Source: Schmidtea polychroa
Lineage: Eukaryota
NCBI GenBank assembly: GCA_044892525.1
Contig: CM097885.1
Coordinates: forward strand, 7,194,001 to 7,258,000
Direction of reading: 5' to 3'
DNA length: 64,000 nt
Within the stretch, counting starts at the first letter, position 1; the number at the start of each line of letters is the position of its first letter. The notes below the pieces were generated by a model, which was not told the DNA's origin, ran no database searches, and saw nothing but the letters and a program-made list of their open reading frames with translations. The translations under genes and the position numbers were made by a program. Positions 1 to 64,000 of this stretch are shown here, one piece after another.

Positions 1-117
1 AAAACCAATGTCTTCCCCCCTCACCATCAGGCCTCCCAATCAACTTCAACAAGCTGCCAAGGGCATGGTACCTATCTGCCGCCCGTCCCGGCTCCAACCT
101 TATCGAGTCATCAACCC

Positions 118-444
118 TTGGTCGGTGGACCTACCGATCCCATCTTGGCTCCAATTTTGGTAGCACCAATCGGCACCGCGAACATAGAAAACCCTCCGTC
201 TACTCGCAAACGGAAACGGCCAACTCGAGCCGAGAAGAATAAAAAACGCCGAGATGCGATGGCCGCACTCGAAGCGTCACTATCGGTAGCCCAATCCACC
301 ATAAAAGAAATCTCTTCCAGCCATTCAATTCCAACGAAGGAAATTTTCCGTGTAATTCCCGCAGAGGGCATCAAATACGTCTCTAACCAACGATTGCCGG
401 TCGACATCGACGAGATGCTTGCTGATGGGGAGTCCTTTGACTGA
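118..444 (+). other. Low-complexity ORF tail (Pro-rich, basic RKRKR patch), probably the end of a retroelement ORF
   Basis: GC-richer than the flanks and followed by an LTR-like segment ending at 847. No recognisable domain. Confidence 0.25.
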
Positions 445-716
445 CAGATTTCCATTGCCTTGATTCTGCAAGATTCGGAAGCGGACTTGAGTATTTGTGA
501 ATATTGAACATTTATTTTTGTGACAGCCCCTTTTTCCTTGTTATAAATGTAATTATTGTTGTGGATGTAATATAATTTTTATTGTCTCTCGGTGATTGTT
601 TTTGGCATGCATGATATGGGATTAAAAGTGAACAATAGGACGGTATCAGATATAGGTAGCACTACAGAGTCGTCCCCTTGGACCAGGGAAGGACCGAATG
701 ATGTGTAGAGGAATGG

Positions 717-847
717 GTAAGACCTTCTACGGCGCCATGGAACCCGAACCGAGACAGGGTTAGGAGTAGTCTTAAGGCAGAGGCTCACCTGCTAACCTTT
801 TCCGACCCGTGTGAGCAGCACCAACGTGGAACATCACCACGGGCTCA
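717..847 (+). repeat. Conserved ~131-nt LTR-terminal motif, copy A
   Basis: Shares blocks AAGAC, ACCCG, GAGTAG, GCTCACCT, CAGYACCAACRTGG and a terminal CA, at matching spacing, with 31008-31140 (+) and 12434-12564 (-). Confidence 0.6.
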
Positions 848-984
848 TACGTGGGAATATGCATTTGATCATCTGGTGTATGTATGGGAAGTGCCTGAGC
901 GGAACGATGACGCCTTGTATGAGTGAAGGTTGCGCGTGCGTAATTTTTCTCTTCCCCACATATGCCAACACTACTAAACAGCGC

Positions 985-2323
985 CTGAGAATTGAAAATT
1001 TTTTCAATGACAATTTTACATGAAAATTATGGTCTAAAATTTTCAATTAAGTAAATTGATGGTTAAATTTTAAATTAAAGTAAATTATGGTCTATATTTT
1101 TAAATTGAATTAATCAAGGATCTAAAATTGAACTAAAGTAAATTATTGATAAATAGGTAAATTATGGTCTAAAATTTTAAATTAAGTTCTAAAATAAAGT
1201 CTAAAATTTTAAATTAAAGTAAATTAAGGGTTCAAATTAGTAATTTAAGTTCCAATTTTTAAAATTAAGTAAATTAAATTAAATAGAATTAAATTAAAAT
1301 TAAAATTTTTAAATTATAGTAATACTTTTAAATTAAGTAAAAATTTGAAAATTACAGTAATAATTTATTGCCAGATATTTTGAAAAACTATCAACGATGA
1401 GAATTGACAATTTGAGATGCAAATTTTTTTGAAATAATTTTCAATGATAAATTTAAATAGATTTTTTATGAAATAATAATAAGAGATATATTTAAAAAAA
1501 AAGTAATTAAATGCTATATTTGCTAAATTAAATGCAAAAATTTTAAATGAAGTAAATTAAATGATGCAATTTAAAATTAAGTAATAAATTTTGAAAGATG
1601 ATGAGAATTGGTAGTAATAATTAAAGAAATTATGACAAAGTTAATTAGATTTAAAGAATAATTACCTTTCCATTTAACACTACAGTGTTAATTCTTACCA
1701 TTTTAGAATAATATTTTTTATCAAAGTTCTTATTTTGATTTATTTAATTTTAATTGAATTTAATGACAAAATAGAGCGTGTTTTCTTCAATTTTAATGAA
1801 TTAATTTGAAAGATTATTTAGATAAATTTTGATGTCTAAGGCATTCAATAGCAATTTTTTTTAAGTTGATGGTTTTAGGAAATATTTAACATTTTTGTTA
1901 ATTTCATGTGGATTAAATGAAAATTTAAAAATTTATAGTTAGTTCTAAGATAAATTTAATTAATTTCTTGATAATTGGATGCATTTTTATTGATTGGTTT
2001 TTTTAATTTAAAAAAAAATTATTTTTAATGACAGTTAGGTTAATAATCAAGTGATAGGATATGACTTTGTAATGTAATTGAATTTGACTAAATATTTTTT
2101 TCATATATTTTCTAAGAATTTCATTTTGATTGATTAAAAATTTAAAGTTTTAATGATGATTTTAATTGAATTTCTTGATAATTTGCTAAATTTTTTAAAT
2201 TTTAAATAAAAATTAATTTTTAATGACTGTTAGGTTAATAATCAAGTAATAGGTTTAATTTTAGATGACTTTGTAATGCATTTGACTAAATAATTTTTTT
2301 CAATAATTTTCTAAGAATATTTA
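985..2323. mobile_element. Degraded non-coding relic related to the 39971-56056 element
   Basis: 1020-1330 carries the TAAATTATGGTCYAAAATTTT satellite of 41040-41640. 1810-2323 matches the reverse complement of ~46485-47165 (e.g. TTTTTCAATAATTTTCTAAGAATATTTA). Confidence 0.7.
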
Positions 2324-2331
2324 CACATATA

Positions 2332-2553
2332 TATTTTGATCCTTATGGAATTAAACCAACAAAAGAAGTCGAGGAATATTTAGGAGAAGAATACACTTGG
2401 AATACTCTACAAGTTCAACCTGACAACACTAAAATATTTGGAGTTTTGTGTTTATATGTTTTGTATAAATTAAATCAAGTTATTCCTCAAATTGAAGATG
2501 AATTTATAAATATAATTCAAGAAATCTATAATGATTTAGAAACTTGTCTTTGA
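2332..2553 (+). pseudogene. Polinton/Maverick adenain-like cysteine protease, C-terminal fragment
   Basis: Translates YFDPYGIKPTKEVEEYLGEEYTWNTLQVQPDNTKIFGVLCLYVLYKLN, matching the YFD(S/P)xG...QxQ...CGxxCLxxL pattern. The expected catalytic Cys reads Phe (TTT). Confidence 0.75.
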
Positions 2554-3239
2554 AAGGTTTTCCAAAACTTAATAGAATAAGTTTTTAAAATTTACAACTA
2601 GATCTAAGCCGTCCTAGGATTCAAAAGAAGAAGTATCTAATTTAATTTCTTTTAAATTATAAAAAGTAATCAATACTTACATTGAAAATTTTCATTTCGA
2701 TTTATTGACACATTTATTCGTATTACCTAAATTATTAATTAATTAAATCAATAAATTAAAAATTTTGTTTACTTTTTCTTTTCAAATTTCCTTTAATCTT
2801 CGATTTTAAATTGTCTTCATTAATATTATCTAAATTAATTAATAAATTAATTAATAAATAAATTAAAATTTACCAAATTCCTGAATTTTTTCTCGGACAT
2901 TCATAACGTTTTCTATTAAAGAATTCATTTTTAAAGGTTAACGATTTGTTAAATGTGACTAATGATATACCGTATTGTAATAGAAGCGTTGATATGTTTT
3001 TCATATTGGTTTTAACAGTAATAATATATGTAATACACATAAAAATGCAGCTGATTTAATAAAGCAAAGAAATCGGTTGTACAAACCGTCCTCAGAATAA
3101 GAAACGAATGCTGCATTAAATATTTGGTTAGGTTAAAGATGGAGGGGTTTCCTGAAGTTTGCGCTATCGGTTACATAAAGGACGATCTAAAGTTTTCTAA
3201 TATAGTTCCCTTCTAGAATTTAAAAACTACGAGTAAGAC

Positions 3240-4910
3240 ACGCGAAAAGCTGCTTCTCGTGATTAGGTTGTGCAATTAATTTAAGTTAAAACAAAGTAGA
3301 ATTAGATAACCTTATAGTTAAAATTTTGCTATTTCTTCAATGCTGACATATACACATTTATATTCTGCTACTACCTTGAAAACATGTTCTTCCACGACCT
3401 GAGAAGTGGACTGTTAATTCTATGTCGCCTTTTAATGGTGTAAAATGTGATGATGATGAAATTACTCTATCTCTCGTACTCAAAATTGTTTTCTTTTGAT
3501 TTTCCGATAACTGATCTACACGAATCAAAGAAGCTGCTTCCCTGTATCGCTCAGTGCATTTATTATTATATTATTTATCACTATTTTCAGTTTTGGCCTT
3601 GCTTCATTGAACCCTTCTAATATATAGTCAAGCCCTAATCCGTAACATCAACAAATTATCTTTGGAGCACAATGACAATTACCATTTCGTATGGGATTAT
3701 AATTTCAATATTATTTCCCAATTCTCTCAATTGTTCTCTTTGACTATTTGTGGCTGTTCAATATTTTCTGATCTGTTTGGGTCGTCATCTTTCTCATTAT
3801 TGATCATTATTTTACCCGAATCTCTTCGATTTTTCATCCGTTTGATTACTTTGTCGAGCTACGTAGTGATTGGATATTTGGCTATGAATGAACACAAGTA
3901 TGCCATAATTTTATATTAGTCACCAAAAACTTGTCTCAATTGTCTAAATGAAACTAATGATGAAAAAATCATCTTCAATCATGGTACTGTATAATATATT
4001 CCTAATATAGTTGAGAACGTATTTCCAACGATCGCAAAATATCCTCATATGCTGTATAACACTATACATAACATTCTTGAAATGCTCTTTCAATAATAAT
4101 ACATCAAAGTTGTAATTTCCTCCATAACAATTCTCAATAATCTTGTTTACCAATAGCGAAAGGACTTATCTGGCACAATTAATTTTGTTGGATTTGGCTC
4201 TAGGCAATTTTACACATCTAGTAGTGAATATTTCTGTCCCCATTTAGAATTCTGACAGTCATAAGCTATGATCGCATTATTCCTTTTAAACAAATTCTAA
4301 CAATAACCTTATTACTATTATTACTAATGTCTTTGTCGATTTTCTCTCTTTTTGACATGATTTCATAGTTGTCTAGATTTACTAGATTTTTCACTGTCTC
4401 TTCGCTATCATTTACTTCCGTAGTGGTATAGTCTTTTATGCTTTTTTTAGTACTCTCAACTAAGTTCTCATCATACAGTATTTTCCATCCTCCCTTTAAC
4501 TTTATCCATGACATAGCATCTATCTTTAGTTTTAGCTATATTTTCTATTTCATCCTTTGGATTCATTCGTTAAAGTTTCTTGTATCTCTCTATTAAGTAT
4601 GGCATCGTCATAATCAATTTTATCAGGGGCAGTCGGTTCTCCAGTTTCTGTCGTTTCTCCCGCATTGTTGATTTTAGCCTTTTTACTATCAATTAAAAAT
4701 TAAAAGCTTCTTACGAAATCGGCGCCAGGAATTGAGTGAGTTATATCTGCTACAACGAAGTTCGTTCGAAAGTTTTGCTCTATGTTTGCGATTTTGAAAT
4801 GTAATGTCTTTGAACCATACGTTTTAATGTTGCAGTTGTTGGCTAAAGCAAGTTTGAAAGAGGCATCTCAGGAATTAAGATTGAATGTATTTGGTGGAGT
4901 GATACACACC
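3240..4910 (-). pseudogene. Highly degraded Ty3/gypsy pol relic; aspartyl protease C-terminus at ~4670-4910
   Basis: Minus strand reads LANNCNIKTYGSKTLHF...FVVADITHSIPGADFVRSF with stops and frameshifts. The downstream extent is uncertain. Confidence 0.45.
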
Positions 4911-7738
4911 ATACTTTAAATTAAATTATAAGAAATCTGTAAATTTTGAAATTGGTAAATTTTATTATAAAAGTCTTTTTTCTAATTTTATTAAATTATC
5001 CTTGGATTTGAATTGTTTAAATATTCATAATATATTAAATTTTAGGTGAAATCTTTTAAACGTCTAATAATAAAGTTGAAGAAATAAATTTATATTTAAA
5101 TGCAATCAGTAATAAATTATTGATATAATATTCTCAAAGTCATAGCTAAACGAGATCCTTCTAAAAGAGAGATTAAACCTGTAGATAAAGATGCATTTCA
5201 ATTATTTGATGATATAGAATCAGGATCGGATGAAGATTTTGCTGATGGTAAAATACTTATTATTATTATATTTACTGAAATTCTCTACAATTTATTTTCT
5301 ATGTTCAATAATATTACTCAAGAATTACATTTAAATAATTAGGTAATTAGATTTTTGATTTAATATTTTAATTATTAAATTTTTTTATTAATTAATTTGT
5401 AACCACAAGCTGTTTTATCACAAAAATGCGCTGGCTTAATTTGCCTTTCCTGCTAGCAGTTGCTAGAATCCAGATCACCTCGTGACACAAAGATTCTAGC
5501 ATGGTTACCGCGTGGGGTCCTCCTCCAGGTCGCCATGTCGCTCATCCGGGTTTCCTAGCCTTACGGGTTACCCGCCTCCGCTGTACGGGCCTCAGGTGAA
5601 GGGACCCGCCCTATATCTGTCCCCCTCCCTCCCCCGCATGCCGAATGGTGAAAGCTTCAATCCATGCTGCGGCATGCAGATGGAGCCCGAACCTGTCATA
5701 ATCATGTCCCAGCACGCCACAGGGCCGCCTGCACGCACCCCTAAATGCCCACAGGCCAGCATACCAAAGGGCCTCAATTATTACCCCACTCAACTAACTG
5801 CCGAACCCGAACGAGGAACTGCTCAAGGCATTCCAGTTAATCCAATAATCAAGGTGGCCATAATTTGCGCCAACAGCCCGATCTGGGTGACAAGAGTAAC
5901 ACGAGCGTGTTTCCCAAAGCATTCCGTAATAGCGCTAACCCAGAAATCGGTTACTGCTTACCTTGGCAATTCCCTGCTGAGAGCTTCCAAGAAGGAAAAC
6001 AGTAATAACAGAATGATTACTGAAGCTCCGATTTATGCAGGCCAATTTAAGTTTGCTAGTTTCTCTCTTTCTATTGGTCGAATTTCTAAATTATATTCAG
6101 TCATTTCATTGATTTATGATTTACCCAATCGGTTGCTCGTTGCTGTCCACCTTGATTGGTGCTTCCTGCTGGATTAGCTGTGATTCCGTTAGCATGCTAT
6201 ATTGTAGCTGTTCATATTACACAGTTATTCATTTGATACAATTTGCATTGAGTTTTATATTAAATCAATTCATATTCGATTTCCAGATTATTTTAGGAAT
6301 ATAAATTACCTTTGGCCCCGAAACAGAAATTGGTACGTTACCTTGCTTGATTATAGGTTTGTAACCTATCGAATTTATTATGGCTGCCTCTCAGTGAAGG
6401 AATCTGCCACATTTAATCAGTTGCTTAAATTCACCCAGATAATCAAATATGAAAGAAAACAGCAAAATTAAACGCTTAATTATAAATTGCAGCAAGCCAT
6501 TTAGATAGAAAGCGCAAAATATAAATAAATATTAATCAGGAGGTTTCATTAGGTGCCTTATCATTTCTCATGCTTGACATTCTTTTCCGTTCTTAATTCT
6601 CCCCATCTTATTTCTATCGTACTTGCTGGGCCTGGGTTACATAGCTGCTTGGTGACCGGAGCGCCGCTGGAGTTCCTGAGATAAGGGCCGGCGCCAGCTT
6701 ATTTATCGACCTAGGCAAAACTTATTAAAACGCCCCCTTTCACACAAATTAATAAAGAAATAAATATATATAAGAAAACAATAAATTTAAAGTGACACAT
6801 TAATTTATTATCGATTGCATAAATGTTGCAAAATTAAAATTTAATTTTCCTTGCCTTCTTCCTCGCCAAATTTTCTACTAATTCCTTCAATCCCAGTGTC
6901 AAAGCGTAATCAATCACATTCCATTGAAATTGCTGCCAAGTCCACAAGCCTGCTTTGCGATATAGTTGAACGCAAGCAACTTTTAATTAATTCCAATTTT
7001 GAAAACCTGCGTTCTCCACTAGCCACGGACACTGCAAGTGCTAATAATATTCTCAAGGAAACAACAACATTTGGTACACAATCTTCCAATTTTTGCTGTG
7101 CTATATAGAGGAGCACATCTTATGATGACAGGCTGCGGGAACAAAAGAAATAGAACAAGAAAATAAAAACCAAGGTCAGTACTAATAAATTAGTACAAAA
7201 AGGAAAAGGAATTTCGAAATAGGGAAAATAGAAAAAACAGCAATACTCTTATCTCGACAGCTTGTCAGTGATAGCAGATTGCTACGGAAAGGCGGGTGAA
7301 CAAAAAAGTAAAAAGGGAAAATAACTTGACAGCCGTCAGAGATAAAAATGAAACAGTCGGGGATAGCAGGAGAAAGAAAGTCGGAAAACACTTGATTATC
7401 TTGAGTGCCACAATATAAGCAAACGTAGAGGAAAAGGAAAATGGTAAATAGAATCTGTCGCTAGTGGCCTGCCGAACTTCGATTTGAACTTCGATTCGGA
7501 CCAAAGTTCAAACACTTCGGAAACTTCGGACTTCGGCAATAGACCCTGTACGATCCAAATAATGAAATTTTGCTTGAGCGATAATAAATTATTATTGTTC
7601 CGTGATTATTTACATTAAAATTAATGGCGACACCCAAACAATGAAAGTAAATAAAATCTTAGTTGTTGTTGTTCATTTTTCTTTACTATCGATTTTCCTT
7701 TCTACGGCTATGTCATACGAACACTGACAAGTCTAGCC

Positions 7739-7803
7739 TAGCCGTGGCTGTGTCGCTGTGTACACAATAGCCGTGGCTGTGTCGCTGTGTACACAATAGC
7801 CGT
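7739..7803. repeat. 29-bp tandem duplication
   Basis: TAGCCGTGGCTGTGTCGCTGTGTACACAA twice, plus a partial third unit. Confidence 0.9.
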
Positions 7804-8559
7804 TCATGTTCATGCATCTCTATTCTCTACACTATAGCAGCCCTATACGTCAATCTCTGACTATTCTTAGCATAATCTCGATTGATTCGAGCCATGATAT
7901 CGGGGGGCAGGCGCTTGAATAGGCATGGCTTGCGAGGCTGAGGCTACTGTAATACCACAATCAATTACCGATCGCAATCTAATAGGCCTAATAATAATTT
8001 TACTCTGTACGAAATTTATTGCTTGGGCACTATTAGACTTGACTACTGTCAAGAGAGAAATACCACATAATCTACACATTTAAATTAATGTTGAGCACAT
8101 TTAAATTTATTATGTCATCTATCGTCTCTGTATGTTGACTCTTCAATCTTATTGCATGCCTGATGGAAGCAGCACAAGATGCCACGCGCGTGTATGCAGT
8201 TCAACCGAGTGCATATGTCAATGTCATACACGATGATGTTCGTATACCGTACCTATCGACTTTATCGACAATAATACTTATTATAAAATTATATAGAAAT
8301 AATTGTGTCATTTTTCTGTCATAAAATTGTGTGTTTATTCATTAGGTAAAATATTAGACTGAGCAGAACTGCCAGTTGAGCATCCGATTCACTTTCCACA
8401 TCATCACATGCGAAAATCTCCATAGCTCCATACCCCTCCCCAGTGTACATAATATATATAAAAGCCCATCAAATTTGAAATCGAAAATTTTAAATATATT
8501 TCTTCAACAAAATTAATAAATTAGATTTAAATATTAAAAATAAATGAAATTAAATAAAT

Positions 8560-10393
8560 ATGGCTAATGCTATGAGAAGTAAAATTTGGAATTTCTTTGA
8601 AATCAACGCTGTGGATGAATCTTTTGCTAACTGTGGGACATGTAGAATGAAAATGAAACGTGGCGGCAAGGATCCAAGATCATATGGAACAACAACATTA
8701 ATCAACCACCTACGTTCTAAACATCCGGACAAGTACAAAGAATATTCACAGGCGTGTGATTCTGCAAAGAAACGACAAGCTGAAGAGGAAGAAAATCAAC
8801 TCAATGCCGCAGCTAAGAAGCCAAAGCTACAAACTCTGGATGCATGTATTGAACGTACACGTCCATTTGAATCGGGCCATCCTCGTCAGATCCTCATAAC
8901 GAAACTAATTGGTGAGATGATAGCCTTGGATAGTCAGCCATTTTCGATTGTCAGTGACGAAGGATTCCAACGTGTTCTGCATCAATTGGTGCCCAGATAC
9001 GTCATTCCAGACGAGACTTATTTCTCAAGAACAATCATACCGGACATGTTTGCTGCAGTGAAGTCGAAAGTCAAGAATCTCATCGGAGATGCTAAACTTC
9101 TGTGCTTCACGAGTGATGTGTGGACAACCACCAACAGCCTAAATGGATTCCTCTCTTTGACAGCACACTGGATCGACAACAATTGGGAACGCAAATTTGT
9201 GGTGCTGGCACTTCGAGGAATCAACGGACATCACACCGGTAAGCTGATTGGAGATACCATATTGGAATTGTTGAATGAATGGGACATTGATGCAGGCAGA
9301 CGTGGAACCTTCGTTCGCGATAACGGGTCAAGCATGGTGAAGGCCGCTAGTGTTGCAGGCTTATCAGATCTAGGCTGCTACATACACACGATTCAGTTAG
9401 TTGGGTGCAGGATTAAAGAAGACGCAAAAGGCTGTCATTGATGCAGTTGCAGCTTCCCGCAACATTGTAACCCACTTCCGGCATTCACCATTAGCCAATG
9501 ATCGACTGGAAGAGATTCAAAAATCTTTTCTGCCGGAAACCCATATCCCGTCCACCGCCTGATACAAGATGTACAGACAAGGAGGAACTCCACGTTTTAT
9601 ATGTTGGAACGTTTGATCGAACAGAGAAAAGCAATAGCTCTCTATCTCCAAGACAACGAAGTCACCAATCTGACAAACAATCAGTGGAAATTAATCGAAA
9701 GGGTCGTGTCGACATTGCGTCCATTTGAAGAGGAAACGCGGAATGCTAGTTTGTCAACTGCAACAAGTGGAATGATTATTCCAAGTGTGCGTGTACTTCA
9801 GGCAGTTTTGACGAGACCAGCAAAGGAGGGTGACGACCTCTGCATTCAAACAATGCGTGCTGAAATGCTTGCGGATCTCAGCCGCAGGTATGCTAACGTT
9901 GAAAATATCTACTGCTTTGGATCTAGTGTACAAGCTTCGTCTCTTTAACGCGAATGCAATGAATGCTGTATCGTCGACGGACAACTCGCGTGATGAAGTG
10001 CCAGCAGGTCCAACACCTTCCACATCATCTTCATCAGCCACATCTGCTTTGGATAGCTACTACGACGACATGCTTGGAGCTACACAATCCAACTTTACAG
10101 ATTCCGGTAATCTCCAACAACAGCTCGATGCATATTTAACGGAAGCGTGCAACCAACGACACTCACCTCCAAAAGATCCAATAGAATATTGGAAATCAAG
10201 GCAATACACATATCCTCAACTTGCACTGGTCGCCAAACAATTCTGTGCTTCTCCTTCCAGCGTGGATAGTGAAAGAACCTTCAGTTTGGCTGGTCTTATA
10301 TGCGATGACCGTCGATCAAAGTTAACACCAGCAAAAACTGAGATGCTTCTATTTTTAATGAAAAATCTCGATGTGGTCCGTTTTGACTACTAA
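8560..10393 (+). pseudogene. hAT transposase (BED zinc finger, DDE core, hATC dimerisation domain), frameshifted
   Basis: SKIWNFF...CGTC...LINHLRSKH, FTSDVWT, DNGSSM, CYIHTIQL, QDVQTRRNSTFYML (canonical TRWNS), SSVDSERTFSLAG. Split across several frames. Confidence 0.9.
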
Positions 10394-12433
10394 TAAACTA
10401 ATGAATTCTATTAACTCATCGGACAAGATGTATATATTTATATAAACACATGTATTTTTTTATTTTTTCGTTTCACGTTACTTTGCTTGTTGCTAACAGA
10501 TCTATGTTATATAATTTACATCCATGTTTCAAAAGACAACAAAATGAACACTTCTCAATATCTTATATTATCACCCATTGTATAATTTTTTTAGTTTTAT
10601 TGATATGATTCATTTTATTAATTATTAATAAAAATAATATCAAAATTATCAATAATGTTACATTTTTTAAATAACTGTTGATAATAAAAGGTAGTTATTA
10701 CAATTTATTATAATTTTGGTTAGCGTTGATTCCTTTCTTGGTATAATATGCGTCTTGAATCGCCGTAGGTCATTGCAGTAGGTACAGGTCCGTAAATTAT
10801 TTTCGCGCACCAGACATTTGATTCGACTTCGGACTTCGGCAAAAAAGTCACTTCGGCAGGCCCCTGCTTTTGATCCTGATTTTTCTAGAATTGACGAGCT
10901 GTTTTGTTAAATAACTTGCAGCAAAAACAAAAACCGTATATTTTATAGTTGAATATATCAACTGTGAACGGTATACTTCTTCACCATTGGCTAGTTTTCC
11001 CTTATAGTGAATTGGAGAAAATCTTCGATTTTTGGAATCTTTTGGAAAATTATGTGTAATAATTTGATTTGTTGAATTTTGTAATAAAATCTGACGAAAA
11101 TTATCATTACAATAGTCAGCCCAGTTTTATGGGTCATTGTAATCTACATAATTAATCCTGGCACTGGTACTGGATTTAATTTCATGTGAACTTTCGGTTT
11201 GCATCAAAATATCAAACTATGAAACACCTTCTCTTTTATTTTCTTCTTTTTATGAAATACCTTCATCCGCGTGATCTGACATATTTTGTTGTACATCTGA
11301 TTGTCCTACACATCTATCCAAGTCGCTGTTGGCTGAAACATCAAGACTTGATTTGAAATACTTTAACAGTCAACCACTTTCATTCGCACGCTCTTCAGCT
11401 CTGAGAGTTTTGCGCTTACGAATTTGAAATCCGGATGGCTTTTTTGATGACATTTTAAAAGCACTAATGTCCCAATATAAATAATATTTAATTATTTTAA
11501 TACAACAAATTAATATTTGCTATTAAACTTACCAGCAAAGAAGTGTTTAATGCTTTGTCGTATGAAGGATAACAAAATCAAATTTACTGCACGTAACTTC
11601 ACTGACTCAATTATTTTTCTAATAATGCACAAAATTACACTTATCAGTAAACCTGTAATTATCAATAAACTATAACTGTTGTGTGTTTACTGCGACTGTT
11701 TGTATTTCGCTGTGTGCGATACAAATTGTGATACACAAACAATAACGGTTCTCGGCAGAATTAAAAATCAAAATGGCTCAGAACGCCGCGTCATGCGCTG
11801 GAGCGATCTCTAAATCAACATTAAAATTAGTTTACCATCTGTAATGTTCGAAATTAAAAGGTTTATATTAAATACAATAATTATCTAATTATATTACCCT
11901 GTGCCTAATTAATAATTGCGATTACACATTTTATCACCCCTCTCTGGATAGCGCCCTAGGGACCGCCTAGTTTGCCTTAATAGTAGCGCCGGCTCTGTTC
12001 GACCAACTCCTGTGCCCGTGTGGATCCACCGACGCAACTCGATAACCTGCTGTGTCTGCTCTGGGATCGTGATCTTGCGATCACGAATGATTCCTTGCTC
12101 CTCCACTCGAGCCTTCTGCGCTTCCTAACCAAAACCTCGCTGTGTAGCGCGTCACGTCCTGGCGAAATTTACCCATTGAACCCATGCTGCACTTAATTCT
12201 TGTTTAAATGAACTTGAAACTCCAGCGATATTGATTTCATTGCCTGAGCACCAGCAGCAGATCTGACTATATCCGAATAACTAGATAAGTTATTCTAATC
12301 TCATATTTATTTTTAATCAGGAGAAATATCAAATTTATCATTGTTATAAACTTTAAATTATTTCTTAGCCAATTAAAAAAGCAAGATAAATATAACTAAA
12401 TAAAACTTATCCAAATGTCATGAATCTAATCAA

Positions 12434-12782
12434 TGTAACCATGACAGCTGCCATGTTGGTGCTGTATATTGTCATTGAGAGCAAGGAGGGAGGTGAGCTG
12501 CTGTCTTACACCTACTCGCCCCATCATGCTCTCTGCGGGTCCATTACTGCCGCTCCCCGTCTTGATCAATGATATCAGTGCGGTATGAATTGCAGCTTTG
12601 TTATAATTAATAAAGAGAAACGCGTGATTGATTAGCAAATATGTTCTATTTTCTATAACAGCTGTTTTATTTGTTTGAATATTCAAATATTTAAATATTG
12701 AACATGATTTAAATGAAAATTCCCGCTTGGTCAAGTTGTTGCCCAGCCAAAACGAAATCCGAAGTTTCAAGCGCGAAATACA
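12434..12782. mobile_element. Candidate solo LTR (349 bp) carrying motif copy C
   Basis: TGTA...TACA ends flanked by TCAA on both sides (12430-12433, 12783-12786). Conserved motif on the minus strand at 12434-12564. Confidence 0.5.
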
Positions 12783-14985
12783 TCAAATGAAAAGCAGAAA
12801 TTTCGATGCCTGCTTCGGTTGAGAATGAAATTTACCATTGGATTGATTTTGATAATGCATCAGATAATTCCAATGTTCCTTTCAATGATTCTATTTTTAA
12901 TTAATGTTATAAATGATGTTCTACTTATTGTGAATTGGGCTGATAATTGGGTTTTACTGATTTCAGGAAATGACTTGCCCAATAAATAAGGTTTCTAGTA
13001 AACTAAATAATTCTAATCAACCTATAATAAAACAACAACAGAAAATTGAAGCGTGCACTTTTAAACATTTTAATGAGTTTTTAATTTAATTAATTTAAAA
13101 CATCGTATAACAGGCATTTACCAAATAAACAATTGACTTCATGTTACGCACAAAACAGGATGTACAGTAAGAACATATTCATAATATATTATGAAGAACA
13201 GCTAAACAACAATCGAATTTCGTTTGTAATGTCAATAATGTTAATTTCGTAACTAGAAATTTATTGCATCTCATCACGTCCTTCTGACTGGCTGCACGTG
13301 CTAAACTTGTCATGATTTTTGTTTTTTATGGTCGGTCGGGCCCCACAGCACGGCTATATCAGCTATCACAGTAGTTGCACCACTCATTCCTGATTGATGT
13401 TAACGCCGCTGCCTCCAAATATCATTCGTCTATATTCACGATCAATATCTAACTCACTCTCTTCTAGTCTAAACTCTTTCTTGGCATATATTTTCTGCGT
13501 CTCAGTGAACAATTCCTGGGTTTCATAGTGTCATACGATTCTATCTCAACTCACTCTGAAATTCAAAACTAAATTTTAGTTTCATTTTTATATCATTAAA
13601 AAACAAAATTCGGAATTTTTGGTCAGGATATGAGTTCGTTTCGTAAGCTAAATGTTTCACTTCTCTCAATGCCTGTGACCTGCTCTAGTGAAAATTATTA
13701 ATTTTATGAATTCAAGGAAGTAAAATGTAAAAATTAAAGAATTTTGCATATCGATTTACCAAACATAAATATAAAATCCATAAATAAAATCCTTACTGTT
13801 GGATGCGCATGAATGAATCTCGTGTTTTTCTTTAATTGATCTCTTAGATTCTGGTGGTTATTAATTATGGTTTGTTGGATTGTTTACTTAACTTATAAAT
13901 GACATTTGGGCACATTTCATTTTGTAGTCAAAATCTTTTTAAAAATTTGCTATTAAAAAATTCTTATCAAAAACATTTTCAATAACAATATTGATTTAAA
14001 TAATTTTCTTAGATTTTAAAAAAAATATTAATGTTATTTTTTTACAAAATTTTGGAAATTAAGTTACAAATAAATTCGAAAAACACTGAAAAATTAACAT
14101 TAAAAAACCAATATTTATAAAATATTTGTTTATCTATAAAAACATTTTAAATATAGAAATTTCAAAATTAAGAGGAAATAATTATTATTTATAATTATGA
14201 TTTATGAATGTTTTAATAATTTATTTATTTTCACAAATATTGATTTGAAACATTCGAGTCTGACAAAATATTTCGACTTTTAACATTTTCACATATTAGG
14301 TTTATTGATTTATTTATTTTACTATATTCTAACTTTTCGATCATTGAAATATCCTTATCCAATTGTGGATCAACCCCAATATTTATAACCATAACGAGAT
14401 CATTAGATCAAAGGCTAAAACCCCACAATTCCTGAATACATTATTAACCTGCTTAGCGTTACAGAGTAAAATTTTATTCATATCATTTTTTTTAAAAATT
14501 GAATGAAAATTTTTTCTTATTTTGTTAAAAAGTATTTGAATTAACAATATTGATTTTTTGTTAAATTTCTATTTTTGCTCTGATGATTTTGAATTTCTTT
14601 CTAATCTGTTCAAATAAATTCTAATTTTAGATAAAATTTTTTAAATTTTTATGAAAAATATTAATTTTTATATTTTGACCTATTTTTAATTTTGATTTTC
14701 TCTTTAAAAAAGTTATTTAAATTTCCATCAAAATTTTACTTTTTGTTATCAAATTTTAATTTAAATAATTTTGTAAGATTTAAAATAAAAAAACAATGAA
14801 AATTAACATTAATAAAATTTCGAATTACACTCAAAGCTAAAATACAATATTTATAAATTGTTTGTTTATCTACATTAAAATACAAATTATAAATATTGAA
14901 ATTGTAAACGTCAGAAATAATTAATATAATAAGTATAATTTGTGAAAATTGTAAAATGTTGAAAATTTTGTTTATTTTAGATAAA

Positions 14986-16463
14986 ATGTTTTCAAGCGTA
15001 TGGGAAATGATGAAGAGAAATAAATTTGAATTTGATAATGAAATCAGCAATGATTTGATGTGCAGAATTTGCAAATGTTTAATGATAAAAGCTTGCCAAG
15101 CTCCTTGCGGGTGTCACTTTTGTTCTGATTGCATTGAGCATTATTTGGAAGGAAAAGATAAATTCTGTCCAGGAGCAGCAAAATATTGTGAAGTTCTAAC
15201 GATTCTTTTCACTAAAGATGTTTCTGTGGATCATTCAGTGAATTTAAAAATATCTGAAGTTATTGTAAAATGTCCAATGCAAAATTGTGAATTCAAAACC
15301 GAGTTGTGCATGATGGAGAGCCATATGAGAACATGCAACAAGCAGCCAATCAGATGCCCATTCAATAGAATTGGATGTGAAATGAATGAGGTGGTAAAAG
15401 ACAAATTGAAAGCCCATCTCAATGAGAACAATGAAGGCCACAGCAAATTATTGATTGATCAGATCAGTAATTTATGCAATGAGATGCAAGCAATGAGAGA
15501 TGAGAATATGAAATTGCGTAACGAAATTATCGAATTGAAAGGAGAAATGACGCAATTCAAACAACAATTTGATAATATCAATGTATATTTTATTTGTAAT
15601 TGATTTAATTGATATTTATGATTGTAGGTGAAATTGTGCAATATTGAAAGGAAAGAGGTGGAGAACAGAGAGGAAATAGAAGAATTGAATGAGGAAATGG
15701 TTGCAGTGAAGAATGAGAATCGCTCATTGAGAATGGAGATGGAGACAAATATTGGATCAATCAATCAAGTTTGATTATTGATTTGATTTGTTATTGAATT
15801 TTCATTGATGCAAAGCAGATCAGACAGCAAATTGAGGTTATTGAATCAAGATATCAACAGCAAATTGATGAAATGAAAGAGAAATGCGACCAGCAGCTGC
15901 AACAGAAGAATGAAAAGGTGATTTATTGATTTACTGAAATGTTTGAATTTGAGATTCAGTTGCAGCTTGAAATGGCGAAATGCGCCAATGATATTCGGCC
16001 CATTAAAAGAAAATTACCAAATAAAAAATATATAAATTATGGATTTTTTGAATGGCAAATCGATAAATTATCACAACAAAAGGAAGATGAATGGATTTAC
16101 AGCGAGGCATTTTATTCCGGGCCAATCGGTTACAAAATGTGCTTGGCGTTGTGGATTTGGGGTAATTTGTGTATTTCAGCTGGTTTCTGTTTGATGCGTG
16201 GGGCAAATGATGAGCAATTGGATTGGCCGTTCAAACAATTGGTGACAATCGATGTGATCGATCCAGCAAATGGCAGCATTTATATGAGCAGGTCAATGAC
16301 ATTTATGAGCAAGTCAATGACATTTATGAGCAAGCCTAATGCCAAATGGGGGAAACCGTCAAATGACAGAAATATTCCAATTTGGATTTATTTTGGTGAT
16401 TACTCAATCAATAAATTAGCAGCCAAAAGTGATAAATTGCTGCTCAGGTGCAGAATTGAATAA
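14986..16463 (+). CDS. TRAF-family protein (RING, TRAF zinc finger, coiled coil, MATH), ~446 aa; exons 14986-15582, 15628-15768, 15819-15917, 15960-16463
   Basis: RING CRIC...CGCHFCSDC...CP, zinc finger CPMQNC...HMRTC, MATH YSEAFYSGPIGYKMCL and LMRGANDEQLDWPF. Three phase-0 GT-AG introns of 45, 50 and 42 bp keep the frame. AATAAA at 16491. Confidence 0.92.
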
Positions 16464-17461
16464 TTACGAGAAAATTACAAAAAACATTTCAATAAAAATT
16501 GATTTATTTTGGATTTTATCAGATTTATTATTTGCCTTGTGCTGGTGGATCAATTTGTCTGGATCAGTTATTGATGCATTTGCCCAATTATAAACTGATT
16601 GCAACATTATTGATGCTGTGGATCAGCTGTAACCGCATTTAATGCTGATTGGATCAAATCGGATCAGCATTTAATGAGCTTTGTGCAGATCCATTTATTG
16701 AGCTGTTTTGAATCAAATTTTATTGTTGCTCGTGATTTTGAATTGAAATATTTTGAAATTTTTACTTTTTCATTTTATATTCAAAATATTTATTTTCTAT
16801 TTGGAAACATTTTTAATTTTTATTTTCTTTCCGATAAGTGAAATTTTTGCATTTTAATTTCCCCTCAATTGTTACGCTGCTTTGTTTACAAATTGAGATT
16901 TCAATTGCTATTTTATATTTCTCAACCAATTTCCCTCAAATATCAATAATATCGGAATTGCCGCCACCAATAAATGAGAAAATCAATGAAAATTAGCATT
17001 ATATTGATATGAAATTGAATTATTTATTGAACAGCTGTCATTATGAGCATGCAACACACATCATCAGGGGATCTCACAATTGCTGTCATTATCTGATCTA
17101 TTATATCAATGCGGATCAGATATTATGGCAGCCATGTTAGATTTCTATCAGATCATTTATTTGAATTTATTATAATAATATTGCAACTGAGCATTTCTTA
17201 TAATTGAAGGTGAAAATGCATTTGATAGAATCCCTTGAAGGCCAGCCAAATTATCATTATCATTACCGATAATTACAATTCCATATTTATAAAAATGTTG
17301 CTAGGTTCAAGGCAGCAACCAAATTTACACCTTTAGGAGTTCCTTGAAATCTCCATCACATTCCCAACAATAATATCCATAGAAACATTGAACATTTCAA
17401 CATCAAAGCCTTCTGTAGAGTCACAAAATCTCTCATTTTCACTGAGTTTATCAAATATTTG

Positions 17462-19490
17462 AACGCTTTCATTTTACATTTCTTTATCTTTGTCTAATGT
17501 TCAAAATAAATGTTTTATTTAAATGTGTTTTTAGGAAAAGAATTTTAAATAATTTTATATTAAAATGAAATCTCAATAAAGCAAAGCGAAAGAATATGGC
17601 TTATATATATATATATTTGGCTTTACATATGTTTTTTGTAATTTATGTTTATTTTTATACTAATATTTATTTATTTTTATATTCAATTTTTTAATTAATA
17701 TTTGTTTTTTTATCAAAATACGAAATAAATGCAATTTTGGTAGCATTTATGTAGCAATAATAAAATATTTATTTTACACCATTTCCAAATTAGATCTGTT
17801 ATAAGCGGACAATTTCTACCTGACATTCATTTGACTGTCACTCTTTCATTTTACATTTCTTTATTTTTGTCTATTGTTAGTGGAATTTTAGATAATTTTG
17901 TTTAAATGAGATCTGAATAAAATTTAATATTTGACTGTTTTGTGAGACCCCTTAAAGAATTTTGGTTTTTTCTGAACTAATTAATTTTTTTAAGTTTTTT
18001 TATAATTATTAATTAATAACGAAGTGCAAAATTGAGATTTTTTAAAAGATTTTATAGATTTTCAATATTTCCTAAGCTATTGATTTATTGATTTGCATTG
18101 CTGGTTCAAATTGTTGAAAATGAAATCTGTTTTTATACATTTTCTGCTTATTCTATTGGTTCAAAATAATATTTGTTTAATTTGCTACATTTTCTATTTA
18201 CCAAATAAAGCGAGCTTTTCTCAAATTTTCTAAAGGTTTTAGATTGGCTTTGCCTATTTTTACAGAATTTCAGTTTTCTAAGATATTTATTTGATGCAAA
18301 TTTAAAATTTTTTAAAATTTTCACATAATTTTCACGTAAGCTATTTAACTGAAAATATTAAAATAATTTAATAGTAGATGGTTGTCACCGCTATATCATG
18401 TCACCGCTGGCTCACAAACCCCCACCTCCCGCCGGTGGTAAAAAAAACTTTTTAAACAAAAACATGATACATCAAGGTCAACGCTTTCATTTTACATTTT
18501 TTTATGTTTGTCTAATGTCCAAAATAAATGTTTTATTTAAAAAGAATTTTATTCGTAAAAGAATTTTAAATAATTTTATATTAAAATGAAATCTCAATAA
18601 AGCAAAGCGAAAGAATATGGCTTATATATATATAAATTTGCTTTACATATGTTTTTTGTAATTTATGTTTATTTTTATACTAATATTTATTTATTTTTAC
18701 ATTCAAATTTTTTAATTAATATTTGTTTTTATAACAAAATATGAAATAAATGCAATTTAGGCAGAATTTATATAGCAATAATATTTTACACCATTTCCAA
18801 ATTAGATTTGTTATAAGCGGGCAATTTCTACCTGATGACATTCATTTGACTGTCACTCTTTCATTTTACATTTCTTTATTTTTGTCTATTGTTAGTAAAT
18901 TTTAGATAATTTTGTTTAAATGAGATCTGAATAAAATTAAATATTTGACTGTTTTGTGAGACCCTTTAAAGAATTTTGGTTTTTTTTGAACTAATTAAAT
19001 TTTTTAGATTTTTTTATAATTATTAATTAAATATTATTTTTAAATTGATATTTATTTATTTTCTATAAAATTAAAATATTTTAATTAATATTTTTCCACT
19101 CAGGATTTTATTATTATAAAAACATCTTCATTGGCATTGAACTATAAATCTCCTTTAAATTACAATAGTAAAAATAGCCTATTAAAACAATAAATTATCA
19201 TAATTTAATCACAATGACTTACTCTAATGTAGAATCAATTTACAATAAAAAGACAAATTGTTTAATGCTTTATTATGATAACATTGAAGAGCTGCTATGA
19301 ATAAACTCAAAATTTGGAAAGATTTTGTCAAAGAAATAACGAAGTGGAAAATTGAGATTTTTTAAAATATTTTATAGATTTTCAATATTTTGATTTATTG
19401 ATTTATTGATTTATTGATTTGCATTGCTGGTTCAAATTAAGATTTGTTTTATTTACAACATTTTCTATTTACCAAATAAAGCGAGCATTT
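17462..19490. repeat. Local direct duplication: 17462-18215 vs 18481-19490, with ~300 bp extra in the second copy at ~19030-19335
   Basis: Long near-identical runs, e.g. AAATCTCAATAAAGCAAAGCGAAAGAATATGGC and AATAACGAAGTG.AAAATTGAGATTTTTTAAA, in both copies. Confidence 0.85.
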
Positions 19491-20064
19491 CAATAATAAA
19501 ACGACATCTCAAATAGAACGTGCAGAACCAAAGTGGTCACAGCGAAAACTTATTGAACAGTCAGAATAGACATTTATTGCGATATTCGAAGTTTTGTGAA
19601 TTGTATATTTAACGAATTTTATACATAAATATGTTGTTTTGTTTGTCTAAATGTTTTTATAGAACACGTGCAGTCAGAAACAGCGACTTTAATATTTATT
19701 TAATTGAAAACTCAACAGATTAAATGAAATGGGACAGTTTTGTTGATATAAGAGTAAAGAGAAGTGTGCTCCATGACTCATTGGTAAACAAAGGCATCGA
19801 TGACTCAACGGAGTGACTCATTACAAAATACTTATATTCAAATTTGAAAGGGTCAAATTATATATATGGTTATCATTCGGAAGTTCTTGAAGAGCGCTAT
19901 AAAATAATTATACCCTGGAAGGTGTATGGTTTGTCCTCAACCTTCAATAGGTCAAAAACCTTCGAATTTTTTGAAACCTTATAATATGTATATATCAAAC
20001 AAAAGCTTATTCAAAGGTGAGTATTATGGGCATACTTTTGAAAGGTCCAAGGTCCAAATTTTAA

Positions 20065-21450
20065 AACCTAAAGTGTCCAACACAAATGGATCAACATCTG
20101 AAACAAGTTGGCGCCTTGCAAAGATCTTGAAACCATTATTTGACACGATACCACATCATTTTCAAAGCGGCGACTGCCTCATGACAAGATAAAATAATAA
20201 CATAATTTCTCATAGAGAATTCAGATACCCATTCAGTCTTGATGTCGTATCACTATACACATCTATCGATCCAAAAGATGCTATTCAATGTTTAGAAAAG
20301 AAATTTAAAAAAAATAAAAAAAAATAAGAGAAAGCAACTTGTTAATAAAGGATATGAATACCGAGAATACTGAGCAAAATATCTATAAACAAGCTAAAGG
20401 TCTGCCTATGGGTTCTAGCATATCAGGATTGCTAGCAATCATCTTTATGGATAACCTCGAACGACAGACACTGAGTACCATACAACCCATCGGTTTCTAT
20501 GCAAGATATGTTGATGATATCTTCATCACGACCAAAACCAGAAAAGAAGCGGAGGAAATATTTCATACATTCAATGCGGCTCACCGAGATATTAAGTTCG
20601 AAATCGAATATCCGGAAGAAGATGGATTAATCAATCTACTGGATTTAAAAATTAAAATAGAAGTAGATACTCCAGCATTCGGGTTTTACAGAAAATCAAC
20701 TCGCAAAAAAATATTTATGCACCAAAGATCAGCGCTTCCATACTTAAAGAAAGTACACGTGCTATAAAACGAGAAACAAAGGATACCCAATCGATGTACT
20801 GAAGAAAACTAAAACTATAATCAACAAATAAACTTCAATGAAATCCTATACAGAAACATATATCAAGGTAAGGACATTGAAAGAATGAATTCTACTCCAG
20901 AAATATCTAAGGAAATAACACACAAAATGAAAAAGAAATATTTTTATCTGAATATCCCATACATTAATTACATACTCGACTTCAAGATCCTAAATGAACT
21001 GAAACGCACTAGCCTTCCAATTCGTATACCACATAAATCTTGGACATTGAGAAAAGCTCTTGAAAAGAACACAAAAAAACAATTGCAAACGGAAAACTTT
21101 CAGACACCGAAAGATCTGTGCTTTCGAAAAAACATTGTCTATTGATTCACGTGCGATGTATAAAAGGAAATATACATTGGAAGCCCGCTCAGGACCTTGT
21201 ACCAAAGAGTTAAAGAACATCTAGATCCTTGTGGAAAATCCTCGGTATACAGATATCTCCAACAAAGTCAACCAAGAAATGAAAGAAAAAATAATTTAAT
21301 CAAAATCTTAGCGGCTAAGACTTAGCCAATGGAAACATCACAAAAAATTTCAGATTTAAGGAAGCAATTTTCATAATAAACAGACGGCCAACTATCAACA
21401 CTAAAGAAGAAATCATTGAAATCATCAGTTTGATTTGTTGTTACTTACCT
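20065..21450 (+). mobile_element. Penelope-like retroelement relic (RT plus GIY-YIG endonuclease)
   Basis: LAKILKPL, FSLDVVSLYTSI, YKQAKGLPMGSSISGLLA, YARYVDD, LLDLKI, FYRKST, then NIVY*FTC...YIGS...RVKEHL. Multiple stops and frameshifts. Confidence 0.85.
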
Positions 21451-22062
21451 TGAGAAAAGTTTTTAAAAAATTAAATTAAAAATTAAAAATAATAATATAA
21501 AATAATATAGAAAAATAGATAAAATATAATTTTAGAAGATCATTAGTATTTAAAAATCAAAATAGAAACATTTTTTTAAATATTTAAATTCCGTATATAA
21601 ATAGTTATTGGAAACTATATTTTATAAATATTTTAAGATAGTATTTATTAAATTAGGTTTCTACGAGCTAATTATAGAAGCTTTAAAAATTTTAAAATTT
21701 TTCCTTGTTAGTCGTTTTGAATTTTAAAGGATATTTAATTAAAACATCTTTAGAAATTTTATATGCTTGAGAAAAAAGTTTATTATTATTATTGACCAAT
21801 GAGAAGTAAAAAAAAGGAAATAAAAATTAAAGAGCTTTTTTGAAAATAAAAGAAGCTAAAATCCATGAAATTGAAAAGGACTATCTTATATTTGAAATTT
21901 TTTCATTTGTATTAAATATATTATTCGTAGCAAAGGGCTTAAATTATCATTTAATTGTTTAAATTTTAATTAATGCTGCTACCAAGTAATCATCAATTTA
22001 TAATTATCTCACTTGAATAAAATAAACAGTACAAGCTTTGTGATAACCAGTGCAAATCCCAA

Positions 22063-22102
22063 CAGTAGACTAGTTTAGAGCTTTTGGCTCTCATCAATAC
22101 TA
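22063..22102 (-). ncRNA. Minimal type I hammerhead ribozyme, degenerate
   Basis: Minus strand TAGTA tTGATGA GAGC caaaa GCTC tAAA CTAG TC TACTG. Stems I, II and palindromic III intact; two core substitutions. Confidence 0.7.
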
Positions 22103-22399
22103 TCAAGATTTCTCTTTGCGCCAGGTAAGTATACAATATTGCTGATTCAACTCTATTGCATACTTTCCCCGGTACACTGGAAATCACATCATTTGCAAAT
22201 TAGCTTGGTCACAAAAAATCTGTAAACTTGTAAGCATGGCCTATGAAAAATCATAATCACCTCTGCGGACTAAAAAATTAGTCGATACACAGAAACTGTT
22301 TACAAGTTCATCCGATTACTTTTAGCATTTTTAACTTATAAAATAATGTTGTAACATTTTTTGTCGGATGTCTCACTTGAAACTTTAACGTCTCCTACA

Positions 22400-22436
22400 T
22401 AGTACTGATGAGAGTCAAGAGCTCGAATTTCTACTA
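22400..22436 (+). ncRNA. Minimal type I hammerhead ribozyme, degenerate
   Basis: TAGTA CTGATGA GAGT caaga GCTC GAA tt TC TACTA. CUGAUGA core intact, stem III damaged. Confidence 0.7.
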
Positions 22437-22473
22437 TTGGGGTTTGCACTGGGTATCACAAAGCTTGTACTGT

Positions 22474-22733
<260 letters not shown>

Positions 22734-25700
22734 TGGGGGAAAACAGTTTATAAATTATTTCTATTAAAACAATTATAGTTGTCGTTTTAAAGAAAGTTTT
22801 TGGTTACGATAAATTGTTATTTTTTTAACGGTTGTTGAGAATTAAGTTACAGCAAAATTCTGTAATAAATACTTAATTAGTAAAAGTTTTCAATTTTCTA
22901 TAAGAATTTCGTCTGAAAAGATTTGTTTTAATTAAGTTGATGAGATAAGTATCTTATGCTGGATTTCTAATTGACGCTTTTTTGAAATATTTTCATAATT
23001 AAAATAATTTTATTTGTTTTAATTAATGATATTTATGTGGGACTGTGAATTGTCATTGGACAAAGAACTTTATTAAGTATGTATATATATTTTTTCGATC
23101 TTAATTGAATTGTTATTATTTTGTTTAAACAAAGAGTTCATTTCATGCCAAGAAACATTAATATAAAGATTAAAAAGGTCTTTCCAGACATTTGAAAGTC
23201 ATGAAGAAAAGAACTTCTGAAAATGTTCATTTTATAATATTTTTATTCTGGGTACAAATGATAATTTGTTTTAATAAAAATGAAATTAGAGAAAAAGAAA
23301 GCAATTGTATTACCGACAGAGATCATTCAGATTGAAAAAAAGTCATTTTCATTGTAGCACTTAACATGGTACATAGAAGGCTTTCCATTTTCATTAAATA
23401 TAATAGCTTATACTGTTATAATTTTCATATACTATTGTTGTGAGGAGAGAATTTTGACTTTTCTTTTTTTATAACAAATAACATGTAAAACATAGAACAT
23501 TGCATTTTCCTCTTTATCGTAGGTAACTCCACCACCAACCTTTTATTTCAAAATTGATGCGCTTTACAACTCTCCTTTTAATACATTCTCAATACATACT
23601 TTTAATAAATTTGTAATTATTAACTTCCTTTAAATTTGCTGGGATTTAACTGTATTTTATCCCTCCTTTGATAAGGTTCTCTCTGGATCAAGCATTTATT
23701 AAATTGCATTATCTGACTAAAATCATCTAACTCTTTGCCTGTTTGTTATATCAACTAATTAATTAATTATTTTGTATTTTTGATATAACCTTTACTAAGG
23801 ACACACTATCGATTTGAAATTATTATATTCATTTTGTCTTTTCATTTGCCTCCTGCATTTCCCTCAAAAAATATTGATTTTTACATTTTTTGTTTTGTAC
23901 AAAATTCTCTATACATTTTCCATTAATTTATACAATCCCTGCAATATTGTATTTATTTAAGTTGCGTTGGAAGTACTTTTTATTTATACCATTCATTAAA
24001 TTGTCGCTTTTGGATAGGATGAATTTCCCTAAATTTCCCTAATGTCAAAACATACACGAAGTCAATCAAAATATGAAATATTCTCTACTAATATTAAACA
24101 ATATTTTGATATTATAACAGAAATATGTAATTTTATTCAATTTAAAATAATTACAAATTGAAGTTGGGTTATTGCTACATTTCTAACTGTTCTAAGTGCA
24201 AAATGCTCCTACATTTCGTTATAAAGAAGTTTGTATCATGTTAAGTGAAAAAATATAGCGAAATAATTCAGATCTGAAATTTACGGAGGCTTTACTTATC
24301 AGAAAATTAATTACATAAATTTATTTATTATTCAACAAACAAATATTTTCATTTATTAAAATGATTTCTTGTTAGCATCATAAATTAAATGTTAAACAAG
24401 GGACATAATATTAGGGATTATCATATAATTTACTTGTTTGAAAATTTTTATAACAATAATAATAATAATAATAATTATTATTATTATTATTATTATTATT
24501 ATTGTAAAGAAGAATAATAAATAAATATTACACAATTAATCAAAAAAACCTGTTACATAATAACATGTCAAAATCGTAGTTTCAAGATCAGAGTTTATTT
24601 ATGATGTTTGATGCTAGTTTTTGAATATTGTAATATATGTATTTGTGCAGATATTTTGTATCAATAATTAATAAACCAATAAACTTCCTTTTAGATATTA
24701 TGCAATGAAGAGCTATATAATGATGTGTTTCTAATTAACAATTATTATTATTATTATTATTTTCTAATAATTTTATTATGAGCAATTATAATATTTTATT
24801 TCTTTGATTCAAGTTCGTGTAGTTTAATGTATATTTTTGTATGTATTGCACTGCATATTTTTGCATTACTATTAATTAATTAAATTATTTATATATTTAT
24901 TTTATTTATATTTATTTTACAAAAATCGAGTAGCAGTAAAAGTAATTAATTGAAAATTAAAATTAGAAGTTGCTGTCATATTCAATTTATTATAAATAAA
25001 GAATTATTTTTATGTGGAGACATTCCGATATTACCGGTTTGACTTTAATTGCTTCATGTCTATTATTTATAGCTGCATTTATCCCCAATATTATTGGGTT
25101 TTTTTTAATTGAAAATTTTCAAACACAGTGGCTGAGTTGTTACTGATATGTTGGTTTCTGGAGGATAATAATTAATTTCCCAAATTTTCCTCCAACAACT
25201 CATCATTCCATGCCAGACAATCCAATCTGGTAAATTATTATTCTTGTTGTTATTTGTGGAGAATTTTAAATTTTAAACTTTTCTGTCTGTGAAAAGGACA
25301 AATTTTCTGTTCTGACATATCTTTCAGTTTTTTTATTAGAATTTATTTTGTAGGCCTTTCTCTCTATTAGGAATTGACTTTATATATTTCCCTGTTTGTT
25401 AATGTTTTGGTTTTGTTATGTTATTCGAATTTTTCTGTAAAGTTTGTGAAATATTGCTTCTTTTGATACTAGTTCTTTATAAAATATGTTATTCAAAATT
25501 GCAAGATAAGCATGTTTTTTCGTACACTTTGTACAAACACTTGTAAGAATATTTTTTTTATAATATACTTTGCTTTTTTAATTAAATATATAGTTATTTA
25601 CTAGGAAGGATTCTTTTAATTTTGCAATAAAAGCTAGGCATAGGAAAATGAGTTTATAAAGGATGTACTGGTATTGAGCTACGTGTATGTCAGGTGATTT

Positions 25701-26173
25701 TAAGACGAAAGAGTCGTATAGATATAATTCTCTGGTTATTTCTAGTCTGTCTTTATTTTGTGTTTAAATTGTATTTATATATAATTGCATAAAAAAAGAA
25801 AAAAACATTTAAAACAGATAAGAGAAAGCTATTGGAAATATAGCAATGATCAAGTTTTATATTTTTATTTGAAGACATTGAAGTATAAAGTGGTATTAAT
25901 AAACAACATTTGAAACCTAGTAAGGAAATTTCAATTAAAAGTCCGCAACAATTATCTACACAAATAGCTAGTGTAGTCTTAACATCCCTAATTCTTGTAT
26001 TAGTGCATTGTCATTTGTGAAGTAACTGTAATTGGATATTTGATTGCCTTGATCTTTATTTTATATTTATTATTGAATATTAATGTTGTCATGTTAGTTT
26101 GGTAAATATTAAATGACTAAATCCTTAAATTTTGTTATTGTTTAGTAATGATTCAAATTATAAATAATAGTAC

Positions 26174-26371
26174 TGAGGGTTCTACCCCTCTAACGTAAAG
26201 ACCCCAGATAAGAATCACATTGTCAGACCACGTACACCATTAAATTAAAAAATAAAAAACTTAGTACCTATGAAAAACTTACTGCCTAGTATTTAGTAAA
26301 AACCAATTACTCGATAAATAATTTATTAATTTGATGAAAATGGCTTTGGGCTGGAGGAGGTAGAACCCTCA
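26174..26371. mobile_element. Small MITE-like element
   Basis: 13-bp perfect inverted repeat TGAGGGTTCTACC / GGTAGAACCCTCA, ~200 bp apart. Confidence 0.45.
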
Positions 26372-27319
26372 CTAATTGGAAAAAAATAATAATTTTATTG
26401 ACTTGGAAAATATTTGGGAAAAGTTCTTGGAAAATTTTGGGACTTATTTGAGTCACTTAGATATATCTTCACTACTCCATTTCTTGAGACTTGGAAAATT
26501 CTCTGATTTGGCACCTGCGCAAATATTATCGCTATAAAAATGTATTTTTGCAAACCTTTTAATAAATATATTTCAAAATCTCATTAAGTGAAACATGAAA
26601 GAACCCAAGGTTCAAAAAATAAAATGTGGTGGGATCTACAACAAGTGAGATAATAATCATTATACATTTCCAAATCATTCTTTTCTTGTATAATTTCAAC
26701 CAAATCATTTCAATGAGGAAATGTTGTTGTTAAATCAGACAAAATACATTTTTTGTTATCATAGTTTTCCAAAGAAGATTTTTATGATTTTTGTAATAAC
26801 ATCTCATGATTTTTAGAATTTAAATTATAAATAATATCCATACTTTTTTCAGAAAATGGTTTGAAGCAATCTAAATAATTTTGATGAGTTATTTTTTATT
26901 TTATGTTTTACACATTTTTTATTCCTTTATTTTTATTTTCTTCGCCTTAAAAACATTTGAGAGAATATTGTTTAGCTCGGTCTACGACCTCATCAACAGA
27001 GATGACTTTATTGGTAAATTTCCCTACTACTTTTCAAAAAAAAATATTTTTAAAATTAATAAAAATTTAAAGTGTAAAAAACAACAGCTTAGATAGCACA
27101 GTGGGAATCTATTTAACAAACATCAATAATAAACATGGTTCAAATTCCAAGTAAAACTATTTTTATAAACAAATTTCAATGTTTCTGTTTTAATATAACA
27201 ACTATTTTATAATTTGTTTTACTATTATAAAATAAATATTTTGTGTATTTTGTGTGTATTAGTATTTCTTTTAATTAACTTACAAAATAAATATGAAAAA
27301 ATAATTTTTTGAACCGAGT

Positions 27320-27650
27320 GTGGTGGCGAAACGTGAGACATCACCAAAAGTCTTTCCAACACACCTGGGATTGATCCCTGAATTGTTTGAATTTCTTTCA
27401 AACAGTTTTGATTCAAAATTTTCTAAACGTTGGAATAACTTGATTTATGCTATTCACAACGATCTGTTGGCAAAGTATTTGAGGATTTTCTTTCAAGCAT
27501 TGTTAAAATGATTCCCTCGGATTCATGTGTTCAAACGGATAGTGGCCTATCACAGTCAATTAAATTTTGCTAAAACTTCCCAGTATCATGTAAGTGTTGA
27601 CGGACTTTGTTAAACATTCTTCTTCTTTATATCTGCGATTTTGTAAAGCT
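27320..27650 (-). pseudogene. Possible Tc1/mariner-type transposase N-terminal relic
   Basis: KVRQHLHDTGKF...DRPLSV*THESEE...LKENP resembles the HTH / GRPR-linker region. Heavily degraded. Confidence 0.3.
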
Positions 27651-27674
27651 TCTTCATATAATTATCTTACTTAA

Positions 27675-28702
27675 CCCTTAATAACCTAGAGTTTCAATTT
27701 TGATACCAATCTTTTAAACCGAATGTTCACATTACTATTAGTTTTTTTTATAGGTTGGCTGTTCGTATTTTACTGTTGTATAATATTCTTTCCGACGAAA
27801 TTAAAAAAAAACAAATGTCATTATTGTTTTATTTTATCTATGACTTATTACTTGCGCGGCAAAGTGAACAAGTAAACACATTTTACTAAAAGTTTTGTTG
27901 AATACAAATTTGATATATTTTCTTTTTCTGAAGAAAATAAATACTTTTGAGGTAAGTGAATATATTATTTTTCCTATGATATAATTACTTTTTGCGAGTG
28001 CATGTTTTACTTGAAAAAACTAGTTCTATTTTTGTGAGTATCAATTTTGATACTTCAGGCATTCCGCCCTACATAAAACCTACCTACTAATTCTTTAGCT
28101 ATAAAAACTTTTTGAACTTCCGTTTCATTATTTTTCTGCATAGCTTGGTGTTGGAATTACTTTTATTTTTATTTTATTATAGAAATTTATCAAAAATGCG
28201 ACCAGAAGAGATGAAGAGAATATTGAAGCGGTTAGAAAATGGTGAAATTTCGGAAGACGATTCCACCGACAATGAAGATGACATAGACTATTATTCGAGC
28301 CAAAGAGATCGCCTGATGGAGCTAAAAGATGAAGAGGATGTAGGTAATTTTCCCACTGACCCAAACTTGGATGCAGATCCGCCTGCAGCAAACGTAGATA
28401 CCGACATGCAACATAATTTAGAGACTGTCGAACGTAGCCGAACTCCTACAATTTGCTTCCAGAACAACCTGCAAACTGCACCTTTCAACTCTAGAAACTT
28501 AGTGTGGAGAGTAAAGAATATGGACATAGTCCAAAATGCTTTCCAGTTTGCTGGAAACACTGAGTATTCACAAGAAATTATGAACTTAGACACTCCTTTT
28601 CAGTTTTTTTCTTATTTTTTTGTCGGTGAAGAAATTTTAAGATTTCTAGTGGACGAGTCAAATAAATACGCCTTCCAAAAGAATTCGCTTTGCGGTACAT
28701 GA
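27675..28702 (+). mobile_element. piggyBac 5' fragment (left end plus truncated transposase N-terminus, ATG at 28196)
   Basis: TTAA followed by CCC at 27671-27677, repeated GAGTWTCAATTTTGATAC, acidic N-terminus and TPFQFFSYFF...LVDESNKYAFQK motif. Confidence 0.75.
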
Positions 28703-28894
28703 AATGAATGTATCTCATTTCAAAATTTGAAAATACCCTTTAACCTTTAAATTTAATAATTTTAAAACGTATAATAATTTAAATATTAATAAATTACTGC
28801 AAACAATAGAAACTTCTTTCAATTTCACCTCTGATTTTTTTACAATTGACATTGTATTTATTAAAATCTTGACTATAAATCAGTAAAAATATCA

Positions 28895-29082
28895 TATCGA
28901 TGTTCTTTTTGATATTCACGAATTTTCGGCATAGCCTTTTTCAAGTGAAAAAATCACTTGAAATATCACTTGATGTCTTATTCAGTTTATTACAAATTAA
29001 AATTAATTTTTATGTGGAGACATTCAAAGTCACTTGAAAAAGGCTGTGCTGAAAATTCGTGAATATAAAAAAATATCGATAT
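28895..29082. repeat. Fold-back / MITE-like inverted repeat with ~54-bp imperfect arms
   Basis: ATATTCACGAATTTTCGGCATAGCCTTTTTCAAGTGA vs TCACTTGAAAAAGGCTGTGCTGAAAATTCGTGAATAT. Confidence 0.75.
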
Positions 29083-30734
29083 ATTTATTGATTCATGTTG
29101 AGGAATTCAATATGATCAAATCAAGATTTGAAATAATTATGAAAAATAATTATTTAAATTACGTTTTTGAAATTCTCCTTTTTTATAAAAAGTAAATTTA
29201 CAATTTTAATAAAATATTCTAATTTTTGTAATGAATTATTTTTGTTAATAAAAAACTTAAAGGACCCCTTTAGTAGTTTGACCCTTTCTCAATATGTTTG
29301 ATTATAAAATATCCCACATGATATACCCTTTAAATGTTTCCCAAAACCACCAATATATACAATTAAACCGTCACATTTAATCTAATAACGAAAGAAAAAT
29401 AACTCATTATGAAAAGGAAAAGAAAATAGCGAAAGAAAATGAATAAGTTAATTTATGATGGAAATTCCATTAATCTTGTTACGAAGGAGTCGGGGATATT
29501 GAGGACGAATTCAATATTTTCTATTATATTCTCCATTTTTTTCAAACTTATTCTATTAATTTTTGGAAAACTTTTAAAGTCAAGTTTCTAAATCATTATA
29601 GATTTCTTGAATTATATTTATAAATTCATCTTCAATTTGAGGAATAACTTGATTTAATTTATACAAAACATATAAACACAAAACTCCACATATTTTAGTG
29701 TTGTTTTAATCGATCGAAAATACCTAACACAAAAAGCGCAAAATTGAAAATGATCAAGGTTTAATATAAAATAAATAAAATAAGTTACATCACACATTAA
29801 GAATCAATAAACCCCGTATAATGGAATAAAGAGATAAATAAATTTAACAAAAAAATTCAAAACTTAAAAATTTCGATAGAAACATAATAAAATGTTAAAT
29901 ATAAATTTGAAAATTATTTAAACGATATAAAAATTAAATCGTCAAAATAATAAAATTAGTTAGCATTATGTAAATTGTAAAGTTTATAGAATTAAATGGT
30001 TATGTAACTTATTAAATTTAAAGTATAGAAGTGTTTAAATTAATAAAAATTAATATAACTCAAATTATTTAAATTATAAAATTTATAAAATTAAAATTAA
30101 TAAAAAATTAAATAATTAATTAATTAAATTAAAAATAAATAATTTATTGCACACACTCATGCATGTATGCAAAATTAATTCAAAATTTCTCGCACTCTAA
30201 TTGGATAGAGTGGCAGAGAATGCATGAATGCGGATTCAAAATCAGTATAAATACTGATTACAAATTCATTTGAAGAAGCTAGTTTTTTCAACACCACAAC
30301 TGGTCATTTCGGATAGTGTAACCATTACATTGACGGTAAACACTTGCTCTCAGTTTTTCTCGATTTTATGCCATCGTGGATTGGGTTGGGTAATTTTATT
30401 TTTTTTTATATGAAATTTTTGTGTAATGTTTTAAGCTAAATAAATTTTATATTCAATTTAGTTCAGTTGTTTAATTGTTTAATTTTCATTTAATTTTTAA
30501 GTTTTGGATAATAATTTTTATTGGGTTCAATTGTTATACTTATTGATTATGAACGATAGTACCATGGAATTGAGATCCAGCATATCATGGTTTGAGCTAC
30601 CTTCGGGATGTTCAGACTGGTGGGTATGCTGGCTTTTCAATCGCGCAGCTGATTTCGGGCCGAAATGTGGAGGCTTCTCCACGGGTCCGTCGCTGGAAGT
30701 ACTTTGGTCAAACATAGGTTAGGACTAAGAATAC

Positions 30735-31140
30735 AGGTAGATCCCTGCTCAAATTTTTTGAAGGACAATTTAAATATTATGGGAAGTGTGGATTAACTTA
30801 AAAATAAGGGCCGATCCCTGCTCAAATCTTTTGCGAGATAGGTTAAATATTCATAAATATCAAGGAAAATACCTCGCAACATTTATTAATAGAAAAATAA
30901 GGGCGCATCCCTGCACAAAATTTTGAAAGAAAACAATAGAAAATATCTAGAAATGAGGACAATAGCCGAATGAGATAGAAATGTAGAAATAGAAAATGAT
31001 CGATGACGTAAGACCTTCTATCGGCCGTCTAGAACCCGAAGAGAAAATACAATGGGGAGTAGTTTTAGCAATAGGGCTCACCTGCTCATTGTTTGTTCGC
31101 CTTTGTGTACAGTACCAACATGGTCGTCGCCATGGGTACA
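30735..31140 (+). mobile_element. LTR-like segment: three ATCCCTGCWCAAA direct repeats followed by motif copy B (31008-31140)
   Basis: Repeats at 30741, 30814 and 30907. Motif shared with 717-847. Ends in GGGTACA. Confidence 0.5.
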
Positions 31141-31249
31141 CAAATGGTTAAAAGTGCAATAGTCATGGAGGTGCTTAGGAAGGAGTCGAGTTAATACCTA
31201 TGATTACCCCTAACGTATTTAAAATTTAAAATGACACACCCCTAAGTAA

Positions 31250-32124
31250 CCAACAATATGATTATAGTGCTTCATCTTGGAGAACAAGAGAGATATTTAA
31301 AAAATATTTTGAAAACTTAAATAGTCAATTTATTACACAAAACCGTAAAATTTTGGCTATTCTTGATAATTGTAGTTCCCATGCTGTTGCTGACTATTCC
31401 AATATTAAATTTATGATTTTGCCTGCAAATAATACATCACTAATCCAGCCGCTAGATCAAGGAATTGTCTACAATTTCAAGTTGAAATATCGATAAAGTT
31501 TTTTTAATTCCATTTTTTCTTTAGTACCTAACACTTTGCAAGCGAAAATTTCCAATTTCAATATTTTAAACGTAATTCAACGTGTAGTAACTGCTTGGAG
31601 CCAAGTAAAAGAATCTACTATAATCTATTGTTTTAAAAAAATTTATTCATATCATTTATTTCAGACAGAACCAATACTTGATTTAAGTTTTTAAGCTGAA
31701 GAAACAAGTGTAATAACTCTACTTAATAATATGACACAAGATTACTTGACGTCCCCCTTGTTAAAACAATATATTGAATGCGATTCTAAATTTAGGTTTG
31801 TTGAATTAGGAACACATAAAATAGCAGATCATACGCCTAAAAAAACTAAACAAAACAATTCAGCTTCTTGAATCCGAAAGAATATCTGAACTAAAATAAC
31901 TTAAAAAGAAAATAGTTGATATTAAAGAAAAATTATATTCTCCCACGACTGATTTATCCATGAAAGTGTTCGAGTTAAAAAATCTATTTATTTGATGAAA
32001 CTAATTAATAAATTTGCTTTAATGTTTAGTTTAATTTTTTTTTCTCCCCACGTATAACGAAAAATTCGTTATACGGGGAGAGTTTTCGCCGGTCTCGATT
32101 TTTTCGTTATAGGAGGTTTCACTG
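31250..32124 (+). mobile_element. pogo/Tigger transposon 3' relic
   Basis: RKILAILDNCSSH...ILPANNTSLIQPLDQGIVYNFKLKYR (DDE_1 motif), ending in the TIR TTCGTTATAGGAGGTTTCACTG followed by TA. Confidence 0.85.
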
Positions 32125-32450
32125 TATAAAGTAATATTAAAATAAAAAATATTTTATAAACAAAATTTTAATTTAATAAATTATTTTAATTTAAAGCTTA
32201 ATTTTTATGTTATTTGTTTATTTATCATAAATTTTAAAAAACCTAAATAATTTAGAAAACACAAATGAACTTTTTCTAATTGTTTTAAAGTTTAAAATTT
32301 TTAAAATTTTAATATATTGTGATTTTTTTTTATTTTAATGCTTAGTAGAACTCTCAATTTAATCAAGTCACCAACATTTAATACTCTCAGCAAAGTTGTC
32401 ATTCCATTTGTAAAAGGATTATTAATAATAATTTCATTTAGAATATTTTT

Positions 32451-32834
32451 CAAAATGGATCTAATTTAGTTTTTACGGCAAAATTCTGTTCCAAAGAAGA
32501 CATTCACCAAAATATCAATGATATGGTCAAATCTGACTCATTGGTTATATTTATCAAAGGTACTCCCGAGGAGCCAGCATGTGGATTTAGTAATGCAGTT
32601 ATTCTTCAAATGCATGGGATTAAACGATATCGATCTATAAATGTTCTTGAAAATGAAGACATCTGAGCAGGAGTTAAAGCATATTCAAATTGGCTAACGA
32701 TTCCTCAGGTTTTTATCAATGGTGAATTTATAGGTGGTTGCGACATCATGCTGGAGTTGCACAAATCTGGTGCGATTGTGGAAGAATTGAAAAAGGCCGG
32801 ATTAAAATCAGTTTTGCAGGAGCCAGCCTCATGA
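32451..32834 (+). pseudogene. GLRX5: Monothiol glutaredoxin (Grx5-type) pseudogene, intronless
   Basis: VIFIKGTPEEPACGFSNAV...[31 protein letters not shown]. In-frame TGA at 32664, no in-frame ATG for the presumed targeting peptide, WPT changed to WLT. Confidence 0.88.
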
Positions 32835-33398
32835 TTTAATGAGATTTATTCGTGTTTTTTTGGTAAAAATAGTTTTAGAGATGTTTTCTGATCTTTCGAT
32901 TTGAAATTTATTTATTCTTTGTTTTGATTGAATGAGTTGAATGGTTATTGGTTATCAACTGAGTTATTTATACGTGTAAATCCTTCTTTGGAGCCGTGTT
33001 GAATTAGCTATATGAACGTTTTTAACAAATGGATAATAAACATTTCAGAAAATATTATCTACTGATAAATTTATCAGTAGACAAATTTGCTAAAAATACC
33101 TCGATTGTGACAAATGAGGAATTTTTTGAAACAAATGTCAATCTTTTCATATTCCTTTGTTTTTAACAGTAACTTCTAAATCTAGTGGTGGGATTTGTAT
33201 CTAAGAGTTTAGGGTGAAGGCGATTGGGTACAGGGAATTACGTGCTGCCTAGGGATAGGGAAATATTGAGTTGTTCATCGAGCTCTAAGGGTTCTTGATC
33301 TCGTCATTTCCTTTCATCATTTTAATATTATTATTTACATGAACAAGCTGAAGTGAAATACTTAAATGGATCTGAGTATTCCTTTACATATTCTAGTT

Positions 33399-33535
33399 CA
33401 AGGGTGGGCAAAAGCCAGTCCGCAGGCTGTATCCGGCTTTTTTGCTTATTTCATCCGGCGGTATAGTTCTCCGGCCCGGGAGACATTTAGAAAATTTCAT
33501 TTTGGCCCGTGCTTATAAGTATTTGCTCACTCCTG
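33399..33535. mobile_element. 137-bp hAT (Charlie/Buster-type) MITE with 8-bp TSD
   Basis: TIRs CAAGGGTGGGCAAA / TTTGCTCACTCCTG. TTCTAGTT on both sides (33391-33398, 33536-33543). Confidence 0.9.
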
Positions 33536-33543
33536 TTCTAGTT

Positions 33544-34400
33544 CATAGTCCATATGCATCCTTTTTATCAACTGGTGGGTTGCAGATAGAGTAACCCTAT
33601 ACCCTTTGTGCGTTACCGAAAGTGCTCTAAATTCATTCCTCAGCAAGGTCATCTGCATAATTGTTTCTTCTCTATCTAATCCCAGTTCATCAACATTTCG
33701 ACCACTAATGTAAATTACTGAGCTTGAGTCCTCGAGCAAAGCATTCACTTTAAACGTTTTACTGCTCTTTTGAAGATGAATGGGAATCGTTCTCAAGTTT
33801 AAGTATACTTTGCTCTCAGTTTTAATTACATCAGCACCATTTGTCATCATTTTTCTTTTCTCTTTCTTCATTCCACTATAAAATGACCTTTCTATCCACC
33901 ACTTTTAAATTTTCATACTGATCCAGGTAGTGTGGCCCTTTGCATTTTACAAACTGAAACTTTATAGTTAAATTTCCTTTTTTGATTTCATAATTCGTTG
34001 TTCCTTTGTTGTCTTTTACTTCTTCAATCACTGCTGTAGAAGACTGTCTCTACTAATAGCTAATACTAATTTTTCATTTCTCCTTCTCGCACCGGTCTAA
34101 ATGTTATAATTACTGTTAGCATTAATTAATAGCTTCTTTCTTCTCCACCATAACGCCGATTCAATTTTTCTTTTGTCATTTTATATTATTTCGATTATAT
34201 GAAGTGGTTCGCCTGCTAGATGCTGTCTTAAATGTATCATTTTGTCTTCTATCTGCTTGGTCAATCTGTAGTACATATTGGAATCATGACTCGGTATCTT
34301 CCATATGTAGATTTTAAATAGCTCGATGTTGTAGGACCTATGGATGAGGATAGCCTTGTACAAGAAATCTTGAATCCACCCGATGATTCAGAAATTGCAT
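33544..34400 (-). pseudogene. BEL/Pao gag-protease relic
   Basis: LRTIPIHLQKSSKTFKVNALLEDSSSVIYISGRNVDELGL resembles the Pao aspartic peptidase (ALLDxGS, degenerate). Upstream extent uncertain. Confidence 0.6.
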
Positions 34401-34878
34401 ATATTTTTAGAAGTATATTTAGGTTATCCTTATTCAATAAAGAAGAAGTCGATGTTCTTTCCATATGCTCCAATAAGAAAGAATATATTATCAGATGATT
34501 TGTTGATATAGCAACCAGAAATAATAATGACGATGACAATTGTGATATTAGTTATATTATTAAACAATAACAATAATAATAATAACGATAATACTATTAT
34601 TCAATGAAATCGACAGAAACAAAGATAACAACAGTGAATCAATTACTGACATTTCATTTTCGGTGGTGTCTTTGGCCAGGTTTCAAAGGGAGACCTCTCC
34701 CCAATCTGAAATTAAATATTAACGATATCAATATTTACACTAATATATACACTAATTGATTCAATATTAATAAATAAATCGATTCATAAATTATTATCAT
34801 TTCGTTATGAAATAAATAGATAGGCATTATGTTGTCAAACAATACAACTGTCTTTTAATGAGTACTTATACTTATCTC

Positions 34879-35225
34879 ACGTCTAGCTATAAGTTATATA
34901 GAATTGATAATTTGGAACATTTTTGGAACGTATTAATCTGGAAATAAGCGTTTAATACTGACTTAAGTTGATGCAGAGTTCTTACGAATAACTTTCTTTA
35001 CTTTTGATAATTCTGCAAATAAATTCGTTTTTTAAATCGAGTCAATGAGTTTTCTCATTATCAAGACATTTACAAATATATTGCTCTTAGATAGATTTCA
35101 CAATCTGATAAAATTTTCATTTGGACAGCTAAATATAAGTTGACTTTACTCTCTCATTCTGTTTATTAGTTAAAAATATCCTGTTGCAACAAATTATCAA
35201 TCCTATATAACTTATAGCTAGACGT
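34879..35225. mobile_element. MITE-like element with ~35-bp inverted repeats
   Basis: ACGTCTAGCTATAAGTTATATAGAATTGATAATTT vs AAATTATCAATCCTATATAACTTATAGCTAGACGT (one mismatch). Confidence 0.7.
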
Positions 35226-35536
35226 TTTTCATTCTTTGCAATATGTTGATAACTAAATGGTGATAACATACTGGTAATGGTAGTTTTTCTTTATTTTATA
35301 CTATGTCAAGATCCTTGTTCACATCAAGTTTTGATTTACTATTATTTTTCTCTATATTTGATAATGCTATTCTTTATTAGCTAACATAGATTCATTACTA
35401 GATTCATTACTAATATGTTTTTGATTATTTTCTTTATTTCGAGGAAATCAATTTGTAACCGCAAATAGATATTTAGGTCATTTCTTTAATTCTTTTAAAC
35501 TATATATGAAAAAGACTGCCGAAAATACGTGAATAC

Positions 35537-35749
<213 letters not shown>

Positions 35750-35967
35750 GCTTGACTATGGACCGGTAAATATATTGAAAAACATCGATATATCGATTTA
35801 TAGTCAAGCTTTTTACTAATTCCAATGTCAATTGAAAAGAAATCAGTGATTTATATATACTATTCGAAATCCGAGTTAATAATGACTTATAACTCCTCAG
35901 CTTTTATAACAAGTTCCATTACCATTTCAAAGTTTATCTTCTAAAGTGCAATAGACACATTATATTA

Positions 35968-36024
<57 letters not shown>

Positions 36025-36057
36025 GATATTATGATATATATATATTATGATATTATG

Positions 36058-36088
<31 letters not shown>

Positions 36089-36886
36089 GATATTATGATA
36101 TATATTATGATATATATATATATTATGATATATATATTATAAGAAATTGAAAAAATTAAGAATTTGAAAATCATAATGGAATCAAAAAAATGAATCAGAA
36201 AAGCTGCATAAATAAAAGTAAATTAAAATGTTAATAACAACAACAAGAAGCAAGCTATAACAGAGAAAACAAAAAAACCCGCATTATAAAACATACTTAA
36301 CATTCAAAGATGCTAACGCCCTAAATAATGATAATTATAAAGCATTTTCATTCGAATTTAATGATAAAGTCAATTTTTTCACCACAAGATGGACAAACAG
36401 GGATGTCTGAATTTCTAACTGATTAATATACCCTTGCGACATGTTGAATGTGACCAGTACCCTTGCTAGCAATACCCATAGGGGGACAGAATATTTTGCC
36501 GGATAAACTCAGACTATATGGTCTTTATTAATATATCAAAATACTGTTACTTTGAGTTACACGAATGTTTTTTGTCTCCATATTTCTTGTTACAATATAG
36601 AAGAAGAAATTAAATTACGATATTAATTAGCATTGCTTCTTACGATACAGAATTTTCACGATATAATTCCCATATTACGATAAGTTTTTTTACGATACAG
36701 GTAGTGGCAATCATACCAAATACTACTTACCGAGCCTCATTATTTTATTTATTTTGATATTTATTTTTGATATTTATTTATAAACTTTTTATTTATCTAC
36801 CTATCTTATCTTTTTATTTTTTATCTATTAAATAAATTTTAACTAAATTTAACTCAGCTCATTTGCCGATTTTTTTCGCTATTTAC

Positions 36887-39046
36887 CGTTGATTTTAGGC
36901 ATTCAATTGTATGCTCCCGTTCCTCTATTTTATGTTCTTTCACCTGCAGCTGTAATTCTAATTCTTTTCCTTTTTCCATCGAATTTTTTAGCTGTAAAAA
37001 AAATTGAATAAAAATAAAATATAAGAAAAAACAATAAAATCACAAAATAACTTACAGCATTTGTTAATCTTGAATTATCATTCTGTAATGATAATAGTCT
37101 ATCTTCAAGATCTTGGTATTTAATTTGTTTTCCTGCGAAATTCTTCAGAAGCTTAGCTTCAATTTGAATTTTTAATTTTTCTGTAATTTCTTCGATCTCA
37201 TCCTAGTGATTAAAAAATCATTTATTTAATTTAATTTGTATATAAATTTACCTTAAATCGATCAATTAAAATTTCATTCATTTCATTTTCATTTTCTATT
37301 ATTTTTATGTCTTGGTCTAGTTGTACCTTCTCTTCTACAAATTTTGTTTTTCTATTTTCCAGTTCCGTGATCTAAACGATAAAAAATAATAAAAAACAAT
37401 AAAAAATATTGAGACAGAAATTTACAGAAAACCGGCCTCTATACTACCCCAGAGAGTTTTTGTGAAAGAAACATGGTGAAAGGATTGGTTTATAGATCAT
37501 GGTGGTTATCTTCCACTTTTAAAAATTCAGTAAAAAGTGTAGATAAATAAGTTGAATTACTGGTGAAGAATGGCTACTCAAAACGGTTTTTATTGTTAAC
37601 GTTGAAAGAGACTGCTGGTAAATGTATGAATAATGCTAAGGATCGTATTATGAATGAATGTAAATTGACTGATATCTCGAATGATGTAGTGAATATTAGT
37701 ATTGATATTAACAAACAAGATGAGCCAAAATATACGATGGTATTGCCGTATTCTGAAAGATATAAAGATTTCAAAGGAAAGATTGATAAACAGCTGGGTA
37801 CATTGAATTATAGAATAATTTCAAAATCGTGCAAAGTACGTAGTATGTTTGTTAGTATATCTCAAACGCCGGTTGGATTGTGTTCGGATCTCGTTTATCA
37901 ATTCATATGCCACATACATTGCAGAGACTGTCTGTCATCTCTGTACTCGAGTGTAAGAATATTGTCGACCGAAGGGAGTGTCCAATATTAAGTATCACAA
38001 TAAAGTCTGTATGAGAGAATTAAAAATGTCGAATTTTAAAATCTTATCAAAAAATTTTGATAATTGTTTTGAGCGTGTGATATGTGAAGCATTATTGATA
38101 AGAACTTTTAATCCTAAAATCAATGTGCAGAATGCAGTGAATACGTGTGTGTTGAATGTTTTTAATTAAGTTTTTGTATGTTGATGTATTTTGAATAATA
38201 GTTATGTTAAATAATTAAAAAAAATAATTAAAATAATATTTTTAATAATTTTAAAAGTTTAAATATAATTGATTATTGAAAATTGTTTTTAAAAAGAATT
38301 TTTATTAAAAATTTTTACTTATAATTTAAAATTTATATATTTTATAAATTGTTTATATATTATCAATATAGTATAGTTATTCATCCGTCGTGAATGTAGG
38401 TAACCTGATGATGATAGTGATGCTATCGAAATATATAGTGAAAAAGATGTATGGATGGTGAAAAAATAATGTTATTATTTATTATAAATATTATACACAA
38501 TAAAATTGTCAAAATAATTATACAAAGTATAATATCAATAATTTCAATTTCTTGGTAAGGATTATTTTTATAATCGAAAAATAAATATTAATATTAAGAA
38601 TAATAATAACCAATGAAAATAATAAAAAATTAATATTATTTAAATAATTTTAATATTAAAAATAAAATAAATACAATGAAAAATTATAATAATAAAATAA
38701 GAGTAATATTAAAAATAATAAAAAATTATAATAATAAATATAATAAAATATTAGAAAAATAGTAATATTAAAAATAAAATAAAAAATAAAAAGAAATATA
38801 ATAAAAGACTTTAATTTAATAATAATGAAATGCTTACATCTTTCCTGATCCTTTCTTTCTTAATTAAGTGATTTTTAACTACATTTTCCTCGTTTTCAAA
38901 GAGTTTTTGTTTATCATTGATTATGGCCTCTAAATTATTAATTTCACCTTCTTTAGTTATTATTCTATCATTAAATGCCTTGATTTTCTTCTCATTATCT
39001 TTAATGTTCATCTCAAGGCAATCTTGAAATTTGTTTTCAATCTTCA
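36887..39046 (-). CDS. Partial spliced coiled-coil protein gene; exons 39046-38838, 37371-37252, 37202-37056, 36991-36887
   Basis: Four GT-AG-bounded open exons. The last three (120, 147, 105 bp) are phase 0 and K/E/L heptad-rich (ITELENRKTKF..., DEIEEITEKLK..., LKNSMEKGKELE...). Start and end not resolved. Confidence 0.65.
37408..38470 (+). mobile_element. Penelope-like element 3' fragment, inserted antisense in an intron
   Basis: IYRKP, KNGYS, LPYSE, DLVYQFIC and ERVICEALLIRTFNPKINVQ (GIY-YIG C-terminus), followed by a hammerhead motif. Confidence 0.8.
38401..38441 (+). ncRNA. Minimal type I hammerhead ribozyme in the PLE 3' region
   Basis: taac CTGATGA t GATAG tgatg CTATC GAAA TATA TA gtga: core, 5-bp stem II, ATATAT palindromic stem III, weak stem I. 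Confidence 0.7.
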
Positions 39047-39466
39047 CTATAATTAATTAAATTTGTAATTAAATTTGTTTGAGTGTTTCAATGTTGATTC
39101 GGTAGTTAATTAACATTCCTCCTCCCATATCCATTGATAACATTTGAACTTTTTTTCGAGATAGAAAGAGACATAATGCAGAGCTATCCCGGGAAATCGA
39201 ATTAAAACAAAAATAAACTAAATAAAATGAATTCAACTTTTTCTCAACACAGACTTAACAACAATTTATTTATTAGCATTATGAAAATAATATCAGAATG
39301 AAATGGAAATATATTTGATAATTCACGAAGACATATTTTGCCCTAGAAGTATACATATATTACAATATGAAACGCTATTTCTGTTACCAACCGTAATTAT
39401 TATTATGTAATTATTCAATGTGGTAAATTAAAAATTTTACAATCATATTTTGTTTATCGAACGATG

Positions 39467-39537
39467 CATAATTTATCCAATTTAACCAAGTATTTTATTT
39501 AATAAATAAAATACTTGGTTAAATTGGATAAATTATG
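39467..39537. repeat. Perfect palindrome, 35-bp arms around a 1-nt centre
   Basis: CATAATTTATCCAATTTAACCAAGTATTTTATTTA a TAAATAAAATACTTGGTTAAATTGGATAAATTATG. Confidence 0.95.
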
Positions 39538-40084
39538 AAAAAAATGACAGGAGGCCATTTTGTGGACTAACATTTTACAAAATACATACCTAGGAAGGCA
39601 CGCTAATGGACTTCTCCAATCAGCAATGTTAAAGATAGTCTAGTTAGGGCGTCATTTTGCAGGCCATTTGATAATTTTTTCTATTTATATTTTGTTATTT
39701 TTTGGTAACATTAAAAAAATTTTACTTCCCAATTTTGCGCCCTGTGCGACTGCACCGCTCGCACCACCCTTGTTACGGCGCTGTTGTTTATACTGTTATA
39801 CTATATTAAATATTAAAATTTATTAAATGAAAATTAATATGTTGATTTGAATCTTTGACTAATATTTTGTAATTTTAATCAGAAACATGACATAATTCAA
39901 TCCTATAATTCATCACGAAAAGATGTCGATTACTTTAGATTTTATTTGGCATAATTAGTGTCTAAACATAAGTAGGTAGATAGTGGCTTACGGCAACAAT
40001 TACCCCCCCCCCGGGGGGGGGTTGTTGCAACTTTTTTTTTGTTGCCGTAATTTTTTTGTTGCAACTTTTGATTACGCAATTTTT

Positions 40085-40985
40085 CACACTATAGTGAGGG
40101 GGTCTCGATGGTCCTGGGATTTTCAATGCAAAAAAAATTTTTCTATACAAAAACGATGGTCCTGGGATTTTCAATACAAAAAAAATTTTTCTATACAAAA
40201 ATCCGACTACCACTAAAAAAGCATGGAATTTTCACACTATAGTGAGGGGGTCTCGATGGTCCTGGGATTTTCAATGCAAAAAAAATTTTTCTATACAAAA
40301 ACGATGGTCCTGGGATTTTCAATACAAATAAAATTTTTTCAATACAAAAAGGCGGTCTTCAATAAAAAAGCATGGAATTTTCATACTATAGTGAAGGGGT
40401 CTCGATGGTCCTGGGATTTTCAATACAAAAAATTTTTTTCAATACAAAAAGGCGGTCTACACTAAAAAAGCCAAGGATTTTTCAGACTATAGTGAGGGGG
40501 TCTCGATGGTCCTGGGATTTTCAATACAAATAAAATTTTTTCAATACAAAAAGGCGGTCTCACTAAAAAAGCATGGAATTTTCAGACTATAGTGAGGGGG
40601 TCTCGATGGTCCTGGGATTTTCAATACAAAAAATTTTTTTCAATACAAAAAGCCGGTCTACACTAAAAAAGCCAAGGAATTTTCAGACTATAGTGAGGGG
40701 GTCTCGATGGTCCTGGGATTTTCGATACAAATTAAATTTTTCTATACAAAAATCCGACTACCACTAAAAAAGCCAAGGATTTTTCAGACTATAGTGAGGG
40801 GGTCTCGATGGTCCTGGGATTTTCAATACAAAAAATTTTTTTCAATACAAAAAGCCGGTCTACACTAAAAAAGCCAAGGAATTTTCAGACTATAGTGAGG
40901 GGGTCTCGATGGTCCTGGGATTTTCTATACAAAAATCCGACTACCACTAAAAAAGCCAAGGATTTTTCAGACTATAGTGAGGTGA
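40085..40985. repeat. Subterminal ~117-bp tandem repeat array (mirrored at ~54830-55940)
   Basis: ACTATAGTGAGGGGGTCTCGATGGTCCTGGGATTTTC... repeated about 8 times with internal sub-duplications. Confidence 0.95.
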
Positions 40986-41034
40986 GTCTCCTTGATTCTG
41001 AGAAAAAGGTGGTCTACACTAAAAAACGTGGTAA

Positions 41035-41640
41035 ATTATTCAATTAAAGTAAATTATGGCTCAAATTTTTCAATTAAAGTAAATAATGGTTCTAAAAAAT
41101 TAAATTACAGTAAATTATGGCTCAAATTTTTCAATTAAAGTAAATAATGGTTCTAAAAAATTAAATTACAGTAAATTATGGCTCAAATTTTTCAATTAAA
41201 GTAAATAATGGTTCTAAAAAATTAAATTAAAGTAAATAATGGTCCAAATTTTAAAATTAAAGTAAATTAAGGTCCTAAAAATTAAATTAAAGTAAATTAA
41301 GGTCCTAAAAATTAAATTACAGTAAATAATGGTTCTAAAAAATTAAATTAAAGTAAATTATGGTCCAAATTTTTCAATTAAAGTAAATAATGGTTCTAAA
41401 AAATTAAATTAAAGTAAATTATGGTCCAAATTTTTCAATTAAAGTAAATAATGGTCCAAATTTTAAAATTAAAGTAAATTATGGTCCTAAAAATTAAATT
41501 AAAGTAAATTATGGTTCTAAATTTTAAATTAAAGTTAATTAAGGTCCAAATTTTTAAATTAAGTAATCAATGGTAAAAAATTTTAAATAAGTAATAATTT
41601 TTAAATAAGTAAATTAAAGTAATGTAATAAGTAAATTAAA
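41035..41640. repeat. ~28-30 bp AT-rich minisatellite (mirrored at ~54170-54780)
   Basis: TTAAAGTAAATTATGGTCCAAATTTTTCAA-type units. Confidence 0.9.
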
Positions 41641-41869
41641 GTAAGATTTTAAAATTTATTAACAAAAAGTTGAAGGTGTTTGAGAATTGAAATTTTTTAA
41701 TGAAAATTTTTATGAAAAATATTTCAATGGTAATTTTTAATGGAAATTTTTATGAAATATTTTTTTTAAGTAATTTTTAATGGAAATTTTTATGAAATAT
41801 TTTTCAATGATAATTTTTAATGGAAATTTTTAAGAAATATTTTTCAAAGACAAATTTTAATAATAATTC

Positions 41870-43175
41870 AACAACAAATCAACAACTTAGTACCAACAAC
41901 CAGTAACTTACGAACATGTATTACCAACCAGATACCTACAACTAGTTACTAACAACCAGTTACCTGATACCAGATACCTACAACTAGATACCTACAACTA
42001 GTTACCTGATACCAACTACTAACAACCACCTACCCATTAACTAGCTACAACCAGCTAACTACTAGATACCACGTACTAAATAACTCTCAAACAACCAAGT
42101 ACTTACAACTAATTACCAGATACCAAGTACTATCAACCAGCTTACAACCTGATACCAACAACTAACAACTAACAACAACCAGATACCTACAACCAGTTAC
42201 CTGATACCAAGTACATACAACAAAACAACCAACCAACTAGGTACCAACTACTTACAACCTACCAAGTACTTACAACCACCTACCAATTACCTAGCTACAA
42301 CCTACAACTAGATACCAAGTACTATCAACCAAAAACAACCAACCAACTAGGTACTAGATACCAAGTACTCACAACCGACAACAACCAAGTACTAAGCATT
42401 ATTAACCAACATCAACCAGGTACTAAGCATTAATTACCAACTACTAAGTACCTACAACCACCTACCCATTAACTAGCTACAACCAGTTACCTGCTACTAA
42501 GTACATACAACCAACATCAACCAGGTACTAAGCATTATTAACCAACTACTAAGTACCTACAACCAACCACCTACCAAGTACTAACAACCAACTATCAACC
42601 AGATACCAAGTACTAACAATCAACTAACAACACATAAAAATAATTGCAATTAAATACAAAATATTCTTCATCAAATACAATATCTTCTTATCAAAATCTA
42701 AAAAATCAACCAACTACTTACAACCTACCAAGTACTTACAACCACCTACCTATTAACTAGTTACAACCAGCTAACAACCAGTTACCTGATACTAAGTACC
42801 TACAACCACCTACTAAGTACCAACAACCAGCTAAAAACTAACAGCTAGATACCAAGTACTCACAACCAACAACAACCAGGTACTAAGCATTAATTACCAA
42901 CTACTAAGTACCTACAACCAACTAACAACCACCTACCAAGTAATAAGCATTATCAACCAACTACTAAGTACCTACAACCAACTAGCTACCACCTACAACT
43001 AGATACTAACAACCAGTTACCAACTACTAAGCATTAATTACCTACAACTAGTTACTAACAACTAGCTACCAAGTACATACAACCAGACACTAAGCATTAT
43101 CAACCAAGTACTAACAACCAAGTACAAGATACTTAGTACTGTCAACTAGATACCAAACACTTACAACCAGATGAC
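41870..43175. repeat. Strand-asymmetric A/C-rich scrambled repeat (mirrored at ~52485-53905)
   Basis: Mosaic of short words such as ACCAAGTACT, CCTACAAC, AGATACC, ACAACCAG and ACTAAGCATT. Confidence 0.85.
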
Positions 43176-43540
43176 CACATGAAATTATTGGTTAAATATG
43201 AAAATAAGGGTTATAATTAGTTGTTTAGTAAATTATGGTGTAAAATTAAGTAATAAAGCATAAATAGGTAAATTAAGGATAAGTAAATTAAAGTTAAAAA
43301 ATTAAATTAAAGTTAATTAAGGTCCAAATTTTAAAAATAAGTAATCAATGTTCTAAAAAATTAAATTAAAGTTAAATAAGTAAATTAAAGTAATAATTTT
43401 TAAAGAATTTAATTAAAGTAATAATTTTTAAATAAGTAATGTAATAAGTAAATTAAAGTAAGATTTTTAATTTTATTATCAAAAGATTGAATAACCACCA
43501 ACTTTTTTGAGAAATGTAATTTATAATGAAAATTTAAATG

Positions 43541-43595
<55 letters not shown>

Positions 43596-44021
43596 TCAAC
43601 AGTTACCAACAATCGGTTACTGATTATTTTTTAACTAGGTGCTAACAAATACTTACAACTAGATACCACGTACTAACTAACTCTCAAACAACCAGATACT
43701 TACAACTAACTACTAAATATTCTTCACTGTATTTTATGAAATGCTTTTTAAATTAATATTTTTTATACAGCTTCTATAATAATTTTAATTACAATCAGTA
43801 GAAAAACCTTTTCAAATTTAACAAAAATGATGATTTTCATCAAAAAACCACAACTCAACCACTTTAAAACACCACGTGGAATTCAAAATAATTACAATGA
43901 AAGACTAATGAATTCTAATTTACAAAACATTCTTCTTTTAAATGATAACTACTGACTTATTATTGCAAAGTAAAAATCACATTCAATAAATACTTATTAT
44001 TGATCAGTTTTATTATATATA

Positions 44022-47000
44022 CTCTGAGTTTATCCGACAGGATGTTTTGACCCCCTAAGGGTACAGGTCGTAAGGATATTAGTCGTAAGGGTACTGGTCG
44101 TAAAGGTACTAGTCGTAGGGGTATTGGTAACACTTAACCACAACCTACCCATTAACTAGCTACTAAGTACTAACCACTAGGTTTCAAACAACAACTACTA
44201 ACAACCACCATCAAAACCCATCGAGAAATTAACAAATATCAACCTACAACTATATAACAATCAGTAAACAACACTGTACCAACTACCAAATACAAGATAC
44301 CAACAACTTAGTACCAAAAATCAACTAACAACACATAAAAATAATAGCAATTAAATACAAAATATTCTTCATCGCATACACTATTTTCTTATCAAAATCT
44401 AAAAAGTCAATCAGATACCAACTACCAAGTACCAAGTACTAACAACCAACTACCTAGAACCAACAACTATGTACTAACAAATTGATCTTTAAAAGCAAAT
44501 ACTCTTCACTTGAAAAATTGGATGAAAAATTATTTGAACTCAAGGCATCAATAACTTGGTAAAAATTGATTAAATAATTGTAAAAATTTAAATTATTCAA
44601 AATAAATATCATAAAAATTTAATTAATGGACAAGAAAAAATTCTAATCATCCAATAAATAAAAAAAAATGCTGATCATTCAAGTTGAATCAACTAAGATA
44701 ATAAATTAATAAGATAAGATCTAGTAGATAATTGATTAAGATTGAATAAATTAATTTAAATAAAATTAAATTTAATTATTTTTGTAAAAGTAATACATGT
44801 ACTCAAATTGATTGACTGATTTCTCAATATATTCAAAAAAAATCAGTATAAATTCATTACAATTATCAAAGTCAGCAATCTACAATAAAAATAATTATCA
44901 TAAAATTCCAAAAGAGACTAGATAACTAATGATAACATCTAATAAACCAGTAAATTTATTTAAATGACAATAATTGGTATATCCTAGTGAATTCTCCAAT
45001 TTCTCATTTCCTCCCAAATATATCAATATGTAAAGATTAGTATTGTAATGATAAATACTTGTTAAAGATCATATATTTACCTCAAACTAACAAGATTCCT
45101 TAAAATCCCTTAAATGACTATATTTCTACCCTTAATTCATATTATTACAAATATTTCACTAAAATCATCTAAAAAGCATCAAATTTCCCTGAAATAACTC
45201 TATCTTTTAAGATTGATATTTTAATGATAAGTACTTGTTAAAGATCATATATTCCCCTCAGACTAATAAGATTGCTTAAACTCCCCTTTAAATGACTATA
45301 ATTCTAACTTTAATTCCTATTATCATACATGTTTCACTATTGATAAAACCGGTTATAATTAACTTTTTGTTAATCACTGTACTCGAAATTTAAAATAAAT
45401 ATAACTGACTAGGTCCCATTAAAAGATTAAATTTATCCATTCAATAAAATATATTTCTTCAAATGATCATTTTTACCAATATTCAACCGATTTAATTACT
45501 AATTAAAATCAAGATTTCTTCCAATAAAGATCAATTTTATTTAGTCGATGTTTTAAGTCCATATTTCTAAACTTTTGTCATTCTCCGCCTAAATAAAGAT
45601 AAAAATAAATTAAAGTTGATATCAATCCCAATTATCTGTAAAGATTTCATTGTCAAAACCAAGTAAATCGATCATTATCCCTACTTAATAAAACATTGTT
45701 CTAAATTAATTTACTGTGCATTAATCACAACCTAATAAAACGATATAATTATTATTGATTCATAACTGACTAATGTATTGCAATTTCCTTAAAAAACATT
45801 GATATTTTACCAACATCACCCTAAAAAAATCATATATTCCCATCGAAACCCTTCCCTCATTAAATATATTCACAATAATATATTCCCATCTTAACCCATC
45901 TCACATTAAATCTAACCGACTATATCCCCTTAAAAGATCATATTTTCCCCATCTTAACCGATCTCTCATTAAATCTAACCAACAATATCCCATCTTAACC
46001 GATCTCTCATTAAATCTAACCGACTATATCCCTTTAAAAATCATATATTCCCATCTCTCATTAAATCTAATCGATAATATCCCATCTTATCCGATCTCTC
46101 AGCAAATATTTCTACCCTTTTAAACATCTATCCGATTATATCCCTTAATTTCCCTAAAGATTCCACCCACTTGAACCCTTTAATATATATCAATCCTCTT
46201 AATATCCTTAGAGAACTTCAAAAAGTATGAATTTCCATAAACTGTTAAAGACACCAGGCATTCTTCCATTGAAATAATTTAGAAGCTAAATAATAAGAGC
46301 CCACTAAAAGATCAAAATTTACTAAAATTTTCTACAAATATTTACCATCAAATACTGGAGATGATATATATTGATTGATCATAATTCTTCATCGATTCAA
46401 CCAATCATTTTCAAGCAATAACAGCAAACTAAATTTCTGTATATCCTACAATAATTATCAAGTAAATTTAAAGTCATTGATAAATATTCTTAGAAAATTA
46501 TTGAAAAAAATTATCTAGTCAAATATATTACAAAGTTATCATCAAAAATTTATTCTATCACTTAATTATTAACCTAATTGTCAATGAAATTAATTTTTAT
46601 TTAAAAACTATTCAATAAAATACAACTAATTATCAAGAAATTAACTAAATTTATCAATTAAATTTATCACCATTAAAACTTTTAATCAGTCAACATGAAA
46701 TTCTTAGAAAATTATTCAATATCCTCATAAAAATTTATCCTACCACTTCATTATTGTAAAATCTCTAATTATTAACCTCATTGAAAATAATTTTTATTTA
46801 AAATTAAAAAAAAAACAAGTCAATAAAAATACATCCAATTATCAAGAAATTAATTAAATTTATCTTAGAATTAGCATTAAATTATTAAATATTCATTCAA
46901 TAAACATGAAATTCGCAAAAATAATAGGAAATTCACAAAAATGATAGATATCCACAAAAATTACAGATAATCAAAAAAATTACGGAAAATAATAGAAATC

Positions 47001-47271
47001 CGCAAAAATAATAGAAATTCACAAAAAAACGATAAAAATTCACAATAAAAAAACGATAAAAATTCACAAAAAAGATAGAAATTTACTTGAATAAAACCAT
47101 CAACTCTAAAAATTATGAATGCCTTAAACATCAAATTTGCCTAAATAATCATTCAAATAAAAACATTAAATACCTTTACGACTAATACCCTTGCGACATG
47201 TTGAATGTGAGTAGTACCCTTGTGAGCAATACCCATAGGGGGACAGAATATTTTGTCGGATAAACTCAGAG
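44022..47271. mobile_element. Pair of DNA-transposon-like TIRs flanked by TA, inside the Polinton-like element
   Basis: TA|CTCTGAGTTTATCCGACA...TGTCGGATAAACTCAGAG|TA with ~16-bp subterminal repeats (GTCGTAAGGGTA). Other end copies at 36428-36513 and ~51525-51626. Confidence 0.65.
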
Positions 47272-47789
47272 TATATATTAATTAACTCATTTATCATTGA
47301 ATTAGTCAAATTATCGTAAATTTCGATAAAAAATCTAAAGTGGTAAGCAATGTAAAGAGAAATATTCTTTAAATTTTGATAAAATTAACAATGAAGGTGG
47401 TAAGAATCTTCATTAAAGTGAGGAAATTATTCATTACTCGATTCAAATGGGTGAAAATAATTGGTAGAATAATCCATTAATGGAGGTAGATAATGAGAAG
47501 TGGCATAGATAAGAAGAAGGTGGATAAGAATGGAAGTATATTAATTGAATTTATTTAAAATTATTTCATAAAATTCATAAATTTAATAAAAAAAAACTTT
47601 TAAAACAAATATTTGTGGGGATGTTTTAAGTGAATAATTAATAAAAATCGGCGGAATATTAGTGATTAATTAATGGAAAATAGAGAATCGGGGAATATAA
47701 GTGAATAATTAATGGAAATTCTAGGGAATACAAATGATTAAATAGTGGAAATCGGGGGAATATAGGAGATTAAATAGTGGGATAATGAG

Positions 47790-48915
47790 AATCGGTGGAA
47801 TATAAGTGAGAAGGATATGTAATTTAAACTATTTTATTACGTAACAAGCCATGACTAGTTTATTGCATAACAAGCTGTGAACGGGATTTTACCAACATTT
47901 TACCTAGTATGTAATTTAATTTTTATTGTATTTTTAAATTGTATATATTTTCAATATCATTCTATTGCTTTATTCCAATAATAAGTTTAAAAAGTATATA
48001 ATGATTAATAAATTAATATCGTGTTAACATTTATTTGAGAATTTAAAAAACTTTACTTAAAATTTAGTGAAATATTTAATTTTGATTGTATTTTATAAGA
48101 CATATATTTGAGTATTAACTTATTTTGATTGAAGTATTATATTCAATATTATGATGATTTTTTTTTTCTAAATTAAAATATTTTAGTGTAAAATAGTAAA
48201 TTTAATAATGAATAGAATACAATATTAAAGGACTTTTTAAAAAGAAAAATTACTTTCTATTACCTAATTTCATCATTAAGTTTAAGAAGTCTATAACTGT
48301 CAATAAATCAATTTCTTATTCACATTTTCTTATAAAACTTATATTTTTAAATTTAGTGTAAAGAATTTAATTTTAATTGTATTTTATAAGTCATTTATTA
48401 GAATATTTATCTTATTTTTATTGAAAGGAGTAATATAATTAATAATATGATAATTGTTTTTGAAATATTTAGTGTAGAATAATAAATTTATTAATAAATA
48501 ATTATTACAATATTAAAGGACTTATACAACAAAATTTTTGTCTTATTCCATAAAAAAGTTTTAAAGTATATAACTGGTAATAAATTAATTTCTTATTTAA
48601 ATTTATTTAAAAAAGCTTTACTTATAAAATTTATATTTTCGAAGACTTATATTTGAATATTAACTTATATTGATTGAAAAGGGTAATTGATTTAGAAATT
48701 AATTAGTGTAAATCAAAACATTTAAATTATTAAGGTATTAAAGTACCTATTCAAAAATTAAAAAAAAGACCTAATCAATAATATTCAATAAAATACTATT
48801 CACAGCTTGTTATGTAATAAACTAGTCACGGCTTGTTATGTAATAAACTAGTCGTGGCTTGTTACGTAATAAAATAGTTTAAATTACATATCCTTCTCAC
48901 TTATATTCCACCGAT
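47790..48915. repeat. Inner inverted repeat (47790-47881 vs 48799-48915) enclosing ~0.9 kb with diverged ~290-bp tandem units
   Basis: AATCGGTGGAATATAAGTGAGAAGGATATGTAATTTAAACTATTTTATTACGTAACAAGCC and its exact reverse complement. Confidence 0.9.
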
Positions 48916-51900
48916 TTTTATGAGGATATTGAATAATTTTCTAAGAATTTCATGTTGACTGATTAAAAGTTTTAATGGTGATAAATTTAATTGATAAATT
49001 TAGTTAATTTCTTGATAATTAGTTGTATTTTATTGAATAGTTTTTAAATAAAAATTAATTTCATTGACAATTAGGTTAATAATTAAGTGATAGAATAAAT
49101 TTTTGATGATAACTTTGTAATATATTTGACTAGATAATTTTTTTCAATAATTTTCTAAGAATATTTATCAATGACTTTAAATTTACTTGATAATTATTGT
49201 AGGATATACAGAAATTTAGTTTGCTGTTATTGCTTGAAAATGATTGGTTGAATCGATGAAGAATTATGATCAATCAATATATATCATCTCCAGTATTTGA
49301 TGGTAAATATTTGTAGAAAATTTTAGTAAATTTTGATCTTTTAGTGGGCTCTTATTATTTAGCTTCTAAATTATTTCAATGGAAGAATGCCTGGTGTCTT
49401 TAACAGTTTATGAAAATTCATACTTTTTGAAGTTCTCTAAGGATATTAAGAGGATTGATATATATTAAAGGGTTCAAGTGGGTGGAATCTTTAGGGAAAT
49501 TAAGGGATATAATCGGATAGATGTTTAAAAGGGTAGAAATATTTGCTGAGAGATCGGATAAGATGGGATATTATCGATTAGATTTAATGAGAGATGGGAA
49601 TATATGATTTTTAAAGGGATATAGTCGGTTAGATTTAATGAGAGATCGGTTAAGATGGGATATTGTTGGTTAGATTTAATGAGAGATCGGTTAAGATGGG
49701 GAAAATATGATCTTTTAAGGGGATATAGTCGGTTAGATTTAATGTGAGATGGGTTAAGATGGGAATATATTATTGTGAATATATTTAATGAGGGAAGGGT
49801 TTCGATGGGAATATATGATTTTTTAAGGGTGATGTTGGTAAAATATCAATGTTTTTTAAGGAAATTGCAATACATTAGTCAGTTATGAATCAATAATAAT
49901 TATATCGTTTTATTAGGTTGTGATTAATGCACAGTAAATTAATTTAGAACAATGTTTTATTAAGTAGGGATAATGATCGATTTACTTGGTTTTGACAATG
50001 AAATCTTTACAGATAATTGGGATTGATATCAACTTTAATTTATTTTTATCTTTATTTAGGCGGAGAATGACAAAAGTTTAGAAATATGGACTTAAAACAT
50101 CGACTAAATAAAATTGATCTTTATTGGAAGAAATCTTGATTTTAATTAGTAATTAAATCGGTTGAATATTGGTAAAAATGATCATTTGAAGAAATATATT
50201 TTATTGAATGGATAAATTTAATCTTTTAATGGGACCTAGTCAGTTATATTTATTTTAAATTTCGAGTACAGTGATTAACAAAAAGTTAATTATAACCGGT
50301 TTTATCAATAGTGAAACATGTATGATAATAGGAATTAAAGTTAGAATTATAGTCATTTAAAGGGGAGTTTAAGCAATCTTATTAGTCTGAGGGGAATATA
50401 TGATCTTTAACAAGTACTTATCATTAAAATATCAATCTTAAAAGATAGAGTTATTTCAGGGAAATTTGATGCTTTTTAGATGATTTTAGTGAAATATTTG
50501 TAATAATATGAATTAAGGGTAGAAATATAGTCATTTAAGGGATTTTAAGGAATCTTGTTAGTTTGAGGTAAATATATGATCTTTAACAAGTATTTATCAT
50601 TACAATACTAATCTTTACATATTGATATATTTGGGAGGAAATGAGAAATTGGAGAATTCACTAGGATATACCAATTATTGTCATTTAAATAAATTTACTG
50701 GTTTATTAGATGTTATCATTAGTTATCTAGTCTCTTTTGGAATTTTATGATAATTATTTTTATTGTAGATTGCTGACTTTGATAATTGTAATGAATTTAT
50801 ACTGATTTTTTTTGAATATATTGAGAAATCAGTCAATCAATTTGAGTACATGTATTACTTTTACAAAAATAATTAAATTTAATTTTATTTAAATTAATTT
50901 ATTCAATCTTAATCAATTATCTACTAGATCTTATCTTATTAATTTATTATCTTAGTTGATTCAACTTGAATGATCAGCATTTTTTTTTATTTATTGGATG
51001 ATTAGAATTTTTTCTTGTCCATTAATTAAATTTTTATGATATTTATTTTGAATAATTTAAATTTTTACAATTATTTAATCAATTTTTACCAAGTTATTGA
51101 TGCCTTGAGTTCAAATAATTTTTCATCCAATTTTTCAAGTGAAGAGTATTTGCTTTTAAAGATCAATTTGTTAGTACATAGTTGTTGGTTCTAGGTAGTT
51201 GGTTGTTAGTACTTGGTACTTGGTAGTTGGTATCTGATTGACTTTTTAGATTTTGATAAGAAAATAGTGTATGCGATGAAGAATATTTTGTATTTAATTG
51301 CTATTATTTTTATGTGTTGTTAGTTGATTGTTGGTACTAAGTTGTTGGTATCTTGTATTTGGTAGTTGGTACAGTGTTGTTTACTGATTGTTATATAGTT
51401 GTAGGTTGATATTTGTTAATTTCTCGATGGGTTTTGATGGTGGTTGTTAGTAGTTGTTGTTTGAAACCTAGTGGTTAGTACTTAGTAGCTAGTTAATGGG
51501 TAGGTTGTGGTTAAGTGTTACCAATACCCCTACGACTAGTACCTTTACGACCAGTACCCTTACGACTAATACCCTTACGACCTGTACCCTTAGGGGGTCA
51601 AAACATCCTGTCGGATAAACTCAGAGTATATATAATAAAACTGATCAATAATAAGTATTTATTGAATGTGATTTTTACTTTGCAATAATAAGTCAGTAGT
51701 TATCATTTAAAAGAAGAATGTTTTGTAAATTAGAATTCATTAGTCTTTCATTGTAATTATTTTGAATTCCACGTGGTGTTTTAAAGTGGTTGAGTTGTGG
51801 TTTTTTGATGAAAATCATCATTTTTGTTAAATTTGAAAAGGTTTTTCTACTGATTGTAATTAAAATTATTATAGAAGCTGTATAAAAAATATTAATTTAA

Positions 51901-52052
51901 AAAGCATTTCATAAAATACAGTGAAGAATATTTAGTAGTTAGTTGTAAGTATCTGGTTGTTTGAGAGTTAGTTAGTACGTGGTATCTAGTTGTAAGTATT
52001 TGTTAGCACCTAGTTAAAAAATAATCAGTAACCGATTGTTGGTAACTGTTGA

Positions 52053-52119
<67 letters not shown>

Positions 52120-55100
52120 CATTTAAATTTTCATTATAAATTACATTTCTCAAAAAAGTTGGTGGTTATTCAATCTTTTGATAATAAAATTAAAAATCTT
52201 ACTTTAATTTACTTATTACATTACTTATTTAAAAATTATTACTTTAATTAAATTCTTTAAAAATTATTACTTTAATTTACTTATTTAACTTTAATTTAAT
52301 TTTTTAGAACATTGATTACTTATTTTTAAAATTTGGACCTTAATTAACTTTAATTTAATTTTTTAACTTTAATTTACTTATCCTTAATTTACCTATTTAT
52401 GCTTTATTACTTAATTTTACACCATAATTTACTAAACAACTAATTATAACCCTTATTTTCATATTTAACCAATAATTTCATGTGGTCATCTGGTTGTAAG
52501 TGTTTGGTATCTAGTTGACAGTACTAGGTATCTTGTACTTGGTTGTTAGTACTTGGTTGATAATGCTTAGTGTCTGGTTGTATGTACTTGGTAGCTAGTT
52601 GTTAGTAACTAGTTGTAGGTAATTAATGCTTAGTAGTTGGTAACTGGTTGTTAGTATCTAGTTGTAGGTGGTAGCTAGTTGGTTGTAGGTACTTAGTAGT
52701 TGGTTGATAATGCTTATTACTTGGTAGGTGGTTGTTAGTTGGTTGTAGGTACTTAGTAGTTGGTAATTAATGCTTAGTACCTGGTTGTTGTTGGTTGTGA
52801 GTACTTGGTATCTAGCTGTTAGTTTTTAGCTGGTTGTTGGTACTTAGTAGGTGGTTGTAGGTACTTAGTATCAGGTAACTGGTTGTTAGCTGGTTGTAAC
52901 TAGTTAATAGGTAGGTGGTTGTAAGTACTTGGTAGGTTGTAAGTAGTTGGTTGATTTTTTAGATTTTGATAAGAAGATATTGTATTTGATGAAGAATATT
53001 TTGTATTTAATTGCAATTATTTTTATGTGTTGTTAGTTGATTGTTAGTACTTGGTATCTGGTTGATAGTTGGTTGTTAGTACTTGGTAGGTGGTTGGTTG
53101 TAGGTACTTAGTAGTTGGTTAATAATGCTTAGTACCTGGTTGATGTTGGTTGTATGTACTTAGTAGCAGGTAACTGGTTGTAGCTAGTTAATGGGTAGGT
53201 GGTTGTAGGTACTTAGTAGTTGGTAATTAATGCTTAGTACCTGGTTGATGTTGGTTAATAATGCTTAGTACTTGGTTGTTGTCGGTTGTGAGTACTTGGT
53301 ATCTAGTACCTAGTTGGTTGGTTGTTTTTGGTTGATAGTACTTGGTATCTAGTTGTAGGTTGTAGCTAGGTAATTGGTAGGTGGTTGTATGTACTTGGTA
53401 GTTAGTTGTAAGTACTTGGTACCTAGTTGGTTGGTTGTTTTTGGTTGATAGTACTTGGTATCTAGTTGTAGGTTGTAGCTAGGTAATTGGTAGGTGGTTG
53501 TAAGTACTTGGTAGGTTGTAAGTAGTTGGTACCTAGTTGGTTGGTTGTTTTGTTGTATGTACTTGGTATCAGGTAACTGGTTGTAGGTATCTGGTTGTTG
53601 TTAGTTGTTAGTTGTTGGTATCAGGTTGTAAGCTGGTTGATAGTACTTGGTATCTGGTAATTAGTTGTAAGTACTTGGTTGTTTGAGAGTTATTTAGTAC
53701 GTGGTATCTAGTAGTTAGCTGGTTGTAGCTAGTTAATGGGTAGGTGGTTGTTAGTAGTTGGTATCAGGTAACTAGTTGTAGGTATCTAGTTGTAGGTATC
53801 TGGTATCAGGTAACTGGTTGTTAGTAACTAGTTGTAGGTATCTGGTTGGTAATACATGTTCGTAAGTTACTGGTTGTTGGTACTAAGTTGTTGATTTGTT
53901 GTTGAATTATTATTAAAATTTGTCTTTGAAAAATATTTCTTAAAAATTTCCATTAAAAATTATCATTGAAAAATATTTCATAAAAATTTCCATTAAAAAT
54001 TACTTAAAAAAAATATTTCATAAAAATTTCCATTCAAAATTACTTAAAAAAATATTTCATAAAAATTTCCATTAAAAATTACCATTGAAAAATTTTTCAT
54101 AAAAATTTTCATTAAAAAATTTCAATTCTCAAACACCTTCAACTTTTTGTTAATAAATTTTAAAATCTTACTTTAATTTACTTATTACATTACTTTAATT
54201 TACTTATCTAAAAATTATTACTTATTTAAAATTTTTTACCATTGATTACTTAATTTAAAAATTTGGACCTTAATTAACTTTAATTTAAAATTTAGAACCA
54301 TAATTTACTTTAATTTAATTTTTAGGACCATAATTTACTTTAATTTTAAAATTTGGACCATTATTTACTTTAATTGAAAAATTTGGACCATAATTTACTT
54401 TAATTTAATTTTTTAGAACCATTATTTACTTTAATTGAAAAATTTGGACTATAATTTACTTTAATTTAATTTTTTAGAACCATTATTTACTGTAATTTAA
54501 TTTTTAGGACCTTAATTTACTTTAATTTAATTTTTAGGACCTTAATTTACTTTAATTTTAAAATTTGGACCATTATTTACTTTAATTTAATTTTTTAGAA
54601 CCATTATTTACTTTAATTGAAAAATTTGAGCCATAATTTACTGTAATTTAATTTTTTAGAACCATTATTTACTTTAATTGAAAAATTTGAGCCATAATTT
54701 ACTGTAATTTAATTTTTTAGAACCATTATTTACTTTAATTGAAAAATTTGAGCCATAATTTACTTTAATTGAATAATTTACCACGTTTTTTAGTGTAGAC
54801 CACCTTTTTCTCAGAATCAAGGAGACTCACCTCACTATAGTCTGAAAAATCCTTGGCTTTTTTAGTGTAGACCACCTATTTGTATTGAAAATATCCTGAG
54901 ACCTTAAATTACCATGCTTTTTAGTGTAGACCAGCTTTTTGTATTGAAAATATCCCGAGACCTTAAATTACCACGTTTTTTAGTGTAGAACACCTATTTC
55001 TCAGGACCAAGGAGACTCACCTCACTATAGTCTGAAAAATCCTTGGCTTTTTTAGTGGTAGTCGGATTTTTGTATAGAAAAATTTAATTTGTATCGAAAA

Positions 55101-57867
55101 TCCCAGGACCATCGAGACCCCCTCACTATAGTCTGAAAATTCCTTGGCTTTTTTAGTGTAGACCGGCTTTTTGTATTGAAAAAAATTTTTTGTATTGAAA
55201 ATCCCAGGACCATCGAGACTCCCTCACTATAGTCTGAAAAATCCTTGGCTTTTTTAGTGGTAGTCGGATTTTTGTATAGAAAAATTTAATTTGTATCGAA
55301 AATCCCAGGACCATCGAGACCCCCTCACTATAGTCTGAAAATTCCTTGGCTTTTTTAGTGTAGACCGGCTTTTTGTATTGAAAAAAATTTTTTGTATTGA
55401 AAATCCCAGGACCATCGAGACCCCCTCACTATAGTCTGAAAATTCCATGCTTTTTTAGTGAGACCGCCTTTTTGTATTGAAAAAATTTTATTTGTATTGA
55501 AAATCCCAGGACCATCGAGACCCCCTCACTATAGTCTGAAAAATCCTTGGCTTTTTTAGTGTAGACCGCCTTTTTGTATTGAAAAAATTTTTTTGTATTG
55601 AAAATCCCAGGACCATCGAGACCCCCTCACTATAGTATGAAAATTCCATGCTTTTTTATTGAAGACCGCCTTTTTGTATTGAAAAAATTTTATTTGTATT
55701 GAAAATCCCAGGACCATCGTTTTTGTATGGAAAAAATTTTATTTGTATTGAAAATCCCAGGACCATCGAGACCCCCTCACTATAGTGTGAAAATTCCATG
55801 CTTTTTTAGTGGTAGTCGGATTTTTGTATAGAAAAATTTTTTTTGTATTGAAAATCCCAGGACCATCGTTTTTGTATAGAAAAATTTTTTTTGCATTGAA
55901 AATCCCAGGACCATCGAGACCCCCTCACTATAGTGTGAAAAATTGCGTAATCAAAAGTTGCAACAAAAAAATTACGGCAACAAAAAAAAAGTTGCAACAA
56001 CCCCCCCCCCCCCCCCCCGGGGGGTAATTGTTGCCGTAAGCCACTATCTACCTACTAACATAAAACAAAACGCAACTAGAAATGCCACTGATCCGTATAT
56101 ACATATTATAAGAACTTTTTTTAATTTTCACTACTGATTTCTTTCAAATTGATATTGTATTTATACAAACATATTTTCATATTTATCCTATTTTATTTTT
56201 AAACTAGAAGTGCTTTCCTATATTTAAAAGTAATTTCCAAACGGTATAAATAGGATGAGGGTATATTTTAAAAATTGAGATATTTAATGTTCTACTTTTA
56301 TATATTTTATATCACTTTCATATTGATGTAATTTGCAATAGATCATGAATGTGGCTACAATACAGCTATTTCTCTTGATTCTGATCAACCAAACTCTGAT
56401 CGCTAGGAGTTATACTGTAGGTAAGAGATTTATTATACTTTTTAGGTATCCACCAATAAAGGCGCAGAAAAATTTATATTAAATCGTGAATTAAGTATTT
56501 ATAATGTTGGGTTTTTAATGCAAGTCGGTACTACGGTCTGACTCCTTTGTGTTCTTTTCCAAATAAATAAATAAACAAATAACCCAACACAAAATCTTTA
56601 TTGACACTGATGCAGTTACACTTTTACACTTGTATTAGTTTACTCACACTTGATACAATCAGGTTTTGTCTGCACTTTTCAATTGCCAACAAATCTCACG
56701 CAGGGGTAGATCTTCCAACGGGAGATATCCCTTTCTGGTACGTTCGATTTTTTTTTAAATGGTTTACTTTCGACTAACTTTGATATTTCCTTTTTCACTC
56801 TCGTCAACTTCTGTTTTCTTTTCTTCGACCAACTGGCATTTTGTTTTCTTGTCAGTTGCTTTTATACTCGCTTGTTAATTGACTTTATTTTTGCCAATTA
56901 TTTTTGGTTTTATTTCCCCCGGGCTTCCTCTTGGAGGTCTAATTTAATTGAAGGGAATTTGCTCATTTCCTTTGACGGCGCATTTTATCCGGCTAAATTA
57001 ATTGCCTTCCCGAAATTGAATTTCTCAATTCGCTCGGGTTTTCCATTGTATCGGGTTTCCCATTAGCTCGGGTTCTCCATTAGCTCGGGTTTTCCATTAG
57101 TTAATTAATTTTTAATTAATTTTTGTTTTTTGTAATTTATTCCTTTTAGGGACCCCCATTGATTTTATTTTATTATAGCTGAACTCGTCTCATTATTTAG
57201 CATCCGCCCATACCAGTTTCCCCCAGAAAATATTCATTTTTTAAAATTTTTGATTTTTAATTAATATTTTGTACTTTAAATTTTTATTTTGAATTTGGTG
57301 TTTTTGTCAATTTTCACCTCATTTTTGTGCCTCTCTTGTTGAACCCCAACATATCTCCCCCCTTTAATTTAGATTCGACCTCGAATCTGCATCTATATAA
57401 TAAGTCTAATTTACTATACAGTAATAACAATAATAATAATAATAAAAATGGATTGCTATCTACCTATTTTAGCTATTGCCTTTGCCAATGATTTTAAATC
57501 TGAGATATTTTATTCTGAAATTCCTTATTCGACTCCCCCCCATCATCCTCACACTACTTAATATAAATAATAATGTTAATACTAATAACAATAATAATGA
57601 CGATAATAATACTACCGATAATAATAACAATAGTTCCTACCGATAACAATAATAACGATAATAACAATAATAACAATAATAACAATAATAATACTAATAA
57701 TAATAATAACAATAATAATATTAACAATAACAACAATAACAATAATAACAATAATTATTATACCTAATTATTATATATAATTATTATATTATGATTTTTT
57801 TTTTTTTTTTTTTTGAATAATAATACTGATAATAATTCCTAATGATCACAATAATAAGGATAATAAC

Positions 57868-57901
<34 letters not shown>

Positions 57902-58027
57902 GTAATAATAAACATAATAAAATATAATTATATAACAATGAGATTTTCACTAAAGAAAACTCTAAAGAAAACTTAAATCTTAAATCTTAAATCTTAAAAT
58001 AAAGTCTAATAATAATACCAATAATAA

Positions 58028-58168
58028 TAATATATAAGCAATATATAAATATTTTAGATATTTTCTCAAAATTAACAAGCAATATATAAATATTTTAGAT
58101 ATTTTCTCAAAATTAACAAATAATATATAAGCAATATATAAATATTTTAGATATTTTCTCAAAATTAA
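58028..58168. repeat. Three ~47-60 bp tandem units; separate 30-bp tandem duplication at ~58470-58529
   Basis: AGCAATATATAAATATTTTAGATATTTTCTCAAAATTAA three times; TCCCACCACAAATTGAATTTGATGACAATT twice. Confidence 0.9.
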
Positions 58169-60343
58169 TACGAAAGGGAATTGAATTCCACTCGTTAGTG
58201 GTGAATGAAAGCTTTCATATAACCACCATCTAACAGAGAGACTATGTTTAGCGACGACATAAAATTTCTGACAAATTTCATTGTTGAAATTCGATTTATA
58301 AATAAATCTAATTTAGGGAGATTAGTATTTTCGTTAAATTCTCAGATGAATCAAAGTCACCCCCATCTCCCCAATGGCCATTAAGTGCAGAAACACTTCT
58401 ACAAAGACATCGCAATGACAATCATCCTGATAATTCTCAAATATCAGTGCTCACAAGAGAAGTCAAAACTTCCCACCACAAATTGAATTTGATGACAATT
58501 CCCACCACAAATTGAATTTGATGACAATTTAAAGAAATTCTACTTGAAATTCAATTTGCCTGCGATTGTTCCACGAAAAATAAATTTTCAGATCCCAGCC
58601 AATAATTTTGGTGCCTTAAATGGCTTCTGATTGGCTGTTTTTCTAGGTAAGAAATTTTATTTTTTCTACTTATTTGGATTTAGAAAATATTCAACCATTT
58701 TCTATTAATTATTGTGATGTGCAACAAAATGAGAAAAAGATTATTACTGGAAATCAATGTTCTGGGGGTGCATTCAATTCTAATACGTTTAACCAATTAT
58801 GCTACTTCTCTGAGAAGCACCCAAAAATTACTTTGGGATCCATTAATCAACTAAGAAAACATGGCGATTATTGGGAAGTCATTTTTTTTATTGTACAGTG
58901 GGAGGCTTAATTTTTTTGATATCTTGAAGTTTTAAAAGCAAATATTTTCGAAAATGACTTCTGAACTTTAGAAAGCAATTACTTTGAATATTCGAATACC
59001 GAAATTTATGATAATTATTTGAATAAATTAATTTCGCTAGAACTTTATCAGAATATTTCTATGATGTTTTCATTTAGATTATATTTCATATTTGGGGTTG
59101 GAAAAATTATATTTTTACTGTCAACAAAATGGGTGTATTGTGTTTCTTTCTATTAGTAAACAATATTTTCTCTTTAAACTATAAATTTGATTTCAAAATT
59201 TAGAAATTTCCTCATTTTATTATCGAATTGTTCTCGCAACAATTTGTTAAAACTTATTTTCGAAGCTTTTTATGCGAAAAAATTCATGTTAAATGCTAAA
59301 ATAAAAGTTTATCAGAAAGTTTGTTTAGAAGACTCCGTGCGGTATCTGCTAACAAATGTCAAATTTTGGATGAACATCAGATTTGTTTTGGAAAATTTTC
59401 ATCACAAATGTGGAGCCCAATATTTCAGCTACCCAATGAAATAATTATCTTTTTCTTTTTAATTCTAATTAGGTTGCCATTTCTTTCTCCAAAAATGTTT
59501 TAGTTGGTACTGTTAGCACTGAATTACTGATAAAATCTGATGATCGATGTAGAGACTTCGTTGATGAAACACAGAATTATTTATTATTACCTCAAGATCG
59601 TCCTCTTATGTAGGTGGATAAATTTTTGTTAATATAAACTTATATTGATTATTTATTATATTGTGTAAAATAACTTTCAGATTCTTTGATGATTTAATAC
59701 AATAAATTGAAACATATACTTAAAATTAATTACCGCAATTGTCACTGTATTAACTGGAAATTGAAAATCTATTTCCAACTTAAAATGGTGCGTCGAAACA
59801 TGAATGTTGTTGATTTCGAAGCGATATGAAACCATGAAGTATGTAGATATTAATTAATATAATTTTGTTGATTTTTTTTACACTATTTGAAATTCAATTG
59901 TCATGGGCCAATTTATAAAATTATATTTAGTTATCAAAGCAAAATAGTCTATACTCAAATTTTATGCCTAGATATAAATAAATGGTTTTGGATAAATAAA
60001 TATAGATATAGAGACACCGAGATACACAGAGAAACTTATAACCAAATGTAGATTTAGATACAATATAGTTCCATTTATTCATAAACGATTTCAATGGAAA
60101 AATCAATGACTACTGACAACCACACATTTCCAATTGTTGTCCAGGGTAGCCAAACTCCGACAATTGGAAACGTGTTTGTTGTTATACACAATAATAAGTT
60201 TATTTATTTATTTAATCATTTATTTACTCTCAATTATTTACTTATTTATTCTTATTTTGGGGTCTAACTGATGCGCTGTCAATAAATACATGAGACAAAA
60301 TCGAGTTCACAATTATTTATTTTATAAATACAATATATAAAAA

Positions 60344-61813
60344 TTAATCCATCTTTATTTCTAATCGTTTCGTTTCATGCCGATATCGTATTATTGTTTC
60401 TTCGCGTTCATATACTACACCATTGACAGTAACAGTGTCTCCGACATCAATGTTCGAAGTTGTTTTTCTCTTTTTGGATTTTCTACATTCTGGCATTGGA
60501 CCATATTCAAGTGTTGGATGTATCCTTATCATCGAAATGCTTTCCATTAATGCGACACCTTCTTCCGCAATTTCTAAGAATGATTCATTGGCCCACTTCA
60601 ATTGAATCAATGGATTTTCACTATCCATCGTCACATTCTCCTCGAATGTTAGATCAATTTCTTCAGATTCCATTACATCTTCAATTGGAATTTGCGTTAG
60701 TTTTTCTGGTATTGCAGTTGATGTTGATTCAATTTCCCGAAGCTTCTTATATTCGTCCCACGAATATCGCTTTGACGGTTGATTTTTGGGCATCGGTATG
60801 TCATCAATCCATTGACTTTCTACTTTCTGGTATACCTTGCGTATACTTTTCACGTCCTCGAGAGCCGAATGCACACCAATTTGTGTCTCTTCTCCACATA
60901 TTTCTCTCACTACGGTTTGTAATTTGAACCATTCTCCTTTCCTGGTTACTCCCCTGTTTTGGAGTGCTGGTGCCGCTGCCAAATCACGAATGCCATATAA
61001 TTGCTCAATCCATATTCCCAAATATTGTAATTCTGCATGTAAATCATGGCCCACTAGTATCTTGCCAACTGTCAATTGTTGGATGTCCTTTGTTGCCACA
61101 TATTGATCGCATTGATTCCTGCTAGCTACTTCCGTGATTCCGTGAATCCTTGAATTAAAATGGCGAATTTTTCCTCTTGGAGTCAAGTATATATTCTTTA
61201 TTATTTTTCCATAATAATTCATAATCGCTAGTGCTAGAGGGACCATTTTTCCTTGTTCAGACGTGCCATATTCTGCATCAATAAACAATATTCTGTTGCG
61301 GATTTCTTCCAAATCCATTTCCTTTCTGAGAAACGACATTTTCCTTTTCAACATTTCTTTCGAAATTTTCATTAACATTGGATCTTCTCTTGCACTTGGC
61401 TGCATCTGCGGAACTTCGTTCGCTTCATTTTCGATTCTGATTTCCACTACCATGGTTGTTTCTTCATTCGCTGCTCGTAACGTTCTCCACATGAAGTCTC
61501 TCTGCAGCTTCCATGATGTGAATTTTCGGAGTTGCCACCATATTGTATTATCGTTCTTCAGCACTTCCACTGTACCTCTGATCACGTGTATGTGATATTC
61601 TTCCTTCTGAGACAACTCAATTTCATCTGTCAATTTCAATTCTGAATTTCTCCTTATTGTAAACATTCGTATCTTCATTCTTCTGTCATCTATCCGCAAA
61701 TAATTTGGAATTTGTAAATTTTCATTGATTTCGTATAATTGTTGGCTGGCATGATTTTTCTGCATCTTGAAGTAACTGTCGTAGGTGGATCTTGCCCATT
61801 GTACTTGTTCCAT
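60344..61813 (-). CDS. DEDDh 3'-5' exonuclease (REXO4/ISG20-like domain) with unrecognised N- and C-terminal extensions, 489 aa
   Basis: ExoI FIDAEYG, IHGIT, ExoII ILVGHDLHAE, IRDLA, ExoIII HSALEDV. Uninterrupted ORF with a basic RKSKKRK patch. Confidence 0.85.
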   Translation of the reverse strand: MEQVQWARSTYDSYFKMQKNHASQQLYEINENLQIPNYLRIDDRRMKIRMFTIRRNSELKLTDEIELSQKEEYHIHVIRGTVEVLKNDNTIWWQLRKFTSWKLQRDFMWRTLRAANEETTMVVEIRIENEANEVPQMQPSAREDPMLMKISKEMLKRKMSFLRKEMDLEEIRNRILFIDAEYGTSEQGKMVPLALAIMNYYGKIIKNIYLTPRGKIRHFNSRIHGITEVASRNQCDQYVATKDIQQLTVGKILVGHDLHAELQYLGIWIEQLYGIRDLAAAPALQNRGVTRKGEWFKLQTVVREICGEETQIGVHSALEDVKSIRKVYQKVESQWIDDIPMPKNQPSKRYSWDEYKKLREIESTSTAIPEKLTQIPIEDVMESEEIDLTFEENVTMDSENPLIQLKWANESFLEIAEEGVALMESISMIRIHPTLEYGPMPECRKSKKRKTTSNIDVGDTVTVNGVVYEREETIIRYRHETKRLEIKMD

Positions 61814-62248
61814 TTTTGCTAAAATAGTTATAATTTAACGTTTGAATTTAATTTACTTTTAAAACTAGGGCTGAGATGAAGTATCCGAAGGATACTGTCC
61901 CAGCTGCTAGCTGTATAAATAATAATAATAATAATAATTACCGTTTAGTTAATTGTTGATATATATTTTTTTTTTTTTGAAAATTAATGGAGTTTAATGG
62001 ATTTTACCCTCTTTTAATACCCTTATGAAAATTCCCTTAACCCCGTTTTTCTCTCCCCCTTAACACAGCGCTAACCAATCAAATTGGTTCTTTCCGTTGA
62101 CATTGAAAAGTGCAGATTCACAAGTAAAATAAAATGAAATATTGATCATATCCATAATGAAATAAAATATTAATAATATCCATAAAATATTTGTACTATA
62201 TTGCTACTACTACTTTATCAATTTTGCATGCAAAGTATTTATGTCTTA

Positions 62249-64000
62249 CTACACAAATGTTTCTTCATAAACGATCCAAGGTCTCGCAATCTCGGATCGA
62301 CTCGTAGAAGGTTTGGGTATTGTTCGAAATTCAATTAGCACAATGATAATGAGAATAATGAGAGAGATTGTTATAATGAGAGTAGTTATTAATAATGTGA
62401 CACACACAATTTCACTGTCAGTTTTTAATGACGATATGGTTTCGTTATTAGTCATTGACTCATTGATGCTAGAGAAGATGATTACGTTGGCAGAGCTAGG
62501 GGTTCGGTTGGACTGATTTGATTTGTTTCGATTTCCATACTGCGAGCTAATAGATGGAATTTGCACAATTTTATTTTCCACTAATGTTAATTGCCATAAA
62601 TTTGAAAATAGAGAACGTCTATAGTATTTTATTTTAATGAACACAAATTTTGACGTTGATATTGGTGAACGTTGACGAAAAGTTAATATTTGAGATTTAT
62701 TTTTTTCATTTAATATCGATTGAATTTTTCCATAATAATATAAAATAGCTTTTTGATTGGGCTCCGCTTGTCGGGTAACGTTCACTAATTGATTGAAAAT
62801 ATGAAAAGTAACCCGATTTGTTTCATTAACTAATCGTATCATATGTTGACTAGAGTCTATTCTGATCCATTGACTATCAATTTCAGTTCCGTTTTCATAT
62901 AAAGATTTTTCATAATAGTGAATCAGAATATTATAGTTATGATGTAATTTTAAATTTACATACTTTATAAAGGGTTTTCTGCTATTCAATGTATCTATCG
63001 CATAATTTTGAAAAACTGCTTTTACTTGTTGGGATTCCTGGGGTTCCCAAAATATGTCAATTCCATTTACCAGTGGTTCAATTGATACTCGATTATGTAA
63101 TCTCTTTGTCCAAATATTAATACGTATAAGATTTTGTATTTTTGTATTATTACTTTTCGAATCCAATTGCGTAATTAACCAAGGGTATTCATAATTCATT
63201 GTTAATTGTCTAGCCACATAAATATTTTTGGTGCTGTTCAATTTTATTGGGGGTTCGAAATAGTTTATTAGATTATCTATCTCTATTTCTTCTGCTCCTC
63301 CAGCATAATAAACCCAAACTATTTGAGTACATGTTGAATAAATATGAACTTTGTCTAATAATACAACTGTATTAGTTGCATATAACGGGAATACTCTCAC
63401 TGCATTTACTGACATTATATTGATAATCATTACTGTTGTAATCAATAAAACTTTATTGATGTAACTCAATGGAGCAGGGTTTTTTGTAAACTTTTGTTTA
63501 ATTACTGGGTTCCCTGCATCTTTATTTGGTTTTGATCTCAATGGATAACGTGATTCATCTTCTATTATCTTCTTGCATCTGTTTACATGAACGATGATTG
63601 TCCCAGCCTTTTTATTGTTTTGTGGACGCAATTTTAAGTTAGTCTCTGTCGTATCACACACTAGATATGGTCCTTTAAACGGTCGTTGCAATTTCGTTGA
63701 CAAGCCTTTTGTTGGTTCTGGTTTGTTTATATACACGAGATCTCCAATTTTAATGTCATGCGCCCGTGCGCGTTTATCATAGCATTCTTTATACGCTTCT
63801 TGATGATGCCTTATGTTAAGTCCAGCTTGGATCCATACTGACTGTAGTCTTTCATGCATAGCTATTTTATAATCTGACACATCCATATATTGGGAAATAG
63901 GTGACTGAAATTCTAGATCGACTGGCATATTGTTTCGCCGTAGATACATGAGATAAAAGGGTGTTTCTCCAGTGCTTTCATTTACTGCATTCCGGTATGC
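62249..64000 (-). CDS. Ty3/gypsy integrase C-terminus (GPY/F) fused in frame to a predicted type-I membrane protein; ORF open beyond the window edge
   Basis: AYRNAVNESTGETPFYLMY, IKIGDLVYI, LQRPFKGPYLV, IVHVNRCK, then hydrophobic VLLITTVMIINIMSVNA, an N-x-S/T-rich region, TM IVCVTLLITTLIITISLIILIIIVLI and a tail ending EETFV. Confidence 0.88.
   Translation of the reverse strand, partial: AYRNAVNESTGETPFYLMYLRRNNMPVDLEFQSPISQYMDVSDYKIAMHERLQSVWIQAGLNIRHHQEAYKECYDKRARAHDIKIGDLVYINKPEPTKGLSTKLQRPFKGPYLVCDTTETNLKLRPQNNKKAGTIIVHVNRCKKIIEDESRYPLRSKPNKDAGNPVIKQKFTKNPAPLSYINKVLLITTVMIINIMSVNAVRVFPLYATNTVVLLDKVHIYSTCTQIVWVYYAGGAEEIEIDNLINYFEPPIKLNSTKNIYVARQLTMNYEYPWLITQLDSKSNNTKIQNLIRINIWTKRLHNRVSIEPLVNGIDIFWEPQESQQVKAVFQNYAIDTLNSRKPFIKYVNLKLHHNYNILIHYYEKSLYENGTEIDSQWIRIDSSQHMIRLVNETNRVTFHIFNQLVNVTRQAEPNQKAILYYYGKIQSILNEKNKSQILTFRQRSPISTSKFVFIKIKYYRRSLFSNLWQLTLVENKIVQIPSISSQYGNRNKSNQSNRTPSSANVIIFSSINESMTNNETISSLKTDSEIVCVTLLITTLIITISLIILIIIVLIEFRTIPKPSTSRSEIARPWIVYEETFV

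What the first reader, a model, noticed from the sequence alone, without database searches (positions are those of the whole stretch)
46735..48915. Spacer architecture suggests how the palindrome formed (A-B-C-D-C'-A')
Seen: a second inverted pair in the spacer (C 47790-47881, C' 48799-48915), with C' joined directly to the right arm. Segment B (46735-47789) has no mirror copy. C ends in TTATTACRTAACAAGC repeats that look like MITE TIRs around D. Inference: a short internal inverted repeat seeded fold-back synthesis on a displaced single strand, giving A-B-C-D-C'-B'-A', and B' was then deleted. Short-IR-seeded palindrome formation and strand-displacement replication are established mechanisms; their use here is a hypothesis.
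Basis: partly seen in the sequence, partly recalled or inferred. Interest (0 to 1): 0.7.

Follow-up and report, generated by a model that had tools for sequence, protein, structure and literature searches.

The report
Lopsided hairpin of a Polinton offshoot
The middle of a 16-kb gene-less mirror-image element with Polinton-type ends holds the inner tip of its mirror around a 0.9-kb loop; one arm of this copy likely lost 1 kb afterwards, the loop is likely not a separate jumping element, and the fold-back origin of the mirror is plausible but untested.

Summary
The A-B-C-D-C'-A' layout is real. C (47790-47881) and C' (48799-48916) share a 62-nt exact core (shuffle maximum 22), and C' joins arm A' through a 3-nt overlap. 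The host element spans 39971-56056, has AG...CT ends, an exact 6-bp flanking duplication and no long ORF: a likely non-autonomous Polinton/Maverick offshoot. The scan noted such palindromes elsewhere in this genome before.

B' loss is supported. In 4 of 4 public runs, contigs leave C' into B-type DNA and enter A' from B-type DNA; 0 of 32 listed pieces (of 1,734) bridge C'|A'. An old relic at 986-2323 keeps part of B joined to A in right-arm orientation. So C is most likely the inner end of the arm, and the real loop is D (917 bp).

The MITE idea is not supported: C starts inside B's own repeat array, and D has no other copy in the window.

Seeding by a short inverted repeat stays open. The only hints are a 7/10 match past C's inner end and differences confined to the inner 26-nt units. 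No linear parent or phased sister was available.

The parts
39965..39970 (+). Left copy of the 6-bp flanking direct repeat (target-site duplication)
   Evidence: only k=6 of k=2..11 matches
39971..46734 (+). Arm A (6,764 bp), starts AG; arrays of 101/149, 30/61, 13/40, 7-21 and 41/104-nt repeats; no ORF over 106 aa
46735..47789 (+). B (1,055 bp): natural continuation of arm A, missing from the right arm of this copy
46725..46914 (+). Second 190-nt unit; the A|B breakpoint cuts about 10 nt into it; intact in the relic at 1873-2323
47185..47276 (+). Short high-copy dispersed element inside B (93% copy at 36428-36519); serves as positive control for an independently dispersed piece
47645..47809 (+). 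Array of four G-rich units; the fourth unit is the start of C, so B and C are one native sequence
47790..47881 (+). C: 62-nt exact core plus the rest of two 26-nt units; inner end of the left arm
47882..48798 (.). D: the true unpaired loop (917 bp, 15.5% G+C); mostly three diverged ~290-nt units (75-82% alike); its two ends match 7 of 10 in inverted sense
48799..48916 (-). C': inverted copy of C with three 26-nt units
48914..48916 (.). C'|A' deletion junction, 3-nt shared overlap (chance about 0.11); not bridged by any listed public contig
48914..56056 (-). Arm A' (7,143 bp), ends CT; 14 mismatches to A in 6,760 aligned bases plus five extra blocks of 12-190 nt
56057..56062 (+). Right copy of the 6-bp flanking direct repeat
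986..2323 (.). Old relic of the family: outer-arm repeats on + (986-1502), then part of B joined to inner A on - (1792-2323), 70-80% alike

Best explanation
C and C' are likely the inner ends of the two arms of a gene-less palindromic element with Polinton-type ends, whose parent form likely read A-B-C-D-C'-B'-A' with D as the loop, and this copy's right arm likely lost the 1,055-bp B' by a later deletion at a 3-nt overlap. Shown: the layout, the termini and 6-bp flanking repeat, the junction overlap, and that public contigs of the family run A into B and B into C. Inferred: the palindrome arose when a single-stranded Polinton intermediate folded back at the far end of D onto C and was copied out to the terminus; a short imperfect inverted repeat (inner 26-nt units and/or the 10 nt next to them) may have set the fold point (about 45%). 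Inferred: the element is copied and inserted by enzymes of an autonomous Polinton. B' loss would be the largest of several arm-specific length changes in this copy.
For: (1) Outer 62 nt of C/C' are identical, and the whole pair differs by 1-2 substitutions plus one 26-nt unit, close to the arms' 14 in 6,760. (2), runs X8, X10, X1, X2 on 48860-48970: 0 of 32 listed pieces bridge C'|A'; none reaches more than 4 nt past 48916 or starts left of 48914 while covering A'. In 4 of 4 runs loose ends behind 48916-48920 resemble B's end array and loose ends before 48914 resemble B's start (compared by eye). Depth falls at the junction to 20-33% of the C' peak and 6-30% of the A' peak, as it does at the ends of the stretch. 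(3): contigs carry a variant at 48797 at 26, 27, 38 and 30 letters from their ends in X8, X9, X1, X3, so D-right|C' occurs in the family; since C' continues outward into B-type DNA, D-C'-B' molecules are the simplest reading. (4) Both breakpoints cut through modules that are whole on the left arm. (5) The relic at 986-2323 has outer-arm repeats on + followed by B-A on - (10 of 16 tiles clearly beat their shuffle maximum). (6) The arms differ by five other blocks of 12-190 nt, four with 28-84 nt of exact breakpoint homology. (7) 6-bp duplication and AG/CT-type ends are Maverick marks (PMC8097293, passages). Fold-back duplications leave a single-copy spacer with 2-8 bp inverted microhomology (PMC3907307, passages).
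Against: Contigs built from 31-letter words cannot phase across the 62-nt core, so no single molecule D-C'-B'-A' was seen. Only 32 of 1,734 pieces and 24 of 73 loose ends were displayed, and contigs drop rare variants. The C'|A' junction is therefore unconfirmed outside this window and could be an assembly error. The left join C|D was not shown bridged by 31 letters. The 3-nt overlap is weak (chance 0.11). The 7/10 inner extension has chance 0.004-0.046 depending on the null and was picked out after looking. No autonomous partner was found here: no genome is held and the terminal motif had 0 hits in viral and metagenome contigs. The end reads AGTAGG, one base off the vertebrate (AGT)2 motif quoted in PMC8097293.
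Confidence: 0.68

Rival explanations
1. One-step double template switch: the nascent strand folded back from D onto C, copied about 60-90 nt, then jumped at the 3-nt overlap to the inner end of A. B' never existed in this lineage.
For: Gives the same final layout; short copied patches with microhomology are described at complex fold-back junctions (PMC3907307, passages).
Against: D-right|C' occurs in 4 of 4 runs while C'|A' is in none of the listed pieces. If one event made both joins they should be equally common.
Confidence: 0.1
2. The C'|A' junction is an assembly error in a long palindrome; the true copy has B'.
For: The junction is not bridged by any of 32 listed pieces in 4 runs; long palindromes are hard to assemble (my knowledge).
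Against: Unique flanks with an exact 6-bp duplication and 14 scattered arm differences indicate a resolved locus. Several other letters of this copy are also absent from the runs (e.g. rows 46235 and 48301), so the runs may simply lack this copy.
Confidence: 0.08
3. D with its short inverted repeats (or C-D-C') is an independent MITE that inserted into the element and supplied the seed repeat.
For: A 1.1-kb non-coding piece bounded by inverted repeats. Two of five boundary choices gave a flanking direct repeat: 2 nt, and TTAA at 47828/48878.
Against: TTAA there is self-complementary and lies inside the C/C' match, so it is forced by the palindrome. C starts as the fourth unit of B's own array. 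The outer flank of C' is B-type in 4 of 4 runs, not varied. D has only six weak AT-rich hits in the window, best 49 nt at E 8e-6, and no depth peak, unlike the dispersed element at 47185-47278, which peaks 3.7 to 7.3 times above its higher neighbour bin in 4 of 4 runs.
Confidence: 0.05
4. B is an insertion into the left arm with a 3-bp target duplication; the right arm shows the empty site.
For: B is flanked by the same 3 nt on both sides.
Against: A|B and B|C are the joins seen in public contigs, the relic has A-B continuous at 70-80% identity, and both ends of B lie inside repeat modules.
Confidence: 0.03
5. The palindrome arose between two molecules (recombination or end-joining of two element copies head to head at C/D), with no single-strand fold-back; B' loss as above.
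For: Internal inverted repeats in adenovirus vector genomes cause replication-induced recombination and rearrangement (PMC2518115, one passage). Sequence alone cannot tell intra- from intermolecular routes.
Against: No direct evidence against. A single-copy loop of 0.9 kb fits the fold-back spacer range of 766-70,466 bp (PMC3907307), and a single-stranded racket-like intermediate is the proposed Polinton route (PMC4196379, passages).
Confidence: 0.15

Closest known systems
Polinton/Maverick elements (PMC8097293, PMC4196379, PMC6431247; passages read) and their non-autonomous derivatives (Kapitonov and Jurka 2006, not held, recalled)
   Same: 6-bp target duplication, AG...CT ends, terminal inverted repeats, 16 kb total length.
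   Different: No polymerase, integrase or capsid ORF. Inverted arms are 6.8-7.1 kb instead of the 100-1,000 bp given in PMC4196379. End motif is one base off the vertebrate (AGT)2.
Fold-back inverted duplications with a single-copy spacer (Hermetz et al. 2014, PMC3907307; passages read)
   Same: Mirror arms around an unduplicated loop of about 1 kb; possible short inverted homology at the loop boundary.
   Different: Here the palindrome is a mobile, high-copy element with its own integration marks, not a one-off chromosome end; the boundary homology is imperfect and unproven.
Adenovirus genomes rearranged through internal inverted repeats (PMC2518115, one passage citing Steinwaerder 1999 and Carlson 2002, which I did not read)
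   Same: A protein-primed type of replicon in which internal inverted repeats drive replication-linked rearrangement.
   Different: Engineered repeats in a vector, against a natural family integrated in a host genome; product structure there is recalled, not checked.
Asymmetric deletions in palindromes (PMC8701086, passages read)
   Same: A palindrome losing DNA from one side.
   Different: There the deletion removes the centre; here it lies inside one arm and leaves 118 bp of mirror next to the loop.
MITEs (definition recalled)
   Same: Non-coding piece between short inverted repeats.
   Different: No independent flanks, no unforced target duplication, no second copy in the window.

Membership tests
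Polinton/Maverick (whole element) | 6-bp target-site duplication | tested here: met
   39965-70 = 56057-62, only k=6 of 2..11
Polinton/Maverick (whole element) | Terminal inverted repeats starting AG and ending CT | tested here: met
   exact vertebrate (AGT)2 motif of PMC8097293 is matched at 5 of 6 bases only
Polinton/Maverick (whole element) | Length about 15-20 kb | tested here: met
   16,086 bp against PMC4196379
Polinton/Maverick, autonomous | Protein-primed PolB and integrase genes | tested here: not met
   only three stop-to-stop frames of 103-106 aa inside the element; these three were not scanned against Pfam
Non-autonomous Polinton derivative | Ends shared with an autonomous Polinton of the same genome | not testable with these tools
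   no genome held; 0 hits in viral and metagenome contigs; earlier scan notes claim it for similar elements, unchecked
Non-autonomous Polinton derivative | Many copies | tested here: met
   46,778, 7,357, 7,584 and 234 records laid on 2.7 kb, with 237 variant rows; not a copy count
MITE (C-D-C' or D) | Terminal inverted repeats | tested here: met
   C/C' 62-nt exact core
MITE (C-D-C' or D) | Target-site duplication at its ends | tested here: not met
   none at C-D-C' or D boundaries; the 2 hits among 5 boundary choices are a 2-mer and a palindrome-forced TTAA
MITE (C-D-C' or D) | Copies in unrelated flanks | tested here: not met
   flank of C' B-type in 4 of 4 runs; no second D in the window; whole-genome search not possible
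Short-IR-seeded fold-back palindrome | Single-copy loop between near-identical arms | tested here: met
   D, 917 bp
Short-IR-seeded fold-back palindrome | Inverted homology at the loop boundary that predates the palindrome | tested here: inconclusive
   7/10 extension; all C/C' differences in the inner 30-56 nt; no linear parent to compare

The most novel reading that the evidence does not exclude
The family is a snap-back satellite of a Polinton, born when a displaced single strand folded back on a short imperfect repeat that still survives at the loop boundary (the inner 26-nt units and the next 10 nt). The loop, the seed and the arm-specific deletions would then be a natural record of single-stranded, strand-displacement replication in Polintons, which the passages I read describe as a proposed mechanism.
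Probability: 0.35. Interest if true: 0.6.

Novelty: new variant of a known kind. Interest (0 to 1): 0.35.

Why it matters
Polinton replication through a single-stranded intermediate is given as a proposal in the passages read (PMC4196379). A high-copy palindromic offshoot with a defined loop offers a direct test: compare loop boundaries with the linear parent across families. This finding adds the corrected anatomy (loop = D, C = arm tip) and population evidence that B' loss is secondary. The deletion itself is an ordinary kind of event, and the family was noted before by this scan on other DNA of the same genome.

Tried and rejected
Whole-genome search for D and for sisters: no genome held. 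Terminal motif scans: 0 hits in viral contigs and metagenome contigs; 2 hits in the window, both ends of this element. Earlier notes by spacer sequence: none. Rfam on 36000-57000 at gathering score: 0 matches. Tile search for an older hidden mirror of B or D inside arm A: only the 190-nt unit and the short dispersed element clearly beat the shuffle maximum, of 21 tiles. Depth of D is lower than that of A and B in 4 of 4 runs, but the tool states depth is no copy number, so I did not use it as evidence for B being doubled. Joints at the C repeat were dropped by the tool, and only 15 of 162 joints and 24 of 1,937 loose ends were shown. Two records with equal depth 239.3 in X8 (record 24, record 29) might be neighbours across C', but they are different records and I did not count them. 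In one search the 'identity to upstream unit' column and the 26-nt breakpoint value were out of register and are not used. Kapitonov and Jurka 2006 was not held, so whether it already describes palindromic non-autonomous Polintons is unchecked. Paper searches listed no paper on gene-less palindromic Polintons by title or abstract start; most subscription papers are not in the library.

Full report
1. Observation. The spacer lies inside a 16,086-bp element (39971-56056). Its ends are complementary, read AG...CT, and are flanked by an exact 6-bp direct repeat; of k = 2..11 only k = 6 matches. The arms (39971-46734 and 48914-56056) differ at 14 of 6,760 aligned bases and by five right-arm-only blocks of 12-190 nt plus small run-length changes. 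Only three stop-to-stop frames of 103-106 aa lie inside. C is 47790-47881 and C' is 48799-48916. Their outer 62 nt are exactly complementary, against a maximum of 22 in 300 shuffles. C' shares 3 nt with the start of A'.

2. What C is. C does not begin at a natural boundary: its first 20 nt are the fourth unit of a G-rich array that starts in B at about 47645. Its inner part is a 26-nt array, two units in C and three in C'. With the extra unit gapped at a point without homology, C and C' differ at 1 of 92 bases (chance 0.17 at the arms' rate); with the gap placed inside homology they differ at 2 (chance 0.016), both in the inner part. So most of C/C' is as young as the arms. It is best read as the inner tip of the mirror, and the true loop is D (917 bp, three diverged units of about 290 nt, 75-82% alike).

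3. Was there a B'? Three lines say yes, none of them phased. First, public contigs. Eleven runs of three studies hold part of the region. On 48860-48970, 0 of 32 listed pieces (of 1,734) bridge C'|A' in X8, X10, X1, X2. A junction-specific piece would be about 57 nt if the contigs use 31-letter words, and pieces of 55, 47, 50 and 50 nt were listed, so one would probably have shown. Loose ends behind 48916-48920 (23, 3, 8 and 9 contigs) resemble B's end array, and loose ends before 48914 (21, 4, 10 and 10 contigs) resemble B's start; I compared these by eye, and 24 of 73 loose ends were shown. Depth at the junction drops as it does at the ends of the stretch. In one search, contigs carry a variant at 48797 at 26-38 letters from their ends in 4 of 4 runs, so the D-right|C' join exists in the family. 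As C' leads outward into B-type DNA, D-C'-B' molecules are the simplest reading. Second, an old relic at 986-2323 has outer-arm repeats on the + strand followed by part of B (to about 47170) joined to inner A on the - strand, 70-80% alike. B's 190-nt unit matches the relic's nearer unit at 156 of 179 bases. Reading this as a B' trace assumes the relic came from one palindromic element. Third, both breakpoints cut modules that are whole on the left arm. Limits: contigs drop rare variants and cannot phase across the 62-nt core; the left join C|D was not shown bridged by 31 letters; and the junction is unconfirmed outside this window.

4. The deletion. It removes 1,055 bp between two copies of a 3-nt word. 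Overlaps of 3 nt or more occur at 11% of random position pairs in this region, so the overlap does not fix a mechanism. Four of the five other arm differences sit in 28-84 nt of exact breakpoint homology, which fits slippage (inference). One-sided deletions in palindromes are described for transgene junctions (PMC8701086, passages), though there they remove the centre.

5. The MITE idea. No flanking duplication exists at the C-D-C' or D boundaries. Two of five boundary choices gave a hit: a 2-mer, and a TTAA that is forced by lying inside the C/C' match. D has six weak AT-rich hits elsewhere in the window, best E 8e-6 over 49 nt. The outer flank of C' is B-type in 4 of 4 runs. By contrast the short element at 47185-47278 shows what an independently dispersed piece looks like in the same data: a depth peak in 4 of 4 runs and varied loose ends on both sides. 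A genome-wide search was not possible.

6. How the palindrome likely formed. Polintons have a 6-bp duplication, inverted ends, a protein-primed polymerase and an integrase, and a single-stranded racket-like intermediate is proposed for them (PMC4196379; PMC6431247; PMC8097293; passages only). Fold-back duplications leave a single-copy spacer of 766-70,466 bp, with 2-8 bp inverted microhomology at 13 of 21 sequenced junctions (PMC3907307, passages). Internal inverted repeats rearrange replicating adenovirus vector genomes (PMC2518115, one passage). I therefore infer a fold-back at the far end of D onto C, copied out to the terminus. A seed is hinted by two things: the match runs on at 7 of 10 bases past C's inner end (chance 0.004-0.046, chosen after looking), and all C/C' differences are in the inner part. 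Slippage in a 26-nt array explains the second equally well, and an intermolecular route cannot be excluded. I put a pre-existing seed at about 45%.

7. Comparison and novelty. The element works like a non-autonomous Polinton. It fails the test for an autonomous one, and its link to a helper could not be tested here. Earlier scan notes describe 14-17.5-kb gene-less palindromes with Polinton ends elsewhere in this genome, and one fold-back on an internal mirror copy of an end. These are unchecked leads; I took the 'satellite' wording and several paper leads from them. Six paper searches listed nothing on such palindromes by title or abstract start. I recall that Kapitonov and Jurka 2006 described non-autonomous Polintons, but the paper was not held, so prior description is unchecked. 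Other papers opened for passages without a bearing result: PMC11414722, PMC5499653, PMC4028283, PMC3185507, PMC13027316, PMC11296320. No supplements were read.

8. Verdict. Observation confirmed; B' loss supported; MITE not supported; seed and strand-displacement step open. Interest 0.35; new variant of a known kind.

Noticed in passing
47185-47276, 36428-36519, 44015-44125 / 51523-51633: A short (about 92 nt) unclassified element with 15-nt subrepeats. It is 93% alike between B and a site outside the palindrome, has a 75% relative in the arms, and shows a strong depth peak with varied flanks, some of them (AAT)n-rich, in public contigs. No stable fold and no Rfam match.
   Followed up: partly
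986-2323: Old relic of the palindrome family in which outer-arm repeats lead, after about 290 unassigned bases, into B and inner A in the opposite orientation.
   Followed up: partly
52107-55100 and 48799-48916: All six length differences of 12 nt or more between the mirror halves, other than B, make the right half longer (12, 19, 26, 39, 113, 190 nt). Unexplained.
   Followed up: partly
47882-48798: Among the 40 of 237 variant rows shown, at least eight sites in D carry a letter in this copy that 90% or more of the X8 depth lacks, more than the arms' 0.2% divergence would give. This copy may belong to a subfamily poorly held in these runs.
   Followed up: no
47865: The letter that separates C from C' at this site seems to occur widely in X8 and X9 but not in X1 and X3, a weak hint that the inner units of C and C' differ across part of the family.
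   Followed up: no
40003-40022 and 56000-56024: A C-run followed by a G-run about 33 nt inside each terminus, with different run lengths in the two arms.
   Followed up: no
60344-61834 (-): A 496-aa open frame with no Pfam match; by eye its middle resembles a DEDDh-type exonuclease (recalled motif, untested).
   Followed up: partly
14908-16463 (+): TRAF-like gene in two frames; MATH domain at E 1e-17 in the second.
   Followed up: partly
8554-10393 (+) and 20318-20767 (+): Broken hAT transposase (zf-BED and dimerisation domains) and a reverse-transcriptase fragment.
   Followed up: partly
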